In this document: piece after piece, positions 1 through 64,000 of the stretch | How the letters are laid out: each line of letters begins with the position of its first letter | How positions within the stretch are numbered: position 1 is the stretch's first letter | Source: a virus | Lineage: Duplodnaviria > Heunggongvirae > Uroviricota > Caudoviricetes | Virus record (IMG/VR): IMGVR_UViG_3300033146_005641 | Location: 119,352-183,351 of that record | Direction: 5' to 3' (one strand) | Length of the DNA: 64,000 nucleotides | The notes under the pieces: model-generated | Database searches by the model: none | What the model saw: the letters and a program-made list of their open reading frames with translations, nothing else | Told to the model about the DNA's origin: nothing | Translations under genes and position numbers: made by a program

Positions 1-1905
1 TTCGCCTGCTTTTGGACCGTTTGTTGGAGTTCCTATCATTCCGTATCTACCACCAACTGTTTGTGAATCAGTGTTTCCGTCGGTTATTATAGTTCCTTCA
101 ATTTTAGCAGTATTAGAATCTGTATTAGCATCTACCTCATTAATTGCTGAAACTAAATCGCTCTGAGAAGTAGTAGTTAGGTTTCCTAGTACTCCTATAC
201 TAGAAGTATTAGTAGAAATGCTAGAATTAATATTTGAATTGTTTATCCAATTAATTCCATCATACACTAGAACATCAAGATTAGTAGGAGATGAAATTGA
301 AGTATCTGTTAATCCCGATAAAGTAGATGAAGATACGCTTGTATTAAGTTCATCTATAGCACCCTGAACATCCGTAGAAGCTAATCCTGAAGTACCATTA
401 TCATAAGGAAGATTAGATGCCGTATCGATTTCATAAGACTGAGTAACGTATCCGTCGTTATGATCTATTACAGTAAATTTAACTACTAGCTTATCTCCAT
501 CATTCGTAGTATCAGGTACAGCATCTAAAGTATTTAGATTATCTATTAAAATATAAGTACTTTTATTGATTCCCCAAAAATAAGGATCTGAAGATAATTC
601 AAACGAATTTCCTGATATAGGATCTGTCGTAGAACCACCATCATTTAATAAATTTAATTCATTTCTTTGTAAATATGAATACTCTACCCGAGTACCAGCA
701 CCATTAACTTTTAAATATTTATTTGTATCGTTAACAGAATCGAAAGCTAAAACATCTGTTAGATCTCCGATACCCATACTAACACTTGTAGATCCGATAG
801 TTTTCCATGCCCATGTTCTAGTTACTGGATCAACAACAGTTAAAACTTTATCCGTGGCAGCAGCAGTAGGTAGAAGTGGTTCTTTAGTACTTATAGCACT
901 AGTATTAGCGCTTAACTGATTTCTTTCATCCTGTGTAAACCATAATCTATCTACACCCCCCTGTTCATCAATATCTGCGACAGTTAAAACAACATTTCCG
1001 GAGTAAGTATTAACTGTTTTAACAAGATTAGAATAGCTTTCTAAATAGCCTAAAGTTATAACGTCGTATGAATTTTGAATATTACCAACAACATTCAATT
1101 TAGGAAGTGTCAAAACACCGGTATTTGAATTTAATTCTAATACATTGCTTCTATTAGTATCTGAAGTTCCATCGCCAATCATGAAAGACATATTAGATTT
1201 AGGATCGTTAAATTTACCTATAGCAATATTTCCATCTACGTTATTAGTTTTAAGGTTATATCCTATAGCATAACTATTATTTAATAAAATAGAGTTATCG
1301 GTACCTATAGCAACCGCATTATTATAAGGTATATTATTACTCGAACCAATAGCTGAAGACCCGTCACCTGCAATATAGTTATTAGAGCCTAGTGAAAATG
1401 AGCCTATAGTACCTGTACTTCCTCCAATTTGAGAATTATTACCTATACTAAAAGAAAGATTTTTTAATACCTCAACGTTATTACCTATTGCAAAAGAACT
1501 ATTTCCAACTACATAAGCATCTCTACCTATAGCCACACTATCAGAACCCTTAGCGGTAGCATCAATACCTACCGTAAACGATCCTGTACCGTGTGCTCCT
1601 ATAGAAGCACTACCAGGATTAGAGCCTGAAGAATATGTTAAGTCTGTAGCATCGGTACCAAGTGGTAAAAAGTCTGCTAAGTCTGTAGAGTTTATATATC
1701 TATGACCCGAATGGATGCCTCCCGTAGGAGTAGGAGTTTCAAGACCCGTATTAATATTGTCGGCTCCTATCTCTATAATTGTACCTTCAGGTGTCTTGGT
1801 ATATAATTTACCGTCCTTGGTATTGACAGCTAGTTCTCTTTCTTCGATTTCGTTAATAGCAGGAGCTACTTTAGAAATATGAGAACCTTTTAATTGTATA
1901 GACAT
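1..1905 (-). CDS. tail fibre protein, partial (N-terminal ~630 codons in window; 3' end lies left of window)
   Basis: ATG at 1903-1905 on the minus strand, preceded by an AAAGGAAATAAAAT RBS-like run. The frame stays open to position 1, so it is absent from the ORF track. Translation is Gly/Ser/Asn-rich with xSxAxG-type fibre repeats (e.g. SIGAHGTGSFTVGIDATAKGSDSVAIGRD). Confidence 0.55.
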   Translation of the reverse strand, partial: MSIQLKGSHISKVAPAINEIEERELAVNTKDGKLYTKTPEGTIIEIGADNINTGLETPTPTGGIHSGHRYINSTDLADFLPLGTDATDLTYSSGSNPGSASIGAHGTGSFTVGIDATAKGSDSVAIGRDAYVVGNSSFAIGNNVEVLKNLSFSIGNNSQIGGSTGTIGSFSLGSNNYIAGDGSSAIGSSNNIPYNNAVAIGTDNSILLNNSYAIGYNLKTNNVDGNIAIGKFNDPKSNMSFMIGDGTSDTNRSNVLELNSNTGVLTLPKLNVVGNIQNSYDVITLGYLESYSNLVKTVNTYSGNVVLTVADIDEQGGVDRLWFTQDERNQLSANTSAISTKEPLLPTAAATDKVLTVVDPVTRTWAWKTIGSTSVSMGIGDLTDVLAFDSVNDTNKYLKVNGAGTRVEYSYLQRNELNLLNDGGSTTDPISGNSFELSSDPYFWGINKSTYILIDNLNTLDAVPDTTNDGDKLVVKFTVIDHNDGYVTQSYEIDTASNLPYDNGTSGLASTDVQGAIDELNTSVSSSTLSGLTDTSISSPTNLDVLVYDGINWINNSNINSSISTNTSSIGVLGNLTTTSQSDLVSAINEVDANTDSNTAKIEGTIITDGNTDSQTVGGRYGMIGTPTNGPKAGE

Positions 1906-1928
1906 ATTTTATTTCCTTTAAAATTTTA

Positions 1929-4283
1929 TTAAACAGTTATAGTAACTAAAGAACTACCAGAAATAGTAGAACCATTATATCTAGTAACAGAACTTGTAAT
2001 AACAGCATTACCTACACTAACAGAATTTACTAAACCTGATGTACTAACGGTAGCTACGTTAGTATTATTAGAACTCCATTCAGACGTATTAGTAATTGTG
2101 GTAGGAGAACCGTTCCAATTGTTATGAGTATACGTAGCTTCAGAAGCTAATTGGTATATATTATTAATTCCTGTAATAGTAAATTCTGAAGGTATAACAC
2201 TAATAGTTTCTATTACTGGCGTATTATCTATGCTAATATTAATACTTGCTTCTACCGTATTAGTTCCATCACTAAGAGTAGCTCTAACAGGTATATCGGT
2301 ATAAGAGCCACCTGTAGAAGGCTGAGTAACACATCTTATCAATCCGCCATTTAAACCATCAGAAACGGTATAAGCGTTTTCATCAGACGAAATCCAATCC
2401 ACCTCATCGGTTACATTAACTGTAGTTTCTGAAGCTGTTCCCTCTGTATCAATTACGGAATAAGTAGCATAACATTCTAATTGTCTAACCGCATTTTCTA
2501 ATTTATTATCTATAACACCACCTACAGTATCAATTATATTAATTCTTAATAGCGTAGCACCTGTACCGAAATAATATCCAAAATCAACTTTTAATTCGTT
2601 AGCCTCTACCCATCGTCTATTACCGTCGGCAGAACTAATTAACATCATTCCATCAACCGAAGGTAATCCTAGATTGTCTTCTTTAGTAATTACTTTTTGA
2701 TCTAATACTACACCCTGATATGCACTTAATGTGTTATCTCTTTTATACTCCTCCTCTTCGGGATTAGTAGGTGCTGTTAAATTATCTATAACATCTTTTA
2801 CTATATCGTCCGTAAGAGCATTATCTACCCATACTCTAGTTCCATCTTTTAAAGAACCTAAAACCATATTATTTTTAGAGGGAGCACCTAGATTATTTTC
2901 TTTTCCTGGAATAGTTCCATCGGGCGAACCATTTACATCCATCTCTAAAGATGATAATGATTGTAAGATAGAAGAATCTTGCTCTAAAAGATAGGTAACA
3001 TTAGCTAGGTTATTTTGAGTTAAAACAAAATTCTGTTGAATTCTATCATTTTGTTCAGTTTGTTCAGTTTGTAATAATTCAATATCTTGTTTATTGTTGA
3101 TAATATCTGTAATATTTCTATCTATTATTGTTCTATTAGTACTAATATCGTTTCTAATATCTAAATCTTCAGCGTCTAGTCTAATTATTTGACTTTCTAA
3201 ATTAGAAATATTTGTTTCATTAGTAGAAACTCTAGGCTCTAAAGAAGCCACATTAGTTTCTAGGGAAGCTGTTCTACTATCTAGGCTAGAAATATCTGAA
3301 GTATTAGTAGAAATTAAATTAGTATTATTAAATATATTAGTAGAGTTATTATTAACTTGAGTTTGAATATTTGTAATGTTTGAGTTTAGATTAGTAATAC
3401 CATCGGTATTTGATGTTATTCTGGAATCTAAAGAATCATAATTGCCTTCAACTACTGTTACTCTACTTTGAAGCGTGATAGAATTTACATCACCTATTTG
3501 AGTTTGAATATTAGAGATATCGTTCTCATTAGCTGTAATTCTAGAATCAAGATTAGATATATCAGAATCTAAAGAAATATCTTTATTTTGTAGGGAGAGT
3601 ATATCGTTTTCTGAATTTGTAGTTCTTTGTGTAATACCTACTAAATCTGAAGATAAATTGGAAATGCTTGTAGTATTTGAACTAATAGATGTTTCTAATT
3701 GAGTATCTTTATTTTTAAGATTTGGAATTTCATTATTAACTAATTCATCAATAGAAATTTGTACTCCTGTAATATCTGAAGTATTATTAGATGTTAATCC
3801 CTCATTAGTTGTTACTCTTTGAGTTAAATCTAATAAATCGGTATTTAATAAATTAATAGATGAATTATTAGTAGATATTCTTTCATTTAAAATTCTTCCT
3901 TGATTAGCAGAAAGTGCCAAAGAAGTACTAACAGAATCTAATTTATCATAAACATAAACCTGTTCTATATCTGGTAAATCTATCCAAACTTTATTTCCAT
4001 TTTCACCTGTAGCTAATACTTGGTGATATGAACCAACTCCGAGACTATTCTCTTTAGTATCTAAAATAGTTCTTAGCGAAGATATTTCTTCATCTAAAAC
4101 TCTACCTTGATTAGCTGAAAGAGGTACTTCTCTATCTGTAGATACCAGGTTGTCTTGTATATCTGTTTTATCTATTTTTTCGTCAAAAACAGAATTTACA
4201 AAAATTCTTAAATCTGCAGCAGTAATTTCATTATTTACGTTATCTGGAAATAAGCTTAATATGTATTCTTTTGAATTAGCCAT
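1929..4283 (-). CDS. tail fibre protein: long Ser/Thr/Asn-rich repetitive shaft with C-terminal Ig-like domains
   Basis: 784-aa ORF with low-complexity repeats (SxLDSRITxNENDISNIQTQI-like) and a C-terminal beta-rich module resembling bacterial Ig-like (Big_2-type) domains. Lies in an operon with other fibre genes. Confidence 0.55.
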   Translation of the reverse strand: MANSKEYILSLFPDNVNNEITAADLRIFVNSVFDEKIDKTDIQDNLVSTDREVPLSANQGRVLDEEISSLRTILDTKENSLGVGSYHQVLATGENGNKVWIDLPDIEQVYVYDKLDSVSTSLALSANQGRILNERISTNNSSINLLNTDLLDLTQRVTTNEGLTSNNTSDITGVQISIDELVNNEIPNLKNKDTQLETSISSNTTSISNLSSDLVGITQRTTNSENDILSLQNKDISLDSDISNLDSRITANENDISNIQTQIGDVNSITLQSRVTVVEGNYDSLDSRITSNTDGITNLNSNITNIQTQVNNNSTNIFNNTNLISTNTSDISSLDSRTASLETNVASLEPRVSTNETNISNLESQIIRLDAEDLDIRNDISTNRTIIDRNITDIINNKQDIELLQTEQTEQNDRIQQNFVLTQNNLANVTYLLEQDSSILQSLSSLEMDVNGSPDGTIPGKENNLGAPSKNNMVLGSLKDGTRVWVDNALTDDIVKDVIDNLTAPTNPEEEEYKRDNTLSAYQGVVLDQKVITKEDNLGLPSVDGMMLISSADGNRRWVEANELKVDFGYYFGTGATLLRINIIDTVGGVIDNKLENAVRQLECYATYSVIDTEGTASETTVNVTDEVDWISSDENAYTVSDGLNGGLIRCVTQPSTGGSYTDIPVRATLSDGTNTVEASINISIDNTPVIETISVIPSEFTITGINNIYQLASEATYTHNNWNGSPTTITNTSEWSSNNTNVATVSTSGLVNSVSVGNAVITSSVTRYNGSTISGSSLVTITV

Positions 4284-4370
4284 AAACTTCCTTATAAATG
4301 TTCTTTAATTATTTATAAGGAAGCATAAATTATATCTCGTCATTTTTACAACGAATTACAAACTCTACTT

Positions 4371-5534
4371 TTATATTTGAATCCAGAAACAATCAGAATT
4401 TGATGAAGGTGTTTCAGAATTTGAAACACAAATATTTACACTACCACTATCTATAGCATAACATATAGTTTTAAAATAACCTAAAGAAGCAGCAGGTAGA
4501 GTTGAAAGAACTGTTATATTAGATTGAGTACTTAAATACTCTCTAGTAACTAAACATCTACCGTCTGTTATTTGATTAGTATGTAGAGAGGGAGCATGAA
4601 TTCGTCCATCACTATAAATTTCAAGAGCATTAGAACGTGTAGAATCACTACCATTTCCTACTTCGAATAGAGTATCTGATTTATTCTCATTATATTTACC
4701 TATAGCCGTCTGACTATCATATCCTGCTACCGTATGCTTTCCTCCAGCATGAGAGCAATTATGTGAAGCTACCGTATAATATCCTTCAGCATGAGAAAAG
4801 TATCCAGAAGCAGTAACATTATATCCCTCGGCGTGAGAACTAAGTCCAGAAGCAACAGTACGAAACCCCTCGACATGAGAATATAATCCAGAAGCAGTAG
4901 CTTCATGTCCTTCAGCGTGAGAATGCTCACCTGTAGCAGTAGTTTCACGTCCTTCGGCGTGAGAATCATGTCCGGAAGCAACAGCGCGATACCCTTCCGC
5001 ATGAGAATAGTATCCAGAAGCAGTAGTGTAATATCCTTCGGCGTGAGAATCATGTCCAGAAGCGTGAGTTTCACGCCCTTCCGCATGAGAACGATATCCA
5101 GAAGCAGTAACATTATATCCTTCGGCGTGAGAATATCTGCCTGTAGCACTACCTCCAAAACTTAAATTAACGGCACCTTCACCCAGAACATCTGAACTAC
5201 GATCCTTTATTCTATATCCGTCTCCATCTTTAACAAAATTTAAATCTTGCCAATTAACATCTCTATCTATATCTGAGAGCTTCGTTAGTACTTGTCCGGT
5301 ATCTCCACCAATCGGTACTCCATCAGTCGGTGCTCCGCTTCCTATATCTTCTACAGAAACCCATTTTAAATTTCCTGAAGCGTCTAAGAATCCGAATTCT
5401 TTAGTATCTGTAGCAAAAACAATCTCGCCATATATAACAGGTCCTGACCAGTCTCCTCCAGAACCTGTTGAAGGCTGTCCTGCGATTAATGCTGATTTAA
5501 TATCTCTTCTCTGTATTAAGCCTGTAGTCGCCAT
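4371..5534 (-). CDS. tail fibre or receptor-binding protein with ~14-aa SHAEG/ASG repeats (YadA-head-like)
   Basis: Tandem protein repeats SHAEGYNVTASGYR / SHAEGRETHASGHD and similar run through the middle of the protein. The spurious overlapping ORFs 4769..5158 and 4905..5165 arise from the same DNA periodicity. Confidence 0.55.
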   Translation of the reverse strand: MATTGLIQRRDIKSALIAGQPSTGSGGDWSGPVIYGEIVFATDTKEFGFLDASGNLKWVSVEDIGSGAPTDGVPIGGDTGQVLTKLSDIDRDVNWQDLNFVKDGDGYRIKDRSSDVLGEGAVNLSFGGSATGRYSHAEGYNVTASGYRSHAEGRETHASGHDSHAEGYYTTASGYYSHAEGYRAVASGHDSHAEGRETTATGEHSHAEGHEATASGLYSHVEGFRTVASGLSSHAEGYNVTASGYFSHAEGYYTVASHNCSHAGGKHTVAGYDSQTAIGKYNENKSDTLFEVGNGSDSTRSNALEIYSDGRIHAPSLHTNQITDGRCLVTREYLSTQSNITVLSTLPAASLGYFKTICYAIDSGSVNICVSNSETPSSNSDCFWIQI

Positions 5535-5535
5535 C

Positions 5536-6321
5536 TTATTCCTTTATAATTTGTATATTAGATTTACTCTCGTAAATTTTTATAGATTCGTTTTCAATCT
5601 TTCCATCAGAAACATCCCAGTTATACTCTGTAGCTAATTTAGATTCTTTTCTATTGTTTTTATCTATTAAATAATAAAACATTTTTACTACCTCTATAGG
5701 TGCTATTAAACTTATAGGTAGATATAAATTACCTCTCAGCGTTAAATCGAAAGAAATATTGATAATGTTTATATCCTCTTCTTCAAACTCTTCTAAAATT
5801 TCAAAGGCCGGGTCTGAAATTAATAGTTGAGTTTTTGTTGTTTCTTCAAACAGAGGAGATTCTTTCACCTCTATAGGTAAAGAAGGTCTAAAATTAGGTA
5901 AAATTTGTTCTACTATTTGAAATGCTTCGTTCATACCTCTGGATTGAATTAAAAGTTTAAATTGAAAGTCATAAGGAACACTATTTAAAGAATATCTTAA
6001 CGTGTCTTTTCCATCAATATTTACCTTGAAAGATAATTTATGATATTTATTTACGGTTCTATCTGCTGCCTTATTCATTCCCTCAAAACTTAATATCATT
6101 CTTGGCACTACATTCCAGTTAGAAAAATCTTTATCGCCTATATCCTCTAGGGCTATACTTTTTTCGTAATTACCAAATTGAATAGGTATTATTTCTTCGC
6201 CCAGGTCTCCATTATCTTTTTTTACATAGCTTTTGATTTTACCAAAAGCATTTAATACCGATAAGGTATAGGTTCTAGAACTATTAAAAAATAGAGTTCC
6301 TTCGACTTCCTCGTATTTCAT
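5536..6321 (-). CDS. hypothetical protein (virion or baseplate-associated by position only)
   Basis: 261-aa ORF in the same minus-strand operon as the fibre genes. No motif recognised. Confidence 0.3.
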   Translation of the reverse strand: MKYEEVEGTLFFNSSRTYTLSVLNAFGKIKSYVKKDNGDLGEEIIPIQFGNYEKSIALEDIGDKDFSNWNVVPRMILSFEGMNKAADRTVNKYHKLSFKVNIDGKDTLRYSLNSVPYDFQFKLLIQSRGMNEAFQIVEQILPNFRPSLPIEVKESPLFEETTKTQLLISDPAFEILEEFEEEDINIINISFDLTLRGNLYLPISLIAPIEVVKMFYYLIDKNNRKESKLATEYNWDVSDGKIENESIKIYESKSNIQIIKE

Positions 6322-6324
6322 TTA

Positions 6325-6657
6325 TTATGCTCCAAAGATATTAGCGAATGGTGAGAATTCTTTAGACTCTTGTAGTTTTTTCTTTCTTAGGAGTTGACAT
6401 TTTCCACATTCGCAATCTTCTTTTCCTGTGCAATCGGCAAAGAGGTTGGTCTGTGTAGTAGCTATATCACCTACTACTGTAGCTTCTAGTTCTAGCTCTA
6501 GTCTCTCCAATTCCGATTCTAGTTTTAAAATTTTCTTCTCGAGAACTTTATAATCGCCTGCAGTGAGTTCGGATTCGTCTAGAGATTCTTTTAAAATTTT
6601 TAATTCTAGTTCAATCTCAGATTTATTTTTTTTATTTTTAAATGAAGAAAATCCCAT
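6325..6657 (-). CDS. small coiled-coil protein with C-terminal Cys cluster
   Basis: ELELKILKESLDESEL... heptad-like charged repeats followed by CTGKEDCECGKC. Confidence 0.35.
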   Translation of the reverse strand: MGFSSFKNKKNKSEIELELKILKESLDESELTAGDYKVLEKKILKLESELERLELELEATVVGDIATTQTNLFADCTGKEDCECGKCQLLRKKKLQESKEFSPFANIFGA

Positions 6658-6687
6658 AGAATTCCTTTTTTATTTTATTTATATTAT

Positions 6688-6715
6688 TTTAAGACTTTTA
6701 TACTATAATTAAATT
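6688..6715 (+). promoter_or_regulatory. promoter-like element TTTTAAGACTTTTATACTATAAT, same family as the junction-cassette promoters
   Basis: Near-identical to the TTTTAAGTCTTATTATACTATAAT core found upstream of the LRR-repeat genes. Sits in a divergent intergenic region. Confidence 0.4.
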
Positions 6716-7039
6716 ATGAAAAAAGAATATTCTCAATGGGGATTAAATTTTATATTAGGTTTAAATCCTGCAAAATATAATTATGTAACTAATATAGGTG
6801 ATTTGGTAGATTTTAAAGGTGATAGTTCTAAGATGTATTTCGGAGTTATGGCTCAAGATATCGAAGACTATATAGAAAAACAAGGACATAATTCAAGAAA
6901 TTATAATATTCTTAACTATTCAGAAGATTATATGAGTGTTAACTACTATGAACTAATAGGTCCTATGATTAAATCTATTCAAGAACTAGAAGAAAAAGTT
7001 ACAAAGCTAGAACAAAAACTAAAGGATAAAGATGAATAA
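6716..7039 (+). CDS. hypothetical protein
   Basis: 107-aa ORF. ATG preceded by an A/T-rich leader. Confidence 0.4.
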   Translation: MKKEYSQWGLNFILGLNPAKYNYVTNIGDLVDFKGDSSKMYFGVMAQDIEDYIEKQGHNSRNYNILNYSEDYMSVNYYELIGPMIKSIQELEEKVTKLEQKLKDKDE

Positions 7040-7601
7040 ATATTATGAAGTTTCAAGATATGAGGATACGATAACTATCCTAAAACCAATAACTCCAAAA
7101 GAGGCAGAAGAACTAAACACTGTTAACGTATTAAAAATAGACGATGAGAAACTTAATAAATTTATTAATCTAAATGTTGACGAAAAAACAATAACTATTA
7201 ATAAAAACGGCGAAGTAGAATTAGGCGAAAACACCTACTATGGTATATCTCTTAGAGATGAAAATAAAGTAAAAATAGCTAAAAGGGCTAGACAAAAGCT
7301 AGATGGTATCGTTCACACTTCCGACCTAGTGTATTATATAGAATTTATTGAAACTAATAACATTCTAAATTCTAGAGGTTTTTTTATCACCGAGGATAAT
7401 AAAGAAGAGAAATATTTAGAAATTTTAGAGGCAGGTGATGAAGATCTTATAAACACCTTAGAAAGATTTTTAAATTCGCGAGATAAACTAGGAAAGGTTA
7501 AATCTGCTAAAACAGAATTTGATAATATTATTGAAAGTTTAAAATACGCTGATGAAAATAACAAGGAAGAATTAGAACAAATTGAAAGAAAAATCACGTA
7601 A
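7032..7601 (+). CDS. hypothetical protein
   Basis: 189-aa ORF. Overlaps the upstream stop (ATGA-type coupling). Confidence 0.4.
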   Translation: MNKYYEVSRYEDTITILKPITPKEAEELNTVNVLKIDDEKLNKFINLNVDEKTITINKNGEVELGENTYYGISLRDENKVKIAKRARQKLDGIVHTSDLVYYIEFIETNNILNSRGFFITEDNKEEKYLEILEAGDEDLINTLERFLNSRDKLGKVKSAKTEFDNIIESLKYADENNKEELEQIERKIT

Positions 7602-8385
7602 TATATCAATCTACTATTATTTTATAAGAGATAAGAGAGTAAATGGTACTCTCTTTTATTGTTTTGAATATTTTGAATTTTTAAATAGATTTAATAATGC
7701 TTATTTCTATATTTATGATATTAGTGAGAAGGATTTAGAGTTTGTAAAAAACATCTTTAGAAAAAGATATAATTTTAAAGATGAAATATTAGAAAAGATT
7801 ATTCCTATTAATTCTTTGATAGGGGTTTATAATTCTCAATCACAAAAAAACCTTATATTAGATACTCGTACTTTTAATAAACTTTTTCCTCTAATTAAGG
7901 AGGATATATATGTTTTTATGAGTGGCGGAAATAATCATTACGACGAAAAGAAAATCCTTAATATGCCTAAATCAAAAATTAAAAACATATATTATTATGG
8001 AAGTTACGAATATCAGAATTATGAAATTTTTGAATATTTAAAGTTTAACTTTGAGATTTTTAAGAAATTTAAGAACCCTAAAAACGGAAAAATTTTTACT
8101 AGCTCCAGACTAATGAAAGAAAAGAAAGATGCTAAAGATCCTAATAAATTCTTTAATATTTTTGAGGAATATGAAAAATTTAAATATATTCATAATCTAA
8201 GAGATGTTAACAATAGATTTATACCGGAGTGTTTTTTTTATGAAAGAGAATTAGAGTTCGTAAATGAAATAAAAGAAATAGACTCGGCGGTTTTAAGATA
8301 TGAAGATTGTTTGAACAGAAATTTAGAAAAATATAAATTGACTAAAGATGATAAAATAATTCAAGGCATTCTAAATGATAATTAA
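7582..8385 (+). CDS. hypothetical protein, paralog of 8375..9193
   Basis: Shares the N-terminal pattern NGTLFYCFEYFEFLN with HGVSGHLFECIEYYYILKN of the next ORF. Confidence 0.4.
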   Translation: MKEKSRNISIYYYFIRDKRVNGTLFYCFEYFEFLNRFNNAYFYIYDISEKDLEFVKNIFRKRYNFKDEILEKIIPINSLIGVYNSQSQKNLILDTRTFNKLFPLIKEDIYVFMSGGNNHYDEKKILNMPKSKIKNIYYYGSYEYQNYEIFEYLKFNFEIFKKFKNPKNGKIFTSSRLMKEKKDAKDPNKFFNIFEEYEKFKYIHNLRDVNNRFIPECFFYERELEFVNEIKEIDSAVLRYEDCLNRNLEKYKLTKDDKIIQGILNDN

Positions 8386-9193
8386 TGATGATAGTGATAT
8401 TCTCTTAACGTTTTCTTGGGGTAATTTTACACACGGAGTTTCAGGACATCTTTTCGAATGTATAGAATATTATTATATTTTAAAAAATCAATTCAATGTA
8501 AAAATTCTTATTCCCGAGAATATTAAAAACTATAAAGAGACTATAGAATCTAAATATAATTTTGAAAAAGACGAAATAAGAGATATTTTAGAAAATACTA
8601 TTTTTTCAGTAAAACCGGCTTTAGTTAAAACTAATAATATATTTTTTGTGGATGGTTCCTGGAAAAATATTAAGAGATCTAATATATTATATAAGAAAAT
8701 CTTATGTTTCGCTTGTGGAGACCTTAGTATTTTAGAACAGGATGAATCTACGGTTCTATTAGATTATAGAGTATATGACAAAGTTCCTTCTAAATCTTTT
8801 AACTACAAGAAAAAACTATTATTAAAAAAATTAAAGAAACCTGTTAAATCTGAAAATAAAGTATTAATTTATGCTACCGAAAATTGTAGAGATACTGACT
8901 ATGATACAGAAAATTCCTTAAAAGTAAAAAAAGAAGACCTGCCTATTTTAAATATTTTTGAAAAATTTAATAAGTATGTTTATACTCCTGTATCCAGAAA
9001 ATTTGATTGTTCGCCTAGATTCCTAGTTGAGTGTAGATATTTTAATAAAGAAATAGAATTTTATAATATAGATTATTGGAAAGAAGATAGAGGGCTATAT
9101 TATAGATGGAGAGATATAGAAGAAGATTTTGAGTCTCTGATTTTAGAGGAGAATGATGAGATTATAGATATTTTAAAATCTATAATCCAATAA
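8375..9193 (+). CDS. hypothetical protein, paralog of 7582..8385
   Basis: See the previous feature. Tandem paralog pair with overlapping stop and start. Confidence 0.4.
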   Translation: MIINDDSDILLTFSWGNFTHGVSGHLFECIEYYYILKNQFNVKILIPENIKNYKETIESKYNFEKDEIRDILENTIFSVKPALVKTNNIFFVDGSWKNIKRSNILYKKILCFACGDLSILEQDESTVLLDYRVYDKVPSKSFNYKKKLLLKKLKKPVKSENKVLIYATENCRDTDYDTENSLKVKKEDLPILNIFEKFNKYVYTPVSRKFDCSPRFLVECRYFNKEIEFYNIDYWKEDRGLYYRWRDIEEDFESLILEENDEIIDILKSIIQ

Positions 9194-10061
9194 TTCTCTC
9201 AATTTCATTCCTAAATCTTTCAGAAGATACTTTTTTCTGAGCATCTTCAAAATTTCTTCTAACTTCTTTTAAGGATCTTTTATCAGGAGTAAATTTCGTT
9301 TTACTGATAAATCTATAAAACCTAATAACTCTAAGATAGTCTTCCTGAATTCTATCTTCTGGATTACCAATAAATTTAAGAACTTTATTTTCGATATCAA
9401 AAATGCCCTCTAAATTAGGATCTATGACTTCTTTACTTAATAAATTATAATAGATAGCATTAATAGTAAAATCTCTTCTTTTAGCATCATCAAAAATAGT
9501 TCCAATTTCTACCGATTCGGGTCTTCTACCGTCTTTATAGGTGCCGTCTTTTCTAAAATTTGCAATCTCATAATCCATACCATTTTTAGAGACGATAACT
9601 ACTAAAAACTGTTTCCCTACTTCTTTAACCTGAAAGTCATGTTCTTTAAAAATATTTTTAATCCTATCATAATTTATATCTGTCACGAAATCAAAATCTT
9701 TTGGTTTCTTTTTTAGTATAATATCTCTAACAGATCCTCCGACCATAGAACTATTTTTAGAGAAAGATGATAGAATACTCATAACCTCTAAAGTAGTTTT
9801 ATCGAGCGTATAATTTTTAATTCTTCTAGAAAATTCTTTTTTAAGGTATTGAAATTTAACTCCAAGTCTTGAAAATCTTGGTTCTTTATTTTCTTCTATT
9901 AAAAGAAAATCTCTTATTAAATCATACTCCTCTGAAGGTTCCTCATCTAATGCGTATCTAGCTCTTAATGCTTTTTGATAACAATCGATAGGTAAAAAAT
10001 TTAATTTATTATGTTTATTATATAAAATATTATTAATTTCTTTTTTAATTCTTTCTTTCAT
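9180..10061 (-). CDS. tRNA nucleotidyltransferase (CCA-adding) / poly(A) polymerase family protein
   Basis: Head-domain motifs GGSVRDIILKKKPKDFDFVTD (GGxVRD...DxD) and RRDFTINAIYYN (RRDFTINA) are diagnostic of the class II CCA/PcnB nucleotidyltransferase family. Confidence 0.75.
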   Translation of the reverse strand: MKERIKKEINNILYNKHNKLNFLPIDCYQKALRARYALDEEPSEEYDLIRDFLLIEENKEPRFSRLGVKFQYLKKEFSRRIKNYTLDKTTLEVMSILSSFSKNSSMVGGSVRDIILKKKPKDFDFVTDINYDRIKNIFKEHDFQVKEVGKQFLVVIVSKNGMDYEIANFRKDGTYKDGRRPESVEIGTIFDDAKRRDFTINAIYYNLLSKEVIDPNLEGIFDIENKVLKFIGNPEDRIQEDYLRVIRFYRFISKTKFTPDKRSLKEVRRNFEDAQKKVSSERFRNEIERIIGL

Positions 10062-10120
10062 TTGCTCTCCTTTATATAATATATTATATAATAATAGTCC
10101 TTAATAACATATTAATCATA

Positions 10121-10175
10121 CTTTAAGTCTCTTTATTCTATAATATGTTTTATATAAAGAGAGAAGGATAGAAAG
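10121..10175 (+). promoter_or_regulatory. junction-cassette promoter copy (no upstream FI-tail ORF)
   Basis: CTTTAAGTCTCTTTATTCTATAATATGTTTTATATAAAGAGAGAAGGATAGAAAGATG. Contains TATAAT, then TATATAAAG (T4 late-promoter-like), then the AAGGA RBS. Confidence 0.5.
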
Positions 10176-10802
10176 ATGAGGTTTAGAGACACTAAATATG
10201 GTGATTTAACAGGACAAACCTATGAAGGTAATATTAGTGTAGAGGATTTAAGTCTAACTTCTCTAGAAGGCGCTCCAGAGGTAGTTAATGGTAATTTTGA
10301 TTGTTATAATAATCAATTAACTTCTCTAAAAGGAGCTCCAGAGGTAGTTAGAGGAAATTTTAATTGTTCTAACAACAATTTAGCCTCTCTAGAGAGAGCT
10401 CCTAAGGTAGTCGATGGTAATTTTTATTGCTCTTACAACAATTTAACCTCTCTAGAGGGGGCTCCGGAGATAATTAATGGTAATTTTTATTGTCATTTTA
10501 ATAATCTAACCTCTCTAGAGGGTTCTCCTAAGGCAGTTAATGGTATTTTTTATTGTTATAATAATAAACTTACTTCTCTAGAAGGAGCTCCAGAGGCAGT
10601 TAGAGGAGATTTTAGTTGCTCAGATAACAATTTAACTTCTCTAGAAGGAGCTCCTAAGGTAGTCGATGGTAATTTTTATTGCTTTAATAATCGACTAGTT
10701 TCTCTAGAAGGTCTACCATACTCTAAAAATGTTAGTTCAGATTTTAGTAAATTAGAAGTTGATGAGTATATGAAGGATGTATTTCCTTATCATTTTATCT
10801 GA
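10176..10802 (+). CDS. LTSLEGAP 21-aa repeat protein (leucine-rich-type repeats), paralog family member
   Basis: N-terminus MRFRDTKYGDLTGQTYEG, then tandem 21-aa units NxLTSLEGAPxxVxGxFxCxx, then C-terminal ...DVFPYHFI. Confidence 0.7.
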   Translation: MRFRDTKYGDLTGQTYEGNISVEDLSLTSLEGAPEVVNGNFDCYNNQLTSLKGAPEVVRGNFNCSNNNLASLERAPKVVDGNFYCSYNNLTSLEGAPEIINGNFYCHFNNLTSLEGSPKAVNGIFYCYNNKLTSLEGAPEAVRGDFSCSDNNLTSLEGAPKVVDGNFYCFNNRLVSLEGLPYSKNVSSDFSKLEVDEYMKDVFPYHFI

Positions 10803-10854
10803 TTTTAAGTCTTATTACACTATAATATATTATATAAAGAGAGAAGGATAGAAA
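10785..10854 (+). promoter_or_regulatory. junction cassette (encodes ...PYHFI stop, promoter, RBS, ATG)
   Basis: CCTTATCATTTTATCTGATTTTAAGTCTTATTACACTATAATATATTATATAAAGAGAGAAGGATAGAAAATG. Confidence 0.55.
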
Positions 10855-11862
10855 ATGAATTTAGAAAAAATTAGAGAAATTGAAAAACAATATAATATTA
10901 AGATTATCTATATTACAGTGAGCGGTTCTAAATTATATGGTACAGATAATGAAAACTCAGATACCGATTATAAAGGAATTTTTATTCCTTCTGTAGAAGA
11001 CGTTTTACTAAAAAGAGATAAATCCTCTATAGATCTTAGCACAAATAAAACAAACATTAAAAATTCTAAAGAGGATGTAGATATTACTTTACATAGTATT
11101 CATAGTTATTTTAATCAGCTATCTAAATTCGAAACAGGTGCTGCAGATGTTCTTTTTAGTATGTTTAGAAAAGACACTATCATTTACGAAACACCCGAAT
11201 CTAAAACTATTAAAGATAATTATAAATTATTTTTAAATAAAAATATGAAATCTTTTATCGGATATGCTTTAGGTCAAACTAAAAAATTCGGAATTAAGGG
11301 AGCTAGATATAATGAATTAGATAATTTTGTTAAATGGCTAAATTCAGTTGACAAAGATAAATCTATTAAATTAGAAAATTTATTTGATGATATTAAAAAT
11401 TATATTAAAGAAAACAACACAAAATATATCAAATTTGTTAAAACACAAGGATCTAACAATGAAATTTGGGATTATATTTCTATTCTTGGTAAATTATTTC
11501 ACGGTAGTGTGACTCTAGAATATTTTATAACAAGAATTAATCAACTATATAATCAGTTTGGTAATAGAACAAAAACTATTGCTAGTACAGATTCTAAAAC
11601 GGACTTTAAAGCATTATCTCACGCATATCGCGTAGCTTATGAGGTCGAAGAACTTTTAGAAACTAGTTTTATTAGATTTCCTTTAAATAGTAAAAAATTT
11701 ATTAAATCTATTAAAGAAGGTAAACAAAGTTATGAGGGTGTTGTAGAAATAGTTCAACAAATTTTAGAACGTGTAGACCTTTTATTATTAGAATCTAAGC
11801 TGCCCGAAGAAGCGAATAGAAAAGAAATTGATAAAATCTTACTAAATTACTATAAATACTAA
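10855..11862 (+). CDS. Pol-beta-type nucleotidyltransferase-fold protein, unknown substrate
   Basis: hG[GS]x9-13DhD signature: ITVSGSKLYGTDNENSDTDYKGIF. The C-terminal two thirds are predicted helical. Confidence 0.5.
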   Translation: MNLEKIREIEKQYNIKIIYITVSGSKLYGTDNENSDTDYKGIFIPSVEDVLLKRDKSSIDLSTNKTNIKNSKEDVDITLHSIHSYFNQLSKFETGAADVLFSMFRKDTIIYETPESKTIKDNYKLFLNKNMKSFIGYALGQTKKFGIKGARYNELDNFVKWLNSVDKDKSIKLENLFDDIKNYIKENNTKYIKFVKTQGSNNEIWDYISILGKLFHGSVTLEYFITRINQLYNQFGNRTKTIASTDSKTDFKALSHAYRVAYEVEELLETSFIRFPLNSKKFIKSIKEGKQSYEGVVEIVQQILERVDLLLLESKLPEEANRKEIDKILLNYYKY

Positions 11863-11873
11863 AATGGAGAACC

Positions 11874-12875
11874 ATGAACTACAATAAGTTTTCAAAACCT
11901 AACCTAATACTAGATATACAATACAATTTAAGAGCTAAGCTCGATACAGGATTGAGATGTAATTATAATTGTTTCTTTTGTTATTATAAAAATAATCTTA
12001 GAGATCCTGAACTTTCTTTAGAAGAAATTAAAAAAAGAGCACAAATCTTAAAAGAATCAGGAATGAAGGAGGTAGACCTCTCAGGAGGAGAATCTACTAT
12101 TCATTCGAAATGGTTCGAAATTTTAGAATATTGTAATGAGAATTTTGAGAAAGTGTCTTGTCTAAGCAATGGTTCAAAACTAAAATCAAAAGATTTTGCT
12201 AAAAAATCCTTAGAAAAAGGATTAAAAGAGGTATTATTTTCTTTACACGGCTATGATGAAAAATCTCACGATGAGATAGTCGGTCATAAAGGTGCTTTTA
12301 AAAACATCATAAACGCTATCAGAATATGTCAAGAGATTGGTATTGATGTTAGGATTAATTGTACAGTAACCTCTAAAAATATGAAAAATTTAGAAACGTA
12401 TTCTAATCTAATAAAAGATTTAAACCCTTCTCAATTAAACTATCTACCCCTTAATTACTGGGATGATGCTAAAGACTCTAAACCTGAAAAATATGGAGAA
12501 TTATCAACATATATTAAACAATCTATAGATATTTTAGAAAACTCAAATATAGAAATTAATGTAAGATATATTCCTTATTGTTTTATGGAGAGATATGAAA
12601 AATATGTTTGCGATACGTATCAACATATTTTCGATTTAAAAGATTGGAATATTTTAGTCTATGATTTAAAAGAACCTAAAAATTTCACCCTAGAAGAAGC
12701 TTTTAATGAAGCTTTTAATAAAAGAAATTATACTTATTATAAACCAAAAAAATGTTTCGAATGTAAGTTTTTTAAAATTTGTGATGGAGTAGAAAATAAT
12801 ATTAAAGATACTCAGGATGTTTATCCTATAAGAGGAAAGAAAATCGAGAATGTAGTGGAATTTAGAGTTAATTAG
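11874..12875 (+). CDS. radical SAM enzyme, viperin-like
   Basis: CNYNCFFCYY (CxxxCxxC) and LSLEEIKKRAQILKESGMKEVDLSGGEST. Compare viperin CNYKCGFCFH and [29 protein letters not shown] as recalled from memory. Downstream LSNGSKL, SLHGYDEKSHDEI and NCTVTSKN also echo viperin segments. Confidence 0.65.
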   Translation: MNYNKFSKPNLILDIQYNLRAKLDTGLRCNYNCFFCYYKNNLRDPELSLEEIKKRAQILKESGMKEVDLSGGESTIHSKWFEILEYCNENFEKVSCLSNGSKLKSKDFAKKSLEKGLKEVLFSLHGYDEKSHDEIVGHKGAFKNIINAIRICQEIGIDVRINCTVTSKNMKNLETYSNLIKDLNPSQLNYLPLNYWDDAKDSKPEKYGELSTYIKQSIDILENSNIEINVRYIPYCFMERYEKYVCDTYQHIFDLKDWNILVYDLKEPKNFTLEEAFNEAFNKRNYTYYKPKKCFECKFFKICDGVENNIKDTQDVYPIRGKKIENVVEFRVN

Positions 12876-12921
12876 TTTTTAAGCTATATTATTATATAAT
12901 ATAATAACTGAAAGGAAGAAC

Positions 12922-13113
12922 ATGATAATTTATTTTATTGGTATGAGTATTTTATTAATTTTGGGATTAGCAAGTTTAGTAATTTCTAAAGACGATGAAT
13001 GTAATATATGCGTTTTACCTTGCGTTATAAGCGCATTAGTTTTTAGTCTTACTTCTTGGGTAGGTATTATTTTAATACTTTTAAGGAATATTAGGAGAAT
13101 TTGGTTTGAATAA
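12922..13113 (+). CDS. small hydrophobic protein
   Basis: 63 aa, two predicted transmembrane-like segments. Confidence 0.3.
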   Translation: MIIYFIGMSILLILGLASLVISKDDECNICVLPCVISALVFSLTSWVGIILILLRNIRRIWFE

Positions 13114-13288
13114 TAAAATATTTACAAATATTAAGAATAATATTATTTTAAAGTATGAGGTGATGCTTTGGTGGTTTCATAAGCCTGATGAATATTGGTT
13201 AGAAGTAGTAAAATTTTTAATATTTTTACTAGCTATTACTTTATTATTTTCATCATCTTATTACATTACACATAATATTTTATTTTAA
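13106..13288 (+). CDS. small hydrophobic protein
   Basis: 60 aa, hydrophobic core LEVVKFLIFLLAITLLF. Confidence 0.3.
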   Translation: MNNKIFTNIKNNIILKYEVMLWWFHKPDEYWLEVVKFLIFLLAITLLFSSSYYITHNILF

Positions 13289-13298
13289 AGGAAGAAAA

Positions 13299-13451
13299 AT
13301 GAGTTTTGACGATATTGCAAAACGGCTAGGTATGAGAAAATCAGAAGCTGTTAAAATTTACGAGAGAGCTATGAGGAAACTAAAAATGCCTTCAAAAGAT
13401 AATCAAAAATTCTGGGAATATGTACATATAAATGAACATAGGGATAATTAG
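13299..13451 (+). CDS. 50-aa stand-alone sigma-70 region 4.2-like HTH protein
   Basis: Below the ORF-track size cutoff. AAAGGAAGAAAAATG RBS. MSFDDIAKRLGMRKSEAVKIYERAMRKLKMPSKD aligns residue-by-residue with E. coli sigma-70 [33 protein letters not shown] (recalled). Confidence 0.5.
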   Translation: MSFDDIAKRLGMRKSEAVKIYERAMRKLKMPSKDNQKFWEYVHINEHRDN

Positions 13452-13572
13452 TGGATGAAGATTTATTCGAATTAATGGACAGGCAAATTAGAAAACAAGG
13501 TCTGGATGACATATACGAAAATATCATGAATGAAATAAAGAGATTATGGGTGTCTTTTAATAGTTATTTTTT

Positions 13573-13851
13573 ATGAAAGATTTAAAAATATATATTAAAC
13601 AAGATGGAATGTATAATACCCTAGAAATAGTATTATCTAATATTCCCGTAGAAGATGTTAAAGACTGGTATAGTTTCGGTAGTCATAAAGAGTTTTCAAA
13701 TCTTATGGAAGCCCTATTATATATTAATAGTGTCTTTTTATCTGACACAGATTCTGCAGACTGTGTTAGAATTATAGATAGAAAAATTTCCGACGAGATT
13801 ACAATAACTAAAAAACAAATAAGAGAAATGTATCCTCAACATTTTATATAA
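13573..13851 (+). CDS. hypothetical protein ending ...YPQHFI
   Basis: 92-aa ORF with a C-terminal tail of the PQYFI family. Confidence 0.45.
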   Translation: MKDLKIYIKQDGMYNTLEIVLSNIPVEDVKDWYSFGSHKEFSNLMEALLYINSVFLSDTDSADCVRIIDRKISDEITITKKQIREMYPQHFI

Positions 13852-13860
13852 AGGTAAATA

Positions 13861-15354
13861 TTGGATAAAATAACAGCTATTAGAGAGTTAGAAAATCATA
13901 TAGAAATCCTTACAAACAAGAGCGAAGATATTAAGAATCTGGACAGACTATTATCCGCACTTAGACCTGGACACGAGTATGAACCTAGATTTCAATCAGG
14001 AGCATCTGACGGTAGAACCAGATTCTATCAAACTCAAAAAATGGAAAGAGGTGTTCTTTTTATAATACCCAGAGGGTTTAAAAAGAGATTATTAGATAAT
14101 ATTTCTTTTGATTCATCATCTCTTCTACCTCCTGATAAAATTTCAGAAGAGGATAAAGAGATATTAAAGTCTATAATAAACACCTTACCCTTTAAGCCTA
14201 GAAAATATCAATTAAAATCTGTGATTCAGTTTATAGAAAATCATAATTATTTAGCTAGTATGTGTACAGGTTCTGGTAAATCTCTAGTAGCATATCTAAC
14301 TATGAGATTTTTTTACGAAAGAGGTATGAAAGGTATTCTTTTAGTTCCAACTATTTCTCTTACTATGCAAATGTATGGAGATTTTAAGGATTATAATGCT
14401 CCTGAATCTTTTTTAGAGAATATAAAACTAGTCGGCGGTGAGAATAATGATAAAGAACTAAATAAACCTCTTATTATAGGAACGTATCAAAGTCTCGTTA
14501 AAGTTAGGGAAAATATGAAAAGCTATAATTTCATTTTAACAGATGAAGTACATTTAGCTTCTGCCGAAAGTATGCAACTAATCCTAGAACAACCTTTTAA
14601 AGTTAAACTAGGGATGACAGGTAGCGTTCCTATTGTTACTGTAGATAGAATGGCGATTGAACAGATATTCGGCGAACCGGATTTTATAGTAACCGCTAGA
14701 GAATTGATGGATCTAGGATTATTAACGGATAGTACTATAACACCTGTGTTCTTAAATTATGAAAGAAGACAGGATGGTCTTCGAGCAGGATTAAAATATC
14801 AGGATGAGGTAAAATTTATCAAGCAATCGGAATCACGAATGAGGTTTATTAAAACTTTTTTAGATAAGTTACCCGGTCTTACTGTTTGTTTATATGCTCA
14901 CAATGAACACGGTGAAAACACATTTAGATCTCTTACCGGAATAGATATAAAACCTAATGATATCGAAACAATGAAAAAATATAATGTTTTCTTAATCAAC
15001 GGAAAAACTAAAGGTAGGATTAGAGAAGAGATACGATTATACACTGAAAACATAGAAAAAGGTGTTATAATAGCTAACTATAAAGTATTTAGTACAGGAA
15101 TAAATCTTCCTAACTTAACAAATATCATATTATTAAGTAGTACTAAAAGCTATGTTACTATTCTACAAAGCTTAGGTAGAGTTTTTAGAAAAAAACAAGG
15201 TAAAATTAAAGCTAGAATTTTTGATGTTGTGGATAATTTTCCATATGCGAAAGAATCCTATTCTATGAAGCATTTCTGGGAGAGATTATCAGCCTATAAT
15301 CAAGAGAATCACACTATTATTGAAAAAGAGATAGATATGAGGAGATATAAGTGA
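13861..15354 (+). CDS. SF2 DNA helicase (UvsW-like), apparent TTG start
   Basis: Motif I CTGSGKS, Ia LLVPT, II TDEVH, III MTGS, VI QSLGRVFRKKQGK. AAAGG RBS sits 6 nt before TTG. Confidence 0.65.
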   Translation: MDKITAIRELENHIEILTNKSEDIKNLDRLLSALRPGHEYEPRFQSGASDGRTRFYQTQKMERGVLFIIPRGFKKRLLDNISFDSSSLLPPDKISEEDKEILKSIINTLPFKPRKYQLKSVIQFIENHNYLASMCTGSGKSLVAYLTMRFFYERGMKGILLVPTISLTMQMYGDFKDYNAPESFLENIKLVGGENNDKELNKPLIIGTYQSLVKVRENMKSYNFILTDEVHLASAESMQLILEQPFKVKLGMTGSVPIVTVDRMAIEQIFGEPDFIVTARELMDLGLLTDSTITPVFLNYERRQDGLRAGLKYQDEVKFIKQSESRMRFIKTFLDKLPGLTVCLYAHNEHGENTFRSLTGIDIKPNDIETMKKYNVFLINGKTKGRIREEIRLYTENIEKGVIIANYKVFSTGINLPNLTNIILLSSTKSYVTILQSLGRVFRKKQGKIKARIFDVVDNFPYAKESYSMKHFWERLSAYNQENHTIIEKEIDMRRYK

Positions 15355-15474
15355 AAAGTATAATTAAAAGGGTGCGGAGCTTGAAAATGATTTTCTAATA
15401 TGTACTAAAATTATTAAATAAAGAAAAAATTAAGAATAATTACATATAATAATATTACTTACGAGGAGAATAAA

Positions 15475-16164
15475 TTGTTAAATAAAGAAACTTTACAAAT
15501 TTTACAGAGTATAACAGGAATTACTAATTCAGCTATTATTACGTATCCTATTACTACTATTCAAAATTATAATAAAAATGTAATAGGTATTATCGATTTT
15601 AGCGTAAATGAAGATGGTGGTTGGGAAGAATTTGGAATTTTTGATCTTTCTAATTTTTTAAATGCTTTAACTGTATTAAATGATCCTAAGATTATTTTAG
15701 AAAATAGTACTATAATTGCTAAAGATGAAGACAGTGAAATTCAGTTTGTAACCAGCTATCCAGATGCTTTACAGGATTTTACTACTAGTCCGAACAAAGT
15801 AGAAACTACTCTAGCCGTTGATTCTGTTGTCGAGGTAGATGTTTCCGTAGATACCATTAATAGAATTAGAAAAGGTGCCAACGTCTTTAAAACTCTTAAA
15901 GATTTATTTTTAGTAAAAGAGGGTTCAGAGTTTTATATTAGAACAGGAAATAAAAACAAATTTAATTCTAAAGAAAATTCATATTCTATTAAGTTGGAGC
16001 CCGAGTTGATTAAGGGTGATGATTTTGAGATTGCTATTCCTATTGACAATTTCTTAACTCTTCCTCAAATTGATTTTAAATTAATGATAAAAGAGAAAAA
16101 CGGACAATATAGAGTTACTCTGACTAATAAAATATTTAAGTTTGTTTTAAGTACGGTTATATAA
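15475..16164 (+). CDS. 45: DNA polymerase sliding clamp (T4 gp45 homolog), apparent TTG start
   Basis: MLNKETLQILQSITGITNSAI... and IFDLSNFLNALTVLNDPKII match T4 gp45 MKLSKDTTALLKNFATINSGI... and IYDLNGFLGILSLVNDDAEI. Length is ~229 aa versus 228 aa. GAGGAG RBS lies upstream. Confidence 0.8.
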   Translation: MLNKETLQILQSITGITNSAIITYPITTIQNYNKNVIGIIDFSVNEDGGWEEFGIFDLSNFLNALTVLNDPKIILENSTIIAKDEDSEIQFVTSYPDALQDFTTSPNKVETTLAVDSVVEVDVSVDTINRIRKGANVFKTLKDLFLVKEGSEFYIRTGNKNKFNSKENSYSIKLEPELIKGDDFEIAIPIDNFLTLPQIDFKLMIKEKNGQYRVTLTNKIFKFVLSTVI

Positions 16165-16217
16165 AATATAACTGGCATTAGTGATTATCTCTATGTAAGG
16201 CCAATAAAAAACGAGTC

Positions 16218-16266
16218 AAAGCTAGTTAGCTTTTAAAGAACCGGTAGGTTAGAGGAAGTCTCCTCA
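16218..16266 (+). promoter_or_regulatory. two hairpins in the gp32 5' leader (possible terminator and translational operator)
   Basis: AAAGCTAGTTAGCTTT (16218-16233) then TTTT, and GAGGAAGTCTCCTC (16253-16266), ~25 nt upstream of the gp32 RBS. Confidence 0.35.
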
Positions 16267-16289
16267 CAAGTAAAATTAAAGGAACTTAA

Positions 16290-17213
16290 ATGGATTTTTC
16301 ATGGGAATCAATGCAAGCAAAACTAAAACCAGTATTCGAAGAGAAATCGGGTTTTAAAAAGAAAGAGGTAGATACGCGTTTCTGGACACTATCTAAAGAC
16401 GAGAATGGTAATGGAGCAGCTATAATTAGATTTTTACCTGATCCTAACGAAGAACTATTTGTAGAAATGTCGCGAATTAATGCTCAAAGAAAACAAAAAG
16501 GTTTTTTCGTAAGTGAGTGGTCTCCTATTACTATCGGTTTACCCGATCCGTTTAATGAAAGGTTTTTAGAATTATGGCAGAAGGGTGAAAAGGAAAAAGC
16601 TAAGCTTTTAGGAAGATCTGATCGATATATTACTAACATTAAGATTATTAAAGATCCAGCTAATCCTGAAAATGAAGGTAAAATCTTTTTATTCGATATG
16701 TCTAAGACTATGTTAAATATGTTAAAAGAGGTAATGGTTGAAACAGATCAGATGAGGGCTCTAGGAGAAAAACCTATTCCTGTATTTAATCCTTTTGAAG
16801 GACATAACTTCTTAATTAAGTCTAAAATAGGCGAAAATAAAATCATTACATATTCTAACTCTAAATTTGCAGACTCTCCTTCAGCAATTTATGATTCTGT
16901 AGAGGCGGCAGAGAAAGATATTATAGAAAATGCACATAAACTCTCAGAGTTTAGAGATCCTTCATTCTTTTTATCATATGACGAACTTAAAGATCTTTTA
17001 GATAGATTTCTAAAAGAGGGTAAATATGCATCAGATGATAATAATCAACCTAAAAAATCAGATGAAAAAACATCAGAAAATATTGAATCTACAACAGGCC
17101 TATCTCTTAAAGAAAACAATTCGGATACAGAGGTATCTAAAGATGATGAACCTAAGCAAGAATCAAAATCCGAAGACGCAGATCTCGACGATCTCTTAGC
17201 AGATTTAGGATAA
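16290..17213 (+). CDS. 32: ssDNA-binding protein (T4 gp32 homolog), Cys-free
   Basis: NGNGAAIIRFLP versus T4 AGNGQAVIRFLP; DPANPENEGKIFLF versus DPENPENEGKVFKY; acidic C-terminus DADLDDLLADLG versus DDDLASLLNSL. No cysteine anywhere, so the Zn subdomain ligands are absent. Confidence 0.85.
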   Translation: MDFSWESMQAKLKPVFEEKSGFKKKEVDTRFWTLSKDENGNGAAIIRFLPDPNEELFVEMSRINAQRKQKGFFVSEWSPITIGLPDPFNERFLELWQKGEKEKAKLLGRSDRYITNIKIIKDPANPENEGKIFLFDMSKTMLNMLKEVMVETDQMRALGEKPIPVFNPFEGHNFLIKSKIGENKIITYSNSKFADSPSAIYDSVEAAEKDIIENAHKLSEFRDPSFFLSYDELKDLLDRFLKEGKYASDDNNQPKKSDEKTSENIESTTGLSLKENNSDTEVSKDDEPKQESKSEDADLDDLLADLG

Positions 17214-17219
17214 TTTTAA

Positions 17220-17240
17220 GTCGGAGAATATTTCTCCGAC
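17220..17240 (+). terminator. perfect 9-bp stem hairpin after gp32 (GTCGGAGAA TAT TTCTCCGAC)
   Basis: Inverted repeat seen directly. No strong T-run follows, so it could be an RNA-stability or processing element rather than an intrinsic terminator. Confidence 0.4.
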
Positions 17241-17258
17241 TAACGATAAAAGAGAAAT

Positions 17259-18287
17259 ATGAAAAAAACAAGTTTAATAGTTGATGCTAGTCCTGTTTTT
17301 TATCGTTTCGCTTACTCTAGCGTCTCCTACGCAAAAAACAAACTAAAACTCAAACCTAGTGAGGATGGTATATATCCTTTCAATGAATATAAAGATATTT
17401 TTATATATTCGGTAATCAATACTATTTCTACTATGAAACAAAAATTCTTTGCTGATGAAATAGTGTTAGCCATAGATACTAAACCCTATTGGAGAACCGA
17501 TTTATGGAAGGGATATAAACACGGTAGAAAGTCTAATGATAGGTCCGGAATAGACTGGAGTGCTTTAGGCGACACTATCCGAGAGATTTTAGATATATTA
17601 GACGAAAGCTCTAATATAAGAGTTATACGAATTCCTGGTATTGAGGGTGATGACATTCTATTTGTTTTGAGTGAGGAATTAAGTAAAAGAGGAAACGATG
17701 TAATAGTAAAATCTATAGATCACGATATTTATTATTGTCTAGCCTATGAAAATGTAAAATACTGGCAAGTTAAACATAGTGTAAAAGATAAAAAATGTGG
17801 ATTCGTTCAATTTAATGAATCCGAACTAACTAAAATGAAGTTCGAACATGTCTTCTTCGGAGACCCTGGAGATAGTATTTTTCCTGTAACAGCATTTACT
17901 CAATTTTCTAAAAAGTTTAGAGAAATATATCCTGAAATGACTGAGCTAAAAGTATGGCCTAAAAGATTTGAAATAGATCAAGCATTTATCCAAAAATATG
18001 GAGAATCAGCATATAAACATCCTAGATTTGGTGCTAAATCCTATTATAAAAAAAGAGATAAGGAAGGATTTACTGATGAAGATTTTCTAAATAGAAATCC
18101 TATTCATAAATTAAATTTAGAACTAAATAAAAAAATATCTCTTCCTGAATATATTCCTAATAAAATAAAAAAAGAAATTATATCTGAATATGATAAAGAA
18201 CATCCTGAAAAAGATGCAAAAAGACTAAATGAATATTTCCTTCAAAATAATCTATTTAATCTGATAGGTAAGATACCTCAACTTTAA
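17259..18287 (+). CDS. rnh: RNase H / 5'-3' flap exonuclease (T4 rnh homolog)
   Basis: IVLAIDTKPYWRTDLWKGYKHGRK versus T4 IVLCIDNAKSGYWRRDFAYYYKKNR; IEGDDILFVL versus YEADDHIAVL; FFGDPGDSIFPV versus ILKGDKKDNVASV. Confidence 0.8.
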   Translation: MKKTSLIVDASPVFYRFAYSSVSYAKNKLKLKPSEDGIYPFNEYKDIFIYSVINTISTMKQKFFADEIVLAIDTKPYWRTDLWKGYKHGRKSNDRSGIDWSALGDTIREILDILDESSNIRVIRIPGIEGDDILFVLSEELSKRGNDVIVKSIDHDIYYCLAYENVKYWQVKHSVKDKKCGFVQFNESELTKMKFEHVFFGDPGDSIFPVTAFTQFSKKFREIYPEMTELKVWPKRFEIDQAFIQKYGESAYKHPRFGAKSYYKKRDKEGFTDEDFLNRNPIHKLNLELNKKISLPEYIPNKIKKEIISEYDKEHPEKDAKRLNEYFLQNNLFNLIGKIPQL

Positions 18288-18305
18288 TAGCTTTTTAAGT
18301 TGAGG
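18276..18305 (+). terminator. hairpin CCTCAACTT..(12 nt)..AAGTTGAGG overlapping rnh stop
   Basis: 9-bp inverted repeat followed by TATAATATAATATAATATATAAAATATG (promoter-like) before the next gene. Confidence 0.4.
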
Positions 18306-18345
18306 TATAATATAATATAATATATAAAATATGATAAGGAATGTC

Positions 18346-18612
18346 ATGAAATATATTGTCGAATGCGGAAAAGAGGATGATGAGTTTGTTACAGTTATTC
18401 CAGATTTAAATTATACTTCTACATATGGTAAGGATGAAAAAGAATCACTAGAAAATATTAAAGAAGCAGCTCTTTTATATCTAGAAGGCTTAGAAGAACT
18501 ACCCTCTACAGAATTTATTTCAAATAAAAAAGAAGAAAATATAAGGGTTATTGAGATAATAAAGGATAACGATGAATTTAAGATTACAAAAATTTCTAAA
18601 CTTTCTAATTGA
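18346..18612 (+). CDS. HicB-like (UPF0150 family) protein, orphan
   Basis: MKYIVECGKEDDEFVTVIPDLNYTSTYGKDEKESLENIKEAALLYLEG fits the HicB N-terminal pattern MKY..ie.e..g.y.a.vPdL.gc.t.G.T.eEAl.n.keAl.l.le. Start moved to 18346 (AAGGAA RBS); the ORF track gives 18331. No HicA-like ORF is adjacent. Confidence 0.5.
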   Translation: MKYIVECGKEDDEFVTVIPDLNYTSTYGKDEKESLENIKEAALLYLEGLEELPSTEFISNKKEENIRVIEIIKDNDEFKITKISKLSN

Positions 18613-18715
18613 ATTATTTAATAGGAAGGATAAAATAGAAAAAACAGAAGATGAGCACGAAAATATGTTTAATAATGAAGTTATAGTATCTGATAGAAAA
18701 TTGTAGGAGAAAAAA

Positions 18716-18895
18716 ATGAAGTATATTTACAGATGTAATAATAGTAAATGTGAAGATTTTGAAAAAGAGATTGAAATTAATAAACCTATAGCAGATTTTT
18801 CTAGAGAAGAGTTTTGTGAAAAGTGTAAAGAAGAGATGTCTAGAGTCTTTAAACCTTTCGGATTAAAAACAGCCGGTGACAGATATAAGATCTAA
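18716..18895 (+). CDS. 59-aa zinc-ribbon protein (FmdB-like CxxC...CxxC)
   Basis: MKYIYRCNNSKCEDFEKEIEI...EEFCEKCKEEMSRVF. AGGAG RBS. Below the ORF-track cutoff. Confidence 0.4.
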   Translation: MKYIYRCNNSKCEDFEKEIEINKPIADFSREEFCEKCKEEMSRVFKPFGLKTAGDRYKI

Positions 18896-18960
18896 GATCT
18901 CAACATTAAAAGAGAGTTTATTTATTATATAATATAAATCTTACTACAAAAAGAGGTTAA

Positions 18961-20778
18961 ATGAAACAGGAAATTAAACAATTATCACAAATAGAACACG
19001 TACTTCACAGACCGTCGATGTATGTAGGCAGTATCGTTAAAGAGAAAAAAGAAGAATTTATATTAAATGATAATAAATTTGAATTAGGCGAAAGAGAGTA
19101 TGTTCCTGCTCTTATAAAAATCTTTAATGAAATTATAGATAATTCTATAGATGAATACGTGAGAACAAGCGGCGAATATTCCGATAAAATTTCTATTAAA
19201 ATGACAGATAAGACTTTCGAGTGTTCAGATAATGGTAGGGGTATTCCTAACACTAAGATGAAGACTCTTCAAGGTAAAGAAAAATATCAGGCTGAAGTAG
19301 CATTTACTGAAATGTTATCAGGAGCAAATTATGATAATGATGATGAGGCTACGATTGGTACTAACGGATTAGGTTCAAAGGCTGCTAGTATTTTTAGTAA
19401 AAAATCGGTTATTAAAAATGATGACGGGAATGAACATATTGTTATTACCACTAAAAATAATCTTAGTGATGTAGGTGTATCTGAAAGAGAGACTATAAGA
19501 AGTGGCGTTGATACAAAAATCTGGCCTGATTTAGAATATTTTGGATTAGATGAAATTGACGATATTCATCAACAAGTTATCAAAGAACGTCTATATCATT
19601 TAAGTATATCATATCCTAATATTTCCTTTAAATTTAATGGTATATCTATCAAGTTGAACGATAAAAAATACTTTGAAATGTTTAATGCTGTTGAATTTAT
19701 TAAAGTAAGTGATAATGTTTCTATAGCTGTTTCACATTCGCCTTCAGATCAATTTGAACACTTTTCATTAGTAAATGGGCTGGTTACTAAATCGGGAGGA
19801 ACTCATATTAATGTTATTTCAAGAGAAATCGTTAATCCTATCAGAGAGAAACTCGTTAAAAAATTTAAAACTATTAAGCCAGGAGATATTAAGCAGAAAT
19901 TAAGACTTATCGTTATTTTTAAAGAATTTAAAAATGCTAGATATACATCCCAAACTAAAGAAGAAATCACAAATTCTGAATCTGAAATTAAAAAATACTT
20001 GGGAGAATATTCTAAAGAACTAGATAAATTCGTTAAGAAAATTTTAAGAAATGATGATATCATGCTTCCGATAACAGAATTATTTCTTTTAAAAGAAGAG
20101 GCTAAAAGAAACGCAGAACTTAAAAAACTTTCTAAAAGTAAAAAGAAAATTAAATCAGAAAAATATTATCCGGCGACAGCTAAAAGAAAATACTTAATGA
20201 TTGTAGAAGGTGAATCAGCTTTTGGCGGATTAAGTCCTGTTCTTGGTAGAGCAGAGATAGGATATTTTTGTCTTAAGGGTAAACCGTTAAATGCTTATAG
20301 CGCCTCCCAAACTAAATTTACTCAGAATAAAGAATTATCAGATTTATATCAAATTATAGTAAATGAGGGATATGAGAAAATTATTATGGGTACAGATCAG
20401 GATCTTGACGGTTTTCATATTCGAGCTTTGCTTTTAGGATTTATTGAAAGATATTTACCCGAATATAAAGGAAGAGTTGGGGTTATTAATACGCCTGTTA
20501 AGGCTGCTATTAAAAATGATAAGATGGTAAGATGGGTTTATGGATTACAAGATGACTTAAATCTTAGAAGTGGCGAGACTCTAAAATATTTTAAAGGCCT
20601 TGGTACTCATACTAAAAAGACCCTTGGAGTAGTAGTAGAAAAAGACGGTTTAGAAAAAATGATAGATATTTTTGAATGGGATGATTTAGAAATGCTTGAT
20701 AATTGGCTAAATGATAAAAAAGCAGATATTAGAAAAGACTATATTATGAATAATGAGTTTAGTATTGCGAAACTTTAA
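18961..20778 (+). CDS. 39: DNA topoisomerase II large subunit (T4 gp39 homolog; GyrB-like ATPase plus Toprim)
   Basis: MKQEIKQLSQIEHVLHRPSMYVGS versus T4 MIKNEIKILSDIEHIKKRSGMYIGS; DNSIDE, GLGSKA and Toprim EGESAFGG motifs. Confidence 0.9.
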   Translation: MKQEIKQLSQIEHVLHRPSMYVGSIVKEKKEEFILNDNKFELGEREYVPALIKIFNEIIDNSIDEYVRTSGEYSDKISIKMTDKTFECSDNGRGIPNTKMKTLQGKEKYQAEVAFTEMLSGANYDNDDEATIGTNGLGSKAASIFSKKSVIKNDDGNEHIVITTKNNLSDVGVSERETIRSGVDTKIWPDLEYFGLDEIDDIHQQVIKERLYHLSISYPNISFKFNGISIKLNDKKYFEMFNAVEFIKVSDNVSIAVSHSPSDQFEHFSLVNGLVTKSGGTHINVISREIVNPIREKLVKKFKTIKPGDIKQKLRLIVIFKEFKNARYTSQTKEEITNSESEIKKYLGEYSKELDKFVKKILRNDDIMLPITELFLLKEEAKRNAELKKLSKSKKKIKSEKYYPATAKRKYLMIVEGESAFGGLSPVLGRAEIGYFCLKGKPLNAYSASQTKFTQNKELSDLYQIIVNEGYEKIIMGTDQDLDGFHIRALLLGFIERYLPEYKGRVGVINTPVKAAIKNDKMVRWVYGLQDDLNLRSGETLKYFKGLGTHTKKTLGVVVEKDGLEKMIDIFEWDDLEMLDNWLNDKKADIRKDYIMNNEFSIAKL

Positions 20779-20783
20779 TCAAT

Positions 20784-20829
20784 CTTTAAGTCTCTTTATT
20801 ATATAATATAGAATATAAAGGAGAGAAAG
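20784..20829 (+). promoter_or_regulatory. junction-type promoter variant upstream of 20830
   Basis: TCTTTAAGTCTCTTTATTATATAATATAGAATATAAAGGAGAGAAAGATG. Confidence 0.45.
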
Positions 20830-21045
20830 ATGTTTAAAGATAAATCAATAAAAGATCAATTTATAGAGGAAGTATATTATACATTAAATGGAGATTATGG
20901 ATATTCTCTTAAAAATGAAGAACTTCCAAAAGAATATATAAAAGTTATAGAATCTTGGATTAAAAGAGCTGAAAAATATAATCACATAGAGAACGATGAA
21001 GTAGAAGATGCTTGTGATGCTATTGTAAAATTCGATAAAAAATAG
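20830..21045 (+). CDS. hypothetical protein
   Basis: 71-aa ORF downstream of a junction-type promoter. Confidence 0.4.
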   Translation: MFKDKSIKDQFIEEVYYTLNGDYGYSLKNEELPKEYIKVIESWIKRAEKYNHIENDEVEDACDAIVKFDKK

Positions 21046-21054
21046 GAGAGAAAA

Positions 21055-21495
21055 ATGGATGATAATATTGTAGACGTTTATTTAGAAAACTACCCATATA
21101 TTAATACATGGAAGGAATTTGATAAATTCATTGAAGTAGAATTTAAGGATCGCTACGAAGATTTAAAAAATATTGATAAATTTAGATTAATTCTGAATAC
21201 CTGTGATGGTCGAACATACCTTTTAAGAGAAGAATCTCAGGAAGAGGCCTTAAAAATTTGGAATGAGTTATATTCTGATGAATCGCAATGCGAGAGAATT
21301 TATCATCCTACGTACTCGAAGGCTATGATTCATATATCTGTTCTAGAATCGATTATCAATAATATTAAAAAAGATATCAAATACTATAAATTAGATGATA
21401 GATTTAAAAAAGATTTAGAAGAATCTAGCATAGAATCTATTAATTATCTTAGTGAAATGATTAAAGAGATTCAAAAAACTTATAAGATGGACTAA
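21055..21495 (+). CDS. hypothetical protein
   Basis: 146-aa ORF. AGGAGAGAAAAATG RBS. Confidence 0.45.
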   Translation: MDDNIVDVYLENYPYINTWKEFDKFIEVEFKDRYEDLKNIDKFRLILNTCDGRTYLLREESQEEALKIWNELYSDESQCERIYHPTYSKAMIHISVLESIINNIKKDIKYYKLDDRFKKDLEESSIESINYLSEMIKEIQKTYKMD

Positions 21496-21596
21496 AATAG
21501 GCTCTATAGATTATGGACTATATAAACGAAAAATAATAATATATTATCAAATATTAGTGACGACACTATTTGGCTAGAAATAAAATAGGAGAAATA

Positions 21597-22934
21597 ATGA
21601 AAATATCAAAATTTTTAAGTGAAGACTTGGCAGACTATGCGAGCTATTCTACATTAAGAATGATTGCTAGTTGTATAGATGGTCAAAAGAATTCGGGTCG
21701 TAAAGTTTTATTTACAATTTTTGATAAAAATATTAAAAAAGATAAAGAATCTAGAGTATCTCAATTAGCAGCAAAAGTATCTGAGCATGCGGAATATCTT
21801 CACGGTGAAGTTTCATTACAGGGTGTCATCTCGAATATGGCTGCGGACTATACAGGATCTAATAATGTAAATCTTTTAGAGCCTAAAGGTAACTTCGGAA
21901 CCAGATTCACACCAGAACCTTCGGCACCTAGGTATATTTACACCTTTGGTAATGAGTCTGCTTGGAATTTTTTTAATCAAGATGATAATGCTATTCTCCT
22001 CCATCAAAACTTTGAAGGTCATAATATTGAGCCTAGATTTTATCTACCTATTCTTCCTATTTTAGTTGTTAATGGTGCTGAAGGTATGGCTACAGGATTC
22101 GCTCAAAAAATATTACCAAGAGATCCTAAGAAGGTTAGAAAATATATCGAAGATTCTTTAAAAGGTACCCTAAGAGCTAATAAACATAACTCTCTTCATC
22201 CTCACTATGAAGGATTTAAAGGTACTATTATAGAAGGTGAAAGTTCTAATCAATTTGAAATTTGTGGTGTGATAGAACGTCTAACAAAAACAAAAATCAA
22301 AATTACTGAGATACCTATCGGATATTCTTTAAAGGGATATATTAAATATCTCGATAAATTGGAGGACGAAGGATTTATTCAAGATTATCAAGACCTTTCA
22401 GAAGATGATAATTTTGAATTTATACTAACCTTCAAAAAAGACATTTTAGAGAAATATGATGATGATAAACTTTTAGATAAACTTAAATTAATTAAGAGAA
22501 TCTCAGAAAATTACACTGCTATCGATGAGGAAAATAAAGTAAGGACTTTTAGTGGAGTCAAGGAAATTATAGATTATTATATAGATATTAAAAAAGAGTA
22601 TTTAGGATTAAGAAAAAGTCACCTAATTAGAAAGTTATCTAGGGATATTAGAGTATTAGTGTCTAAATATCTTTTTATTAAAGCTGTCGTTGAAGATGAA
22701 CTAAAAATTAATAAAAGAAAGAAAAAAGATATCGAAAAAGATTTAGAGCGTTTTGATAAAATAGTCAAAGTTGAAGATAAATATGACTATCTTTTAAATA
22801 TGAATATTATGTCACTTACTGAAGAAAGAATGCAAAAACTTTTAAACGATATTAAAGAGATGAAAAAAGAATTAGATAGGATTAAAGAAATTTCAATAGA
22901 AAATATGTGGCTAGAAGATCTAAAGGGTATTTAG
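21597..22934 (+). CDS. 52: DNA topoisomerase II medium subunit (T4 gp52 homolog; GyrA-like)
   Basis: NVNLLEPKGNFGTRFTPEPSAPRYIYTF versus T4 NFPLLDGQGNFGSRTVQKAAASRYIFAR; PRFYLPILPILVVNGAEGMATGFAQKILP versus PAFYLPIIPTVLLNGVSGIATGYATYILP. Start set to the ATG at 21597 (AGGAG RBS) rather than the TTG at 21570 in the ORF track. Confidence 0.85.
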   Translation: MKISKFLSEDLADYASYSTLRMIASCIDGQKNSGRKVLFTIFDKNIKKDKESRVSQLAAKVSEHAEYLHGEVSLQGVISNMAADYTGSNNVNLLEPKGNFGTRFTPEPSAPRYIYTFGNESAWNFFNQDDNAILLHQNFEGHNIEPRFYLPILPILVVNGAEGMATGFAQKILPRDPKKVRKYIEDSLKGTLRANKHNSLHPHYEGFKGTIIEGESSNQFEICGVIERLTKTKIKITEIPIGYSLKGYIKYLDKLEDEGFIQDYQDLSEDDNFEFILTFKKDILEKYDDDKLLDKLKLIKRISENYTAIDEENKVRTFSGVKEIIDYYIDIKKEYLGLRKSHLIRKLSRDIRVLVSKYLFIKAVVEDELKINKRKKKDIEKDLERFDKIVKVEDKYDYLLNMNIMSLTEERMQKLLNDIKEMKKELDRIKEISIENMWLEDLKGI

Positions 22935-23168
22935 ATGTCTTCTTACGCTTTTAGATTAAAATCACTAGACTGGTTTTTAAAAAATGCTTTAAAAAAAGAT
23001 GATTCTTTCTATCCGATGCATGAAAAAGGATTTTCTATACGCATTCAAGCGGTATTGTTAGGTAGACTATTATATATTAATAATTTAAATAAAAAGAAAT
23101 TAAAAGAGTATTCTTGGGGTATCGAGGAGATTTATTATCCTGATACCCATCCTCAATATTTTATATAG
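22935..23168 (+). CDS. hypothetical protein ending ...HPQYFI
   Basis: 77-aa ORF with a PQYFI-family tail. ATG overlaps the gp52 stop. Confidence 0.4.
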   Translation: MSSYAFRLKSLDWFLKNALKKDDSFYPMHEKGFSIRIQAVLLGRLLYINNLNKKKLKEYSWGIEEIYYPDTHPQYFI

Positions 23169-23208
23169 CTTTAAGTCTTATTATACTATAATATATTATA
23201 TGAAAAAG
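23151..23208 (+). promoter_or_regulatory. junction cassette
   Basis: CCTCAATATTTTATATAGCTTTAAGTCTTATTATACTATAATATATTATATGAAAAAGATG. Confidence 0.5.
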
Positions 23209-23467
23209 ATGAGTAAAGTTATGAATAAACAAGAAGCATTGAAATTTTTTGAAGGTATTAGTTTAAATTTTAACTCTTATTATAAGTATGAATTTAATTA
23301 TTCAGGTGAAAAAGACGGTAAGAAGGTTTCGGTTTATTTCGGTGGTACTGAAGATATATAGAGAGGAATATACATCCGTAGAGATTTTTAGAGACATATG
23401 TTTTGAGCATTTTAGTGTTATGGAAAATAAAAACAATGATATAGTTTATATTTTCTCTGAGAACTAA
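23209..23467 (+). pseudogene. small ORF apparently split by a frameshift (51 codons to TAG at 23359, continuing in +1 frame to 23467)
   Basis: MSKVMNKQ...GGTEDI stop, then ..EEYTSVEIFRDICFEHFSVMENKNNDIVYIFSEN in the next frame. Could equally be two tiny ORFs or a sequencing error. Confidence 0.2.
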
Positions 23468-23516
23468 TAAAGATAATTTTAAGATTATTAATATATAATT
23501 TAACAAAGGGGTAACT

Positions 23517-23921
23517 ATGAGTATATTAGAAATCATAACACTAGGATATGCTGTAAATGTAGTAGCAATAATTATGGTCTTTTTATTAATCATCATACAG
23601 TCTTTTACTAAAATGAGTTTTTTAAATCATGTAGATAAGATGAAAGTTATTACGTATCAGCAATCTATTTGGAATAAATATTTATCAGCTAAAGAAAGAA
23701 TGAAAACCTTTAAGTTAAATTTTTTAGAGTCTAGAGATTTTAGTTTCTTATTTCCTTTTGCTTATATTTTAGAATTTTTAGTAGTCTTTTGGCACTTTTT
23801 AAAATTTGATTTAGATGTTTTTATTTTTGAAAGAATTAAAAGTAAGACACAAAGAATGGAAGATAAAATAACAAAATATAGTGATAATGAAGAAAAAAAT
23901 GATATTAATAACAGGCTCTAA
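23517..23921 (+). CDS. predicted membrane protein
   Basis: N-terminal hydrophobic segment ILEIITLGYAVNVVAIIMVFLLIIIQSF and a second one around FLFPFAYILEFLVVFW. Confidence 0.4.
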   Translation: MSILEIITLGYAVNVVAIIMVFLLIIIQSFTKMSFLNHVDKMKVITYQQSIWNKYLSAKERMKTFKLNFLESRDFSFLFPFAYILEFLVVFWHFLKFDLDVFIFERIKSKTQRMEDKITKYSDNEEKNDINNRL

Positions 23922-24516
23922 AGGCTTTATAGGAGGAAGATTAATTAAACTTCCTAATTTTATTTCTTATGAAAAATATATCGATAATCCTTCTAATTAT
24001 AAATTGTCTAAAATAGTTCATTTAGCTAGTGTTAGTGAAAGTAGGGAATTCTTAAATTTAAATAAAACCTCCACCGTTATGATAGATTTTACTATAGATA
24101 TAATAAACCTATCTAAGAATCTTGATATAGAGTTAATTTTTTCTTCTTCTATGGCTGTAGAATATTTAGGTGGAGAAAAAGATATTTATGGAGTATATAA
24201 AAAATTTGCCGAATATTACATTAAAAGTAATTTACCTAAATGGAAGATTTTAAGAATTCCTAGAATTTATGGTAAAGACAGAAAGAAAGGATTAATGAGA
24301 ACTTTAAGAGAGGGTACTTTTAAAGGAAATTTATCAGATGAGGTCGAATATGTGGACATAGATGTTTTTATTAATTTCTTTACCGATTATATTAATAACG
24401 GAAGATTAAACGTTATAGAATACGTTCCCGAAAGACTAAAAGAAAAAGATACTGTTTTAAATATTGGAAAAAAATATGAATGTTTACATATTGACTATAA
24501 TAATACTAACTCATAA
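23881..24516 (+). CDS. NAD-dependent epimerase/dehydratase-like protein, short
   Basis: N-terminal Rossmann signature ILITGSKGFIGGRLI (GxxGxxG). Only 211 aa. Confidence 0.5.
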   Translation: MIMKKKMILITGSKGFIGGRLIKLPNFISYEKYIDNPSNYKLSKIVHLASVSESREFLNLNKTSTVMIDFTIDIINLSKNLDIELIFSSSMAVEYLGGEKDIYGVYKKFAEYYIKSNLPKWKILRIPRIYGKDRKKGLMRTLREGTFKGNLSDEVEYVDIDVFINFFTDYINNGRLNVIEYVPERLKEKDTVLNIGKKYECLHIDYNNTNS

Positions 24517-25081
24517 TAGACCGAAAGGTTTTGAAAGACTAATGAACAGTATAAAATCATTCAATCTTTCTAATATTAAAATAATTATTAATTGTGATAA
24601 TGAATTTACATATCTATACGCTAAAAAAATTGTTAAAACATTAAATATAAAATCTACAATTTTTAATCACACAGAAGAAGTAAATGAATTATACAGGATT
24701 ATGTATGAAAAAACTAATACGAAATATGTATGGTTTTTGGAAGATGATGATGAGATTTTATATATTCCTGATATAGAGAAAATGGAAGAAGATCTGATAA
24801 TAGGTTTATATAAACCTATTAGGTTTGACAGATCTCATAAAATAATTAAAGATAACATAAAAATAGATGAAGATAATATTCCCGAATTTTTTCAATTATC
24901 TCAAATAATATTTAAAAGAAATAAACTAGGTTTAGAGGATTTCCCTAAAGAATACAATAATGAAAATGATGAAGTTATTTTAAAATCTATTTTAAAAAAT
25001 TCAAAAAATATTAAAAAAATCTCAAAATCTTTTTTTAAACAAGGAAGCTACGGAGATAATTTATCTCTAGAATATCTTTAA
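24464..25081 (+). CDS. family-2-type glycosyltransferase (GT-A fold)
   Basis: YILTIIILTHNRPKGFERLMNSIKSF resembles the GT2 N-terminus. DxD-type acidic motif FLEDDDEI. Confidence 0.6.
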   Translation: MEKNMNVYILTIIILTHNRPKGFERLMNSIKSFNLSNIKIIINCDNEFTYLYAKKIVKTLNIKSTIFNHTEEVNELYRIMYEKTNTKYVWFLEDDDEILYIPDIEKMEEDLIIGLYKPIRFDRSHKIIKDNIKIDEDNIPEFFQLSQIIFKRNKLGLEDFPKEYNNENDEVILKSILKNSKNIKKISKSFFKQGSYGDNLSLEYL

Positions 25082-25089
25082 GGAAGTCA

Positions 25090-25938
25090 ATGAAAATATC
25101 TCATGTAAACACAATTAAAAATTCTATAAATCTATTTGTAGATATTAATACTATTTGTAATTTAAATTGTCCTTATTGTTTTGCTAGAAAAGAAAAGGAG
25201 TGGAATAAAGAAATAGAAATCGGGAAAGTAAAATTTATTTCTCAATCTTTAAAGTTTAGTAAATATTCTTTCAATATAATTTTATTTGGAGGAGAACCTC
25301 TTCTCCATCCAAAAATTAAAAATATAGTAAATATATTTAATAATAATCCTAAAGTTAATAAAACTATAATATTAACTAATGGCACTTTAAAAGGCGTACC
25401 ATATGATTTAGATTCAGAATATGTATTTACTCTTCATGAATTATCTGAAAAAGAATTCAATAATTTTATGAAGAATATAGCTAAACCTGAGAAGAGTATA
25501 GTTAATTTTGTAATTAAACAAGACAAAACTTCTATTGAGCGATATAGGAAAATATTAAAAATGAAAGATGTTCTCTTAGATATAGAACACTCTCAAATAT
25601 ATGATGATAATATATACATTATAGAAGACTTAAGTCATTTAAATTTCCTAGAACTTCGCAAAGAATTTGTAATTGATAATAAAACCTTTAATTATAGAGA
25701 TTTTTTAAAATTTCATAAGACTTTAAATCCTAAAGAATTTATTTGTGAGATACAAGAGTTAAATATAGATTTAGAAGGAAACATATCTAACGATTGTTCA
25801 GGAATAAGGGATAATATTTACGATAATCCTCTTTTTTTTAAAAAATATGTTAAAGAATATGAATGTTTAAGAAATAGATGTTTAGAATGTACAGGAACTA
25901 TTAGAACTACTAAAATATCAAAGGAACTTAATGAATGA
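25090..25938 (+). CDS. radical SAM enzyme with C-terminal SPASM/twitch-like Cys cluster
   Basis: CNLNCPYCFA (CxxxCxxC), GGEPLL, C-terminal CLRNRCLECTG. Confidence 0.75.
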   Translation: MKISHVNTIKNSINLFVDINTICNLNCPYCFARKEKEWNKEIEIGKVKFISQSLKFSKYSFNIILFGGEPLLHPKIKNIVNIFNNNPKVNKTIILTNGTLKGVPYDLDSEYVFTLHELSEKEFNNFMKNIAKPEKSIVNFVIKQDKTSIERYRKILKMKDVLLDIEHSQIYDDNIYIIEDLSHLNFLELRKEFVIDNKTFNYRDFLKFHKTLNPKEFICEIQELNIDLEGNISNDCSGIRDNIYDNPLFFKKYVKEYECLRNRCLECTGTIRTTKISKELNE

Positions 25939-26962
25939 ATTCAATAAATTAAAAAAGGTTATTATAGGTTCAGAGCTACAAACCTCACTAAACATGTTGG
26001 AAAATAATATATTAAATGAATTAAAATCTTTTAATTATTTTTTTAAATCAGATTTTGATAAAAACGATATTAGAGAACTAATCAATAATATGAATATTAA
26101 GATTAAAGATAGACAAAATTCTATTTCTAACTTCATTAAAACTATAAAAAAAGAAAAAATAGATGTATATAATATAGAAGATTCTGATCTCTACGTTAGT
26201 TCTAATCCTAGAGATATTTTTTCTATTTTAGATGATGTAGTTTTAGTTACTAATTCATTATTAAAATATAGACGAAGAGAATTTGATGTATATATTAAAA
26301 ATTTTCCTGAATTATTCAGGGATAAAAAAATTCTGGATTTAAGAGAAATTTTTAAGAAATATGAAATTTTAGAATACGATTATACTCACTATAATCTTTT
26401 AAGTTTAAATAAATTATCTAAAAACTATGAGAAATATAGACCAAATTTTGAAGCTGCAAATATTTTAAAATGTGGAGATAAAATAATAATGAACGTGAGT
26501 AATAAGAGCGAATATCATGCCTATATTTTGTTAGAAAAATTATTAGGAGTAGAAATAACTCCAATTTTTATAGACTATCATCATATAGACGGAGCTCTTA
26601 ATATTATTAATAATGAAATATGTTTATTATGTTTTGACTCTAATATAGTTTCTAAAAACTCTATTTTAAATCATCTTCCTGAGTTTATAAAAAATATGGA
26701 TATTATTTTTGTAGATAAAAATCCTAAATCTCATGAAAAAATTAAATATAAGGTGTTGGCTAGTATTGGCGGAATGTTTATTAATTCTCTTAGTATTGAT
26801 GAGAATACGGTCATAGTAAATAAAGAGGCATTGTATGTTATAGATGAGTTAGAGAGAAGAGGCATTAAAGTTTTAAAATTAAATTCTAAAAATTCTGAAC
26901 TTTTTGGTGGAGGATTTCATTGTATGAGTGTAGATGTAGAAAGATATAAAGATGGAAAATAG
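25931..26962 (+). CDS. amidinotransferase-fold enzyme (guanidino-group-modifying enzyme superfamily)
   Basis: The C-terminal SELFGGGFHCMSVDVER matches the catalytic-Cys signature GGGFHCxT of L-arginine:glycine and inosamine-phosphate amidinotransferases (recalled: GGGFHCWTCDVRR). HH and acidic motifs upstream (DYHHIDGALN). Confidence 0.65.
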   Translation: MNEFNKLKKVIIGSELQTSLNMLENNILNELKSFNYFFKSDFDKNDIRELINNMNIKIKDRQNSISNFIKTIKKEKIDVYNIEDSDLYVSSNPRDIFSILDDVVLVTNSLLKYRRREFDVYIKNFPELFRDKKILDLREIFKKYEILEYDYTHYNLLSLNKLSKNYEKYRPNFEAANILKCGDKIIMNVSNKSEYHAYILLEKLLGVEITPIFIDYHHIDGALNIINNEICLLCFDSNIVSKNSILNHLPEFIKNMDIIFVDKNPKSHEKIKYKVLASIGGMFINSLSIDENTVIVNKEALYVIDELERRGIKVLKLNSKNSELFGGGFHCMSVDVERYKDGK

Positions 26963-27752
26963 ATTTCAGTTTAATTTTTATATTAATACTATGTGTAATC
27001 AGAAATGTTCCTATTGTTATGCTAGAGCAGGCATGAAATGGAATACTATTTCTCCGTATGAAGAAATAATAAAAAACATCAATCTATTAATAAATAGACC
27101 TAAATGTATAATAAGTTTGATAGGTGGAGAGCCTACGCTTCATCCTAAATTTGAAAATATTTTAAGAAGCATAAAGGATCTTAATCATAACCTTCATATA
27201 TATACTAACGGAACCTCGTCTTTTTTTAATAATTTAAATTATGATTTATATAGAAAGTTCTTATGGACGTTTAGCTATCACGGAAAGTTTACGAATAACG
27301 AGGAGTTTAAGAGAAATATTTTAAAATTTATAAACAATAATATTAATATAGAATTGACGGTTCCAGCACAAAACTTTAATAAGGATATTTTAAGATTTAT
27401 TCAATATAATAAAATAAAGACAGTTATAACTTTTATACACGATAATTCTAAAACTCAATCTAAAGAAAATATAAAAAAATGGGTTTTAGAATTAGAAGAT
27501 GATAATATAAAAAATATGTCTAAATATTTTTATGAAGATGCCTACTATAAAGGATATACTTGTTATTACAATGAGATAGATGTTATAAATTCGAAAATGA
27601 GGACTAATGATTGTAATCATAATTTGAATCTTTTTATAGATGATAAAAATTTAGATTATATATTTTCTCTACCCTTAACGGTATGTAAAAGAGAGAAATG
27701 TAAAAGAGATTGTGCTTTTTTACTACCTAGGAAGCAAAATGATATTTTCTAA
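26952..27752 (+). CDS. radical SAM enzyme with SPASM-like C-terminus
   Basis: CNQKCSYCYA, GGEPTL, C-terminal CKREKCKRDCAF. Confidence 0.75.
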   Translation: MENRFQFNFYINTMCNQKCSYCYARAGMKWNTISPYEEIIKNINLLINRPKCIISLIGGEPTLHPKFENILRSIKDLNHNLHIYTNGTSSFFNNLNYDLYRKFLWTFSYHGKFTNNEEFKRNILKFINNNINIELTVPAQNFNKDILRFIQYNKIKTVITFIHDNSKTQSKENIKKWVLELEDDNIKNMSKYFYEDAYYKGYTCYYNEIDVINSKMRTNDCNHNLNLFIDDKNLDYIFSLPLTVCKREKCKRDCAFLLPRKQNDIF

Positions 27753-28626
27753 TAAAAACTCTATTAAAAATCACGATTTTTTTATTTTTGAATTGTTGAT
27801 CATAGAATTATGTAATTTTAAATGCAGTTATTGTTATATGAGAAATGAATCTCCTACATGGGGTAGCTTTAGTACGAAGAAAGAAATATTTAAAGTGATT
27901 AAAAAGCTAGAAGAATTAAATAATAAAGTCTCAATATGTTTGAGTGGAGGTGAAGCTAGTCTTCATCCTAATTTTTTAGAGTTTGTAGACTATATTACAA
28001 ATAGTGAGAAGATACATAGTCTTCATATTAATACTAATCTACAATTATCTGAAGAAAAAATAGAAAAGATACTAAAAATAGATTCAGACGTAAAATTTCA
28101 TATATCTTTTCATGCAGGACAATCCGATAAAGATTTTAAAATAAAATTAAAGAAAATTCCAAAAAAGAATCAGGAATTAAATATCATGATACACCCAGCA
28201 AAAAAATATAAAAAAGATATAGATGATATTGTGAAATTTTGTGATACTAATAATATATTATATAATATAAAGCCTATATTTATCAATAGTAAATTTAAAC
28301 CATCACAATACGTTATTGAGTCTATGAATTATAAAAACTCTAATAAAGAATATACTGATGGTAATAGAGATTATAATGATTATGATTTGTATAAAGAGGG
28401 TTTATTACCTATGAATACTCTCGGATGGGAGTGTTATTATATATTTTATACTATAGATTGCAAACAGGGAAATATTAAACAGATGTGTAGACTATATGAT
28501 GATTTAAATATTTTTAAAAATTTTGATTTTTTTAATAATTATGATTTATCTAAACCTATAATATGTTCTTTTAAGAATTCTTGTTTATGGGCTAGTTCGT
28601 TAGATCACTATAAGGTAAAAAAATGA
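27739..28626 (+). CDS. radical SAM enzyme
   Basis: CNFKCSYCYM, SGGEASL, C-terminal CSFKNSCLWAS. Start moved to the ATG at 27739 (AGGAAGCAAAATG) from the GTG at 27712 in the ORF track. Confidence 0.7.
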   Translation: MIFSNKNSIKNHDFFIFELLIIELCNFKCSYCYMRNESPTWGSFSTKKEIFKVIKKLEELNNKVSICLSGGEASLHPNFLEFVDYITNSEKIHSLHINTNLQLSEEKIEKILKIDSDVKFHISFHAGQSDKDFKIKLKKIPKKNQELNIMIHPAKKYKKDIDDIVKFCDTNNILYNIKPIFINSKFKPSQYVIESMNYKNSNKEYTDGNRDYNDYDLYKEGLLPMNTLGWECYYIFYTIDCKQGNIKQMCRLYDDLNIFKNFDFFNNYDLSKPIICSFKNSCLWASSLDHYKVKK

Positions 28627-29615
28627 GTCTAAGTGTTGAAAATATATCTCCGTACAGAGAGTATAAACTAATAGATCCTATAAAATCTATGGTTGGGATA
28701 ATGTTACATCCTGTATGTAATATGAAATGTTCTTACTGTTATCAGAAAGATATAATGAGCGTGTCTCAAAAGCAAAAAGATATATATTTAAGCTTTGTAG
28801 AAAAAGCATCAGAGTTTATAAATTTTCTATCTATTAATGGAGAAGACGGAATAGTTGTTTCTATAGAAGGAGGTGAGCCCTTTGTTATGATTGAAGTTTT
28901 AGAAAAGTTTTTAGAAAAATTATCTAATAATAATAAAGATCAAAACACATACCATAAAGAAATAATTATAGTTACTAATATGACTCAATTAGATAGTATG
29001 ATTTATATTTTAGATAAATTTAAAAATTTAAATATAACTCTCAACCCTAGTATTCACTATCATGAAATAGATAAAAAACAATTATATGATACTATTTCTA
29101 ATATATTAAAATTAAAAAAATATATTAAATATGTTAGGGCTATTTTAAAATTAGGCACCGATAGTGTACCTAAAACTCTCAGACCCCTATTAAGAATTCT
29201 AGAAGATAATAATATAGAAGTAGATATAGCCTCTATAATGTTTACTGGTCAAAAAAACGAACTGAATAAGCTATTTAAACTTCCCTCTTTAGAAAAAATG
29301 TCTATAAAAAATCAATTTAAAAATGGTATCTATAATAGTAACGAATTTTTTAATCCTTTAAACACGACTTTAGGTATAAAATGTACATCCTATTGCTGGT
29401 TTATATATTCTAATGGAGATGTAATAATGCACGAATGTAAAAACAGAGGAAAACCGAAAAATATATATACAGACCCTTTCGAAAATATACAAAACATGCC
29501 TAATACAGTAATATGCGGTAGTATGAATTGTGATCAATGTGATTTTTATGATAAATGGGATTCTTGGGAGCAGTGGGGTTGTGAATGGAATCCTAATGAG
29601 GACTATAATAAATGA
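28623..29615 (+). CDS. radical SAM enzyme with SPASM-like C-terminus
   Basis: CNMKCSYCYQ, EGGEPFV, C-terminal CGSMNCDQCDFYD. Confidence 0.75.
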   Translation: MSLSVENISPYREYKLIDPIKSMVGIMLHPVCNMKCSYCYQKDIMSVSQKQKDIYLSFVEKASEFINFLSINGEDGIVVSIEGGEPFVMIEVLEKFLEKLSNNNKDQNTYHKEIIIVTNMTQLDSMIYILDKFKNLNITLNPSIHYHEIDKKQLYDTISNILKLKKYIKYVRAILKLGTDSVPKTLRPLLRILEDNNIEVDIASIMFTGQKNELNKLFKLPSLEKMSIKNQFKNGIYNSNEFFNPLNTTLGIKCTSYCWFIYSNGDVIMHECKNRGKPKNIYTDPFENIQNMPNTVICGSMNCDQCDFYDKWDSWEQWGCEWNPNEDYNK

Positions 29616-30547
29616 TTATAATTTTTCCAATAGAGAACATGCCTAATATAACTTCTCAGTTAGTTGTAGCTATCGAATCTATAATAGACAACTTTAAAAA
29701 TACTAAATACGAGATCATAGTAGTAAATCATAACCACTCTAAACTACCTAAAACTATTTTAAAATATATAGAGTCTAAGAAAGAGGTTAGAATAATACAT
29801 AAAAAATTAACGAATAATAAGTTTTATTATAAGACCGAGAGTCATTTTATGGTAATGCCTGAGGTATTTAATTATGTAGTCGATCATTTTAGAGATGAGA
29901 GTTATTTGTTTTTAGATCCTGATGTGTATGTTAATAAAGACCTACCTCCTATAAATGAAAATGAAACATATGTTTTCAAACAACCTTTAAATTTTGGAGG
30001 CGAGGCTCTAAATTATTGGAATTGTAAAATATTAAATGAAATATATCCTCATCACTATGATACCTTCTTTATATATACTTCTGATAAAGACTTCGCCAAA
30101 AAATGGTTAGGAGAAAGCACTAGAATAGCTAAGATGGGTATTAATCATAAAGATAGAGTAGTAGGAAACAGACTTCAGCATTTTTGCGAAGAGTGTTCTA
30201 TACAAACTCTAATTAATAAAGGATATTCAATAAAAGATGCTAAAGAATTCTTCTTAGCTAATGCATATCTTAACAAAGAAATACAATGGAAAGGGTATAG
30301 TGTTTATCATTATGATTATTCTAAAATCCTAAATATGATGGATATAAATCCTAAATATAAAACTCTATATAGAGTTGTTGGAGGAAGATTAGACGAGGAA
30401 TCTGAAAAGAATTTGACTTTTGATGATAAACTATTAGAATTAGTAAAAAGAGAAATAGATAATTATTTAGAGAAAAATATTAAGCCGTCATTAAAAGAAA
30501 CTCTTTTTATAATGAGATTTGGAAAAGATTATGACTTCTCTGACTAA
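29612..30547 (+). CDS. hypothetical protein, possibly GT-A-like transferase
   Basis: 311 aa. FLDPDVYV acidic motif. No firm family recognised. Confidence 0.35.
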   Translation: MIIIFPIENMPNITSQLVVAIESIIDNFKNTKYEIIVVNHNHSKLPKTILKYIESKKEVRIIHKKLTNNKFYYKTESHFMVMPEVFNYVVDHFRDESYLFLDPDVYVNKDLPPINENETYVFKQPLNFGGEALNYWNCKILNEIYPHHYDTFFIYTSDKDFAKKWLGESTRIAKMGINHKDRVVGNRLQHFCEECSIQTLINKGYSIKDAKEFFLANAYLNKEIQWKGYSVYHYDYSKILNMMDINPKYKTLYRVVGGRLDEESEKNLTFDDKLLELVKREIDNYLEKNIKPSLKETLFIMRFGKDYDFSD

Positions 30548-31244
30548 AAAATCAAAACTAAGAAAAAAAATTATAGAATATAGTATAGAAAATAACCTAG
30601 GACATATTCCTAGTGCATTAAGTATGTTTAATTACTTGTTTTATTTAATCGGAGAGATAGATTTAAGGAAAGCTAATGTAATTATAGGAAAACCTTTCGG
30701 TTCTCAATCTTACTATTTGTTATGGAACTATTTTTATAGTCTAGATATAGATAATTTAAGCTACGGTGTAAAACATGATGAGATATCTTTTATAGATTAT
30801 TCAGAAGAAACTCTAGGAAATGCTTTAGGAGTTGCTGCAGGATATGCTATATCGTCAAATAGAATGACATGGTGTAATATTTCTGATGGAGCTCTTCAAA
30901 TGGGGTCCACCCTAGAAGCTATTCAATTTATAGGAAACAGAAAGTTAAATATTCTACTAACTATAGATTATAATGAAACTCAACTAACAGGAAGGATTGA
31001 AGAAATAATAGGTATGAACGTGAATAATATTTCAGAGTATTTTAAAAGTTTTGGGTGGGATTCTCAAATTATAGATTCTAAAAATATAAGAGAGGGTTTT
31101 TTTAAAAGAATTGCGGAAAACGAAGGTCCTAAAGTAGTTTTTATAAGAACTACGAAGGGTGATGGTATAGAAGAAATGGAGAAGAATCCTAGAGAATGGC
31201 ACTATAAAAAATTAAAGGATATCAATGAGGTTACATTTAAGTAA
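30519..31244 (+). CDS. transketolase N-terminal (TPP-binding) subunit, compact
   Basis: GHIPSALSMFNYLFY (GHxxSxLS) and DGALQMGSTLEAIQFIGNRKLNILLTIDYNETQLTG (GDG...N TPP-binding region). Confidence 0.65.
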   Translation: MEKIMTSLTKKSKLRKKIIEYSIENNLGHIPSALSMFNYLFYLIGEIDLRKANVIIGKPFGSQSYYLLWNYFYSLDIDNLSYGVKHDEISFIDYSEETLGNALGVAAGYAISSNRMTWCNISDGALQMGSTLEAIQFIGNRKLNILLTIDYNETQLTGRIEEIIGMNVNNISEYFKSFGWDSQIIDSKNIREGFFKRIAENEGPKVVFIRTTKGDGIEEMEKNPREWHYKKLKDINEVTFK

Positions 31245-31689
31245 AACTATAGAAAATTGTTATTTTATACACTCTGATATGTGGAACGTAAAAAATTTTC
31301 CTTTTAAAGGTTCTGTAAAGGTTATAAATTGTGGATTAGGAGAAAGTAACTCTCTAAATGTCGCAGGAGGAATAGCTAGAAACAGTAATGATGTTTTTGT
31401 TTATGGTGTAGCAGGGTTTATAATACATAGACTAGAGCAACTAAAATTTAGCTGCAAACATTTTGGAGCTGAAAGAGGAAAAATAATATTAGTAAATGCT
31501 GGGAAAGTAGGATACGAATCTTTCGGTATAGGTCATAGACTAGATGATGATGAAGAAATATGTAATATATTAGGAATAAAATTCTTTGATCCTGAAGATA
31601 TAGATGATTTTGATAATATACTAAAATTTATTAAAAAAGAAAAAAGAGGTATATATTATATAAGATTAGGAAAAGATTATGAAAAATAA
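31225..31689 (+). CDS. transketolase C-terminal (pyrimidine-binding) section, compact
   Basis: Overlaps the N-terminal subunit by 20 nt. GESNSLNVAGGIARNSNDVFVYGVAGFI resembles the transketolase Pyr domain. Only 154 aa. Confidence 0.5.
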   Translation: MRLHLSKTIENCYFIHSDMWNVKNFPFKGSVKVINCGLGESNSLNVAGGIARNSNDVFVYGVAGFIIHRLEQLKFSCKHFGAERGKIILVNAGKVGYESFGIGHRLDDDEEICNILGIKFFDPEDIDDFDNILKFIKKEKRGIYYIRLGKDYEK

Positions 31690-32293
31690 TGATGAATTTT
31701 TAGAAATTTTTGAAAAGAGACTTTCAGAATTTACTGGAGCCCCTTATGTGGTGCTTACTGATAGGTGTACTAATGCTATATTGTTATCTTTAATAGCTAC
31801 AGATGTTAAAGAAGTAAGAATTCCTAATAATACATATTTAAGCGTACCTATGACTTTAATAAACTATGGAATAGATGTTTTTTTTGAAAATTATTATTGG
31901 GAAGAAGAATATTTATTATCGGGTAGTAGAGTGTTTGATTCCGCAGTAGGATTTAAAGAAAATATGTATAATCATCATCAGGACTCCATTCAATGTGTTA
32001 GTTTTCAACAGAAAAAAAGATTAAATATTGGAAGAGGAGGTGCTATATTATTAGATGATTATGAATTGTACTTAAAGCTCCAGAGAATGGTTCACGACGG
32101 AAGAAGAAGAGGAATATCTTCTAAACTTGAAGTAGAGAATTTTCCTGATGATATTATGTTAGGCTATCATATGAATATGATTCCTGATGAGGCTGCTAGA
32201 GGCATATTAATATTAAATCAATTAACAGAATATAAAAAACAATCATATAAAAATTATCCAGATATAAGCAAATTAAAATGCTTTAAGAAATAA
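31679..32293 (+). CDS. DegT/DnrJ/EryC1-like PLP-dependent sugar aminotransferase or dehydratase, compact
   Basis: FEKRLSEFTGAPYVVLTDRCTNAILLSL (compare FEeeFAeylGvkhavavsSGTaALhLAL) and SFQQKKRLNIGRGGAIL (compare SFHatKnittGEGGai, the PLP-Lys region). Only 204 aa versus ~370 typical. Confidence 0.5.
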   Translation: MKNNDEFLEIFEKRLSEFTGAPYVVLTDRCTNAILLSLIATDVKEVRIPNNTYLSVPMTLINYGIDVFFENYYWEEEYLLSGSRVFDSAVGFKENMYNHHQDSIQCVSFQQKKRLNIGRGGAILLDDYELYLKLQRMVHDGRRRGISSKLEVENFPDDIMLGYHMNMIPDEAARGILILNQLTEYKKQSYKNYPDISKLKCFKK

Positions 32294-32334
32294 TTTATAA
32301 AATTATTATATAATAAGGTATAAAAAGGAAATAG

Positions 32335-32982
32335 ATGTCTAGAATAATGATAATTGTATCACATATTGATGACGAAATCTTTTCGATGGGTGGAACTATT
32401 CATAAACTTTCAAAAAACAATGAAATTGAAATTCTATTTGTTTGTGAGGGGTCTCCAAAACTTATGTCTATAAAAAATTTTATTAAAAGAAAAAAAGTCA
32501 CTAAAAAATATAAAAAACATAATATAGAATTTTTAAACCTGGAGTACGAAGATACTACTTTAGACATTTTTTCATTATCTGAAATTATAAAAAGAATTCA
32601 ATATGTATATGATGAATTTAGTCCTGACATAGTTTTTACCCACTCTGAAGATATACATCCTGATCATTGTATAGTTTCTAAAGTGGTGTCGATAATCACT
32701 CGTCCTAAAAATAACAGTATCAAGAAACTATATCATTTTTCTATTCCTGGTAATAATGAATGGAACGGATATAGTTTTAAACCTAATACTTATGTTGAGT
32801 TGGGAGAAGATGATATAAAATTCAAACATAAATTTATAAACTATTATAATAATATTTTAGGGTATAAAAATCCACACCCTCTAAGTTCAGAAAAGATAAA
32901 AGCTAAAGATGAATACACGGGAAGTATAATTAATACGGAATATGCAGAAGCGTTTGAATTAAAATTTGATAGGAGCTTATAA
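32335..32982 (+). CDS. LmbE/PIG-L family N-acetylglucosaminyl deacetylase
   Basis: MIIVSHIDDEIFSMGGTIHKL (the [AH]HPDDE zinc motif region) and HPDH later. Confidence 0.65.
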   Translation: MSRIMIIVSHIDDEIFSMGGTIHKLSKNNEIEILFVCEGSPKLMSIKNFIKRKKVTKKYKKHNIEFLNLEYEDTTLDIFSLSEIIKRIQYVYDEFSPDIVFTHSEDIHPDHCIVSKVVSIITRPKNNSIKKLYHFSIPGNNEWNGYSFKPNTYVELGEDDIKFKHKFINYYNNILGYKNPHPLSSEKIKAKDEYTGSIINTEYAEAFELKFDRSL

Positions 32983-33846
32983 TTGAATATATGTATTACT
33001 GGAGGAGAGGGTTTTATAGGTAAGGCTCTCAAAAAACAATTAGAAAAAAATCATAAAGTTTTTACGGTAGATATTAAAGGTGAGCCTAGTATTAGGTTTG
33101 ATTTATCTGAAGATAAAGAGAATTTTTCTACTCATCTTATACATTTATTAAAACACTGCGATGTATTATATCATTTCGCTTCGAGTATCGGCGTAGAATA
33201 TATAGAGAAGGATAAAGATTCCTTTAAAAATTCTATTAAGATAAATGAAAATATACTAGAATTTATTAATCCTGAAGCAAAAATTATCTTTGCTAGTACT
33301 TCAGAGGTTTATGGTTCTGCTTATCACGAGTTTGATGAGAGAGATGATTTAAAGATATTAAGTCCTACTAAAGGAATTAGAGGATCTTATGCAACGCAAA
33401 AAATTCTTGGTGAATTTATGTTTATGAATTCAGGAAATCCATATACTATTGTTAGGTTTTTTAACGTAATTGGAAAAGATCAAAATCCCGATATTGGAAT
33501 GGTATATCCTAGATTCTTAAAAGCTGCTAAGGAGAATAAACCTTTAGAAGTATTCGGAACAGGCAATGAGATGAGATCATATTGTAGTATTAAAGATGCT
33601 GTAAATGTTTTAGAACTTTTATTAAATGAGATGGATAATGAAATTTTAAATATAGGTGCGGAAAATGTCTATAGTACGGCTTCTTTAACTAGAACTATCA
33701 TAGATGTAACTAATAGTTCTTCCGTTATAGTTTATAAAGATTCTAGATGTCAAGAGATTAAATCCAGAAGACCTAAGCTAGATAAAATGTATTCTATATA
33801 TAGGCCTAAATATTCATTAACAGATATTATCAAGGAAGAACATTGA
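32983..33846 (+). CDS. NAD-dependent epimerase/dehydratase (extended SDR), apparent TTG start
   Basis: ICITGGEGFIGKAL Rossmann motif. Catalytic YxxxK as SYATQKILGE. ASTSEVYG resembles the conserved S-x-x-VYG. Confidence 0.7.
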   Translation: MNICITGGEGFIGKALKKQLEKNHKVFTVDIKGEPSIRFDLSEDKENFSTHLIHLLKHCDVLYHFASSIGVEYIEKDKDSFKNSIKINENILEFINPEAKIIFASTSEVYGSAYHEFDERDDLKILSPTKGIRGSYATQKILGEFMFMNSGNPYTIVRFFNVIGKDQNPDIGMVYPRFLKAAKENKPLEVFGTGNEMRSYCSIKDAVNVLELLLNEMDNEILNIGAENVYSTASLTRTIIDVTNSSSVIVYKDSRCQEIKSRRPKLDKMYSIYRPKYSLTDIIKEEH

Positions 33847-34400
33847 AAAAAGTTATAGAAATACATGAGGTGAATTTAGACATTATTAAAAAAATTATTA
33901 AATTAGATTTAAAAAATTGTGTGTTAACGTTTGATGATGGGTTAGCATCCCAATGGCATTTTATAAATGATTTAATAGCTTTAGATGTACCTAAAATATT
34001 TTTTATTAGTACAGATATTATATGTACCAGAATCGATAATCAATCTAAAGAATTTATAACGTGTTCAGAAGCACATAAAAAGGCCTTTAAGGGCAATAAA
34101 GAAAATTATATGACATGGGGTCAAATAAAAACAATATCTAAACTACCTAATTGCTATATTGGAGGACATTCTCATAAACATCAGGCGTACTCTGTAACGC
34201 CTCTAAAAGATTTATACATCAGTCTATCAGACGATTCTGAAAATATGTTAGAGGAGTTTAAAAATAAAAATATTAAAATAGATAAATTTTGTTTTCCCTA
34301 CAATGAAGACTATGACGGAATATATAGAATCCTTTTATCTAAATTAGGTATAGAGAAGTTTTACGGTAAAGGAAGAATTAGTATAGAAGATATAGAATGA
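33843..34400 (+). CDS. polysaccharide deacetylase (NodB-homology) domain protein, apparent TTG start
   Basis: CVLTFDDG motif 1, later GGHSHKH (His-rich metal motif). Confidence 0.55.
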   Translation: MKKVIEIHEVNLDIIKKIIKLDLKNCVLTFDDGLASQWHFINDLIALDVPKIFFISTDIICTRIDNQSKEFITCSEAHKKAFKGNKENYMTWGQIKTISKLPNCYIGGHSHKHQAYSVTPLKDLYISLSDDSENMLEEFKNKNIKIDKFCFPYNEDYDGIYRILLSKLGIEKFYGKGRISIEDIE

Positions 34401-34523
34401 AAAAAGAATTATTATATTTAATAATATTTACAAGGATTAGAACAATGTGCAGAAAACCTGATGATAAAATCACTAGAATTATATGAGTAAAATATATATA
34501 ACGACTATTAGAAGAGGAAGAAA

Positions 34524-35261
34524 ATGATAGGAATTGTAGGATTAGGATATGTAGGAAGTGCCGTTTATTCATCTATTAGAAGTAAAGATGATGTTTTAAT
34601 TTATGACGTAAAAGACGATATTAAAACTCACTCTTTAGTAGAACTAAAAAATAATTGTAAAGCAATTTTTGTATGTGTACCAACACCCTCTAAAGACTCA
34701 GGAGAGATTGAGGATAGTATAGTTTTAAATTTATTAGGAGAATTAAAAGATTATGCTAAGAATAATTTAGTTATTCTAAAGAGTACTATTCTATCGAATA
34801 GAATCCCTCGTATTAGAGGTCTTGTTTATAATCCTGAATTTCTTAACGAAAGAACACATATAGAAGATTTTAGGAATCAGGATTATATAGTTCTAGGAGG
34901 TAATATACAAGATACATCTAGAGCTCAAATGATATATGAGGATTATTTTGAATTAGACGATGTTAAATATGAACACTGTTCTATAGAAGAAGCTAGCTTT
35001 TTAAAATATTTTAATAATATATATGGTGCTTATAAAATATTATTCTGGGAGTTTGTACACGATATTACAAGAGATTCTAGAAAGATTAGTCAAATGATGA
35101 GAAATCTTCCAGAACCTAGAATGGATATTGTAGGTTTAGATGGACAGAGAGGATTCGGAGGAGCATGTTTTCCAAAAGATGTAAAAGCTTTTAATTATGA
35201 TTTTGAACATGTTCTAACTAAGTTTATGTTAGAGTACAACTCAAAAATCTCCTCTATTTAG
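34524..35261 (+). CDS. UDP-glucose/GDP-mannose dehydrogenase-family protein, compact
   Basis: IGIVGLGYVGSAV NAD-binding N-terminus, IFVCVPTPS (ICVPTP motif), and catalytic-Cys signature GGACFPKD (compare GGSCFPKD). 245 aa versus ~400 typical. Confidence 0.65.
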   Translation: MIGIVGLGYVGSAVYSSIRSKDDVLIYDVKDDIKTHSLVELKNNCKAIFVCVPTPSKDSGEIEDSIVLNLLGELKDYAKNNLVILKSTILSNRIPRIRGLVYNPEFLNERTHIEDFRNQDYIVLGGNIQDTSRAQMIYEDYFELDDVKYEHCSIEEASFLKYFNNIYGAYKILFWEFVHDITRDSRKISQMMRNLPEPRMDIVGLDGQRGFGGACFPKDVKAFNYDFEHVLTKFMLEYNSKISSI

Positions 35262-37148
35262 TCTATCTATATAGTTCATCTTATCATCCCAATCATTAGA
35301 ATTTCTTATAGCTTCTATGAGGGATGATTTATCATAATAACTATCTTCGCTACCATCATCAAATCCACCAGTACCCTCTAACATAGAATAAAAATCTTCT
35401 ACAGTTACGCCCTCTTCATCATCTTCTAAATCTAATCTCAAAGATCTTAAAAATAAACTTAAATCATCATAAGCTTTTAGATGTAAAAAAGGAGCAAAAG
35501 ATATAGCTAAAGCCATTACCATATCGTCATGATATCCCTCATCTGCTTCAAATTTTTTACCCGATTTATTAATAAAATTATAAAATTCTTTTATGGTATC
35601 TTCATCATTAATAATTAACTTATTTTCTTCTATGAATACTCTCATCATGTTTATAATTGAGGGACGAGATTTAGTAGTAGTTCTAAAGCCCGGATATTTC
35701 TTGTATTTTTTATCTTGAGGATCTCTGTCTCTATATAAATTTTCGTATTCATATTCTCCATACATCATATCGGCTATTGATTGACCCGCTCCTTCATTAT
35801 TTTCTATAATCATAAAAGCTTCATTATAATAATTACCTAATTCATTTAGACTTTCAGGCATCATTAAATAATCTACGTCTAACTTTGCTGACGCTGCTTG
35901 AACAAATGGAAATTTAGTAATATTAATAACTTGAATAGCAAAAGAATCTAATCCGTCTTTTGCAGGATCGACAGCAACTATATAGTGATTTTTTGGTTTT
36001 GGTTCTTCATAAATTTTAATACCGTTTAATACAGTATTTTCTTTAATAGGATTTTTAGCTTCTAATCTTTTTAACGTATCTGAACTTAATAGGGTATCAG
36101 CAGACCCTAAAAATTCATTTTCTTCAGTTTGAGCAAAGAATTTTTCTCCAAATCTTTTAATAGTAATTTCTTTATATTTATCCGGATCTAGAGGATTTCC
36201 TTTTTTATCATAGTGAGGAACCTCCTCCCAGTTATTAGATATTAGTCTATAACCATTATTACCATTTCTAGCACCATCTACAATTTGCTTCCAGTGATTC
36301 ATACCATTAGCAGTACTCGTTAATATAGTTTGTTTAAAGGCTAGTGAGTTCATGGTCGGAAAGATAGAATCTGTAAATTCTTCCCAGTCGTTAAGAGGAA
36401 TATAGGCTGCCTCATCCACATACACAACATTAACAGTAAATCCACGAAAAGCATCGCCCGAAGGTACATCTGTTAATACTCTATTCCTAGATTCAGATTC
36501 TATTTGAGTCTTATTCCATACTTCGATATTAGGCGTCATCCAAATTGGAAGCTCTAATAAAATCTTCTTAAGCTTACCTATAACTTCTTTTGATCCTGAT
36601 GCTTTATTAGCAACAATACCTATCGTAGTAGGGTTATCTCTAAAAGCAAATAACCATAAAAGGTATGTAGAAGTGGAAATGGTTTTTCCAGATTGACGCG
36701 AAAACAGAATAACTAGATCTTCACCATCTTTTAAAGCCTCTTCAAGATCTTTTTGATAGCTTCTTGATTCGGGTCTAGCTAGACCCTCCTTAGTCATAAT
36801 AAAACAGTAATTATATCTAAAATATAAGAAATCTTTCTCACATTTTTCATATTCTATTTTATGGAGAGGTGTCATCTTCATTTCGGTTTTAGGTTTCTTT
36901 AAGGACCTATTTCCATTATATGAAACTGCTCTTCCATATTTATCAACATAATAACCCACTTCGTTTTTAGGAGAGTCTAAAAGATTAAGAAGGCCATCGT
37001 GTTCTTCGTGAGTAAAGGTATAGGTAGATTTTAGAAATTTTTGAAATTTTTCATCTTCGGATAAAATTTCTTGAAGATCTAGGAGAGCCTCTTTATCTTC
37101 TATTTTAGAAAGTTTAGTTAATAATTTTTTATATTTTTTAACATTCAT
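35241..37148 (-). CDS. 17: terminase large subunit (T4 gp17 homolog)
   Basis: Walker A SRQSGKT (T4: SRQLGKT), Walker B YVDEAAYI, nuclease-domain acidic motifs VAVDPAKDGLD. Confidence 0.9.
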   Translation of the reverse strand: MNVKKYKKLLTKLSKIEDKEALLDLQEILSEDEKFQKFLKSTYTFTHEEHDGLLNLLDSPKNEVGYYVDKYGRAVSYNGNRSLKKPKTEMKMTPLHKIEYEKCEKDFLYFRYNYCFIMTKEGLARPESRSYQKDLEEALKDGEDLVILFSRQSGKTISTSTYLLWLFAFRDNPTTIGIVANKASGSKEVIGKLKKILLELPIWMTPNIEVWNKTQIESESRNRVLTDVPSGDAFRGFTVNVVYVDEAAYIPLNDWEEFTDSIFPTMNSLAFKQTILTSTANGMNHWKQIVDGARNGNNGYRLISNNWEEVPHYDKKGNPLDPDKYKEITIKRFGEKFFAQTEENEFLGSADTLLSSDTLKRLEAKNPIKENTVLNGIKIYEEPKPKNHYIVAVDPAKDGLDSFAIQVINITKFPFVQAASAKLDVDYLMMPESLNELGNYYNEAFMIIENNEGAGQSIADMMYGEYEYENLYRDRDPQDKKYKKYPGFRTTTKSRPSIINMMRVFIEENKLIINDEDTIKEFYNFINKSGKKFEADEGYHDDMVMALAISFAPFLHLKAYDDLSLFLRSLRLDLEDDEEGVTVEDFYSMLEGTGGFDDGSEDSYYDKSSLIEAIRNSNDWDDKMNYIDRLNRGDF

Positions 37149-37160
37149 ACAATATTTATA

Positions 37161-37949
37161 TTAATACTGATTTAGGCTAACTCTCGAAAATTCATCTTTT
37201 GATATATGTCCTAGATATTTGTATCCTGCTTTTTCAGTATAGTATCGAGCCATAGAATAGTCATATTGAAATTTATTAGCTTCTATTGAATAAACTCCTA
37301 AAATTTTAAATCTATTCATTACTATTTCATCATGTTTATAATCGGTTTTATTATTCTCTAAAAATTCCTTTATAATATCTATATAAATTTTATTTTGTAA
37401 AAGAGATTCTACGTGTTTTATATAAAAATCTTTAGCTTGTTTCTTTTCTTTAGGTTTTAGTTTTGACCAATAATCACAGATAAATTTCTCATCTATATCT
37501 TCTTGAGTCATCTCGAGATTAAAAGTATTGTTCATATAATTAGCTAGTTTTTTAGAAAAAGCATCCCAAATAAAATTATATTTTTTTCTATTGTTTTGTA
37601 TTGTTTCTAAATTAATCCATCTCATTCCAGATTTATCTAAATGAGTAAAAGCATCCTTTTCCGAATTTAAAACAACATTACCTTCTAATTTTACTAAAAC
37701 ATCCGGTTTTATATTTACATTTTGAATTACCGAACCCATTCCTTTAGAAAACGTACTGATAGATTTTAGACCTTTAATTTTTTTAAGACCTGGAAGATAT
37801 TCTAAAGAAGTAAGATGAAAAGATTCCTGATTTCTTCCTCCTCCAAGAAGCTTAGAAACTGTAGAGGTTAGAGGTAGGAAAGCGTATTCTAAAAGATTAC
37901 AATCTTCTTTATAATGACTTGCTCTCTCAGTAAACAATTCTCTAAACAT
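37161..37949 (-). CDS. hypothetical protein at the position where a terminase small subunit is expected; N-terminus MFRELFTE
   Basis: Immediately upstream of TerL in the same orientation. No TerS motif recognised. Shares the MxFKxLFxE N-terminal family motif. Confidence 0.3.
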   Translation of the reverse strand: MFRELFTERASHYKEDCNLLEYAFLPLTSTVSKLLGGGRNQESFHLTSLEYLPGLKKIKGLKSISTFSKGMGSVIQNVNIKPDVLVKLEGNVVLNSEKDAFTHLDKSGMRWINLETIQNNRKKYNFIWDAFSKKLANYMNNTFNLEMTQEDIDEKFICDYWSKLKPKEKKQAKDFYIKHVESLLQNKIYIDIIKEFLENNKTDYKHDEIVMNRFKILGVYSIEANKFQYDYSMARYYTEKAGYKYLGHISKDEFSRVSLNQY

Positions 37950-37970
37950 CTTTTTCCTTTTGTTTAATTA

Positions 37971-38201
37971 CTATATCCATTCGTAATTATATACAGGACG
38001 CGAATAAGATTTAGTATCTATGTATACTCTCATTTTACCTGCTTTACCTTTAGTCTCATAGGTAAACTCTGGTTCGAAGTCGTCGTCAATATGAATCGGT
38101 AATTTTTTAAGATTATATTTTTTTTTAATCTCTTTCATAAGTTTAATCTCATCAGTCATATCGTCAGATTCAGTAAACAATTTTTTAAAACTTAGCTGCA
38201 T
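37971..38201 (-). CDS. small protein with FKKLFTE N-terminal motif
   Basis: MQLSFKKLFTESDDMTDEIKL... Confidence 0.4.
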   Translation of the reverse strand: MQLSFKKLFTESDDMTDEIKLMKEIKKKYNLKKLPIHIDDDFEPEFTYETKGKAGKMRVYIDTKSYSRPVYNYEWI

Positions 38202-38265
38202 TTTAACCTCTTATATACTTTATTTTATTTATAAATATATTAAATAAATTTAAATAGGCGTAGAA

Positions 38266-38547
38266 ATGAAATTTAAAGAAATGTTTTTAGAAGCTTCTAG
38301 AAAAGGACAAAAATTCCATCCGGTTGATGTATTTCAAGAAAGATGGGTGGTTACAGATGGAGAGGTAATTTTAGGATCTAACGGTGAAATAAAAGACCTA
38401 GCTCAATATAAAAAAGACATGAAAAGTATTAAAAGACATGATCAATATGATGATATTTATTTTCCTACAGAAAAAATGGCTAAAAAATTCTTAAATACTC
38501 TTGCAGACCCTGATGAACTTCACGTAGAGAAATTAAGCTATTATTAG
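38266..38547 (+). CDS. small protein with MKFKEMFLE N-terminal motif
   Basis: 93 aa. Divergent promoter region upstream. Confidence 0.4.
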   Translation: MKFKEMFLEASRKGQKFHPVDVFQERWVVTDGEVILGSNGEIKDLAQYKKDMKSIKRHDQYDDIYFPTEKMAKKFLNTLADPDELHVEKLSYY

Positions 38548-38768
38548 AAATACTGATAGATTCTTTGGAATTAGCGGACAGTCACAAGCTATTGATCCTA
38601 CAGGTCTTCAAAAAGATGTTAGTATTAAAATGTCAGCATATGAGAAAATACTCAAAGAATGGAAGGTAAAAGAATATAAATATATAGATTTATATATTAA
38701 AAGAGTCTTCAAAAAATAATTTGTTTTTAATACGAGTTATTATATAAGAAATATATAAAAGGATAAAA

Positions 38769-39128
38769 ATGTTTAAAAAATTATTTACGGCAGAAAGACT
38801 AGAAAAGTGGATTAGTAGTAATATTAAAAAGTTTCTTATGAAAAATAGTAAAAGAATTGCTAAATTCTTTTTAGATTATGATAAAAAATACGGACAAAAA
38901 ATTCCGGTAGATGTAGAAACAGTGAAGGTATTTAATGGTACTTTAGTTAGTGGATACACTACAGCTATAGTGAAAATATCTAAAGAAAAGGACGAGATTG
39001 TAGGTATTTTCGAGGACGATGATGATATGGATGACGGATTTAGAGCATACTCTAAAATAGAAGAACTTTCAGGCAATATTCCAGTATATTATTTTACTCT
39101 TAGAAAAAGGATAAGAAATGAATTTTAA
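38769..39128 (+). CDS. small protein with MFKKLFTAE N-terminal motif
   Basis: 119 aa. TATATAAAAGGATAAAAATG leader. Confidence 0.4.
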   Translation: MFKKLFTAERLEKWISSNIKKFLMKNSKRIAKFFLDYDKKYGQKIPVDVETVKVFNGTLVSGYTTAIVKISKEKDEIVGIFEDDDDMDDGFRAYSKIEELSGNIPVYYFTLRKRIRNEF

Positions 39129-39342
39129 AGAGCTTTTTTATGAAAACACATCTAAATCTTCAGAATTTAAATTGATTTTAGATAGTGGTGATATTATTAC
39201 ATATTATGATAATGGTAAAGATTGGATGAGATCTTACGGAGACGAGAAACCTCTACAAGCTTTTGATTCTAAAATGTGGAATAAAGAAAAAATTATAAAA
39301 CGAGAATCGAAATATTATAAAATTAAAAAAATCGTAGATTAA
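39118..39342 (+). CDS. small protein with MNFKELFYE N-terminal motif
   Basis: 74 aa. Overlaps the upstream stop. Confidence 0.4.
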   Translation: MNFKELFYENTSKSSEFKLILDSGDIITYYDNGKDWMRSYGDEKPLQAFDSKMWNKEKIIKRESKYYKIKKIVD

Positions 39343-39356
39343 TTCTACGATTTTTA
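39331..39356 (+). terminator. intrinsic terminator: ATCGTAGA TTAAT TCTACGAT followed by TTTTT
   Basis: 8-bp perfect stem, 5-nt loop and T-run, overlapping the stop of 39118..39342. Sits between convergent genes. Confidence 0.6.
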
Positions 39357-39445
39357 ATGAACTTTTAAATATATGCTACTTTCTTTACTTTGCTTTTTTT
39401 TTGTGTAGTTCTAAAATATCAGGTTTAGATAATTTAGGATCCTGC

Positions 39446-39982
39446 TTAAATTTCTAAAAATAACGCTTCTTCAAAGAGAGAAGAATCTCTCCATTGTTCT
39501 AAAACTATACTAGTTCTACCATCTATGTACTCGAAACTTTTTATCAATCCGTCATTAATAGACTCTAGATCTTCTGAATTTTCTATAATTCGGTTATCGT
39601 ATTTTAATTTTATATATCCTGTATTTAAAGCCTTCTTAATAGCTTTTATGTTATATTTATTCATTTGAAAGTCTTCTACTACTCTAAAATTTAACTTTAA
39701 TAGAGTATAGATGATTTTGCCTAATAAATGTTTTTCATTAGACAGATTTTCTCTAGTCATCAATATGAAGAGTTTCTTTCTTTTATTAAACTGGACTAAT
39801 ATATAAAATAATAATTTATTGTTTCTATATAATAAGAGAAAATATTCATTATTTATTTTAGATAAATGGAGTTCTAATCCATTTTTCTTATATAATAACT
39901 TATCTTTTTTAAATGGTAAACCTCTTAAAGAATTTATTTCTTTATTATTAAAGACGACTTCGGTAAAAATATTTTTAAACAT
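39446..39982 (-). CDS. protein with MFKNIFTE N-terminal motif
   Basis: 178-aa ORF, minus strand, convergent with the 39118 gene. Confidence 0.4.
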   Translation of the reverse strand: MFKNIFTEVVFNNKEINSLRGLPFKKDKLLYKKNGLELHLSKINNEYFLLLYRNNKLLFYILVQFNKRKKLFILMTRENLSNEKHLLGKIIYTLLKLNFRVVEDFQMNKYNIKAIKKALNTGYIKLKYDNRIIENSEDLESINDGLIKSFEYIDGRTSIVLEQWRDSSLFEEALFLEI

Positions 39983-40054
39983 ATTATTTTATACTATTAT
40001 ATATTAAATCATCAAAATATTTTTTGATTTCTTTAAATATCTCCTTAAACGTTT

Positions 40055-41557
40055 CTATCTTTTATAAGCTTCTAGATAATCGTTATAAAACTTCCATACA
40101 CATTTCGGAGTGTTTTTTTTGAAATATTCATAATCTTCGAGATTCTCAATTATTTTAGTAGCTGAAATATCATCTGTTCTAGGAATTTCATATACATCCA
40201 TTCCATAATTTTTCTCAAGCATTTTCCTATAACCATCAACTCTATCAGAGCTCGTTATAATAGTAGTAATCTCATTTTTAGATTTTCTCATTATAGTAAA
40301 TATATTTCCTGTACTAGAATTGAGTATCTCAATCTCAGGAAAACAGCCTCCCATAATATTATTTCTAAGGACTTTTGTTCCTTTAGTTTCTTTAGAACTT
40401 ACTATATTAACGGTTACAGTATCGTATTTAGCAACTGCTTCTCTAATCATATCATAGTGAGCTTTTGTAAGTATTTTAAATTTTCCTAAAATTAGAGCAC
40501 CACTAGCAACATCTTTAGATAGTCTCATTCTAAATGCTAATGCTATATCGTCTTTTATTTGTTCTTTAGATTTTTTAATATGTTCAATATCTATTTTAGC
40601 TTTCTTAAGCTTTTTATTGAATTCTATAACAGCATCGGCAAAATTAGATTTATCTATTCCTTTTTGGAAAGTATCGATAAGCTTGTTGATTTTTTTATAA
40701 TACTCATCTTCATAAGCCTGATCTCCTCTAAACTGAGCTTTAATTTTATCGCGAGCTATTTGGTCGGTTTGATATGATTGTTGAAGCTTAATTAGTTTAT
40801 CATTAAACTTTATTACAACGCCTTCTTCTTTTCCTCCGTACTTTGACTCTACATCTAAAAACATCTGGGATATTTTTTCGATGATATCTTCTTTAGAATC
40901 CCAATTAATATCTACTCCGCGGTAAATTTTTTTAAGCTCGTCGTCTTGAATTCCGACATTAAAATCTTTTCTATTACCTAGAACACCCCTAAATAAAATT
41001 GCAGGAACATCTAATCTCATTTCATTAGCATATTCTTTTCTTTTTTCTGTGAAAAATCCTGAAGGTTTAGTAAATAATTTACCGTTTTTTTCGGTCCAAG
41101 TACTCTTAGAATATCCTATTAAAACCATTCCATGTTTTTTAGTATAATTAGAAGATAGAGTAGGTTTTCTCATAAGAAACTCAACAAATAATTCAGTACC
41201 TTTAGGAATAGAGTTCTTCCTTAGTTTTCTTAAATGATCCCAGACAAACGCAAATTGAGAATTTCCTATACTTTTAGATTTTATTTTAGCTTTAGAGAGA
41301 TAATCAAATTCGTTAGGATATATTATATCGCTTTTATAGGCGACAATATAGTCTTTTTCCGCCACTCCAGAATTATCCTTCTTAACGATAGTAACCTTTA
41401 CTCCATCAGTCTTATGTTCTACCGTTACTTGAGAAGTAAGAAATTCTTCTTTTTTAGTATCATTAGTAAGGAACTTTTTAGCATTTTGAATACTAATATC
41501 TAATTGGTTCTTTCCTTCTAAGAGATACTTCTTAAAACCCTTTGTCATACCTAACAT
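40055..41557 (-). CDS. two-domain protein: N-terminal ligase-like KxDG nucleotidyltransferase module plus C-terminal HxGH/ISST-type (NMNAT/cytidylyltransferase-like) module
   Basis: N-terminal VEHKTDGVKV (compare Rnl1 motif I KEDGSL). C-terminal GKFKILTKAHYDMI (variant of the GxFxxxHxGH motif) and DDISATKII (the ISSTxIR motif). Confidence 0.35.
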   Translation of the reverse strand: MLGMTKGFKKYLLEGKNQLDISIQNAKKFLTNDTKKEEFLTSQVTVEHKTDGVKVTIVKKDNSGVAEKDYIVAYKSDIIYPNEFDYLSKAKIKSKSIGNSQFAFVWDHLRKLRKNSIPKGTELFVEFLMRKPTLSSNYTKKHGMVLIGYSKSTWTEKNGKLFTKPSGFFTEKRKEYANEMRLDVPAILFRGVLGNRKDFNVGIQDDELKKIYRGVDINWDSKEDIIEKISQMFLDVESKYGGKEEGVVIKFNDKLIKLQQSYQTDQIARDKIKAQFRGDQAYEDEYYKKINKLIDTFQKGIDKSNFADAVIEFNKKLKKAKIDIEHIKKSKEQIKDDIALAFRMRLSKDVASGALILGKFKILTKAHYDMIREAVAKYDTVTVNIVSSKETKGTKVLRNNIMGGCFPEIEILNSSTGNIFTIMRKSKNEITTIITSSDRVDGYRKMLEKNYGMDVYEIPRTDDISATKIIENLEDYEYFKKNTPKCVWKFYNDYLEAYKR

Positions 41558-41880
41558 TAAATTTTGTCCTTCTCTTCTTCCGGTTTCTCTTCTGGTTCTG
41601 CACGAGCAGGTAATACGTCAAAACCTAGAGTATCTAGTTCATCGCCTCCTGAGCTATCAAACTTCTTCAAGTTGAGAGTATAGGCGTTATCTCCTACAGT
41701 AATATCGTACGTTTTTACTATATCTCCCTCCATATTCATGTTTTCTATATGTTTGAAGCTATATAAATCTTTTCCGTATTTATTTTCCATCCATTTTAGA
41801 GCATCTTTTACTGCTTTATCTAAATTGAATTCTTCTGTTATTTTTTTTCTAAAAGAGGAAAATTTTATCATCTTGTTCAC
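41557..41880 (-). CDS. hypothetical acidic protein
   Basis: 107 aa. C-terminus PARAEPEEKPEEEKDKI. Confidence 0.35.
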   Translation of the reverse strand: MNKMIKFSSFRKKITEEFNLDKAVKDALKWMENKYGKDLYSFKHIENMNMEGDIVKTYDITVGDNAYTLNLKKFDSSGGDELDTLGFDVLPARAEPEEKPEEEKDKI

Positions 41881-41938
41881 CCTATAAGGTTTATTTTGTT
41901 AAATTATTTATATAACTTCAAACTCCGAGGAGTTTGAA

Positions 41939-42277
41939 TTATGAGGTTCTAACGTCTTTTACACGAATTCCGTCGATTCTATCAGCAGTAGTCATCAAAT
42001 AATAGTCACCGTTTTCCTCTTTTTTAACCATTCCTAAATCAAAAGAGTTTTGAGGCGGAAAATAAACGATATTTCCAATTTCTACCCCCTCTGCTTCGGG
42101 ACCTCTAGAAACAACTTCTCCATAATATGGTCTATCTGCTACACCTCCTTGCTTTACAGCTAATACAATACCGGAATCAGACATTAATTTTGTTTCGTCT
42201 ACTGGCGAAACCCTTATTACGATAATATTAGATTGTGGTGCAAACTCCCACCAATTTATCCATCCATTATTTTCCAT
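41939..42277 (-). CDS. GroES-like co-chaperonin (T4 gp31 analog)
   Basis: IVIRVSPVDETKLMSDSGIVLAVKQ...GEVVSRGPEA...VEIGNIVYF...DYYLMTTADRIDGI parallels GroES [61 protein letters not shown]. Confidence 0.55.
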   Translation of the reverse strand: MENNGWINWWEFAPQSNIIVIRVSPVDETKLMSDSGIVLAVKQGGVADRPYYGEVVSRGPEAEGVEIGNIVYFPPQNSFDLGMVKKEENGDYYLMTTADRIDGIRVKDVRTS

Positions 42278-42362
42278 TAATTGCCTTTATTTTAATTTAA
42301 ACATATTATATTATAATTAACTTAAAACATTATAAATAACCTATAATAAAAAAAGGAAGAAA

Positions 42363-43013
42363 ATGGCAGTAAGATTTTCAATAAGAAACGGTCAAGCAAC
42401 ACCTTCAGTAAGCGACTTAGAGCTTTTAGAGCTAGGTGCTGATGTAACAGATGCTAATAACCCTAGAATATATACTAAGACCTCGTCAGGAATTCATCCT
42501 ATTGGTGTAGGAGACGCCCTATCTTTAGGAGAGGTGTTACCTGAAAATTATGCTAGAACAGACATTAATGAGACGTTTGAACAAAATGTAACAGTTAACG
42601 GAACTCTTGATGCTACAGCCGAAAGAGCAAAATATGCCGATATTGCCGAGTACTACGAATGTGATAAAGAATACGAAGCCGGCGATATTTTAATGGTTGG
42701 TGAAGAAACAGAGGCTATTTTAGCTGATGGTTCTAAGATGATTATGGGGGTATGTTCTACAGCTCCTGCATATTTAATGAATACTAAAATTCAAGAAGAT
42801 GAAGAAGTAGAACATTATGCGCCTCTAGCTCTTAAAGGAAGAATTCCGGTTAAAATTACAGGTTCTGCAAAAAGAGGTGATTATATTATCCTAGATGTTA
42901 AAAATCCAGGAAAAGGAAGAGCCGTCAAAACGTATCCTAAAACTGAGGCTGAAAAATTATTTATTGGTGTTTGTGTAACGCCTGGTAAAAAGACTTGTGA
43001 AGTGAGGGTTTAA
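42363..43013 (+). CDS. hypothetical protein
   Basis: 216 aa. Divergently transcribed from the GroES-like gene. Confidence 0.4.
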   Translation: MAVRFSIRNGQATPSVSDLELLELGADVTDANNPRIYTKTSSGIHPIGVGDALSLGEVLPENYARTDINETFEQNVTVNGTLDATAERAKYADIAEYYECDKEYEAGDILMVGEETEAILADGSKMIMGVCSTAPAYLMNTKIQEDEEVEHYAPLALKGRIPVKITGSAKRGDYIILDVKNPGKGRAVKTYPKTEAEKLFIGVCVTPGKKTCEVRV

Positions 43014-43016
43014 AAA

Positions 43017-43472
43017 ATGTTTAAAAAATTGTTTATAGAAGACACAAAAAAGAAAAAAATTAACAGCAAATCTCTTAGTACCATGATGAAAAAATATAAA
43101 TTCTCACATAAAACGGTTACTGTATGGAGAAGAACTAATTTTGGATATACTAATATAGCTATAGCTCTCAATAAAGATGTATGGTTATATTATAGAGGTT
43201 CTAAAAATTCTATATCTATCGAATATAATAGTGAAAAATATTTAGTAGATGAGTCTAAACCTGATTTCAAAATGGCTGAATATCCTCACAGCGTAGGTCA
43301 TACAGAAGGATGGAAAGGTTTTAAAGTATCGCCAAGATCTTCTTTTTGGAGCTCTTTAATGAATTTTATAAACGATATTTTAGAAAATAACATTTCAGGT
43401 CCGCATTATATAGACAATAAGTTACAAAACGGATACGAACAATCGTCTAAATATCCTGATATGAGTTTTTAA
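43017..43472 (+). CDS. protein with MFKKLFIE N-terminal motif
   Basis: 151 aa. Confidence 0.4.
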   Translation: MFKKLFIEDTKKKKINSKSLSTMMKKYKFSHKTVTVWRRTNFGYTNIAIALNKDVWLYYRGSKNSISIEYNSEKYLVDESKPDFKMAEYPHSVGHTEGWKGFKVSPRSSFWSSLMNFINDILENNISGPHYIDNKLQNGYEQSSKYPDMSF

Positions 43473-43518
43473 TATTATATTAATATAATTATTATATAAT
43501 AAAAACAAAAGGAGACAT

Positions 43519-44649
43519 ATGTCTCAATGTCAGAATACTCGTAATGACGACTCGATTCACGTAGACATTAATACTACATCGATATGTAATATAGCGTGTA
43601 CATATTGTTCAGAAGGTAATGAGTGCGGTCTAAGTTCTTTATATCTTAAAAATACTCAAATAAAAGTAGAAGATTTAATTAATAAACTTAATAAAGATCC
43701 TGCAAAAGGTAAAACTATTAATTTTTGGGGCGGAGAACCTTTCATCAATTTCGACTTTTGTAGGACTATTATAGAGGAATTTAAAAAAGACCCCTCATTT
43801 TCTTTTTTCTTCTATACTAACGGAATTTTAGTTCCACAATATATAAAAATCTTAAAACAATGGAATGAGGAATTCGGAAAAGAAAAGGGATATGACGGGC
43901 AGCCCAGACTAATCATTCAGATTTCTTATGATGGAAAATGGTTAACAGATAACATTAGAATTGATAAAACAGGTAAGGGTACGTCCGAAAGAGTAGAAAA
44001 GGCTTTTAAACTATTAAAAGAAAATAATATAGAAACATCTCTAAAATCTGTTATATCTTCTGACGGATTTTCACATCTTTTTGAAAGTTATAGAGATTGT
44101 ATGGAGCTACAAGAGTTTTATAATCCTACTCCCGATTTATGGTCAGATAGAACAGAAGAAGAATTTGCCGAAGATTTAAAAATACTTGAAAAAGAATTAG
44201 AAAGGATTGCTTCATATATTGTCGCTAATAATTTAAAACCTGACTCTTTTTCTTGGTTTGGAATGTCTCGAGCTATTTGTTCAGTGGGTTCTAATATGAT
44301 TTCTGTAGATTTAGACGGAAAACTATATCCTTGTCACGCAGGAATGTATGGAGAAAGGATTGAACATGTTATGGGTCATATAGATAATTTTACAGAAGTA
44401 AAAGAGAGAGCTATGGAGGCGTTTAGAAAAATTAATTCTCATTTACCTGAAGAATGTCAAAAATGTGATGTTAATTTTTGTATGAAGTGTCAAATGGCTA
44501 ATTTTTCAAAATCAGCAGAACTAGATTACGCTAAAAAATTTACGGACTATCAAGCTAATTGGCAGGTGTGTAGATTATTTAAAGTAAATGACAAGTATAA
44601 TAAAATTGTTCAATTTATGAGTCAGAATCCGGAAGAGTTAAATATATGA
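43519..44649 (+). CDS. radical SAM enzyme with SPASM domain
   Basis: CNIACTYCSE, GGEPFI, C-terminal multi-Cys CQKCDVNFCMKCQMANF plus upstream CSVGS...C...CHAG. Confidence 0.75.
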   Translation: MSQCQNTRNDDSIHVDINTTSICNIACTYCSEGNECGLSSLYLKNTQIKVEDLINKLNKDPAKGKTINFWGGEPFINFDFCRTIIEEFKKDPSFSFFFYTNGILVPQYIKILKQWNEEFGKEKGYDGQPRLIIQISYDGKWLTDNIRIDKTGKGTSERVEKAFKLLKENNIETSLKSVISSDGFSHLFESYRDCMELQEFYNPTPDLWSDRTEEEFAEDLKILEKELERIASYIVANNLKPDSFSWFGMSRAICSVGSNMISVDLDGKLYPCHAGMYGERIEHVMGHIDNFTEVKERAMEAFRKINSHLPEECQKCDVNFCMKCQMANFSKSAELDYAKKFTDYQANWQVCRLFKVNDKYNKIVQFMSQNPEELNI

Positions 44650-44684
44650 GATATCTTCCATAAAGAAGCAAAGGTGGAAATTTA

Positions 44685-45791
44685 ATGGCTGTTTTTGATA
44701 CGTTTACGTTAGAATTAAAAATTTCAGATCAATGTTCTATGAGATGTCCGTATTGTTATGAAACTTTTACAGATACATATATGACTAAAGAAACTTTTGA
44801 TAGGTCTCTAGTAAAAGTAATAGATATGATGGGGAGATCAGAAACTAAAAAACTTAATTTAAGTTTTTTTGGTGGAGAACCTATGATGAATTGGGAGCTA
44901 ATAGAACATGCTACAAAAGTTCTTAGAAAGCTACCCATAGAGGTTACTTTAGTAGTTATATCTAATATGACTCTTATAGATGAATATAAAGTTAAATGGT
45001 TAAAAGAGAATAATGTGGGGGTATCTTGGTCATTCGATGGAATATCTTCTAATGAAACCAGACCTCTAGCTACCCAATTTATAAATCCAAAAGCAGACGG
45101 AACATCTTATAAAAGTACCCTAGATTTATATAAAGATAAGATAGATCTAATATTGTCTCTTACGAATGGGTGTAAGGTTATGGTGTGGCCAGGTAATTCT
45201 AAACAAATGACAGAGAATTTAGAATTTTTTGTAGATAGTGGAATTATAGCACCCGATTTTTCTTTGATAAGAGATGATGTATGGTCTAAAGAAGATATTA
45301 TTAATTTTAGAGATGATATTAGAAGATTAGGTGATAGATATATTAAATATATAAAAGACGAGGTTTACGTAAATGTTGGTTTCTTTACACTTTGTATTCT
45401 TGATAATATATTTGGATTAACCTTTCAAAAAAGATCTTTCGGGTGTTTTGCAGGTACTACAGGTGCAGTAATGACGACAGATGGAAAATTTTATCCTTGT
45501 GCTAGATTTTCAGATAAAAAAGTTATGGAAATTACACCAGAATATTCTTTTACCTACTGGCAAGAAAAGTTTAAGCCTGAAAACTATGATAAGTGTCAGT
45601 CTTGTGATTTATATGATGTTTGTAATGCAGGGTGTTTATATTCTCAAATTAGAAATAATAATAAACCTTTAGATAGTATATGTGAGCTATATCATATTAT
45701 ACAAGAGGAAACGCAAAGAGTGGTTCACGAATTAAAAGACGAACCAACGTTTCATCAAGTAATAAATAACATTTTTAAAAATATAGGATAG
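44685..45791 (+). CDS. radical SAM enzyme with SPASM domain (anSME-like)
   Basis: CSMRCPYCYE, FGGEPMM, C-terminal CQSCDLYDVCNAGC. Overall layout like anaerobic sulfatase-maturating enzymes. Confidence 0.75.
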   Translation: MAVFDTFTLELKISDQCSMRCPYCYETFTDTYMTKETFDRSLVKVIDMMGRSETKKLNLSFFGGEPMMNWELIEHATKVLRKLPIEVTLVVISNMTLIDEYKVKWLKENNVGVSWSFDGISSNETRPLATQFINPKADGTSYKSTLDLYKDKIDLILSLTNGCKVMVWPGNSKQMTENLEFFVDSGIIAPDFSLIRDDVWSKEDIINFRDDIRRLGDRYIKYIKDEVYVNVGFFTLCILDNIFGLTFQKRSFGCFAGTTGAVMTTDGKFYPCARFSDKKVMEITPEYSFTYWQEKFKPENYDKCQSCDLYDVCNAGCLYSQIRNNNKPLDSICELYHIIQEETQRVVHELKDEPTFHQVINNIFKNIG

Positions 45792-45795
45792 AAAT

Positions 45796-46020
45796 ATGAG
45801 TTGTGAAATAGGATATGAAAATATAAGTATAGAAGAGTTAGAGAAACAATTAGACGATGCTAAGAAATCTTTAGTAGATAAAAAATATAAAAATTATGAT
45901 TCTCCAGAACATCTATTTAATTATAATATAAATTTCGATAGGTTTTTAGTAGATATGTCTTATATATTAGAGAAAGCTAAAAATGTGGAGAGCATTGATG
46001 ATAGATATAGAATGGCTTAA
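45796..46020 (+). CDS. small acidic protein
   Basis: 74 aa. Overlaps the next ORF. Confidence 0.3.
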   Translation: MSCEIGYENISIEELEKQLDDAKKSLVDKKYKNYDSPEHLFNYNINFDRFLVDMSYILEKAKNVESIDDRYRMA

Positions 46021-46768
46021 AAAATTATTTAGAAATATTTTACGGATTGAAGGTGATATATCTGGAGAGTGGATGTTTGTTATTTTTAATGATTTTTATA
46101 TGAGACATTTATGGTATAATAAATTCAAAAAAATAGATAGATGTTTTAGAAGATGGAAAAAAGTTTGTAAAGATCCTAAGCTAGAAACAGAATGGAATAA
46201 ACCCGAAATTAACGAAGCTTTAGAAGCGGTTCAAAAGTCTTATGATGAGGGTATAGGCTATTTGTATAAATTCGATGAGGAGGATTTAGCTGAATTTATC
46301 TATCCTAAAGCCAAGAGAGATCTTTTGGTAAATGCAAAACTGGTATATTTCTCAAAACAAGATTCTAGGGATATAGAATTCTTAAAAGAAAATATAATAG
46401 AGATTTATAACGAAAAAAATAAATATTTAAGTAGAATAACTTTATTGTATAACTATATAATTAGAATAAAAGATGAACTGTACGGAGACATATATAATGA
46501 GGTGATTAATTCTAATACTAGGTTTACCTTTCAATTAATATGGCTAACACAGAAAACTCTACATCCTCAAGACTATAAGAGAATATTAAAGAAGGTTTTT
46601 AAAAACACCTCTCAGTCCGAACAAAAATTAATAAAAATGTTTTTAGAGTCCAGAATAGGTAAATATAAAGATAATCCTAGATTTTTAAAGGCTAGAGATC
46701 TTGATTCAGAGAAAAGAGAAATAGCTAAAGAATTAATAGAAGAAATTTGGACTAAGCATGGAAGATAA
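45998..46768 (+). CDS. hypothetical protein
   Basis: Start placed at the ATG at 45998, 5 nt after GGAGAG. The ORF track starts at 45983. Confidence 0.4.
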   Translation: MIDIEWLKKLFRNILRIEGDISGEWMFVIFNDFYMRHLWYNKFKKIDRCFRRWKKVCKDPKLETEWNKPEINEALEAVQKSYDEGIGYLYKFDEEDLAEFIYPKAKRDLLVNAKLVYFSKQDSRDIEFLKENIIEIYNEKNKYLSRITLLYNYIIRIKDELYGDIYNEVINSNTRFTFQLIWLTQKTLHPQDYKRILKKVFKNTSQSEQKLIKMFLESRIGKYKDNPRFLKARDLDSEKREIAKELIEEIWTKHGR

Positions 46769-47606
46769 CCTTAGAACTAATGTAGTATTTTTTACTACTA
46801 CGTGTAATTTAGCCTGTACATATTGTTATCAACACGTAAAAGACTATCCTCATAAAGAAACTTCTAAAGAAGAACTTATAGAAATAGTAGACAGAACAGT
46901 AGAAAGAGAGGGGACTGATTCTCAAACTCTATTCATTCTGTTTGGAGGAGAGCCTACTACAAGATGGGAAAATGTAGAGTTTTTTATGGATTATGCATAT
47001 TTTATTAAGGAAAATGTACAGTTTAATATAGTTACTAATGGAATAAAGTTTAAAGATGACAGATTCTTGAAAAAATTTATATCTAATACTCACTATAAGG
47101 AGGGTAGACTTAAGCTAGAAATAAGTTTTGACGGTATCGAAGGAAATTCTGAAAGAATATATCCGAATGGTAAAGATTCTACAAAAGATGTAGTAGAAGT
47201 ATTATTTAAATTAAAAGAGACAAATACTAAATATAGAATAAGATATACAGTACATAAGAAAAATGTTAAAAACTTTGAAAACGATATTCTAAAGATAATG
47301 AAATACTTTAAACCTGAAAGATTAATTTTAAGCGAGTACGAAGATGATCTATCTTCAGATGAGTTAAAATATGTAGAGAATATTAAGAATATCTTAATCA
47401 AAAAATATTATAATAATGAAATAAACATACCAATATGTATGAAATATGATGAAATGTGTGCTGTGTGTGGTAAATGCGGAAATAAACATATTGAGGATTT
47501 TTCTGTAAATTTAGGAAGTAGTTTTTCAGTACAGAAAAAAATAACATTCGATACGTTCGACATGTTTAATAAATTAGCAAAAAATAAGGATAAAAATGAA
47601 AAATAA
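46758..47606 (+). CDS. radical SAM enzyme with C-terminal Cys cluster
   Basis: CNLACTYCYQ, FGGEPTT, C-terminal CMKYDEMCAVCGKCGN. Confidence 0.75.
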   Translation: MEDNLRTNVVFFTTTCNLACTYCYQHVKDYPHKETSKEELIEIVDRTVEREGTDSQTLFILFGGEPTTRWENVEFFMDYAYFIKENVQFNIVTNGIKFKDDRFLKKFISNTHYKEGRLKLEISFDGIEGNSERIYPNGKDSTKDVVEVLFKLKETNTKYRIRYTVHKKNVKNFENDILKIMKYFKPERLILSEYEDDLSSDELKYVENIKNILIKKYYNNEINIPICMKYDEMCAVCGKCGNKHIEDFSVNLGSSFSVQKKITFDTFDMFNKLAKNKDKNEK

Positions 47607-47982
47607 AATGTCAGAGGATAGAAAAAAATTAAGTTTAGAAGAAAGATCTAAAAAATTTTTAGACATTACTTTAAGAATAAATGAAATTAGTGAAGAATAT
47701 AATGAAATAGATCCCATAGTAGGATATAGATTTCAAGGAATGTTCAGAACTTTTATCTCTCTTATGAAAAGAGCAGAAGAAAAAGATATGACTAATTTAG
47801 AATCTCAAATTAAAGTATTTGAAGAAATGTTTGATTTTAGTTTTGAAGAAGAAGTTGAAAAAAGAGTTAAAGAGGTATTAGGTGACGAATATCACAGAAA
47901 TGTTCAAGAAGATATAAATAAAATAGATGATGAGGTTCTAGCTAATATTAAAAAGAACATTTCAGAATATTTAAAGGAATAG
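47596..47982 (+). CDS. hypothetical protein
   Basis: 128 aa, charged helical. Confidence 0.4.
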   Translation: MKNKMSEDRKKLSLEERSKKFLDITLRINEISEEYNEIDPIVGYRFQGMFRTFISLMKRAEEKDMTNLESQIKVFEEMFDFSFEEEVEKRVKEVLGDEYHRNVQEDINKIDDEVLANIKKNISEYLKE

Positions 47983-47984
47983 AA

Positions 47985-48551
47985 TTGGCTTACGAAACAG
48001 AAATAGATCCTTTCGGAAGTACGGCGTGGGATAATATAGTTTATGATATTAATGATACGCCCGTAGGAGAAATAATAGACGAAGGCGACTGGATAGAATT
48101 GCAAAATATATTTAATCAAGAAATCTCTAGAAGAAGAAACGAAAATCCTAATTTTGGTACGGCAGCATCAACAGGAACTATTATAGATGATGTTCATTAT
48201 AATGATTTCGCCGATGCCATGAATAGCCTTAATGCTTATTATACGGGATCTCCGGGGGGTGCTTGGGCGGGTATTTGTAGCTCTAATAATCCTGTTGGTG
48301 GAATATGGCACTGTAATAAAAAAGAAGGATACGTACCTGTTGTACCTCACGTGTCTCCTGGTCAACTAATCACAGCGACTCAAATTAACAAAATTAAAGA
48401 CGAGATAAAAAAAGCAGGTAACTCATGTTTCTGTAACTGTAACTACTGTGCGTGTAATTGTAACTTTTGTACTTGTAATTGTAATTTTTCTTGTCCTTGT
48501 AATTGTCACTATTCAGATGAAAGACTTAAAACTAATATCTTATATCTATAA
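47985..48551 (+). CDS. protein with extreme Cys-Asn repeat C-terminus (candidate radical SAM substrate or metal-binding tail)
   Basis: C-terminal NSCFCNCNYCACNCNFCTCNCNFSCPCNCHY, 11 Cys in 27 residues. Confidence 0.5.
   Translation: MAYETEIDPFGSTAWDNIVYDINDTPVGEIIDEGDWIELQNIFNQEISRRRNENPNFGTAASTGTIIDDVHYNDFADAMNSLNAYYTGSPGGAWAGICSSNNPVGGIWHCNKKEGYVPVVPHVSPGQLITATQINKIKDEIKKAGNSCFCNCNYCACNCNFCTCNCNFSCPCNCHYSDERLKTNILYL
48426..48509 (+). repeat. coding hexanucleotide microsatellite (TGTAAY/TGTRMY)n encoding the CN repeats
   Basis: TGTTTCTGTAACTGTAACTACTGTGCGTGTAATTGTAACTTTTGTACTTGTAATTGTAATTTTTCTTGTCCTTGTAATTGTCAC. Confidence 0.7.
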
Positions 48552-48597
48552 CACTCATAAATAATCTCACCTTAAGTTTCTTATACTATAATATGGT

Positions 48598-50028
48598 ATG
48601 AGAAACTATAAAAATTCAAACGACCTAATAACATATCTTTGTATAGACTACCTAGAATCTAAAGGCTATAAATTTTTAGAGAATAGAGGATATACTATTT
48701 CTGTGGAAAAAGATGCCGATAAAAATTTTTATTGGACATCTGATTCACCTTTTAAAATATTTCATCCTGTAGAACATAAGACTCACAACTATTTTAAAGA
48801 AATTTCTAAGTTGAGAGAATTTAAAAAATTATGGGGTGAGAAATGTGATGAAGACCTCAATGAAATATTTCAAGAAGAGGATATAAACTCCTATAAAATA
48901 AAAACTAATGTACAAGATCTGGATAATTTTAAAGATGATGTTAGTAATTTTTTAGAGAATTATAAATTTTTAAAGATTTCCTCGCCTATGGCTACTAGAA
49001 AAAGTATTATAATTGAGGAGACACTTAAGCAATCCTTAAGAAAGAGGTTAAGAGTTTTATTTATTACTCCTAGAGTTTCTTTATCCTATGATATCCATAA
49101 AAAATATTTTCCTCACTTATCTCACTATAAACATAGTAATTATACTCTAGGAGATAGTCTAGTAGTTCAATTTGATAGTTTACATAAGTTTGACATGGAT
49201 TATTTTGATATAGTAATATTAGATGAGGTTACCAGTTTAATGTTATATATGAGCGATACGTATGAGGGAAAGGCTGAAAGATATAGAAAAAATCTTCAGA
49301 AATTTTATTCTCTAAAAGATAAAAAATTCTTATTATTAGATGCTTTTCTTTTAAAGTTTCCGCTAGAATCTGAAGACGATAGATCTCTCGGTATATTAAA
49401 TAATTTTAGAGAAGATATAAAAATAACTGAATATGTTAATAAAAACAATTTTACAGGAAGAATAATTAGAGAAGCTAAAAAGAATCCTATATCGGTTTCA
49501 AGTAATGAAAAAAGATTTTTAGTAAAAATTAAAGAAAAACTAGAAAAAAGAGGATTAAGATGTTTGATGCTTAATTCCGAAACCGTAGATAAAGATAGTG
49601 TATATGAAGAGTTTGCAAAAAAAGAAACGGATTATGATGTTATATTATATTCACCTACGTTAACAGTCGGAGTAAGTATTTTTTCTAATATTAAAAATCA
49701 TTTTCATTACGATTTATCCGGAACTATTGACGTTATCAGTTCTATTCAGATGATAAGAAGAGTTAGAAACGCTAAACACATTCATTATTATATTCAGGGT
49801 AGAAGAAGTTTTCTTCCAACGGAGGAAAAAATTATTCAAAGACATTTAGAGGATAGTTTTAAAATTATTAACGAATTTGGAGAATCTTTCGGTATTAATA
49901 AAATAGGTGAAATGTTGAGTAAAATAAAAAGAATAAAAAACGTTTTATTAAATTCTCACAAATATGCTTTTAGAGATTTATTAAAAAGACAATTTAAAGA
50001 AGTAGAATTTAATAAATTGGAGATATGA
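48598..50028 (+). CDS. P-loop NTPase, helicase-like (divergent Walker A SPMATRKS, Walker B ILDEVTSL)
   Basis: 476 aa. The motifs are degenerate and the family is not recognised. Confidence 0.35.
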   Translation: MRNYKNSNDLITYLCIDYLESKGYKFLENRGYTISVEKDADKNFYWTSDSPFKIFHPVEHKTHNYFKEISKLREFKKLWGEKCDEDLNEIFQEEDINSYKIKTNVQDLDNFKDDVSNFLENYKFLKISSPMATRKSIIIEETLKQSLRKRLRVLFITPRVSLSYDIHKKYFPHLSHYKHSNYTLGDSLVVQFDSLHKFDMDYFDIVILDEVTSLMLYMSDTYEGKAERYRKNLQKFYSLKDKKFLLLDAFLLKFPLESEDDRSLGILNNFREDIKITEYVNKNNFTGRIIREAKKNPISVSSNEKRFLVKIKEKLEKRGLRCLMLNSETVDKDSVYEEFAKKETDYDVILYSPTLTVGVSIFSNIKNHFHYDLSGTIDVISSIQMIRRVRNAKHIHYYIQGRRSFLPTEEKIIQRHLEDSFKIINEFGESFGINKIGEMLSKIKRIKNVLLNSHKYAFRDLLKRQFKEVEFNKLEI

Positions 50029-50237
50029 TGGAATTTTATTTTAAAAAGACGCTGTTTGGAATGGTTTTAATGGTAAAAGATAGAAAACCAGGAAATTGGC
50101 CTGGAGAGTGGAAGTATTTTTGGAGAAGAGCATCTCAATTAGAAGCGTCTAATTTTACTACTGAAACAGGAATAGCTAAAAAAGAAGTGGAGAGTTATAG
50201 AGAATTTAAGGATAAGTTCCCTCAATATTTTATCTGA
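50025..50237 (+). CDS. small protein ending ...KFPQYFI
   Basis: 70 aa. Start ATGATGG overlaps the upstream stop. Confidence 0.4.
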   Translation: MMEFYFKKTLFGMVLMVKDRKPGNWPGEWKYFWRRASQLEASNFTTETGIAKKEVESYREFKDKFPQYFI

Positions 50238-50290
50238 TTTTAAGTTTTAATATGTTATAATATATTATACAAAGAGAGAAGGATAGAAAG
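50216..50290 (+). promoter_or_regulatory. junction cassette
   Basis: TTCCCTCAATATTTTATCTGATTTTAAGTTTTAATATGTTATAATATATTATACAAAGAGAGAAGGATAGAAAGATG. Confidence 0.55.
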
Positions 50291-50980
50291 ATGAGGTTTA
50301 GAGACACTAAATATGGCGATTTAACAGGACAAACCTATGAAGGAGATATTGATGTAAGTGGTTTAAACTTAACATCTCTAGAGGGTGCTCCAGAGGTAGT
50401 TAAAGAAGGATTTTACTGTAATGATAATCAATTAACTTCTCTAGAGGGTGCTCCTAAGGTAGTCGACGGTAGTTTTTATTGCTATGATAATCAATTAACC
50501 TCTCTAGAGGGTGCTCCTAAGGTAGTTAGAGGAGATTTTGATTGTTATAATAATAAACTAACTTCTCTAGAAGGGGCTCCTGAGGTAGTTAAAGAAGGAT
50601 TTTACTGTAATGAAAACAGTCTAACTTCTCTAGAGGGTGCTCCTGAGGTAATCGGTGGTAATTTTAATTGCACTTACAACAATTTAACTACTCTAGAAGG
50701 AGCTCCAGAGACAGTTGGTGGTAGTTTTAATTGCTCTAAAAATAATCTAACTTCTCTAGAAGGTGCTCCAGAGGTAGTTAATGGTAATTTTAATTGTTAT
50801 AATAATAAACTTACTTCTCTAGAAGGCGCTCCTGAGAGAGTTAGAAGAGATTTTGATTGTTCAGAAAACGATCTAACTTCTCTAGAGGGATTACCTTTTT
50901 CTAGAGAAATAAGGTCCGATTTTGATGAAAGAGAGATTAATGATTATATTAAAGATAGATTTCCCTATCGTTTTATATGA
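50291..50980 (+). CDS. LTSLEGAP 21-aa repeat protein (paralog)
   Basis: MRFRDTKYGDLTGQTYEGDIDVSGLNLTSLEGAPE..., C-terminal ...RFPYRFI. Confidence 0.7.
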   Translation: MRFRDTKYGDLTGQTYEGDIDVSGLNLTSLEGAPEVVKEGFYCNDNQLTSLEGAPKVVDGSFYCYDNQLTSLEGAPKVVRGDFDCYNNKLTSLEGAPEVVKEGFYCNENSLTSLEGAPEVIGGNFNCTYNNLTTLEGAPETVGGSFNCSKNNLTSLEGAPEVVNGNFNCYNNKLTSLEGAPERVRRDFDCSENDLTSLEGLPFSREIRSDFDEREINDYIKDRFPYRFI

Positions 50981-51033
50981 TTTTAAGTCTTATTATACTA
51001 TAATATCTTATATAAAGAGAAAAGGATAGAAAG
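50963..51033 (+). promoter_or_regulatory. junction cassette
   Basis: CCCTATCGTTTTATATGATTTTAAGTCTTATTATACTATAATATCTTATATAAAGAGAAAAGGATAGAAAGATG. Confidence 0.55.
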
Positions 51034-51912
51034 ATGAAGTTTAGAGATACTAAATATGGCGATTTAACAGGACAACCTTATGAAGGTGATGTTGATGTAA
51101 GTGGTTTAAACTTAACATCTCTAGAGGGTGCTCCTGAGGCGGTCGATGGAGATTTTAATTGTTCTAGTAACAATCTAACCTCTCTAGAGGGTACTCCTAA
51201 GGTAGTTGAAGGAGATTTTTACTGCTCTCACAACAATTTAACTTCTCTAGAAGGAGCTCCTGAGATAGTTAATGGTAATTTTAATTGCACTTACAACAAT
51301 TTAGCCTCTCTAGAAGGGGCTCCGGAGGTAATAGATGGTAGTTTTTACTGCTATGATAATCAATTAACTTCTCTAGAAGGGGCTCCTAAGGCAGTTAAAG
51401 GAGATTTTGATTGTTATAATAATAAACTTACTTCTCTAGAAGGTGCTCCAGAGGTAGTTAAAGAAGGATTTTACTGTAATGAAAACGGTCTAACCTCTTT
51501 AGAAGGAGCTCCAGAGATAGTTGATGGTAGTTTTTACTGCTATGATAATCGATTAACCTCTCTAGAAGGAGCTCCTGAGGTAGTCGGTGGTAATTTTAAT
51601 TGCTCTAAAAACAATCTAGCTTCTCTAGAAGGAGCTCCTAAGGTAGTTAATAATAATTTTGATTGCTCTAAAAATAATCTAGTCTCTCTAGAAGGATCTC
51701 CTGAGGTAGTCGGTGGTAGTTTTTACTGCTATGATAATCGATTATCTTCTCTAGAAGGTGCTCCTAAGATAGTTAAAGAAGGGTTTCACTGTAATAAAAA
51801 CAATCTAACTTCTCTAGAGGGAATACCCTATTCTAAAGGAATAATAGCTGATTTTAGTAAACTAGAAGTTAATGATTACCTAAAATCTAAATTTCCTTAT
51901 CATTTTATCTGA
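51034..51912 (+). CDS. LTSLEGAP 21-aa repeat protein (paralog)
   Basis: MKFRDTKYGDLTGQPYEGDVDVSGLNLTSLEGAPE..., C-terminal ...KFPYHFI. Confidence 0.7.
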   Translation: MKFRDTKYGDLTGQPYEGDVDVSGLNLTSLEGAPEAVDGDFNCSSNNLTSLEGTPKVVEGDFYCSHNNLTSLEGAPEIVNGNFNCTYNNLASLEGAPEVIDGSFYCYDNQLTSLEGAPKAVKGDFDCYNNKLTSLEGAPEVVKEGFYCNENGLTSLEGAPEIVDGSFYCYDNRLTSLEGAPEVVGGNFNCSKNNLASLEGAPKVVNNNFDCSKNNLVSLEGSPEVVGGSFYCYDNRLSSLEGAPKIVKEGFHCNKNNLTSLEGIPYSKGIIADFSKLEVNDYLKSKFPYHFI

Positions 51913-51961
51913 TTTTAGGTCTCTTTATTCTATAATATATTATATAAAGAAGGATAGAAAG
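51895..51961 (+). promoter_or_regulatory. junction cassette
   Basis: CCTTATCATTTTATCTGATTTTAGGTCTCTTTATTCTATAATATATTATATAAAGAAGGATAGAAAGATG. Confidence 0.55.
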
Positions 51962-53029
51962 ATGACGTTTAAAGATACTAAGTATGGTGATTTAACAGGA
52001 CAAACCTATAAAGGTGATATTAATGTATGTGGTTTAGATTTAACCTCTCTAGAAGGGGCTCCAGAGGTAGTTGATGGTAGTTTTTACTGCTATGATAATC
52101 AACTAACCTCTCTAGAAGGATCTCCTGAGGTAGTCGATGGTAATTTTTACTGTTATGATAATCAATTAACTTCTCTAGAAGGGGCTCCAGAGGTAGTTGA
52201 TGGTAATTTTTATTGTCATAATAATCAATTGACTTCTCTAGAAGGATCTCCGGAGGTAGTCAGCGGTATTTTTTATTGTTATAATAATAGACTTACTTCT
52301 CTAGAGGGGTCTCCTAAGATAGTTAAAGGAGATTTTTATTGCTCTTACAACAATTTAACTTCTCTAGAGGGGGTTCCGGAGGTAGTTGATGGTAGTTTTT
52401 ATTGCTATGATAATCGATTATCCTCTCTAGAAGGAGCTCCTAGGATAATCGATGGTAATTTTTATTGTTATAATAATCGACTAATTTCTCTAGAAGGTGC
52501 TCCAGAGGCAGTTGATGGTAATTTTTATTGTTATAATAATCGATTAACTTCTCTAGAAGGCTCTCCAGAGGTAGTCGACGATAATTTTGATTGTTCAGAA
52601 AATGATCTAGCTTCTCTAGAAGGGTCTCCTAGAGTAGTTAATAATAATTTTGATTGCTCTAAAAATAATCTAGTCTCTCTAGAAGGATCTCCTGAGGTAG
52701 TTAGAGGATATTTTGATTGTTCAAACAATCAACTAACTTCTCTAGAGGGAGCTCCAGAGATAGTTAAAGAAGGCTTTTACTGTAATAAAAACGATCTAGT
52801 TTCCCTAGAGGGGGCTCCTGAGGTAGTCGATGGTAATTTTAATTGTGCTAAAAATAATCTAACTACGCTAGAAGGGGCTCCTAAGGTAGTTGATGGTAAT
52901 TTTTACTGCTATGATAATCGATTAACTTCTCTAGAGGGATTACCTTTTTCTAGAGAAATAAGGTCTGATTTTAGTAAACTAGAAGTTAATGATTACTTAA
53001 AATCTAAATTCCCTTATCATTTTATCTGA
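51962..53029 (+). CDS. LTSLEGAP 21-aa repeat protein (paralog, longest)
   Basis: MTFKDTKYGDLTGQTYKGDINVCGLDLTSLEGAPE..., C-terminal ...KFPYHFI. Confidence 0.7.
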   Translation: MTFKDTKYGDLTGQTYKGDINVCGLDLTSLEGAPEVVDGSFYCYDNQLTSLEGSPEVVDGNFYCYDNQLTSLEGAPEVVDGNFYCHNNQLTSLEGSPEVVSGIFYCYNNRLTSLEGSPKIVKGDFYCSYNNLTSLEGVPEVVDGSFYCYDNRLSSLEGAPRIIDGNFYCYNNRLISLEGAPEAVDGNFYCYNNRLTSLEGSPEVVDDNFDCSENDLASLEGSPRVVNNNFDCSKNNLVSLEGSPEVVRGYFDCSNNQLTSLEGAPEIVKEGFYCNKNDLVSLEGAPEVVDGNFNCAKNNLTTLEGAPKVVDGNFYCYDNRLTSLEGLPFSREIRSDFSKLEVNDYLKSKFPYHFI

Positions 53030-53082
53030 TTTTAAGTCTTATTACACTATAATATATTATATAAAGAAAGAAGAATAGAAAG
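53012..53082 (+). promoter_or_regulatory. junction cassette
   Basis: CCTTATCATTTTATCTGATTTTAAGTCTTATTACACTATAATATATTATATAAAGAAAGAAGAATAGAAAGATG. Confidence 0.55.
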
Positions 53083-53415
53083 ATGAGAAAGCTTACAAAA
53101 TCAGAACTTAATTTATATAAGGATTATATTTCAGGATATGTATCATTATTATCACCTGAAGAAATGTCTGAAGAAATGGAAATCGAAATTGAAGATACCG
53201 AAACAGGAAAAATAATAACTTCAGGTACCTTTAATCCTTCTTATTTTGTAGAATCTGCTTCAGCAGTAAAAACAGAAGAAATAAATGAACTAAAAAATAT
53301 AATTGAAAGATATGAAAAATTTCTTAATAGAATGTCAATAAAAACAGAATATTATGATATAGATGATATGATAGATGGTCTAGAAGACTATGATGTAGTA
53401 ACTCAAAAAGGATAA
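53083..53415 (+). CDS. hypothetical acidic protein
   Basis: 110 aa. Follows a junction cassette. Confidence 0.4.
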   Translation: MRKLTKSELNLYKDYISGYVSLLSPEEMSEEMEIEIEDTETGKIITSGTFNPSYFVESASAVKTEEINELKNIIERYEKFLNRMSIKTEYYDIDDMIDGLEDYDVVTQKG

Positions 53416-53511
53416 TGATAATACAGAAACTTATAGGTACAATATTACTGATTATAGTGTGTATGAAAAATAACCTACTAGTAAATAATTTAATCTTATA
53501 AAGGAGGAGAA

Positions 53512-53823
53512 ATGGAAATAATGTTTTCGTGGTTTTGGATATTTAGCCTATTCAAATTAATCACAATAGTCGGGTTTACATATTTTATTGTAAAATATAC
53601 AGAATCTAAAAAACTAATATATGCTATTTTAGCTGGATTTTTGCTTATAGCGATAATGGTATTTAGTTCTATTAAAATCAATTCTACAGATTCGAAGAAT
53701 TTTAATAGTTTACAAAATAGTGCTATTGAATCTATTAAAACAACACCAGAAAAGATTAGAGATGATTCTTTTAAAATAGAATCTAATAAAGATATTAGAA
53801 TTAAAAAATCTGATTTAAAATAA
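53512..53823 (+). CDS. small membrane protein
   Basis: Two hydrophobic segments (FSWFWIFSLFKLITIVGFTYFIV; LIYAILAGFLLIAIMVF). AAAGGAGGAGAAATG RBS. Confidence 0.45.
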   Translation: MEIMFSWFWIFSLFKLITIVGFTYFIVKYTESKKLIYAILAGFLLIAIMVFSSIKINSTDSKNFNSLQNSAIESIKTTPEKIRDDSFKIESNKDIRIKKSDLK

Positions 53824-53832
53824 GGAGAAAAA

Positions 53833-54201
53833 ATGAAGAAAATCGGAATGTTATTGTTATTAGGAATTATTACTGTTGTAGTTGCTAAAGGTGTAGGTGC
53901 TAGAGGTGTAGATTATATGTGTAAGCCTGTTGCTTATAGAAATATAAACAAGCCAGACAAGACGATAATGTTTACAATGGATGAACAAAATAGAAGAGGT
54001 CTTTTAAAAATTAGAGTAGATGAGGGAAGAGATATTAGAGATGATGATGGCGTGGTTTTAAAACACACTAGTGGTAACGTTTATAAGGGCGAGGGTATGG
54101 TAAGCGAATTCGAGGATTTCGAAGATAAAAAAGTCTTTTCACTTACAGGCGTTTCGGCGTATCCGCGTATAAATATTTACATTTGTTATAAATCTAATTA
54201 G
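53833..54201 (+). CDS. secreted or membrane-anchored small protein with signal peptide
   Basis: MKKIGMLLLLGIITVVVAKG signal-like N-terminus. AAGGAGAAAAAATG RBS. Confidence 0.45.
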   Translation: MKKIGMLLLLGIITVVVAKGVGARGVDYMCKPVAYRNINKPDKTIMFTMDEQNRRGLLKIRVDEGRDIRDDDGVVLKHTSGNVYKGEGMVSEFEDFEDKKVFSLTGVSAYPRINIYICYKSN

Positions 54202-54256
54202 GAGGAAAAAATGAAGAAACTTGGAATGCTATTAGCTACTTTTAGTAGCGATTTTT

Positions 54257-55084
54257 ATGTTATCTGGATGTAATGAACAAGTGCCTGCAGGAACGGTTGG
54301 AAAGATTATGGGTAAGAATGGGTGGCAGCCAGAAATTTATCCACCATCTAGGGTTTGGATAAAAACCGCTTTTACGATGACACCCGAGAAACTATTTTTA
54401 GTACAAACTACTACTCAAAAATTTGTACAACCTATCAGGGTTCTTTTAAAAGATAAATTGACTTTAAATGCTGAGATTGTTTTTAGAGGAAGAGTTTCTA
54501 CTAATCCTAAAATTCTTAATTCATTATTTAATGATATGCCTATGAATGACAATATCATTACGGTTTCTGAAGTGTATAATACTTATGGAAAGATGATTGT
54601 TCTTAATACGGCGAGAGAGGTAATTTCAAAATATAATGTAGATGAGGTTAATAAAAATTATGCAAGAATTACTATAGAATTGTATAATGCTATTAAACCA
54701 AAACTTAAAAATCTACCTATTTCTATTAGCGATGTAACTATTGGAAATATTGAATATCCTAAAATTGTAACAGAGGCTATTGAAAAAGCTAAACAAAGAA
54801 GAATGGCTATTGAACAAGAACAGGCTCAAGTTCAGATTGAACTAACTAGAGCTAAAGGTAGAGAGGCGGTAGCAAAAGCAGAATATAGAATTAAAATGCT
54901 TGAAGCTAAAAGAATTAGAGATTATAATAGAATGATTGAACAAGGTGTTACTCCAAATCTTTTAAAACTTAGAAGATTAGAGGTGCAAGAGAAAATGATT
55001 GACGCTATTAAGAATAATAAAAATGTCATTTATATGCCTTTAGATATGATGAATAATAGCTCAAATATGAGAATTATTAAGTAG
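54257..55084 (+). CDS. SPFH/band-7 (HflK/C-prohibitin-like) domain protein, probable lipoprotein whose signal peptide lies in an upstream frame (54211..54256)
   Basis: C-terminal AIEKAKQRRMAIEQEQAQVQIELTRAKGREAVAKAEYRIKMLEAK is typical of SPFH coiled-coil regions. ATG at 54211 with an AGGAGGAAAAAATG RBS encodes MKKLGMLLATFSSDF. It is out of frame by one nt at a T5 run (54252-54256) with the MLSGC (lipobox LSGC) start of the long ORF. Confidence 0.55.
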   Translation: MLSGCNEQVPAGTVGKIMGKNGWQPEIYPPSRVWIKTAFTMTPEKLFLVQTTTQKFVQPIRVLLKDKLTLNAEIVFRGRVSTNPKILNSLFNDMPMNDNIITVSEVYNTYGKMIVLNTAREVISKYNVDEVNKNYARITIELYNAIKPKLKNLPISISDVTIGNIEYPKIVTEAIEKAKQRRMAIEQEQAQVQIELTRAKGREAVAKAEYRIKMLEAKRIRDYNRMIEQGVTPNLLKLRRLEVQEKMIDAIKNNKNVIYMPLDMMNNSSNMRIIK

Positions 55085-55137
55085 TTTTAATTCGGGTTCC
55101 TTCGGGAGCTCTTTTTAAAATTATAGAAGGAGAAAAA

Positions 55138-55548
55138 GTGGAAAAATCAGATAGAATTATAATTCATTCGAGTGATGTTATATACATTAGTAAAAATGTA
55201 GATATATTAAAAAGAGATGGTAGAGTTCTAAATACTCCCGAACACATATCATATTCTGCAGACTCTGTATCTTTAAAAGTATCTAATTTACAAAATATAA
55301 ATGAAATAATATTCGTTAAAGATTTTAAAGCTTTTAATAATGCAACTCTACAATATGATCAGAAAGCTGAATATCATATACCTGTATCGTTTTATGAAGA
55401 AGATGAATTATATGTTATGCGTTATGACGTTACGATTATGGTTAAAGAAAAAAAATTAGCTAGAAATATTTTCCATTTTTTTAATGAGTTAGTCTCTGAT
55501 AATATTAGCAATATTGATAATCTAATAACAGATAATTATAAAATTTAA
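55138..55548 (+). CDS. hypothetical protein
   Basis: 136 aa. GTG-adjacent ATG with GGAGAAAAAGTGG leader. Confidence 0.4.
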   Translation: MEKSDRIIIHSSDVIYISKNVDILKRDGRVLNTPEHISYSADSVSLKVSNLQNINEIIFVKDFKAFNNATLQYDQKAEYHIPVSFYEEDELYVMRYDVTIMVKEKKLARNIFHFFNELVSDNISNIDNLITDNYKI

Positions 55549-55559
55549 AAGGGTAAAAT

Positions 55560-56477
55560 ATGAATGATTATAAGCTAGAGGGTTTTCCTGATATTATAAG
55601 AGAATCTATAAAGGAAACACCGCCTATAAGATCTAGAAATGAAATTATAAAAATTTTAGAAAACATCATAGATTTAGAGGGTCTTCACTTTTATGTTTTT
55701 GGAGGATCTCAACATCTTTTAGATATTAGTAATGAATTTACGAATAATTCCGATATAGATTTTTTCTTTCCTACAGAAGAGGATTATAAAGAAATGTTAA
55801 AGAGGATGAGAAATAGCAAGAAATGCTATTTCTCCTCTTCTAAATTTTCAGACCATACATCTTTAAATGATTTTACACTTCAGCTAATAAATTATAAATT
55901 TGGCGACCATCACTATCATTTTGACGAGTTTGATCTTAATAAATCTAAAATCGGATTTGAATATATAGACGGAAAACTAATAGATAGAAGAGGAGATGAC
56001 TATGAAGATGATCTTTATATAATTTACGAGAAATTTAATGTTCAAACCGCAAATAGATATATAAAATATTTTTATAGATGCTATGATAAGAATCATCTTG
56101 AAGATTTATCTCATCCGGTCTCTTATAGCTTTTTAAAAGACATAGAACATATATCATCCTACCTAATATCTAATGAAAATATAAAATATGATTCATATAA
56201 TAATAATTTCAAAATAGGATATCAAATTCTTGAATCATTAGTAAGAATATTAGTGGATAATGGTGAAATATCCTCTAAATGCATAGATATCATCTTAGAG
56301 GAAATGAAAAAGAAATGGAACACTAGTAAAGTTATTAGTTTTTGGAAGATTTTTTACGAAGGTGTAATCAATAACTATAACTCTATGCATAGAGATGAAA
56401 TATATTCTGCTCACTCTTCTCTACATTCTAAAGTATCGGTCGAATTTAAAAATAAATTTCCTCAATATTTTATCTAG
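55560..56477 (+). CDS. Pol-beta-type nucleotidyltransferase-fold protein ending ...KFPQYFI
   Basis: FGGSQHLLDISNEFTNNSDIDFFF (GGS x12 DID signature). Confidence 0.45.
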   Translation: MNDYKLEGFPDIIRESIKETPPIRSRNEIIKILENIIDLEGLHFYVFGGSQHLLDISNEFTNNSDIDFFFPTEEDYKEMLKRMRNSKKCYFSSSKFSDHTSLNDFTLQLINYKFGDHHYHFDEFDLNKSKIGFEYIDGKLIDRRGDDYEDDLYIIYEKFNVQTANRYIKYFYRCYDKNHLEDLSHPVSYSFLKDIEHISSYLISNENIKYDSYNNNFKIGYQILESLVRILVDNGEISSKCIDIILEEMKKKWNTSKVISFWKIFYEGVINNYNSMHRDEIYSAHSSLHSKVSVEFKNKFPQYFI

Positions 56478-56529
56478 CTTTAAGTCTCTTTATTCTATAA
56501 TATGTTAATATAAAGAGAAAAGGAAAGAG
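56460..56529 (+). promoter_or_regulatory. junction cassette
   Basis: CCTCAATATTTTATCTAGCTTTAAGTCTCTTTATTCTATAATATGTTAATATAAAGAGAAAAGGAAAGAGATG. Confidence 0.55.
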
Positions 56530-56760
56530 ATGAAAGCTTACGAAAGCTCTATAACTAATAAATTATATAAAAATATAGAAGATCTTAAAAAAGATGAAAG
56601 AGATTTTATAAAATCATATTTATATAATAACCTAGAATGGATGGAATATAAAGGAGATCTTATAGAACTAGATTTACTCTTCGATGCTTTTGATAGATTT
56701 GGAAAAGATATAGCTTTAGATATTTTAGATAAATTAAGAACAGAGAACGGTAATGATTAG
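56530..56760 (+). CDS. hypothetical protein
   Basis: 76 aa. Confidence 0.4.
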   Translation: MKAYESSITNKLYKNIEDLKKDERDFIKSYLYNNLEWMEYKGDLIELDLLFDAFDRFGKDIALDILDKLRTENGND

Positions 56761-57862
56761 AACTACACCAGATAAATTATTTGAAAATCTAATGACTTTA
56801 ACAAATACTAACGAAGCCTTTTATTTTTCTGATCAAGACATAACTATTAATGAAAAAAAATATATTATAAGATCATTCTCCTATCGTCTTGCTTCATATA
56901 CAGACTTTACTGATAATGTACATTTGTCTGCAAGAGAGGCAAGAGGAACCGCATTTTATACTGAAAAAGGTAGAGAAGATTGGAAACTCTTTTGTCGTGC
57001 ATATCCTAAATTCTGGAATCTCGGTGAGGGTGTTGACCAAAACACTTTCATCAATGAACACAACCCCTATACATCTTTTGAAAAAATAGATGGTTCATTA
57101 ATGCTTTTTGGTAAAATCGGTGATAAAGTTACTGCTAAATCGAAAACATCTATAAATTCTGATCAAGCACAAATGGCTCAAAAAATTTATGATGATGATA
57201 AAACAATTCAAAAAACAGTTGAATATCTAATCGACCATAATTATACACCTGTATTTGAGTTGATAGGTCCTGATAATGTTGTTGTTCTTCGCTATCCTAA
57301 AAATGAACTAGTACTTCTTGGATACATTGAAAATGATACTGGTAGGGTGGTTCCGGCGGGTAGGTTTGAAAGAAATAAATTTGGTATTAAAACACCTAAA
57401 GTTTATAAACATGCTTGGAATGAACTCTTACATATTAAAGAAAGTTCAACTGATAATATTGAGGGTTTTGTTGTGATTACAGACAAAGATGAGTTTGTTA
57501 AGGTTAAAACTCAATTCTATGTAAATAAACATCATCTTAAAGACAACATCAATAACATTAAATCTTTAACAGAACTAATACTTGATGATAACGTTGATGA
57601 TATTATTTCAGAGTTTCAGGGTGATCAAGAAACAATCAATTATATTGTTGAAATGCAGTCAAAAATCGGTCATAAATTCAACCATTTAGTAGCAACAGTT
57701 GAATCATACGTAAACGAGAATAAAGACCTAGATAGAAAAGAGTTTGCTATCAAAACTAAAAAAGACTTTCAAGAACGTTTTGGATTAGCAATGAATATAT
57801 ATTTAGATAAATCACCAAACTATAAAGAATATTTTATGAAAAATAGGATGTATAATGAGTGA
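56753..57862 (+). CDS. rnlA: RNA ligase 1 (T4 RnlA / gp63 homolog)
   Basis: LFENLMTLTNTNEAFYFSDQDITINEKKYIIRSFSYRLASYTDF versus T4 [43 protein letters not shown]. Motif I FEKIDGSLM (T4 LTKEDGSLV). Confidence 0.85.
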   Translation: MIRTTPDKLFENLMTLTNTNEAFYFSDQDITINEKKYIIRSFSYRLASYTDFTDNVHLSAREARGTAFYTEKGREDWKLFCRAYPKFWNLGEGVDQNTFINEHNPYTSFEKIDGSLMLFGKIGDKVTAKSKTSINSDQAQMAQKIYDDDKTIQKTVEYLIDHNYTPVFELIGPDNVVVLRYPKNELVLLGYIENDTGRVVPAGRFERNKFGIKTPKVYKHAWNELLHIKESSTDNIEGFVVITDKDEFVKVKTQFYVNKHHLKDNINNIKSLTELILDDNVDDIISEFQGDQETINYIVEMQSKIGHKFNHLVATVESYVNENKDLDRKEFAIKTKKDFQERFGLAMNIYLDKSPNYKEYFMKNRMYNE

Positions 57863-58208
57863 AATACAAGAAATAAAAAAAGATATAAAGAGTTATGAAA
57901 TCTGTAAGAATTATAAAGACGGATTTTTATTATTAAAATCTGAAAATACTATGATGTCTGGTAACAAAATTACAATTCATAAACATACCTTTCATATTGT
58001 GAATGAAACGGAAGATTCTTATGAGGTAGTACAGGGTCCTATTATTAAAATACCTAAAAGCGATTTAATATTAGATGAGGTTGAGGCTACCTATAAAACT
58101 ATACTATATAGATTACAAGAAGGTTTAGGTATAAGTAGATCTCATCAAAATAAATATCCTGAACTGATAGAAAAGGTTAAAATAGAATATCCTCAATATT
58201 TTATCTGA
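57855..58208 (+). CDS. hypothetical protein ending ...EYPQYFI
   Basis: 117 aa. Confidence 0.4.
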   Translation: MSEIQEIKKDIKSYEICKNYKDGFLLLKSENTMMSGNKITIHKHTFHIVNETEDSYEVVQGPIIKIPKSDLILDEVEATYKTILYRLQEGLGISRSHQNKYPELIEKVKIEYPQYFI

Positions 58209-58261
58209 TTTTAAGTTAGCTTATATTATAATATACTACATAAAGAGAAAAGGATAGAAGG
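58191..58261 (+). promoter_or_regulatory. junction cassette
   Basis: CCTCAATATTTTATCTGATTTTAAGTTAGCTTATATTATAATATACTACATAAAGAGAAAAGGATAGAAGGATG. Confidence 0.5.
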
Positions 58262-58443
58262 ATGGATATTAGTGATTTTGTTTTTGAAGATAATGAGAGT
58301 TTTGTTTATGTTGCGAAACACCTTTAACTGAAGTTGAAGACGAGGATGAACTTTATTGTGATGAGTGTGAAGAGTCTATTCCTGATGATGAGGTAGATAC
58401 TATGCACATCTCTTATATTGCCGATGAGGATAAATGTCTGTAG
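58262..58443 (+). pseudogene. short acidic Cys-containing ORF interrupted by a frameshift (21 codons, then ~40 codons in +1 frame)
   Basis: MDISDFVFEDNESFVYVAKHL stop; the next frame reads TPLTEVEDEDELYCDECEESIPDDEVDTMHISYIADEDKCL. Confidence 0.2.
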
Positions 58444-58472
58444 AGGTATAAACAAATTCTAGGAAGTAAAAA

Positions 58473-58889
58473 ATGAAAAAACCAAAAAATTATTACGGAT
58501 TTGCTTTTGGTAATTGCAAAAAAGAATATAGTAAAAAATATCTTAAGTCAAAAGAAGGTAAAAAAGAACTTAAAAAATGTAAAAAGAGATTTAAAAAATA
58601 TCGTAAACATTATAAAAAACATGGATGGGATCCTACTGAAACTTGGAACCTAGATCAAACCCTTGCTAATTTTGTTTTCCCTAGATTAGTTTATTTTAGA
58701 AAAAATTTACACGGATATCCTGGAAATTTGACGAAAAAAGAGTGGAAAGAGATTTTAGATAAAATAATAAAATCTATGAAATCTGCTTCTAAAGGATATG
58801 AAGATGTAGATTATGACGAAAAAGAATGGAAAAGAATTCAAGAAGGTTTTAAATTATTTGGTAAATATTTTTCAAACTTGTGGGATTGA
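58473..58889 (+). CDS. small basic protein
   Basis: 138 aa. KKYRKHYKKHGW Lys-rich N-terminus. Confidence 0.4.
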   Translation: MKKPKNYYGFAFGNCKKEYSKKYLKSKEGKKELKKCKKRFKKYRKHYKKHGWDPTETWNLDQTLANFVFPRLVYFRKNLHGYPGNLTKKEWKEILDKIIKSMKSASKGYEDVDYDEKEWKRIQEGFKLFGKYFSNLWD

Positions 58890-58911
58890 TAATAAATTTA
58901 AGGAGAAAGAA

Positions 58912-59421
58912 GTGAAGAATTTAATAAGAGCTAAAAATAATTGGATACTAAAAATATTTATAGAACATCCTACATCTCTACTTGTTGGACTAATTTTAGT
59001 ATCTATGACTGTTTTTATACCTTTTGAAGTTGTAACGGTAATATTAGTATTATTATTCTATATTATATGGGGATCTGTATATGTTAGTCATTTTGATAAT
59101 GATAATCTAATAGAATTTGGATTTTTAACTTCTTTTATAATTATTTTAATTATTTTAGGATTTACTTGGAATTATTTTGATTATAAACCTGTTAATAGCG
59201 TTGTAGAAGAATATAAAAATCTAAAATACGTATGGGATGAAAATAAACACGGGATTTCGTATAAATTTTATAATCCCGAAACTAGAGAAATCATATTTGA
59301 TAAAAATATAAAAAATCCTAACTTTATAAAGAAAGAATCATACAACGTTAAAAAATTAAATTATAACTATCAATGGTTTCAAATTGCCAGGACTAAATAC
59401 GTAATTGAAGGATTAGAATAA
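58912..59421 (+). CDS. membrane protein, probable GTG start
   Basis: AAGGAGAAAGAA then GTG at 58912. Hydrophobic segments LLVGLILVSMTVFIPFEVVTVILVLLFYIIWG and FLTSFIIILIILGFTW. The ORF track's 58813 start overlaps the upstream gene. Confidence 0.4.
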   Translation: MKNLIRAKNNWILKIFIEHPTSLLVGLILVSMTVFIPFEVVTVILVLLFYIIWGSVYVSHFDNDNLIEFGFLTSFIIILIILGFTWNYFDYKPVNSVVEEYKNLKYVWDENKHGISYKFYNPETREIIFDKNIKNPNFIKKESYNVKKLNYNYQWFQIARTKYVIEGLE

Positions 59422-59669
59422 TGGAGAGATATGGTAGATATAATAAGTTAGGATTTTTTAAATTTGATTCTATACATCCTGAGGATTTACCAAAAGTAAT
59501 CAAAATAATAGAAACCGGAGATCTTACTCTTAAAAGCTATACAAAAGATTTCTTTAATTTTGCTCTTATACCGGCTTTTATTTTTTATCCTTTTTTTCTA
59601 GGATATTGGGGTATAGAAAGATTTAGATTTTATCTATTTCTTAAAAAACATCCTCAATATAGAATCTAA
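59421..59669 (+). CDS. small membrane protein ending ...HPQYRI (variant tail)
   Basis: 82 aa. FALIPAFIFYPFFLGYWGI hydrophobic segment. Confidence 0.4.
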   Translation: MERYGRYNKLGFFKFDSIHPEDLPKVIKIIETGDLTLKSYTKDFFNFALIPAFIFYPFFLGYWGIERFRFYLFLKKHPQYRI

Positions 59670-59724
59670 TCTGATTTTAAGTCTTATAATACAATATATT
59701 ATATAAAGAGAGAAGGATAGAAAG
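59652..59724 (+). promoter_or_regulatory. junction cassette (deletion variant in tail-coding part)
   Basis: CCTCAATATAGAATCTAATCTGATTTTAAGTCTTATAATACAATATATTATATAAAGAGAGAAGGATAGAAAGATG. Confidence 0.5.
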
Positions 59725-59970
59725 ATGATAGTTTTATATCAAAATAGAAACGAGAATGATGAATTATATTACGCTGAACTTTTGACAGATCCTCATCTTA
59801 TTGAGGAAGGTATATCATATATAAGTGTAGGTACTAATCATAGACTGAATTCACCTCATATATCTGATTGGAAAAAATTATATATAAACTCGGTAAATTT
59901 GAAAGATGTTGTGTGTCTTTATAGAGATATGGATTCATTAAAATGGCATCAAGCGGCTTATTTTATATGA
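59725..59970 (+). CDS. hypothetical protein ending ...AAYFI
   Basis: 81 aa. Confidence 0.4.
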   Translation: MIVLYQNRNENDELYYAELLTDPHLIEEGISYISVGTNHRLNSPHISDWKKLYINSVNLKDVVCLYRDMDSLKWHQAAYFI

Positions 59971-59979
59971 GGATTAGGA

Positions 59980-60234
59980 ATGTATAATAGAGATTTATAT
60001 TTTGATAAAGGAGAATATTTTTTATATTCTTTTAATGACGAACCAGATATAATAGAGATAGTATTAAAACTTTATTCTAAGAAAAGAAATTATACTAATG
60101 TATTAACATTAATAGGCTCGTATACCAACAAATATAATATTTACAGATTCACTCCAGATTTCATAGTTCGAGAATTAGGTCACTTTGAAAGTTTTGATGA
60201 GTTAAAAAGAGCATATCCACAATATTTTATATAA
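59980..60234 (+). CDS. hypothetical protein ending ...AYPQYFI
   Basis: 84 aa. Confidence 0.4.
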   Translation: MYNRDLYFDKGEYFLYSFNDEPDIIEIVLKLYSKKRNYTNVLTLIGSYTNKYNIYRFTPDFIVRELGHFESFDELKRAYPQYFI

Positions 60235-60244
60235 GGAGAGAAAA

Positions 60245-60454
60245 ATGAAAGCATTGATTATTTATCAGGGAGAGTTAAGAACAGGAACATATTATCCTCC
60301 TACGAGATGGAAAGATCTTAAAAAAGAATTAAAGAGAGGTAAATATATTTCTTTAGATAGGGGGTCAATAAAGTTAGTTAAAAATAAAGACATCATATGC
60401 TCGAGAGAGACTGAGGAAGATATTAAAAGAGATTTTCCACAATATTTTATTTAA
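60245..60454 (+). CDS. hypothetical protein ending ...DFPQYFI
   Basis: 69 aa. AAGGAGAGAAAAATG RBS. Confidence 0.4.
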   Translation: MKALIIYQGELRTGTYYPPTRWKDLKKELKRGKYISLDRGSIKLVKNKDIICSRETEEDIKRDFPQYFI

Positions 60455-60501
60455 TTTTAAGAATATTATAGTATAATTATAATACAAAAGAGGAGAGAGA
60501 A

Positions 60502-61116
60502 ATGAAAGAAAAACTTTTAGAAAAGACTGAGATGACCGTTTCAGAAGGATTAGCAAAGCTTAAGTTGCTTGATAAACGTATTCGTAAAGCTATGACTTCA
60601 AAATATGTTGGATATAAAATAGGTAGCAAAGTTCAAGAAAATTTTGAAAGTGAAAAGGCTAAATCAAACTATCAATCTTTAAATGATCTGATAAAATACC
60701 GTTCAAACCTTAAAATGGCTATTAATGAGTCAAACCTTAAAACTAAAGTTAAAGTTGCAGGTAAGAAAATGACAGCTCTTGAGGCTATCGAATATAAAAC
60801 TACTATCCAGTATAAAAAAGAATTCTTAGAAAGTATTAGAAAAAACTACATACGTGTTCAGCAAAGAATTGAGTATATAAATGAAGAAATTCAAGAACGT
60901 CTAGATTCTCAAGTAAAAAGTGCTTTTGAAAAAGCCAGTAAAAAAGAGATCGAAGATTTTACTCAAACTTTTCTAAAAAATAATGGTGTTTCGTTAGAAG
61001 ATCCTTTAAGGATTGAGAATCTTATCGAGTCTCTTGATAGAGAAATTGACGAATTCGAGAGTGAGGTAGACTTTGTTTTATCTACTTCTAATGCAACAAC
61101 AGTGATTAAGGTTTAA
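60502..61116 (+). CDS. hypothetical coiled-coil protein
   Basis: 204 aa. AGAGGAGAGAGAAATG RBS. Confidence 0.45.
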   Translation: MKEKLLEKTEMTVSEGLAKLKLLDKRIRKAMTSKYVGYKIGSKVQENFESEKAKSNYQSLNDLIKYRSNLKMAINESNLKTKVKVAGKKMTALEAIEYKTTIQYKKEFLESIRKNYIRVQQRIEYINEEIQERLDSQVKSAFEKASKKEIEDFTQTFLKNNGVSLEDPLRIENLIESLDREIDEFESEVDFVLSTSNATTVIKV

Positions 61117-61430
61117 TACCTTTTTCACCGTTGATCTTTTATAGAAATTCATCGAAAAGGTCAAAATCACTCTGCCTTCTAATTGCAGTGAAATTAGAGC
61201 TTTAATAATAAAAGAAGCTAATACGTATAATTTGGTTCGATTCCAAAGTAAAGCTAAAAGTAAAGCTCAAAGATTAGAGGTAAGAGTTCAAGGCTTAAAG
61301 TTTAAATTTTTATAAGTTTAACACTTAAAGAATAAAGGTTGATTAAACCCCGGAGTAACGGAGTAAGATAGTGATATCGGACCATCCGCCGGGCTGATGA
61401 GTTTCTATAAGAGATTTCGAAGGAGTAAAA
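61117..61430 (+). other. ORF-free, GC-richer intergenic segment with a tRNA T-arm-like element and several hairpins; possible structured RNA or tRNA remnant
   Basis: TTTGG TTCGATT CCAAA (61231-61247) is a canonical T-stem-loop, followed by GTAAAGC, which pairs with GCTTTAA at 61199-61205. No room for full D and anticodon arms. Downstream GC stem CCCGG..(35 nt)..CCGGG (61349-61393). Confidence 0.3.
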
Positions 61431-61850
61431 ATGAGATACGTATTTTCTTTACCTCAGGTTTCATCTAAACTAGTTAGAGTGTATGCTGCATCTATAGAAG
61501 TATTAACCTATGATGATGAGAGTAAACTAATTAAAGCGGAAAGGTGGGTAGACGGAGAATTAAAAGAGTTTAACCATAATAAGCGTAGATTTTACGTACA
61601 AAAAGCAGATGTTAAAAATATTATATCTCAATGTAAAGATAATAAAAATCCTCAAGTATTATTTAGAGGCGAAATTAAATCATATTATACTGACAATAAA
61701 CAGGAAGCCATACTAATACAACTGTATTATGCTAGCTATATTAAAGAATTGATGGAGAAAAAAAAGAATAGATTAGAGAAAATTATTGATACTCTTCCTA
61801 AGGAAGATGAGGATTTTATCAAGAATAATTTTCCACATTATTTTATTTAA
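61431..61850 (+). CDS. hypothetical protein ending ...NFPHYFI
   Basis: 139 aa. AAGGAGTAAAAATG RBS. Confidence 0.45.
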   Translation: MRYVFSLPQVSSKLVRVYAASIEVLTYDDESKLIKAERWVDGELKEFNHNKRRFYVQKADVKNIISQCKDNKNPQVLFRGEIKSYYTDNKQEAILIQLYYASYIKELMEKKKNRLEKIIDTLPKEDEDFIKNNFPHYFI

Positions 61851-61879
61851 TTTAAAATCATATGATATAAGAGGAAAAG

Positions 61880-62176
61880 ATGATAGAATGGAAAGATTTA
61901 GAGGTTGGGGATGTATTTATCTATAGGTTTGAAAAAGATTCTTATTTTTTAGCATATGTTTTACGGGCTAATAAAGATGTAAGTATCGAGATTCAAGATA
62001 TAAAGAATATTTCAAGAGGTGTGTCGAAAGGTATGTCCATAGAAGTAGATTCTTTTAATATATTTTTTAGTGATAAATATGATATGAGTACTTTTAAATT
62101 AGTAAAATATTTAGGTAATTTGAAAGGTGGAAGAGTAGAAGAGTTTAGTGTTAAGTTTCCTCAATATTTTATATAG
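61880..62176 (+). CDS. 98-aa protein, tandem paralog 1, ending ...VKFPQYFI
   Basis: MIEWKDLEVGDVFIYRFEKDSYFLAYVL... Confidence 0.5.
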   Translation: MIEWKDLEVGDVFIYRFEKDSYFLAYVLRANKDVSIEIQDIKNISRGVSKGMSIEVDSFNIFFSDKYDMSTFKLVKYLGNLKGGRVEEFSVKFPQYFI

Positions 62177-62229
62177 CTTTAAGATATATTACAATATAAT
62201 ATATTATATAAAGAGAAAAGGATAGAAAG
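62159..62229 (+). promoter_or_regulatory. junction cassette
   Basis: CCTCAATATTTTATATAGCTTTAAGATATATTACAATATAATATATTATATAAAGAGAAAAGGATAGAAAGATG. Confidence 0.5.
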
Positions 62230-62526
62230 ATGAGAGAATGGAAAGATTTAGAAGTTGGGGATGTATTTATCTATAGGCTTGAAAAAGATTATTATTTTTT
62301 AGCATATGTTTTACAAGCTAACGAAGATGTAAGTATCGAGATTCAAGATATAAAGAATATTTCAAGCGGTATATTAAAAGATGCGCCTATAGAAGTAGAT
62401 TATTTTAATATATTTTTTAATGGTAAATATGATATGAACACTTTTAAATTAGTAAAATATTTAGGTAATTTGAAAGGTGGAAGAGTAGAAGAGTTTAGTG
62501 TTAAGTTTCCTCAATATTTTATCTAA
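62230..62526 (+). CDS. 98-aa protein, tandem paralog 2, ending ...VKFPQYFI
   Basis: MREWKDLEVGDVFIYRLEKDYYFLAYVL... Near-identical to 61880..62176 except for a central patch. Confidence 0.5.
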   Translation: MREWKDLEVGDVFIYRLEKDYYFLAYVLQANEDVSIEIQDIKNISSGILKDAPIEVDYFNIFFNGKYDMNTFKLVKYLGNLKGGRVEEFSVKFPQYFI

Positions 62527-62575
62527 TTTTAGGTTATTTTATTCTATAATATATTATATAAAGAAGGATATAAAG
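62509..62575 (+). promoter_or_regulatory. junction cassette
   Basis: CCTCAATATTTTATCTAATTTTAGGTTATTTTATTCTATAATATATTATATAAAGAAGGATATAAAGATG. Confidence 0.5.
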
Positions 62576-63391
62576 ATGAAGTTTAGAGACACTAAATACG
62601 GTGATTTAACAGGACAAACCTATGAAGATAATATTGATGTATGTGGTTTAGATTTAACCTCTCTAGAGGGTGCTCCTGAGATAGTTAATGGTAGTTTTTA
62701 CTGCTATGATAATCAACTAACTTCTCTAGAGGGTGCTCCTAAGACAATCGATGGTAGTTTTAATTGCTCTAGCAACAATCTAACTTCTCTAGAAGGAGCT
62801 CCAGGGGCAGGTAAAGACGGGTTTTACTGTAATAACAACAATCTATCTTCTCTAGAGGGTTCTCCTAGGATGGTCGATGGTAATTTTAATTGCTCTTACA
62901 ACAATTTAACTTCTCTAGAAGGAGCTCCAGGAGTAGTTAATGGTAGTTTTTACTGTTATGATAATCAACTAACCTCTCTAGAAGGAGCTCCGGAGGTAGT
63001 TAATAATAATTTTAATTGTTCAGATAATCAACTAACTTCTCTAGAAGGAGCTCCAGGAGTAGTTAATGGTAATTTTAATTGCTTTAGCAATCAATTAACT
63101 TCCCTAGAGGGGGCTCCGAAGGTAGTTAGTGGTAGTTTTGAATGTTCTTACAATAATCTAACTTCTCTAGAAGGAGCTCCGGAGGTAGTTAATAATAATT
63201 TTAATTGCTCTAAAAATAATCTAACCTCTCTAGAAGGAGCCCCTAAGGTAGTTAGTGGTAATTTTTACTGTTATGATAATCGATTAGCTTCATTAGGATA
63301 TCTACCCTACTCTAAAAATGTTAGTTCAGATTTTAATAAAAATGAAGTTAATGATTACTTAAAATCTAAATTCCCTCAACATTTTATCTGA
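62576..63391 (+). CDS. LTSLEGAP 21-aa repeat protein (paralog)
   Basis: Start at the ATG at 62576 (MKFRDTKYGDLTGQTYEDNIDVCGLDLTSLEGAPE). The ORF track's 62498 GTG start runs through the junction cassette. C-terminal ...KFPQHFI. Confidence 0.7.
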   Translation: MKFRDTKYGDLTGQTYEDNIDVCGLDLTSLEGAPEIVNGSFYCYDNQLTSLEGAPKTIDGSFNCSSNNLTSLEGAPGAGKDGFYCNNNNLSSLEGSPRMVDGNFNCSYNNLTSLEGAPGVVNGSFYCYDNQLTSLEGAPEVVNNNFNCSDNQLTSLEGAPGVVNGNFNCFSNQLTSLEGAPKVVSGSFECSYNNLTSLEGAPEVVNNNFNCSKNNLTSLEGAPKVVSGNFYCYDNRLASLGYLPYSKNVSSDFNKNEVNDYLKSKFPQHFI

Positions 63392-63402
63392 TTTTAAGTC
63401 TA
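63374..63402 (+). promoter_or_regulatory. truncated junction cassette (tail-coding part plus TGATTTTAAGTCT only; promoter, RBS and ATG missing)
   Basis: CCTCAACATTTTATCTGATTTTAAGTCT is followed immediately by mid-repeat coding sequence. Confidence 0.5.
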
Positions 63403-63990
63403 GAGGTAGTTAAAGGAAGTTTTTACAGCTTTAATAATCAATTAACCTCTCTAGAGGGTGCTCCAGAGGTAGTTAGAGGAAATTTTAATTGTTCTAACAA
63501 CAATTTAACCTCTCTAGAGGGTGCTCCTAAGGTAGTTAGAGGAGATTTTGATTGTTATAATAATAAACTAACTTCTCTAGAGGGTGCTCCTAAGGTAGTT
63601 AGAGGAGATTTTGATTGTTATAATAATAAACTAACCTCTCTAGAAGGGGCTCCTAGGGCAGTTAATGGTAATTTTAATTGCTCTAGCAACAATTTAGCTT
63701 CTCTAGAAGGAGCTCCTAAGACAGTTAAAGGAGATTTTTATTGTTCTTACAACGATCTAACTTCTCTAGAGGGAGTTCCGGAGGTAGTCGATGGTAGCTT
63801 TTACTGTAATGAAAACAATCTAACTACTCTAGAAGGAGCTCCTAAGGCAGTTAAAGGAGATTTTTACTGCTATGATAATCGATTAACTTCATTAGGATAT
63901 CTACCCTACTCTAAAAATGTTAGTTCAGATTTTAATAAAAATGAAGTTAATGATTACTTAAAATCTAAATTCCCTCAACATTTTATCTGA
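63403..63990 (+). pseudogene. 5'-truncated, start-less LTSLEGAP repeat-gene fragment (mosaic of paralog sequences) ending ...KFPQHFI
   Basis: In-frame repeat units (EVVKGSFYSFNNQLTSLEGAPEVVRGNFNCSNNNLTSLEGAPKVVRGDFDCYNNKLTSLEG...) begin directly after TGATTTTAAGTCT. No ATG, GTG or TTG lies in frame between the upstream stop (63352-63354) and the TGA at 63988-63990. Segments are identical to parts of the 10176 and 50291 genes. Confidence 0.6.
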
Positions 63991-64000
63991 TTTTAAGTCT
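63972..64000 (+). promoter_or_regulatory. next junction cassette (cut by window end)
   Basis: CCCTCAACATTTTATCTGATTTTAAGTCT at the window edge. Confidence 0.45.

Follow-up and report, generated by a model that had tools for sequence, protein, structure and literature searches.

A candidate late-gene module of a T4-like phage with radical SAM enzymes, a Cys-heptad fibre-type protein and a split Peptidase_S74 chaperone

In a 64,000-nt stretch of a T4-like phage genome (the window; IMG/VR record IMGVR_UViG_3300033146_005641, positions 119,352 to 183,351), three radical SAM genes (starting at 43519, 44685 and 46758) and the gene of a 188-aa Cys-rich protein (CYS) formed a single close-packed operon. 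The preferred interpretation, considered somewhat probable, is that this is a late-gene module whose enzymes cross-link, probably by thioether, the Cys array of a trimeric virion fibre. If true, enzymatic cross-linking of a fibre would represent a novel type of virion maturation. In addition, the Peptidase_S74 intramolecular chaperone of this phage is split between two genes, which is a new finding; no earlier description of such a split S74 chaperone was found in the literature.

An ORF check of the whole window located all ORFs that had been predicted at 43519-48551. The three radical SAM genes beside the Cys-rich protein were confirmed as rS1 (43519..44649, + strand, 376 aa), rS2 (44685..45791, +, 368 aa) and rS3 (46758..47606, +, 282 aa), with Pfam Radical_SAM scores of 48.8, 45.0 and 55.4 bits that were all above the gathering score of 29.5. 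An N-terminal CX3CX2C motif was present in each, at C23/27/30 in rS1 (with GGEP at 71), C17/21/24 in rS2 and C16/20/23 in rS3. The original prediction of three SPASM enzymes held for rS1 and rS2 (34.7 and 34.8 against the NCBIfam TIGR04085 cut-off of 27) but not for rS3, for which no SPASM match was found. Seven auxiliary Cys in rS1 (C254, C272, C313, C316, C321, C324 and C351) and seven SPASM Cys in rS2 (C254, C272, C304, C307, C313, C317 and C333) were 100% conserved, as were the motif Cys of rS3, which carries a C-terminal C227-X6-C234-X2-C237-X2-C240 (CX6CX2CX2C). Overall, the cluster-binding Cys of the three enzymes were 97-100% conserved. rS2 was the best-conserved component of the module and rS3 was missing from some lineages.

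The nearest PDB entries were CteB for rS1 (5WGG, 9.4e-10) and rS2 (1.9e-15) and SkfB for rS3 (6EFN, 1.4e-6). The top NCBIfam match of all three was the PapB ranthipeptide maturase (71-121 bits, with 121 for rS2; cut-off 340). PapB, CteB and SkfB, the closest characterised or solved relatives, are Cys-thioether-forming maturases, and protein maturation, as first proposed, was the right frame. SPASM enzymes in the sequence neighbourhood of rS1 and rS2 modify peptides or proteins. All three enzymes scored far under the cut-off of every characterised radical SAM family, so their chemistry is not readable from homology. An anSME identity was rejected, as the scores for the anSME model were 50-58 bits (cut-off 349) and the C/SxPxR target motif was absent.

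The description of the interleaved ORFs as small and acidic applied to o74 (45796..46020, +, 74 aa, pI 4.75, with an HLFxYxxDxxxFL motif) and o128 (47596..47982, +, 128 aa, pI 4.92) but not to o261 (45983..46768, +, 261 aa), which is basic (pI 9.2). The latter was found in the closest relatives only and is a lineage-specific insertion between o74 and rS3. o74 was kept in 50 loci, nearly always immediately 5' of rS3, and o128 in 39 loci, where it almost always stood directly 3' of rS3 and immediately 5' of the Cys-heptad gene (in locus L046 it was upstream of rS3). o74 had no Pfam family, and neither protein matched any known family. o128 shares 11 nt with rS3 and is separated from the Cys-heptad gene by 2 nt; rS3, o128 and CYS were translationally coupled.

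Upstream of the enzymes, a short fibre-like protein, fibA216 (42363..43013, +), was identified, the C-terminal part of which resembles tail-fibre PHROGs (phrog_19602 tail fiber protein, 3.3e-10) and weakly matches the Peptidase_G2 intramolecular chaperone domain. Its homologues (175-2008 aa) stand before the enzyme block in many relatives. The following 151-aa basic ORF, o151 (43017..43472, +), had no homologue in about 130 loci and probably lies outside the module. The intergenic gaps from fibA216 through CYS were, in order, 3, 46, 35, 4, -38, -11, -11 and 2 nt. A T4-type late-promoter-like motif, TATAAATA, was found at 42331..42338 (+), 24 nt 5' of the first + strand operon gene, and a second one at 47913..47920 (+), 64 nt 5' of the Cys-heptad gene; the second is peculiar to this window and showed no conservation in relatives. 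TATAAATA was rarer than chance in the window (13 found, about 31 expected), and 11 of the 13 copies lay at most 90 nt upstream of a same-strand start (null mean 0.7). These motifs and the upstream fibre-like gene were counted toward a fibre or virion nature of CYS.

CYS (47985..48551, +, TTG start), the presumed substrate, consists of an N-terminal helical part, a ITATQINKIKDEIKK helix, the Cys array and a C-terminal stub. The array (48426..48506, +, residues 148-174) has the sequence CFCNCNYCACNCNFCTCNCNFSCPCNC, in units CFCNCNY CACNCNF CTCNCNFS CPCNC, and contains 12 Cys at a density of 43%. As HY-SDERLKTNILYL follows it, the last 30 residues hold 7 Cys and not the 11 originally counted, while the last 41 hold all 12. 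CYS was the sole CxCxC protein among the window ORFs of at least 60 aa and the motif was conserved in hundreds of metagenomic proteins; the array is therefore not a chance feature. The CYS family is large, virus-only and unannotated, with proteins of 141-534 aa that share a variable N-terminus, an ITAxxINxxIDK helix, a CxC[N/D]CN[Y/F] array of variable length and an SDERLK site. The consensus heptad was C-x-C-[N/D]-C-N-[Y/F], with frequencies of 0.70 for N4, 0.26 for D4, 0.95 for N6, 0.85 for Y7 and 0.10 for F7 among 716 heptads from 246 proteins. Repeat variants included CxCNxD hexads in several loci, CHSN tetrads in L116 and CTCNVD in L110, and the Cys(i)-Asn/Asp(i+3) pair was retained in every one. 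The AF2 monomer model of the array was unreliable (pLDDT 33-44), so the proposal of a trimeric rod draws on the S74 context only.

The stub SDERLKTNILYL (48513..48548, +) corresponds to about the first 12 residues of the Peptidase_S74 intramolecular chaperone domain and has a Ser and a Lys spaced as in the S74 catalytic dyad. Cleavage is expected just before this Ser, and the released GA-1 chaperone (chain 3GUD) begins with SDERHKTDI. The SDERLK site is common to CYS and S74 fibres (K1F endosialidase, GA-1 neck appendage 3GUD and T5 L-shaped tail fibre), in which the Ser and Lys are also five residues apart and directly follow the segment to be trimerised; the difference is that only about 12 residues of the domain are left in this phage's protein and in 79 of the 235 CYS family members. 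A full S74 domain was present in 54 of the 235, placed after the SDERLK site in many members, and many homologues carry a precomputed PF13884. The remainder of the domain was identified as a stand-alone 107-aa ORF (6716..7039, +) about 41 kb from CYS, which matched PF13884 positions 15-57 of 58 (22.5 bits, GA 22) and residues 26-90 of chain 3GUD (4.9e-5) and is the complementary half. In most stub-type relatives its homologue stands directly downstream of the Cys-heptad gene, right after the last stub-type CYS in L012, L017-L020, L037, L038, L087, L113 and L049, and the junctions have a bona fide stop, SD and start. With the domain cut after about 12 residues and the rest encoded as its own gene, the intramolecular chaperone is a two-gene system, in which the remainder presumably acts in trans; L038 has one S74 fragment for up to four CYS paralogues. 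The S74 connection and the gene at 6716-7039 had been missed in the original prediction.

The pairing of enzymes and array, on which the original prediction staked its refutation, was strongly supported in both directions, through permuted gene orders and at enzyme identities as low as about 25%. About 40 of 46 viral loci with the Cys motif had homologues of rS1/rS2(/rS3) on their own strand, in most cases no more than 1.5 kb away, and 70 of 80 loci found with rS2 had a Cys-array gene within 10 kb (32-33 of 37 rS2 lineages after clustering at 70% identity), counts that are not fully independent because all loci come from related large myoviruses. The exceptions were mostly contig ends or Campylobacter phages with dispersed genes; in L043 and L036 no enzyme was found up to 10 kb from the array, and in L002 an rS3-like gene was the only enzyme beside the array. 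The pairing survived at least six gene orders, namely rS1-rS2-o74-rS3-o128-CYS, rS2-rS3-rS1-CYS, rS2-rS1-CYS, CYS-rS1-rS2-rS3, rS2-rS3-CYS-rS1 and rS1-CYS-CYS-rS2-rS3, with 1-4 tandem CYS paralogues per locus. Enzyme pairs at 24-27% identity adjoined proteins with altered repeats, in which the S74 site, where one follows, was the unchanged SDxRLK. Because the pairing is found again in many phages that are only distantly related, the enzymes probably cross-link the Cys-array protein. The original interpretation was partly supported overall; its enzyme-substrate idea was supported by this co-occurrence and by the thioether chemistry of the relatives PapB, CteB and SkfB.

Homologues of rS1 and rS2 were present in the Campylobacter group II phages CP220, CPt10, CP21 and IBB_35, together with a 534-aa Cys-heptad protein (CPT_0180, CPt10_1891 (gp145) and IBB_35 gene 3-9). 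Module genes form one operon here but are dispersed in these phages, with the rS2 homologue about 33 kb from the array gene. Virion presence, proposed earlier as a check, was found for this homologue: gene 3-9 of IBB_35, homologous to CPt10 gp145, is on the virion MS list (PMC3322345), as a single match with 2.6% coverage of a distant homologue.

The region would make and mature a small trimeric fibre-type virion protein late in infection. CYS would fold as other S74-chaperoned fibres do, with the array directly before the SDERLK site; the fibre protein keeps 12 residues with the Ser/Lys dyad and would be cleaved at the Ser, the ORF at 6716-7039 presumably supplying the rest in trans. rS1 and rS2 could each hold two auxiliary [4Fe-4S] clusters besides the SAM cluster, and rS3 has a single additional 4-Cys site. 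In the reducing cytoplasm, the three enzymes would modify the array with the aid of o74 and o128. The likeliest reaction would be H abstraction from a side-chain or backbone carbon of the conserved Asn/Asp, which would then be coupled to a Cys sulfur to form thioether bridges. This would yield a covalently stapled, redox-inert rod, a cytoplasmic stand-in for disulfides.

Cys-to-Asp/Asn/Thr thioethers have precedent among ranthipeptide, SCIFF and sactipeptide maturases. As here, the PapB, CteB, NxxcB and SkfB maturases are radical SAM enzymes with SPASM/twitch clusters beside a Cys-rich substrate. However, the module enzymes score 3-5 fold under the family cut-offs, and the module is phage-encoded and probably late-expressed. 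The N-terminal RRE of CteB is absent (the alignment begins at about residue 100 of CteB), no such domain was found in rS1, and no RRE or leader-like recognition element was found in the module. Radical SAM peptide maturases normally work on short unfolded peptides, not fibre proteins, and the substrate here is not a ~45-aa leader-core peptide but a fibre-type virion protein of 141-534 aa whose repeats are 7, 6 or 4 residues long. In the QhpD/QhpC system (quinohemoprotein amine dehydrogenase gamma subunit), a SPASM enzyme forms multiple Cys-Asp/Glu thioethers in a small Cys-rich protein, which remains in a protein complex and is not a secreted peptide. TIGR03906 matched rS2 at 7e-21 (74 bits, cut-off 453), but the biological context is unrelated and has neither repeat array nor fibre chaperone. 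The CXXX-repeat peptide system (TIGR04115/TIGR04119) and further Cys-repeat RiPP families (CefB, CcpM) also combine a radical SAM/SPASM enzyme with a tandem short Cys-repeat target. rS1 matched TIGR04115 end to end (residues 17-357 on profile 6-352 of 359, 3.9e-15) with a score of 56, under the cut-off of 350, and in L116, a distant relative, the repeat is a literal CHSN tetrad; these systems differ in that they are bacterial and target small peptides, by a chemistry that is uncharacterised.

The main rival to enzymatic cross-linking, already named as an alternative in the original prediction and considered rather unlikely, is a metal-binding fibre motif, in which the three-chain CxCxC array coordinates metal ions or Fe-S clusters along the axis, analogous to the T4 gp37 needle HxH iron sites or to metallothionein, while the neighbouring enzymes act elsewhere or depend on or share the Fe-S or metal chemistry. 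Metal sites on fibre axes are established for T4 gp37 and gp12, CxC spacing at such a Cys content is typical of metal-thiolate sites, and the position just before a trimerising chaperone implies three-fold symmetry. Metal binding does not account for the fact that two to three particular SPASM-type enzymes follow the array through rearrangements and change together with its repeat unit, nor for the strength of the constraint on position 4 (96% Asn/Asp), position 6 (95% Asn) and position 7 (Tyr/Phe). In one version, CYS is an Fe-S store or scaffold for a phage with eight radical SAM enzymes; eight Fe-S-dependent enzymes are indeed encoded in the window, but the array also occurs in some phages for which no large radical SAM complement is shown.

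A further alternative is judged improbable, namely that the enzymes have a different target (the fibre-like protein encoded upstream, a host protein, or a glycan or nucleotide-sugar) and are merely co-inherited with the array gene in a fibre/accessory island. The other radical SAM cluster of the window suggests a glycan or nucleotide-sugar target, the module of relatives directly adjoins additional radical SAM and sugar-type genes, a fibA-like gene is often upstream of the enzymes, and the shared myovirus ancestry weakens the counts. Against it, the six gene orders have differing flanking genes, the pairing persists with a matching change of repeat unit, fibA is missing in many loci retaining both enzymes and array, rS3, o128 and CYS are translationally coupled, and related SPASM enzymes modify peptides or proteins. 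A classical diffusible RiPP, bacteriocin-like or signalling, with the Cys-rich C-terminus excised as a thioether peptide from a very long leader of 147 residues, is regarded as very improbable. The "RiPP-like" label first given fitted the enzyme type, and tandem multi-copy "precursors" occur in L037 and L038; a C-terminal fragment could be released at the S74 Ser site. This site is C-terminal to the array, however, so cleavage would keep the array on the large protein. The label did not suit a virus-only family of large fibre-type proteins with a homologue in virions; a leader peptide, an exporter, an immunity gene and a protease 5' of the array were not evident.

The 11-12 radical SAM genes of Campylobacter phages have been termed "highly unusual", and a 21-bp intragenic repeat, left unconnected to them, is mentioned in the same papers (PMC2853527, PMC3322345).

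The phage is a T4-like myovirus with about 28% G+C, whose window encodes topoisomerase II subunits, a gp32-like SSB, a large terminase and an RnlA/gp63-like protein. A megablast of the region found no close relative in the INPHARED phage collection. All ORFs named in the original prediction were present where it had placed them. The radical SAM genes rS1 (43519-44649), rS2 (44685-45791) and rS3 (46758-47606) were arranged in one plus-strand operon with the small acidic ORFs o74 (45796-46020) and o128 (47596-47982) and with the gene of the presumed substrate, a Cys-heptad protein (47985-48551). The gaps along the operon, gene to gene, were 3, 46, 35, 4, -38, -11, -11 and 2 nt. The operon is headed by the fibre-like gene fibA (42363-43013), which matched phrog_19602 (tail fiber protein). 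Five more radical SAM genes were found elsewhere in the window.

The T4 late-promoter consensus TATAAATA was found 24 nt before fibA and again 64 nt before the Cys-heptad gene. The motif was depleted genome-wide and in this window, with 13 copies observed where about 31 were expected; of the 13, 11 stood at most 90 nt upstream of a same-strand start (null mean 0.7). Sites were located at 4310, 6676, 11851, 37153, 38226, 38230, 38675, 41905, 42331, 47913 and 54168, and one copy precedes the radical SAM gene at 11874 by 15 nt. Among relatives, 9% had the motif before the Cys-heptad gene and 5-6% had it before the enzyme genes; it is not conserved at that place and was dropped as family-level evidence. 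Between 42000 and 48700, scans for generic sigma-70 promoters and for terminators stayed at chance level. A second promoter-like motif, TATACTATAAT (≤1 mismatch), was enriched in the window, with 29 copies against 13 expected and none of 100 shuffles reaching 29. Its copies were mostly on the plus strand, 5-31 nt upstream of gene starts that include ORF 6716 and the helicase at 48598 (for example 6699-6709, 23182-23192, 48582-48592 and 50994-51004), and probably mark a temporal class distinct from the TATAAATA sites.

The Cys-heptad protein has 188 aa and a TTG start; residues 148-174 include 12 Cys, and HY-SDERLKTNILYL comes next. A collection of 5.8 billion proteins held 45 homologues, many with PF13884 (Peptidase_S74, 'chaperone of endosialidase'), and among 1.84 billion cluster representatives a profile search gave 131 members at E ≤ 1e-30, each representing a 50%-identity cluster, and 566 at E ≤ 1e-10. 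The alignment showed a common plan of a variable N-terminus, the helix ITAxxINxxIDKxxxAG, heptads in varying number and an invariant Y-S-D-x-R-L-K. Across 716 heptads from 246 distinct proteins, the heptad reads C1, x2 (T 58%), C3, N/D4 (70%/26%), C5, N6 (95%) and Y/F7 (85%/10%), with 2 to more than 12 heptads per protein, and the presumed substrates range from 141 to 534 aa. The family is large, virus-restricted and entirely unannotated. Among 185,579 bacterial and archaeal species, each represented by one genome, a scan yielded only three weak matches, all on MAG contigs; a bacterial origin or prophage-RiPP reading was rejected on this count, and the family is essentially viral. A tblastn of the protein against INPHARED gave no match, probably because of low-complexity masking, since the motif does occur in Campylobacter phages.

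The only PDB match of the protein was 3GUD, the intramolecular chaperone released from the neck appendage of phage GA-1. The 3GUD chain starts at SDERHKTDI, which places the expected cleavage just ahead of the SDERLK Ser; the mature protein would then end in the array of Cys repeats. No PDB chain resembled the array, which was left unmodelled in an AF2 monomer model (pLDDT 33-44), and Foldseek against BFVD returned nothing at E ≤ 0.001; structure was therefore uninformative on the array. Three or four tandem Cys-heptad paralogues were found in two of the related viral loci (L037, 9501-11824; L038, 8030-10860), with divergent N-terminal parts, near-identical arrays and one S74 fragment gene after them; in L037 the middle paralogue carries a full S74 domain and its neighbours carry stubs. 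The fibres may thus be heteromeric, or the genes may serve as a cassette of alternative tips. In L014/L015 (3916-10480), a 2008-aa fibA-like fibre protein is directly followed by a 27-Cys Cys-heptad gene, and the absence of enzymes there is no guide since the contigs end about 0.9-1.6 kb downstream.

All three enzymes belong to the radical SAM superfamily (PF04055, 45-55 bits against a gathering threshold of 29.5), with the N-terminal CX3CX2C Cys 97-100% conserved among 31-66 homologues and GGEP present. The original prediction had taken all three as SPASM enzymes. This holds as scored for rS1 (PF13186 29.1, cut-off 21.5; TIGR04085 34.7, cut-off 27) and rS2 (TIGR04085 34.8, cut-off 27), whose seven auxiliary SPASM Cys were 100% conserved in 59-66 distinct homologues. 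The C-terminal seven-Cys SPASM domain is the site of two auxiliary [4Fe-4S] clusters. The claim fails for rS3, which is shorter, matched neither PF13186 nor TIGR04085 and has as C-terminal Cys only C227, C234, C237 and C240, a conserved CX6CX2CX2C motif. The further description as anSME-like was not borne out: TIGR03942, which has a cut-off of 349, scored them at 58.5, 49.6 and 50.1 bits, and the anSME substrate motif, C/S-x-P/A-x-R, is absent from the 188-aa protein. Membership of the PapB family (NF047865), the best match of all three enzymes, was rejected at 77.7, 121 and 71 bits against a cut-off of 340. The SCIFF system (TIGR03974) was rejected as well, at 58, 66 and 48 bits against 425; the alignments begin at model positions 99-103, which indicated that the N-terminal RRE domain is absent, and the substrate has 188 aa and heptads, whereas a SCIFF precursor has about 45 aa and six Cys. 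The nearest characterised or solved relatives were PapB (NCBIfam, all three enzymes), CteB 5WGG (rS1 and rS2) and SkfB 6EFN (rS3), all of which form Cys thioethers.

The system would operate like ranthipeptide, sactipeptide or QhpD-type maturation, scoring below the membership cut-off of every such family, and differs from those systems in having neither an RRE nor a short precursor. The term RiPP-like, used in the original prediction, suits the type of enzyme; it does not suit substrates of such length or an operon without any RRE, protease or transporter family.

The predicted link between enzymes and Cys-rich protein depended on their co-occurrence in relatives, which was found in both search directions. 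About 40 of 46 viral loci found via the Cys motif carried rS1/rS2(/rS3) homologues on the same strand, usually within 1.5 kb, and several of the exceptions were contig ends. Conversely, 70 of 80 viral loci found via the rS2 profile had a Cys-repeat gene within 10 kb. After clustering of rS2 at 70% identity, such a gene was present in 32 of 37 lineages, or 33 when the degenerate array of L113 was counted; it was missing nearby in L122 (contig end), in the Campylobacter phages (genes dispersed), in L082 and in L112. These loci are phylogenetically related and the counts overstate their independence. The link was kept in six or more different gene orders, whether the Cys gene was single or in up to four tandem copies, and enzyme pairs at 24-27% identity to rS2 adjoined proteins with an altered repeat: CICNSDCSCNNVCSCHNDCGCNY in several loci among L118-L131, where SDERLK and a full S74 domain come next, CHSNCHSNCHSD in L116 and CTCNVDCTCNVD in L110. 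This co-variation is the most telling point, and together with the rearrangements it argues for a functional link between enzymes and array despite the kinship of the loci. The small acidic proteins o74 (in 50 loci, upstream of rS3) and o128 (in 39 loci, nearly always between rS3 and the Cys gene) are module-specific, and L046 keeps both in its scrambled order; Pfam scans of all members of both families found no PqqD/RRE and no other consistent family.

The Cys-heptad protein of the window does not contain a full PF13884 domain and ends after only the first ~12 residues, SDERLKTNILYL, of about 58 positions. A full S74 domain was present in 54 of 235 family members, while 79 of the 235, including the window protein, end ~12 residues into it (…SDERLKxxIxY[LMFI]-stop). 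The remainder is a stand-alone ORF at 6716-7039 (107 aa), which passed PF13884 at 22.5 bits (GA 22) over profile positions 15-57 of 58 only, a score that is marginal alone; at least 30 homologous stand-alone fragments adjoin stub-type genes. The ORF also matched 3GUD at 4.9e-5, from chain residue 26 onward. Homologues of 84-107 aa stood directly after the last stub-type Cys gene in ten loci (L012, L017, L018, L019, L020, L037, L038, L087, L113 and L049), with a single fragment after four stub-type paralogues in L038, and 4-5 kb from the Cys gene in L021 and L046. Each junction has a TAA stop and after it either a TAATG overlap or a start codon preceded by GGAG/AGGA in a short spacer, which varies from lineage to lineage. 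The junctions are genuine gene boundaries, and the chaperone is thus stably split after its first strand, with the Ser/Lys dyad left on the client.

In the window, the only convincing S74 stub among the ORFs is that of the Cys-heptad protein, and the fragment lies ~41 kb from the Cys gene, beside a gp15-like gene and other fibre genes, to which place it has moved. The adjoining minus-strand tail/fibre block encodes a 784-aa protein with Phage_fiber_rpt repeats (1929-4283), a 387-aa protein with YadA-head repeats (4371-5534) and a T4 gp15-like tail sheath stabiliser (5536-6321), none of which ends in an S74 stub. No earlier description of a split S74 domain was found in the literature searched. 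Whatever the chemistry of the array, it offers a clean natural case of an intramolecular chaperone turned into a separate gene, and is useful for understanding and engineering fibre folding.

Among cultured phages, the Cys motif was found in Campylobacter group II phages only. In CPt10, seven CTCDCNY heptads are present in gp145 (534 aa), whose 21-bp repeats had been annotated without being interpreted. The IBB_35 orthologue of gp145, gene 3-9 (60,318 Da), was among 38 virion proteins identified by MS/MS, with 2.6% coverage (PMC3322345); this one identification is of low coverage, and the protein is only distantly homologous to that of the window. The many radical SAM genes, a load called 'highly unusual' in 2010 (PMC2853527), and the 21-bp repeat were both noted in the Campylobacter phage papers of 2010 and 2012, which did not connect the two (PMC2853527, PMC3322345). 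Near the operon, a 112-aa ORF (41939-42277, minus strand) is a homologue of CPt10 gp147, annotated 'co-chaperonin GroES', which adjoins the Cys-heptad gene in Campylobacter phages too, with a gp32-like SSB and an RnlA/gp63-like 'tail fiber attachment catalyst'. Odd Cys-repeat ORFs were also seen near radical SAM genes in CPt10 (L104, 17838-18047), encoding a 69-aa CKNCINCSNCKNCFDCEDC… protein, and in the distant locus L128 (211-723), encoding a 170-aa CQ-repeat protein (…CQRCQGCQITTCQ…).

Beyond what was observed directly (domain content, family architecture, genomic coupling, the split chaperone and the virion detection of one homologue), the Cys-heptad protein would be a trimeric fibre element in which the S74 chaperone nucleates the array, and rS1, rS2 and, where present, rS3 would modify that array. 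That the enzymes act on the Cys-heptad protein is on balance probable. Thioether stapling as the specific chemistry is a tentative proposal. Cys-to-Asn/Asp thioethers have precedents in PapB, NxxcB and QhpD, and the PapB-family product has thioethers from Cys-S to the beta-carbon of Asp/Asn. Such a bond fits the array, as Cys(i)-Asn/Asp(i+3) is kept in every repeat variant and exchanges of N/D and of Y/F are tolerated. Unlike disulfides, thioethers could form in the reducing cytoplasm and would be inert outside the cell. The whole scheme, which is likewise put forward tentatively, is that large T4-like phages carry a virion fibre with a Cys-heptad rod stapled by dedicated radical SAM/SPASM enzymes (thioether or related C-S/C-C) and folded by a split S74 chaperone, with the Ser/Lys strand on the client and the rest acting in trans on several paralogous clients.

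Binding of metal or Fe-S by the array would suit its Cys density and a three-fold symmetry; it leaves the tracking of the enzymes with the array and the constrained Asn, Asp and Tyr positions unexplained, and is considered unlikely. Less likely again is co-inheritance of enzymes and array without any direct relation, a reading weakened by the permuted gene orders, the co-variation and the translational coupling. A diffusible RiPP is highly improbable: the only cleavage site in the protein, the S74 Ser, is C-terminal to the array, and the position of this site, the protein size and the virion detection all contradict it, with no export or leader features found.

The pairing of a radical SAM/SPASM maturase with a Cys-repeat substrate is known, and what is new is the substrate class and the split chaperone arrangement. 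The literature searched held no description of the motif, of a radical-SAM-matured virion protein or of phage radical SAM fibre maturation. If stapling by the enzymes is true, the fibre would be the first virion protein matured by radical SAM enzymes, its cross-links would take the place of disulfides in the cytoplasm, and a long-standing puzzle, why Campylobacter group II phages and relatives have so many radical SAM genes, would be explained. Modification of the array by the enzymes would mean that radical SAM peptide chemistry acts on a structural protein of the virion as well as on small secreted natural products, would give a virus a way to make irreversible, redox-insensitive cross-links within a reducing cytoplasm, and would provide a concrete, testable function for part of the radical SAM load of Campylobacter phages, which are culturable and used for biocontrol.

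The further radical SAM genes of the window were located at 11874 (11874-12875) and, within 23881-31244, at 25090, 26952, 27712 and 28623, the latter four among sugar-type genes (RmlD-like 23881, GT2 24464, ADI-like 25931 and transketolase-like 30519). Homologues of these genes were found 3-9 kb downstream of the Cys-heptad gene in many relatives (L003, L007, L008, L012, L020, L022-24, L037, L038, L040 and L045), where they form one large radical SAM super-cluster. Finally, three tandem paralogues (50291-50980, 51034-51912 and 51962-53029) consist almost wholly of leucine-rich-repeat-like units of ~22 residues (NxLTSLEGAPEVVxGxFxCxxN), each of which has one or two Cys, and share their N- and C-terminal ends.

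Follow-up and report, generated by a model that had tools for sequence, protein, structure and literature searches.

A C-terminal peptide tail and an adjoining expression cassette as two probably independent elements in a T4-related phage genome

The recurrent gene junctions in a 64-kb stretch of phage DNA (64,000 nucleotides, hereafter the window) probably combine two independent, adjoining elements: a C-terminal tail selected as protein, and an expression cassette for the next gene. The preliminary description of this DNA had seen in them one cassette of ~70 bp that forces a common peptide on the ORFs it joins. Its recurrence was borne out, its unity was not: in the window as well as in relatives, tails occur without a cassette and cassettes without a tail, so that the cassette does not force the tail. 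The tail is apparently an independent, so far undescribed signature on dozens of accessory proteins across a phage group.

Searching the window for the 18-nt tail DNA CCTCAATATTTTATCTGA with at most 3 mismatches gave 14 matches, all on the + strand, compared to 0.38 +/- 0.55 in the shuffled window, where 14 matches were reached in 0 of 100 shuffles. All 14 were in frame and terminal in ORFs of at least 70 codons, and each placed the stop codon at the same position by means of TGA, TAG or TAA. At the protein level, [FYH]P[QYH][YHR][FR]I formed the C-terminus of 17 + strand ORFs and had no internal occurrence; one further, degenerate tail (..AAYFI) was found at 59970. The consensus is [FYH]-P-[QYH]-[YH]-F-I-COOH in the window and [HYF]-P-E-x-[FL]-[IL]-COOH in relatives, and is preceded by about 12 amphipathic, helix-prone residues with hydrophobic positions at -12 and -9 and Lys/Arg at -8 and -6. 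The tail is carried by small ORFans, LRR and DUF285-like repeat proteins and an NTase-like protein. After removal of the last 14 residues, 18 window carriers fell into 12 groups unrelated by BLAST (six LRR copies, one 98-aa pair and 10 singletons), so that their characterization as otherwise unrelated proteins holds.

The second element was found as 17 intergenic promoter-type modules, in which TTTAAG is followed after 10-11 nt by TATAAT, a UTR and ATG (Table 1). The full cassette has a TTTAAGT box and, between TATAAT and ATG, a conserved stretch of ~29 nt with an AAGGA Shine-Dalgarno (SD) sequence. Mean pairwise identity was ~80% each for tail, promoter and UTR, and ~59-60% for flanking 60-mers aligned in the same way as a baseline. 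Eleven of the 17 modules begin 0-2 nt past a tail stop codon. Tail-free cassettes lie at 6688, 10122, 12878, 18294, 20785 and 23478, and promoter-free tails end the ORFs closing at 13851, 60234 and 61850. Several of the previously listed copies need correction: those at 10121 and 20784 comprise promoter and UTR only, the upstream ORFs ending in ..NNSP and ..IAKL; those at 63374 and 63972 consist of a tail and TTTTAAGTCT only; 59652 is an indel variant; and 13840, 60220 and 61840 are tails without promoter. A scan for canonical sigma-70 promoters did not single out the modules, and their assignment as promoters is based on sequence only. They had also been described as looking like dual promoters, with a box that matches the late box TATAAATA in 7 of 8 positions. 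The count is correct if the box is aligned as TATAAAGA, but the dual-promoter idea is not supported: the window has 13 exact TATAAATA boxes and no module contains one, TATAAAGA being consistently found there instead. TATAAATA is the box used by the late genes of the phage; eight of the 13 precede a start codon by 4-28 nt, in most cases that of a virion or packaging gene. The modules may be used by the late transcription machinery.

Table 1. Tails, cassettes and associated genes in the 64-kb window.
Feature	Position	Strand	Context
Tail and stop FPQYFI*	50217..50237	+	ends 70-aa ORF 50025-50237
Promoter/5'UTR/SD/start cassette	50238..50293	+	TTTAAGT 50239, TATAAT end 50261, AAGGA, ATG 50291
LRR gene	50291-50980	+	served by cassette 50238..50293
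Tail and stop FPYRFI*	50960..50980	+	ends 229-aa LRR protein
Promoter/UTR cassette	50981..51036	+	for LRR gene 51034-51912
Tail and stop FPYHFI*	51892..51912	+	ends 292-aa LRR protein
Promoter/UTR cassette	51913..51964	+	for LRR gene 51962-53029
Tail and stop FPYHFI*	53009..53029	+	ends 355-aa LRR protein
Promoter/UTR cassette	53030..53085	+	for 110-aa ORF 53083-53415
Tail-free promoter/UTR cassette	10122..10178	+	upstream frame ends ..NNSP at 10104; LRR gene 10176-10802
LRR tail FPYHFI*, then promoter/UTR cassette	10782..10857	+	for ORF 10855-11862
Promoter-free tail YPQHFI*	13831..13851	+	92-aa ORF; next gene 9 nt on
Tail-free promoter/UTR cassette	20785..20832	+	after topoisomerase subunit ending ..IAKL
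Tail HPQYFI*, then promoter cassette, diverged UTR	23148..23202	+	77-aa ORF
Tail FPQYFI*, then promoter/UTR cassette	56457..56532	+	305-aa NTase-like protein
Tail YPQYFI*, then promoter/UTR cassette	58188..58264	+	117-aa ORF; ATG 58262 opens 21 codons only
Variant: HPQYRI* and TAA, non-coding TCTGATTTTAAGTC, rearranged -10/UTR	59649..59727	+	ATG 59725
Promoter-free tail YPQYFI*	60214..60234	+	SD and next ATG directly after
Tail FPQYFI*, then weaker promoter	60434..60504	+	TTTAAG 60456, TATAAT; ORF 60502-61116
Tail FPHYFI* without promoter module	61830..61850	+	139-aa ORF
Tail FPQYFI*, then promoter/UTR cassette	62156..62232	+	98-aa ORF
Tail FPQYFI*, then promoter/UTR cassette	62506..62578	+	paralogous 98-aa ORF; LRR gene 62576-63391
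Tail FPQHFI* and TTTTAAGTCT only	63371..63401	+	fused to internal LRR repeat; start-less LRR copy to 63990
Tail FPQHFI* and module start	63970..64000	+	cut by window end

The top TerL match was to the Vibrio phage phiKT1024 group (43% identity), to which the cultured relative Vibrio phage VB_VaC_SRILMA is nearly identical; the LRR homolog of SRILMA shares 54.5% identity over 96% of the query. In SRILMA, 54 ORFs on the coding strand and none on the opposite one end in [HYF]PExF[IL], where 0.55 would be expected. Of the strict motif, 51 occurrences are terminal and none is internal, which together with the window gives 68 terminal and 0 internal occurrences. The SRILMA tail Pro is invariant and encoded by all four codons (CCA 31, CCG 11, CCT 8, CCC 4), as is the Glu by both of its codons (GAG 28, GAA 26). 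Relatives of the window at ~70% nucleotide identity retain FPQYFI by way of the synonymous codons CAG, CCA and ATT. Conservation reaches to distant homologs: the NTase-like protein ends in FPQYFI in the window, in NPHLFI in contig L005 (32% identity) and in YPEYFL in SRILMA (28% identity), and the homolog of the 117-aa ORF in L005, at 31% identity, shares with it the tail [FY]PQYFI. Uncultured viral contigs contain tail arrays (10 in 7.8 kb of L024, 9 in L022) and tails on DUF285-type repeat proteins. The motif was not found in the sampled 50 kb of T4 or 50 kb of the Campylobacter phage CP220, and the best 120 of >7000 LRR homologs elsewhere had other, lineage-specific ends. As judged from this distribution, the tail is a clade-specific add-on within a clade of T4-related phages. 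The amino acids being constant while synonymous codons vary favours a functional peptide, as the preliminary description had proposed among other readings, and these comparisons indicate that both the residues and their position at the extreme end are under selection at the protein level.

Another of its readings held that the tail codons are constrained by a second role in the next promoter, as its upstream element; in the form weighed here, this element would be UP or -35-like and the peptide a by-product. Counted from a start downstream of TATAAT, the A/T-rich tail DNA would occupy about -53 to -33, and ATC, a rare Ile codon (10% in the background), is used in 10 of 17 window tails, mostly as ATC-TGA beside TTTTAAGT. 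At 59669, where an indel shifted the stop upstream, ATCTGA/TCTGATTTTAAGTC was kept as non-coding DNA. However, the six tail-free cassettes share no similarity upstream of TTTAAG, three window tails lack a promoter, and the constant stop position of the tail-DNA matches does not depend on one stop codon. Moreover, the peptide stays constant in SRILMA and other contigs while synonymous sites are free, and the next start overlaps the tail or lies within 25 nt of it in 42 of the 54 SRILMA cases, leaving no room there for a promoter cassette. We regard this reading as largely refuted and its truth as extremely improbable; overlap with downstream signals at the DNA level is visible only at the last codon and the stop.

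A related possibility is that the tail codons form the ribosome binding site of a coupled gene, with the geometry of SD, ATG and stop locking the frame and thereby repeating the peptide. Codon use in SRILMA is in line with such a signal: GAG occupies position -3 in 52% of cases (background, 21%), ATA encodes the terminal Ile in 68% (19%) and TGA is the stop in 39% (10%), and ATATGA and GTATGA overlaps predominate in contigs L021, L022 and L026. An invariant Glu at -3 is confined to coupled lineages, in which the tail codons double as the SD of the downstream gene; the window lineage, whose genes after a tail bring their own promoter and SD, has Q, Y or H at this position. The enrichment of GAG in the SD-supplying lineages thus places part of the conservation at the RNA level. 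Yet such a signal accounts at most for the Glu codon and an A-ending last codon, and leaves unexplained the CC of the Pro codons, which is invariant although all four bases occur in third position, as well as an aromatic residue at -5, a Phe at -1 and the helix-like pattern upstream. GAA, a poor SD, still makes up 48% at -3, and the motif is kept both where the SD comes after the stop and in the window, ahead of a promoter. As the source of the peptide we therefore consider an RNA signal very unlikely.

The modules had further been likened to the promoter-early stem-loops (PeSLs) of T4-type phages (Arbiol et al. 2010, PMC2839356; Comeau et al. 2014, PMC4122927), and in the strongest form of this reading a mobile or recombinogenic unit of ~75 bp would have spread or homogenized the tail by recombination or gene conversion, without selection for the peptide. 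Both are repeated intergenic cassettes of ~50-80 bp in hyperplastic regions upstream of ORFans, both cover upstream stop, promoter, SD and next start codon (as in the PeSL definition, PMC2839356), and both are sites of indels or replacements between related phages. Though dispersed (10 kb, 50-53 kb and 62.5-64 kb), the LRR paralogs all have near-identical flanking modules at ~70% identical coding DNA, and relatives with ~70% identity in coding DNA likewise carry near-identical cassettes. Indels, differences in array size and start-less fusions are located at cassette edges: contig L001 has a 591-aa gene between two promoter copies where the window has none and one LRR gene at the position of three, module edges hold start-less LRR fusions, at 63392 in the window and likewise in L001, and L002 and L009 carry an 11-bp tandem duplication at the tail/stop. 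Unlike PeSLs, however, the window modules lack the defining stem-loop (fold z-scores -0.9 to +0.7), terminator-like sites are not enriched at them, and in place of a canonical TTGACA -35 they have the TTTAAGT box, spaced 10-11 nt from TATAAT; nor do the PeSL descriptions mention an extension into a conserved in-frame C-terminal peptide. Recombination also leaves tails without cassettes unexplained, and the motif is kept in homologs at 28-32% identity. The SRILMA data already speak against it as source of the peptide, since the 18-nt tail DNAs have diverged at synonymous sites and lie next to unrelated sequence, offering too little homology. As an origin of the tail it is improbable in our view; as a secondary property, PeSL-like shuffling is plausible and consistent with the indels bounded by cassettes.

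The tail might instead be a structural element, a helix with a Pro-capped turn that packs two hydrophobic residues on the protein's own core, arisen by descent among fast-evolving paralogs or by convergence, and serving no common partner. The heptad-like hydrophobic pattern (-12, -9, -5, -1/0) is suggestive of this, and many carriers are ~70-125 aa long and arranged in tandem, as expected of a diversifying family. K[YH]PExF also occurs at ordinary helix-Pro-helix junctions inside unrelated solved proteins and in designed ones, which makes a purely structural role conceivable. In the AF2 model of an LRR protein (pLDDT 95.9) the preceding helix (213-223) is confidently set on the end of the solenoid, but the lowest confidence falls on the last residues (mean 73 for the last 9); a model of one small carrier had an uninformative pLDDT of 54.7. 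Against a structural element stand the strictly terminal position (68 versus 0 internal), the invariant Pro, and the breadth of carriers: 72 tail proteins without their last 14 aa formed 63 phmmer clusters unrelated in sequence, span 64-425 aa, include LRR, DUF285-type repeat, NTase-like and zinc-finger-like proteins, and have no Pfam or PHROG family in common. The different ends of the same LRR family elsewhere argue in the same direction. We judge this explanation possible but unlikely.

Most likely, the tail would act as a short linear signal whose free C-terminal end is recognized by a single common partner, through which diverse front ends would all be handled alike; candidate roles are those of a targeting signal, a degron, or a tether that docks the proteins to a hub or protease. 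In the window lineage the tail-bearing genes appear to be mostly monocistronic, which would be why the cassette of the next gene (TTTAAGT box, TATAAT, AAGGA SD and ATG) begins right after the stop. Only the last sense codon and stop would be shaped jointly with the downstream signal, as ATC-TGA at the promoter edge in the window, and as GAG at -3 with ATA-TGA (SD and overlapping ATG) in relatives with coupled genes. The ~75 nt conserved jointly could secondarily provide homology for cassette-wise gene gain, loss and duplication.

Polymorphic internal proteins of T-even phages reportedly share a capsid targeting sequence (CTS), which is N-terminal and cleaved off by the prohead protease. Like the tail, it is a short peptide common to unrelated, rapidly exchanged accessory proteins beside conserved regulatory DNA; the tail differs in its location at the extreme C-terminus and its far greater number of carriers (54 in SRILMA). 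Variable repeat domains are joined to a constant C-terminal module in IpaH/SspH LRR-NEL ligases and poxvirus ankyrin-PRANC proteins, and SspB has a C-terminal ClpX-binding peptide. The tail proteins similarly combine variable, presumably target-binding front ends with one constant C-terminal element, a candidate link to a common machine. The front ends include DUF285-type repeats and LRRs; among solved folds, those closest to the LRR protein are the LRR domains by which IpaH/SspH1 effectors bind their substrates. The constant element of the tail proteins, however, comprises only ~6-18 residues and no enzymatic domain, and most carriers are small non-repeat ORFans.

The Campylobacter jejuni sigma-70 consensus consists of a -35 TTTAAGTnTT, a -16 and a -10 TATAAT element (cited in PMC3824568). 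The module box TTTAAGTcTT matches this 10-mer exactly, and its distance to a second A/T box, TATAAA, is 19 nt, the same as in the consensus construct used in PMC3824568. Unlike in the C. jejuni consensus, the invariant TATAAT of the modules follows only 7 nt past the 10-mer, and the weaker window promoters match only the geometry TTTAAG, N10-11, TATAAT. The SD of the window modules is AAGGA, in a genome of 28% G+C.

The window carries a recurrent six-residue C-terminal motif, termed here the tail, on otherwise unrelated ORFs. A search with the 18-nt tail DNA (up to 3 mismatches) returned 14 copies where 0.38 were expected, all on the + strand and all terminating an ORF in a constant frame. At the protein level, [FYH]P[QYH][YHR][FR]I ends 17 window ORFs and has 0 occurrences inside open frames. 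Without their last 14 residues the window carriers fall into 12 unrelated groups, made up of six LRR copies, a pair of 98-aa ORFs and ten singletons. Given the number of copies, their strict position at ORF ends and the unrelatedness of the carriers, the recurrence noted in the preliminary description stands, with corrections to its site list: several sites entered there as copies of one joint tail and promoter module hold one of the two parts, or a variant (see the table).

The window has a G+C content of ~28% and encodes T4-type replication and packaging proteins (gp32-like SSB, topoisomerase II subunits, RNase H, sliding clamp and large terminase). Megablast and protein searches against INPHARED revealed no close relative among cultured phages. 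The terminase shares 43% identity with its counterpart in an unclassified group of Vibrio myoviruses (phiKT1024, pv27, phiTY18) and 41% with that of Campylobacter phages, and the cultured Vibrio phage VB_VaC_SRILMA (SRILMA) encodes a homolog of the window LRR protein with 54.5% identity. The 98-aa protein gave no match in an exact-sequence look-up.

The SRILMA genome was scanned in full for tail-ending ORFs. On the coding strand, 54 ORFs end in [FYHWL]P..[FYLIMR][ILV], nearly all of them in [HYF]PExF[IL], compared with 0 on the opposite strand and with an expectation of 0.55 derived from the internal frequency of the pattern. Tail-bearing proteins make up ~17% of SRILMA genes. The strict motif is terminal in 51 cases and internal in 0; for window and SRILMA combined the figures are 68 and 0, and the tail occurs only at the extreme end of the chain. 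Proline at position -4 is present in 54/54 SRILMA carriers and 17/18 window carriers, the exception being a degenerate ORF ending in AAYFI. Aromatic residues (H, Y or F) occupy position -5. At position -3, SRILMA always has Glu and the window lineage has Q, Y or H. The chain closes with Phe, occasionally Leu, at -1 and with Ile, occasionally Leu or Val, at 0. Upstream of the motif, the residues follow a helix-like pattern, hydrophobic at -12/-9, Lys or Arg at -8/-6 and acidic from -15 to -13.

Across a phage clade, the tail is found on many accessory proteins that are unrelated to one another. When tails were removed, the 72 carriers from window and SRILMA formed 63 phmmer clusters, and no Pfam or PHROG family was common to them. 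Homologs retain a tail despite divergence elsewhere in the chain: the NTase-like protein ends in FPQYFI in the window, in NPHLFI in L005, an uncultured relative (32% identity), and in YPEYFL in SRILMA (28% identity over 137 residues). Nor is the tail inherited together with the LRR family, as the best 120 of more than 7000 LRR homologs elsewhere have other ends, e.g. DLVGDLDDVGF, KRRII or GFKGMI. Among the homologs P0004-P0123 from other metagenomes, such ends recur in a lineage-specific manner (DLVGDLDDVGF, EALERHKRRII, YQGFKGMI, RFGHFD). The acidic end DLVGDLDDVGF is similar to the C-terminus of gp32 (DLDDLLADLG in the window), and the SRILMA DnaB-like helicase ends in DLDDLYAELGL.

Degenerate DNA scans of IMG/VR revealed arrays of PE-type tails on further uncultured viral contigs of 25-38% G+C (6 tails on L021, 9 on L022, 10 within 7.8 kb on L024 and 5 on L026), some of them on DUF285-type repeat proteins. 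No tails were found in a 50-kb sample of Campylobacter phage CP220 or in a 50-kb early region of T4. A tblastn search with a 24-aa tail consensus, a query too insensitive for wider recovery, matched only SRILMA, TDDLMA and Va1, and a 42-aa tail profile found nothing in a set of 5.8 billion proteins. The motif is not described in the searchable literature (motif strings, Vibrio phage group), which holds no virion proteomics for that group. The tail is thus apparently undescribed in the literature, Pfam, PHROGs and solved structures.

The preliminary description had held that a promoter module forces the common peptide on the ORFs that precede it. The promoter unit (promoter, 5'UTR, SD and ATG; hereafter the cassette) and the tail proved separable, and the causality is the reverse. 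Directly after three window tails comes either the next gene or unrelated sequence, and at least six window cassettes follow ORFs with ordinary ends; these tail-less cassettes have no common sequence upstream of TTTAAG. The uncultured relatives L001-L009 (~70% nucleotide identity) likewise contain tails with and without cassettes as well as cassettes without tails. Their tail variants include FPHRLI, FPHKLI, LPQYFI, NPHLFI, RPNLFI and YPFLII, and within FPQYFI they show the synonymous changes CAG, CCA and ATT. In SRILMA, the next ORF overlaps the tail or begins at most 25 nt after it in 42/54 cases, which leaves no space for a promoter cassette. The SRILMA tails use all four codons for Pro and both for Glu (GAG 28, GAA 26), so that the amino acids are kept while synonymous sites are free. 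By the criterion that the preliminary description itself had set, the tail is therefore a protein feature and not a by-product of a promoter; it is selected as a peptide, independently of the DNA sequence and of the neighboring gene, since codons and downstream contexts both vary. The proposal of a functional C-terminal peptide is in essence supported by this pattern.

Table. Positions of tails, cassettes and other features in the window and in the uncultured relatives L001, L002 and L009
Sequence	Position	Feature	Observation
Window	6688, 10122, 12878, 18294, 20785, 23478	Cassettes	Upstream ORF with ordinary end
Window	10121, 20784	Listed module sites	Promoter part present, tail part absent
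Window	13840, 60220, 61840	Listed module sites	Tail present, promoter absent
Window	63374, 63972	Listed module sites	Tail with only ten module bases, no full cassette
Window	59652	Listed module site	Indel variant
Window	13851, 60234, 61850	ORF ends	Tail without cassette
Window	59669	Shifted stop	TCTGATTTTAAGTC kept
Window	59970	ORF end	Degenerate tail
Window	37148	Terminase ATG	TATAAATA 4 nt upstream
Window	48552-48600	TATAAT, 5 nt, ATG
L001	1298-1330, 3104-3140	TATAAT, 5 nt, ATG
Window	58209-58330	Full-strength promoter/UTR cassette	ATG at 58262
Window	63392-63990	Start-less LRR copy	Fused to truncated module
L001	4819-5408	Start-less LRR copy	Fused to truncated module
L002	~2655-2690 (- strand)	11-bp duplication	ATTTTATCTAG twice
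L009	~370-400	11-bp duplication	ATTTTATCTAG twice
Window	23881-35261	Large ORF cluster	Judged by eye
Window	43519-44649, 44685-45791, 46758-47606	ORFs with radical-SAM-type Cys motifs	Judged by eye
Window	47985-48551	188-aa ORF	C-terminal Cys-rich repeat
Window	61117-61430	ORF-free stretch	315 nt

The last tail codons have a second use, for the following gene, in SRILMA and visibly also in other coupled arrays. In SRILMA, GAG at position -3 (52% vs 21% background), ATA among terminal Ile codons (68% vs 19%) and TGA among stops (39% vs 10%) are enriched, which yields a GGAG- or AGAG-like SD ~8 nt ahead of a start codon that shares bases with the stop (ATATGA). Genes that follow tails in the window lineage have a promoter and SD of their own, and position -3 is not Glu. 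Here the rare codon ATC is used in 10/17 tails (10% background), with ATC plus TGA adjoining the cassette, and where an indel has shifted one stop, TCTGATTTTAAGTC is nevertheless kept as non-coding DNA. The earlier suggestion that tail codons are constrained as a promoter element consequently holds only for the last codon and the stop, while the synonymous variation speaks against it for the rest of the tail. Coding ends have thus been co-opted: in one lineage the last codons coincide with a promoter edge, and in others the same codons hold the SD and the overlapping start of the following gene.

The window contains 17 intergenic modules composed of TTTAAG, N10-11, TATAAT, a conserved UTR with AAGGA, and ATG, 11 of which begin 0-2 nt past a tail stop codon. 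Tail, promoter and UTR segments each show ~80% mean pairwise identity, compared with ~60% for flanking 60-mers aligned likewise. All strong copies have in common TTTAAGTnT, N, TATAAT, ATATTATATAAAGAGAGAAGGATAGAAAG and ATG, and the weaker promoters only TTTAAG, N10-11, TATAAT. The cassette represents an independent conserved unit of predicted expression function. One full-strength cassette has an ATG that opens just 21 codons, so that the gene is either very small or decayed. Two genes in which ATG lies 5 nt after TATAAT, found in both window and L001, suggest leaderless transcripts.

The module had been proposed to look like a dual promoter for host sigma-70 and T4 late transcription. TATAAT is present in all modules with the conserved TTTAAGT box 10-11 nt upstream; the modules have no TTGACA-like hexamer at 16-18 nt, and a sigma-70 consensus scan does not single them out. 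The dual-promoter proposal found no support. T4-type late (gp55) promoters have a TATAAATA box ~10 nt ahead of the transcript start. Exact TATAAATA is under-represented in the window (13 vs 31 ± 5 expected), 8 of the 13 copies precede start codons by 4-28 nt, in most cases those of virion or packaging genes including the terminase, and none lies within a module. The modules instead carry TATAAAGA, a 7/8 match with a constant G at position 7. T4 middle promoters have a MotA box, (a/t)(a/t)(a/t)TGCTT(t/c)A, centred at -30 and ~12 bp from the -10 box. The geometry of the modules is alike (10-11 nt), but TTTAAGT does not resemble the MotA box, and a MotA-dependent middle promoter was rejected on sequence. 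The -35 consensus of C. jejuni, TTTAAGTnTT (PMC3824568), is identical to the module box, but the module TATAAT lies 7 nt from the box instead of 19; a second A/T box, TATAAA, is found at the consensus 19 nt, and either of the two may be the one in use.

The modules were further compared with T4 promoter-early stem-loops (PeSLs), which are defined by their stem-loop (PMC2839356). They are alike in position, lying between ORFans in variable regions and spanning upstream stop, SD and start codon, and seem alike in content and behavior. They differ in that this defining stem-loop is absent: six folded modules showed no stem-loop beyond chance (z-scores of -0.94 to +0.69 against shuffles), and none of the 5 terminator-like sites found (4.2 expected) lies in a module. 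The cassette is thus a PeSL-like regulatory element without stem-loop, otherwise fairly ordinary.

Rearrangements are seen at cassette edges. L001 has an additional 591-aa gene between two promoter copies, exactly at a site that is empty in the window; the window has three tandem LRR genes vs one in L001; and LRR paralogs with near-identical flanking modules lie 40 kb apart. Both sequences contain an LRR copy without UTR and start codon. In the window copy TTTTAAGTCT is joined directly to an internal LRR repeat, and in the L001 copy TATAAT continues straight into the LRR gene at its codon 5; both copies are likely deletion products. The tandem duplications in L002 and L009 lie exactly at the tail/stop junction before a cassette. 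Over the few junctions compared, the cassette-wise differences between window and L001 are consistent with shuffling. Of the proposed role as a recombination portal there remains a plausible side effect, seen as indels and fusions at cassette edges; it does not account for the peptide.

Read from its sequence pattern, the tail would be a shared terminal signal peptide with a putative function. Most likely, a single common partner would recognize it at the free C-terminus, for which it may serve as a docking peptide or tether, a degron, or a targeting or packaging signal. Four hints point to such a partner: the motif is confined to chain ends; repeat domains of the target-binding kind appear repeatedly at the front of carriers, and the LRR protein, in its AF2 model (pLDDT 95.9), has the substrate-binding LRRs of IpaH/SspH1 effectors as its closest structural matches; confidence drops over the last residues of that model (mean 73); and LRR homologs of other phages have other lineage-specific C-terminal tails. 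The AF2 model of a 98-aa carrier was unusable (pLDDT 54.7). The main rival explanation is a purely structural chain end that has no common partner. A tail profile searched against the PDB gave only insignificant matches, at internal helix junctions, and the junction-like character that K[YH]PExF shows in solved proteins favors this rival; the strict terminality across 63 unrelated groups speaks against it.

Should a common partner exist, the tail might tie its carriers to one machine of host or phage origin, e.g. an AAA+ protease or another hub, and the tail proteins might act as an arsenal of interchangeable adaptors, a specific scheme that we consider rather improbable. Every carrier would catch its own host target with a variable front end (IpaH-like LRRs, DUF285-type repeats, small ORFan domains), and the target would then be delivered to the tail-bound machine. 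Phages would in that case have an equivalent of the IpaH, PRANC or SspB-type adaptor systems, built on a six-residue C-terminal handle. For the tail as such, the closest concepts are adaptor families that combine variable repeats with a constant C-terminal module, and the N-terminal capsid-targeting leader of polymorphic T-even internal proteins. Candidate tail partners in the SRILMA annotation are a GroEL/GroES pair and two 'head maturation protease'-like genes that come in addition to the one adjoining the scaffold and capsid genes.

Several known signals were considered and rejected. A sliding-clamp-binding tail was dismissed because polymerase C-termini differ, that of SRILMA ending in TESLDDW, without PExFI, and that of T4 gp43 in SLDFLFG. 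A membrane-targeting helix was rejected on composition, the tail being too acidic, and PEP-CTERM and sortase-type signals are rejected for want of a transmembrane segment. An LxE-like prohead-protease site occurs in only ~30% of tails, and the T4 capsid targeting sequence is an N-terminal leader removed by the prohead protease, whereas the tail motif is C-terminal.

In large phages the majority of genes are small ORFans that give research no point of entry. The hexapeptide, always at the C-terminus, marks 17 window proteins, 54 SRILMA proteins and arrays in several uncultured contigs, a motif large in scale, unexpected and apparently new to the literature. If a common partner reads the tail, finding it would assign a large block of phage 'dark matter' to a shared pathway, such as turnover, delivery, localization or packaging, and the tail would provide a simple sequence rule for recognizing such proteins. 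Tail function can be tested directly, as cultured carriers are at hand in SRILMA and TDDLMA, both of which were checked and grow on Vibrio alginolyticus; their close relatives Pv27 and phiKT1024, which grow on V. parahaemolyticus, and phiTY18 and Va1 are probably cultured carriers as well.

Further features of the window were observed. The ORF-free stretch holds a tRNA T-loop-like GGTTCGATTCC, in which ARAGORN found no tRNA and Rfam no family above noise. A large ORF cluster resembles radical-SAM, amidinotransferase, glycosyltransferase and epimerase genes and is similar in kind to a radical-SAM/amidinotransferase block that Campylobacter phage CP220 has, by its annotation, at 70-79 kb (NC_027997). 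The 188-aa ORF, whose repeat is CFCNCNYCACNCNFCTCNCNFSCPCNCHY, has a counterpart in L001 with 75% identity; together with the three radical-SAM-type ORFs just upstream of it, it is reminiscent of a precursor of the RiPP type and the maturases that would act on it.

Follow-up and report, generated by a model that had tools for sequence, protein, structure and literature searches.

What do proteins consisting of nothing but two caps and one short repeat do for a bacteriophage that encodes three of them side by side? The window, i.e., the whole 64,000-nucleotide stretch of DNA analyzed here, belongs to an AT-rich T4-like phage, and its phage origin was confirmed by the presence of a T4-type terminase, topoisomerase II subunits and RNA ligase 1. 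The listing of open reading frames (ORFs) placed five intact leucine-rich repeat (LRR) genes exactly where the original prediction had them. Three of these were indeed strictly tandem, with only 53-nt and 49-nt junctions between neighbors, while a sixth, 5′-truncated copy had been overlooked. The LRR genes, their promoter and Shine-Dalgarno (SD) cassettes and a neighboring ORF are located as follows.

10122..10175, + strand: cassette of copy A, promoter and SD site, TTTAAGTCTC..TATAATAT..AAAGAGAGAAGGATAGAAAG-ATG
10176..10802, + strand: LRR copy A, 208 aa, N-cap, 7 full units and C-cap with the FPYHFI tag
50025..50237, + strand: 70-aa non-LRR ORF between the helicase gene and the array, ending KFPQYFI (tagged)
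50238..50290, + strand: cassette of copy B, junction with promoter and SD site
50291..50980, + strand: LRR copy B, 229 aa, 8 full units and C-cap
50981..51033, + strand: cassette of copy C, junction
51034..51912, + strand: LRR copy C, 292 aa, 11 full units and C-cap, the copy modeled with AlphaFold2 (AF2)
51913..51961, + strand: cassette of copy D, junction
51962..53029, + strand: LRR copy D, 355 aa, 14 full units and C-cap
53030..53082, + strand: cassette after the array, driving an unrelated 110-aa ORF (53083-53415)
62527..62575, + strand: cassette of copy E, junction
62576..63391, + strand: LRR copy E, 271 aa, 10 full units and C-cap
63392..63990, + strand: truncated sixth copy, 7 full units and C-cap retained

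Every intact protein has the same architecture, an N-cap (26 aa), n units of 21 aa and a C-cap (35 aa), and the claimed variation in unit number between copies was borne out (n = 7, 8, 11, 14 and 10 for the 208-, 229-, 292-, 355- and 271-aa proteins, respectively). The period is exactly 21 aa or 63 nt, with indels in none of the 57 full units, and Tandem Repeats Finder independently recovered 63-nt arrays at six loci (scores 401-807, matches 73-79%). Residues L1, L4, P8, F15, C17 and N20 are present in 57/57 units, E5 and G6 in 56/57, while the same codons are rich in synonymous differences; this invariance exceeds chance by far. The proposed N-terminal pattern M[RK]F[RK]D did not cover copy D, which starts with MTFKD, so that the family pattern becomes M[RKT]F[RK]D. 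Copy E starts at the ATG at 62576 and not at a GTG further upstream. The sixth copy is likely a pseudogene: it has no promoter, SD site or start codon, the first 10 nt of the cassette being fused straight to mid-unit sequence with loss of the promoter −10, and the Cys of its first partial unit is lost. Over the final 104 nt, it matches the end of copy E exactly.

The AF2 model of copy C is a regular solenoid (pLDDT 96.2, pTM 0.90) with short strands every 21 residues. Foldseek matched it with probability 1.00 to YopM, SDS22, SspH1, IpaH (IpaH1.4) and InlJ, the best match being YopM 4ow2 (E 3e-6). The solenoid fold that the original prediction proposed to check by structure modeling is therefore supported: a curved solenoid with a parallel beta-sheet, as in the LRR superfamily, is predicted, and 57/57 full units read ..V-x-G-x-F-x-C-x-x-N-x-L.., the LRR core motif. 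On the strength of the model, the LRR fold can be regarded as well supported. A phmmer search against the PDB gave InlJ (E 4.6e-16), with the repeat Cys aligned with the ladder Cys of InlJ, followed by SspH2 (1.9e-11) and SspH1 (4.7e-9); in NCBIfam, the InlJ and SspH2 repeat regions were matched. Regarding the subtype, the BspA/TpLRR assignment was not supported: neither Pfam LRR_5 nor FNIP matched any of the five proteins, even at E <= 1, and both subtypes were rejected, whereas LRR_4 did match (cut-off 27, with 39.6 bits reached by the longest copy). In repeat type, the family is closest to internalin J, with its cysteine-ladder LRR of 21 residues, and to the LPX repeats of SspH/IpaH/YopM, whose LRR domains are also its nearest relatives among solved structures. 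Pfam and NCBIfam revealed no domain besides LRR and nothing after the 35-aa C-cap. The N-terminus, MRFRDTKYGDLTGQ, is polar, and neither a signal peptide nor a hydrophobic segment was seen in the sequence, in agreement with the original prediction. Each protein starts with a short N-cap, continues with 7-14 repeats in which Phe, Cys and Asn are predicted to form a buried ladder, and ends in a C-cap modeled as helical, and the six loci would form one paralogous family of small stand-alone cytoplasmic LRR solenoids.

Comparison with known systems defines what is shared and what is not. Internalin J (Listeria InlJ, PDB 3bz5) has the same 21-residue period with a Cys at one core hydrophobic position per repeat, a position occupied by Cys in 57/57 phage units, and it is the top sequence match in both the PDB and NCBIfam (97.8 bits). 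However, this score compares with an internalin_J cut-off of 1700, the convex half of the phage repeat (TSLEGAPxxV) is unlike that of InlJ, and the 208-355-aa phage proteins are caps and repeats alone, with no signal peptide, internalin N-cap, Ig-like inter-repeat domain or LPXTG anchor. InlJ is a surface protein, whereas the phage-encoded proteins are probably cytoplasmic. The LPX-type proteins YopM, SspH1/2, IpaH and SlrP share with the phage proteins short repeats, the LTSL..P signature and a non-helical convex side. These effectors act inside cells and recognize their targets through the LRR, and the same role is proposed here. They differ in their period (20/22 versus 21 aa) and lack the cysteine ladder, while the phage proteins have neither the NEL E3-ligase domain of IpaH/SspH/SlrP nor a secretion signal (NCBIfam SspH2 score 73.6, cut-off 1243).

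Large phages and giant viruses encode LRR paralog families with the same repeat type, multi-copy tandem arrays and varying unit number. Twelve tandem paralogs of 177-346 aa are found on one 184-kb IMG/VR phage contig, matching repeats occur at 17 places of a 735-kb uncultured phage and also in Lak phages, and BFVD matches include LRR proteins of Marseillevirus and uncultured Caudovirales. These families differ from that of the window in their N- and C-caps and in their overlapping ATGA stop/start junctions without a promoter cassette for each gene. Because more than 26,000 cluster representatives carry the repeat type, it is of a kind already known, and the window family is one more member. 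Such proteins carry no annotation beyond 'leucine-rich repeat protein', and the matching PHROGs, 7816 and 21719, are listed as of unknown function, with no anti-defense or other function among the PHROGs matches; PADLOC gave only noise-level matches (E ~7e-4), none satisfying an anti-phage defense model. Stand-alone LRR proteins are abundant in large phages, and we know of none with an assigned role. A literature search on the repeat motif returned nothing relevant.

Within the units, variation is concentrated at positions 12, 14, 16, 18, 19 and 21, occupied mostly by Tyr, Asn, Asp and Ser. The x positions of the LRR beta-strand motif, xFxCxxNx, thus take up most of the amino-acid change; by LRR convention and the DSSP strands, they would be solvent-exposed residues of the concave sheet and ascending loop. 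At most scaffold codons, pN is ~0 and pS 0.6-1.5, and variable codons give pN/pS of 0.56-0.84 between the window and a close metagenomic relative (L012). The flanking proteins of this relative are 82-98% identical to those of the window, and it retains the 70-aa tagged ORF, yet its three LRR genes at the same locus (8, 8 and 11 units) are only 60-73% identical to any window copy, with no colinear unit orthology and, in one of them, a fresh three-unit block duplication. Since synonymous divergence between the two phages is higher in the LRR genes (0.49-0.66) than in their immediate neighbors (0.11-0.16), reshuffling or replacement, and not point substitution alone, lies behind the divergence.

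The comparison among related phages proposed with the original prediction confirmed that copy and unit number differ. Among five Vibrio phages of one genus (PMC12063606), SRILMA and TDDLMA carry a 7-unit LRR gene 3′ of the helicase, phiKT1024 has a 1-unit gene at another location, and pv27 and phiTY18 have none; a 183-kb contig holds zero-unit and frameshifted LRR remnants. No close relative was found by megablast of the GenBank phage collection with the array and with 24 kb of the window, nor by scanning IMG/VR with the helicase and an N-cap DNA pattern, and an IMG/VR scan with the cassette pattern returned one unrelated-looking 28-kb contig without LRR genes. Copies that are otherwise ~75% identical have exact tracts of 41-104 nt in common. 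Rapid turnover of the family is well supported. Unit number changes by slippage or unequal exchange between 63-nt units, whole genes are duplicated, deleted and dispersed by exchange at the ~75-110-nt conserved boundaries (tag codons, cassette and first codons), and patchy gene conversion connects copies up to 53 kb apart.

The promoter and SD cassette occurs 16 times in the window against 0.9 expected and precedes 5/5 intact LRR copies, each time with a perfect TATAAT; it also serves genes of DNA metabolism (replication) and small accessory ones. The decamer TTTAAGTCTT within it is identical to TTTAAGTnTT, the upstream consensus for sigma-70 in C. jejuni (PMC3824568), but lies just 7 nt from TATAAT, compared with ~19 nt in C. 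jejuni. The T4-type late motif TATAAATA was found only before tail-fiber, terminase and similar structural genes and before no LRR gene. In both the window and SRILMA, the LRR genes follow the replicative helicase among small early-type ORFs. From these sequence features, the LRR genes are probably expressed early or in mid-infection by a host-type RNA polymerase. No terminator or stable RNA structure was found between the LRR genes. The cassette, with its promoter-like part, partly resembles the promoter-early stem-loop (PeSL) cassettes of T4-type phages (PMC2839356, PMC4122927), short conserved early-type-promoter elements at the borders of variable accessory genes, in that a repeated cassette offers homology for insertion, deletion and shuffling. 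It differs in having no stem-loop terminator (fold z-scores −1.05 to +0.78) and in a conserved block that reaches into coding sequence on both sides, covering the tag codons of the preceding gene and ~26 nt at the start of the LRR gene that follows.

The C-terminal sequence FP[YQ]HFI had been taken as part of a family module. Its last six residues, [FYH]PxxFI, are not a family-specific signature, because at least 10 unrelated ORFs of the window end likewise. This tag terminates 15 of ~85 window genes (~18%) with unrelated sequences, and 16/17 of its occurrences on the + strand stand immediately before a stop codon. In the Vibrio phages SRILMA and phiKT1024, it ends 14-16 genes per 40-50 kb, with 12/12 and, on the coding strand, 16/16 occurrences before the stop, respectively. 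In 14 orthologous pairs, tag codons gave pS 0.44 and pN 0.039, compared with pN 0.127 for the 40 upstream codons, so that selection acts on the tag peptide. The tag clade consists of three parts: the phage of the window, the metagenomic relative, and the genus of Vibrio phages to which SRILMA and phiKT1024 belong. LRR genes in the clade are tagged, while LRR paralog arrays of other phages, and those of large phages and giant viruses, are not. AF2 modeled most of the tag, which comes after the capping helix, at pLDDT ~91, falling to 73 for the final two residues. Pfam detected no domains in ten tagged proteins, and a literature search on tag peptides or a shared C-terminal motif found nothing relevant.

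Several explanations of the tag were rejected. It is not a mere by-product of the promoter cassette: tagged ORFs ending at 13851 and 60234 have no cassette, the Vibrio phages use different tag codons in genes that overlap their neighbors, and selection in the orthologue comparison is at the peptide level. Masking of the downstream SD site by pairing with the tag codons was discarded after folding of six junctions (z −1.05 to +0.78). A polymerase clamp-binding tail was dismissed, as the phage DNA polymerase ends in ...ESLDDW, which bears no resemblance to the tag.

On balance, we lean slightly towards a family of early, cytoplasmic, fast-diversifying LRR binders, each with its own promoter and subject to rapid turnover. 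We infer a binder function: the LRR proteins would work intracellularly as protein-binding modules of differing specificity, and their most plausible targets would be variable host proteins, in host takeover or counter-defense. A role in the virion or in host range is unlikely; there, the proteins would be LRR adhesins or decorations of the particle that read host surface structures with their variable faces, like internalins. Such a role would suit a classic adhesion module with internalin J as its best sequence match and a diversification as fast as that of receptor-binding proteins, and an LRR-like ORF has been reported within the tail module of other vibriophages (PMC10945359). Some members of the wider family also speak against an intracellular role, as they are of giant size or carry the repeat in fusion with Laminin_G_3 lectin-like domains, fitting surface or virion roles. 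However, the window proteins have no anchor or attachment domain and no signal peptide, their genes carry the TATAAT cassette of replication and accessory genes instead of the late motif, they lie outside the structural modules in both the window and SRILMA, and some phages of one genus have no LRR gene. Promoter type and genome position together favor early action inside the cell rather than a part in the virion or in host range.

Another reading makes the proteins variable adaptors, whose solenoid captures a host protein while the shared [FY]Pxx[FL][IL] tag docks onto one common partner; we consider it quite unlikely. The frequency of the tag before stop codons in the three phages, its low pN and its presence on the LRR genes of this clade alone argue for it, whereas no literature on a tag receptor was found, the tag, most of which is modeled with confidence, may simply belong to the C-cap fold, and it does not look like the usual clamp-binding tail. 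The partner would be, for example, a protease or a factor acting in replication, division or transcription, by analogy with F-box-LRR or IpaH LRR-NEL proteins but with the effector in trans. More generally, [FYH]P-x-x-[FYL]-[IL]-COOH as a portable docking or fate signal on about one-sixth of the genes of the clade, with the LRR paralogs as diversifying adaptors to a single receptor, is similarly doubtful. Finally, it is very improbable that the array is selfish or neutral repetitive DNA staying open by chance and encoding functionless proteins. One copy is already a promoterless fragment, a relative holds frameshifted remnants, and LRR genes come and go within one genus; but a perfect 63-nt register is held in five long ORFs, scaffold pN is near zero despite high synonymous diversity, each intact copy keeps promoter, SD site and start codon, the fold is predicted at very high confidence, and L012 keeps the family at the same locus despite complete reshuffling.

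Returning to the preferred reading of intracellular binders, the array is a good experimental entry to phage LRR targets, because its anatomy is unusually clear: a minimal capped solenoid, a promoter per gene, variation concentrated on canonical binding positions and near-complete reshuffling between phages whose neighboring genes are ~90% identical. Host defense or takeover proteins are examples of candidate targets. The natural series of 0-, 1- and 7- to 14-unit scaffolds could be used in protein engineering. If the tag is a recognition signal, it would suggest that many early phage proteins are handled by one shared pathway, and the adaptor reading, if true, would mean that phages encode their own counterpart of the F-box-LRR or IpaH design, one that acts in trans.

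Two minor observations concern the DNA around the tag. The SD region, when reverse-complemented, is similar to the tag DNA, which had prompted the masking idea, and TGA follows the tag in 7/15 genes compared with 12/70 others (p = 0.035), a difference that is not independent of paralogy.

The ORF listing recovered all five intact genes of the original prediction, each coding for a protein with leucine-rich repeats (LRR). Segmentation at the L-x-S-L-E-G anchor revealed a 21-residue register without break in all of these proteins, which consist of a 26-aa N-cap, n full units and a 35-aa C-cap. Independently of this segmentation, Tandem Repeats Finder detected 63-nt arrays at six loci (scores 401-807).

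LRR loci in the window
10176-10802, + strand, copy A, 7 full units
50291-50980, + strand, copy B, 8 full units
51034-51912, + strand, copy C, 11 full units
51962-53029, + strand, copy D, 14 full units
62576-63391, + strand, copy E, 10 full units
63392-63990, + strand, copy F, truncated, array locus without a start codon

Copy F follows the stop codon of copy E with the first 10 nt of the junction cassette (the promoter and Shine-Dalgarno segment preceding each intact gene), which lead directly into mid-unit sequence; neither a start codon nor a ribosome-binding site or -10 element was seen on inspection of 63392-63990. Its first partial unit carries Ser at the otherwise invariant Cys, and its final 104 nt match the end of copy E exactly. 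Directly upstream of copy E, a 350-nt tandem duplication (61876-62564, 90% identical) yields two 98-aa paralogs (61880-62176 and 62230-62526), each with a cassette and the C-terminal tag described below.

Six residues (L1, L4, P8, F15, C17, N20) are the same in all 57 full units, and E5 and G6 in nearly all; variation occurs at positions 9, 10, 12, 14, 16, 18, 19 and 21, positions 14-19 being mostly Tyr, Asn, Asp and Ser. A crude Nei-Gojobori analysis per codon column gave a pN of about 0 at scaffold codons, most of which show considerable synonymous diversity, and pN/pS above 1 at positions 7, 10, 12, 14, 18 and 21. The LRR core motif is LxxLxLxxNxL, with exposed residues on the concave strand and ascending loop. 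F15, C17, N20 and the next L1 appear to fill the L4, L6, N9 and L11 places of this motif, so that positions 14, 16, 18 and 19 would be exposed on the concave strand and ascending loop, a placement based on LRR convention and on the DSSP strands of the structural model.

This model, obtained with AlphaFold2 for the 292-aa copy from an alignment of 32 paralogs and homologs, is a regular solenoid (pLDDT 96.2, pTM 0.90) in which short strands recur every 21 residues and a helix (276-286) caps the C-terminus. Foldseek matched it to YopM (E 3e-6), SDS22, SspH1, IpaH1.4, IpaH3 and InlJ in the PDB, and to "leucine-rich repeat" proteins from Marseillevirus, mimivirids and uncultured Caudovirales in BFVD. 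By sequence, internalin J (E 4.6e-16) ranks first among solved structures; its cysteine ladder aligns with the Cys of the phage repeat, and SspH2, SspH1 and IpaH7.8 come next. NCBIfam points to the same families with scores far under the family cut-offs, and the likeness is therefore confined to the repeats. Pfam LRR_4 was around threshold, and no match to LRR_5 (BspA type) or FNIP was obtained even at E <= 1. Taken together, fold, sequence and Pfam results make the LRR assignment well supported, but the BspA/TpLRR subtype first proposed is not borne out, the nearest repeats being those of internalin J and of SspH/IpaH.

Unit DNA identity is about 75%, within and between genes alike. Despite this divergence, exact tracts of 41-104 nt are shared by copies as distant from each other as those near 10 kb and 63 kb of the window (among them A-F 48 nt, B-F 77 nt, C-D 68 nt and, across tag and cassette, A-D 56 nt), which indicates gene conversion or unequal exchange. 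A close relative, metagenomic contig Ga0256837_1000497 (locus L012), shares with the window 11 flanking genes at 74-98% protein identity (most 82-98%; helicase 92%) and the succession of helicase, tagged 70-aa ORF, three LRR genes and 110-aa ORF. At this locus, L012 has 8, 8 and 11 units versus 8, 11 and 14 in the window. Its LRR genes are 60-73% identical to any window copy, thus no nearer to them than the window paralogs to one another (65-76%); no colinear unit orthology was seen between the two, and the L012 genes contain a fresh three-unit block duplication and duplicated single units. Synonymous divergence reached 0.49-0.66 at LRR scaffold codons versus 0.11-0.16 in the immediate neighbors, and variable codons showed a pN of 0.37-0.45 (pN/pS 0.56-0.84). 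Such divergence beside conserved neighbors shows that the LRR locus was reshuffled after the split of the two phages, and diversifying selection on the variable codons is plausible.

Copy and unit numbers also vary among other related phages. In one Vibrio phage genus (pv27, phiTY18, phiKT1024, SRILMA and TDDLMA; 82-94.7% intergenomic similarity, PMC12063606), SRILMA and TDDLMA encode a 211-aa homolog of seven nearly identical units immediately after the replicative helicase, phiKT1024 an 85-aa, one-unit version at a different locus, and no homolog was found in pv27 and phiTY18. A cap-only query retrieved a 65-aa zero-unit protein and a 47-aa remnant (P0266 and P0267) from a JGI contig of 183,351 nt, likely decayed copies in the near-complete genome of a relative. 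The 65-aa protein joins the N-cap directly to the C-cap and has a frameshift within the tag.

The repeat type itself is abundant. A word-indexed search matched at least 7,394 proteins, and an exhaustive search of 1.84 billion representatives matched 26,573 at E <= 1e-3, 13,371 at 1e-10 and 2,080 at 1e-30, including proteins of 2,000-4,000 aa and fusions with PcfJ-like or Laminin_G_3 domains. Examined contexts resemble large phages (140-253-kb contigs with SegE/RecU or queuosine genes and lysozyme), and the repeat is present in bacterial genomes and MAGs as well. In an uncultured phage of 735 kb, 17 places match. Locus L003 (178-13816 of the 184-kb IMGVR_UViG_3300044960_000113) holds thirteen paralogs of 177-346 aa, 12 of them strictly tandem; it differs from the window in its overlapping ATGA stop/start junctions and its caps (MKLQELFLKEE... 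and ...NNFKSEPDHSFINIGGEFIWK), and is an independent, larger expansion of this repeat type. PHROGs files the family under unknown function, and PADLOC gave no match. Since the repeat is abundant and expanded elsewhere, both the fold and its tendency to expand in tandem are of known kinds: the feature is real and cleanly organised, belonging to widespread phage and giant-virus LRR expansions, and what is new is the capped, tagged, promoter-per-gene version of this clade.

With a G+C content of about 28%, the window carries genes for a T4-type large terminase, for the large and medium subunits of topoisomerase II, for RNA ligase 1 and a UvsW-like helicase, and also for two radical-SAM proteins and for tail-fibre-like proteins. 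Its terminase is 43% identical to those of phiKT1024, pv27 and phiTY18, Vibrio phages of 191 kb, and 41-42% to those of Campylobacter phages of the CP220 group; nothing close at the DNA level was found in the GenBank phage set. The adjoining radical-SAM genes (43519-45791), of which one has a SPASM domain, show 94-96% conservation in L012, and multiple radical-SAM genes are a trait of the CP220 group too. A - strand gene (4371-5534) with YadA-head repeats (PF05658) contains a 42/84/126-nt periodic array (4726-5135). Its neighbor is a 784-aa tail-fibre-repeat protein, and its own product is probably a fibre or adhesin of repetitive build.

In front of every intact LRR gene stands TTTAAG-N5-TTA-N3-TATAATAT, then ATTATATAAAGAGAGAAGGATAGAAAG, then ATG. 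This core occurs 16 times in the window versus 0.9 expected, always aimed into a downstream gene, including genes adjoining those for topoisomerase, helicase and RNA ligase. Copies of the T4 late motif TATAAATA are fewer than expected (13 versus 31). Most of them stand 5-30 nt before a gene, in several cases a structural or packaging one (tail-fibre-like, terminase), which suggests gp55-type late transcription, and none of the 13 lies upstream of an LRR gene.

Promoter signals in the window
10122, 10804, 12878, 18294, 20785, 23170, 50239, 50982, 51914, 53031, 56479, 58210, 62178, 62528, + strand, cassette core
10105, 42327, - strand, cassette core
4310, 6676, 37153, 41905, - strand, TATAAATA late motif (among others)
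11851, 38230, 42331, + strand, TATAAATA late motif (among others)

The cassette decamer TTTAAGTCTT fits the upstream (-35) sigma-70 consensus of Campylobacter jejuni, TTTAAGTnTT (PMC3824568), but stands 7 nt from the -10 hexamer versus about 19 nt. Decamer and spacing hint that the host is Campylobacterota-like or that the promoter has an unusual geometry, resembling the -30 box of T4 middle promoters. In the sole IMG/VR contig exactly matching the core (L011, 4314-4338 of the 28-kb IMGVR_UViG_3300026484_000476), the match is flanked by a P-loop gene and by small ORFs and lies downstream of QueC/QueE-like genes; the contig may be a distant relative with a common promoter type.

Early or middle transcription of the LRR genes by a host-type polymerase is thus a well-supported reading of these signals; no terminator or stable RNA structure was found between the tandem genes. 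As the original prediction held, no signal peptide is evident: the LRR protein sequences show no hydrophobic N-terminus or membrane segment, and the proteins would be cytoplasmic. The anatomy of the family and its turnover are demonstrated. As to function, we lean slightly towards LRR proteins that act within infected cells by binding host proteins and that gain new specificities as the repeats are shuffled; that they counter host defence in particular is a guess. A function in the virion or in host range is improbable, mainly because of the promoter type and genome position of the genes. The strong purifying selection at scaffold codons contradicts a reading of the arrays as neutral repeats.

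The C-terminal motif, initially regarded as a module of the LRR family, turned out not to be specific to it: the ending [FYH]P[QYH][YHR]FI also closes unrelated genes. This tag, unexpected and the most original side observation of the analysis, ends 15 of about 85 window genes (about 18%), otherwise unrelated, all on the + strand and of median length 117 aa, and a stop codon directly follows it in 16 of 17 + strand occurrences.

Tagged gene ends in the window
13851, 23168, 50237, 56477, 58208, 60234, 60454, 61850, 62176, 62526 and all LRR copies, + strand, [FYH]PxxFI-stop

Tag codons differ synonymously between genes, and two tagged ORFs lack a downstream cassette. Across 14 orthologous pairs, the six tag codons had a pS of 0.44 and a pN of only 0.039, below the 0.127 of the 40 upstream codons (pS 0.42), giving pN/pS of 0.09 versus 0.30; this shows purifying selection on the peptide itself. 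The tag was also met at loci L006, L009 and L012, and a kindred ending, [FYWH]PEx[FYL][ILF], always before the stop, occurs on 14-16 genes per 40-50 kb in SRILMA and phiKT1024; the tagged Vibrio phage genes are often small, and many overlap the next gene. It was not found in Campylobacter phage CP220 or the other LRR-bearing contigs examined, the tagged proteins showed no recognisable domains, and no literature on a C-terminal hexapeptide tag was found. The tag differs from the C-terminus of the phage polymerase. It may serve for docking, act as a degron or form a folding element within C-terminal caps.
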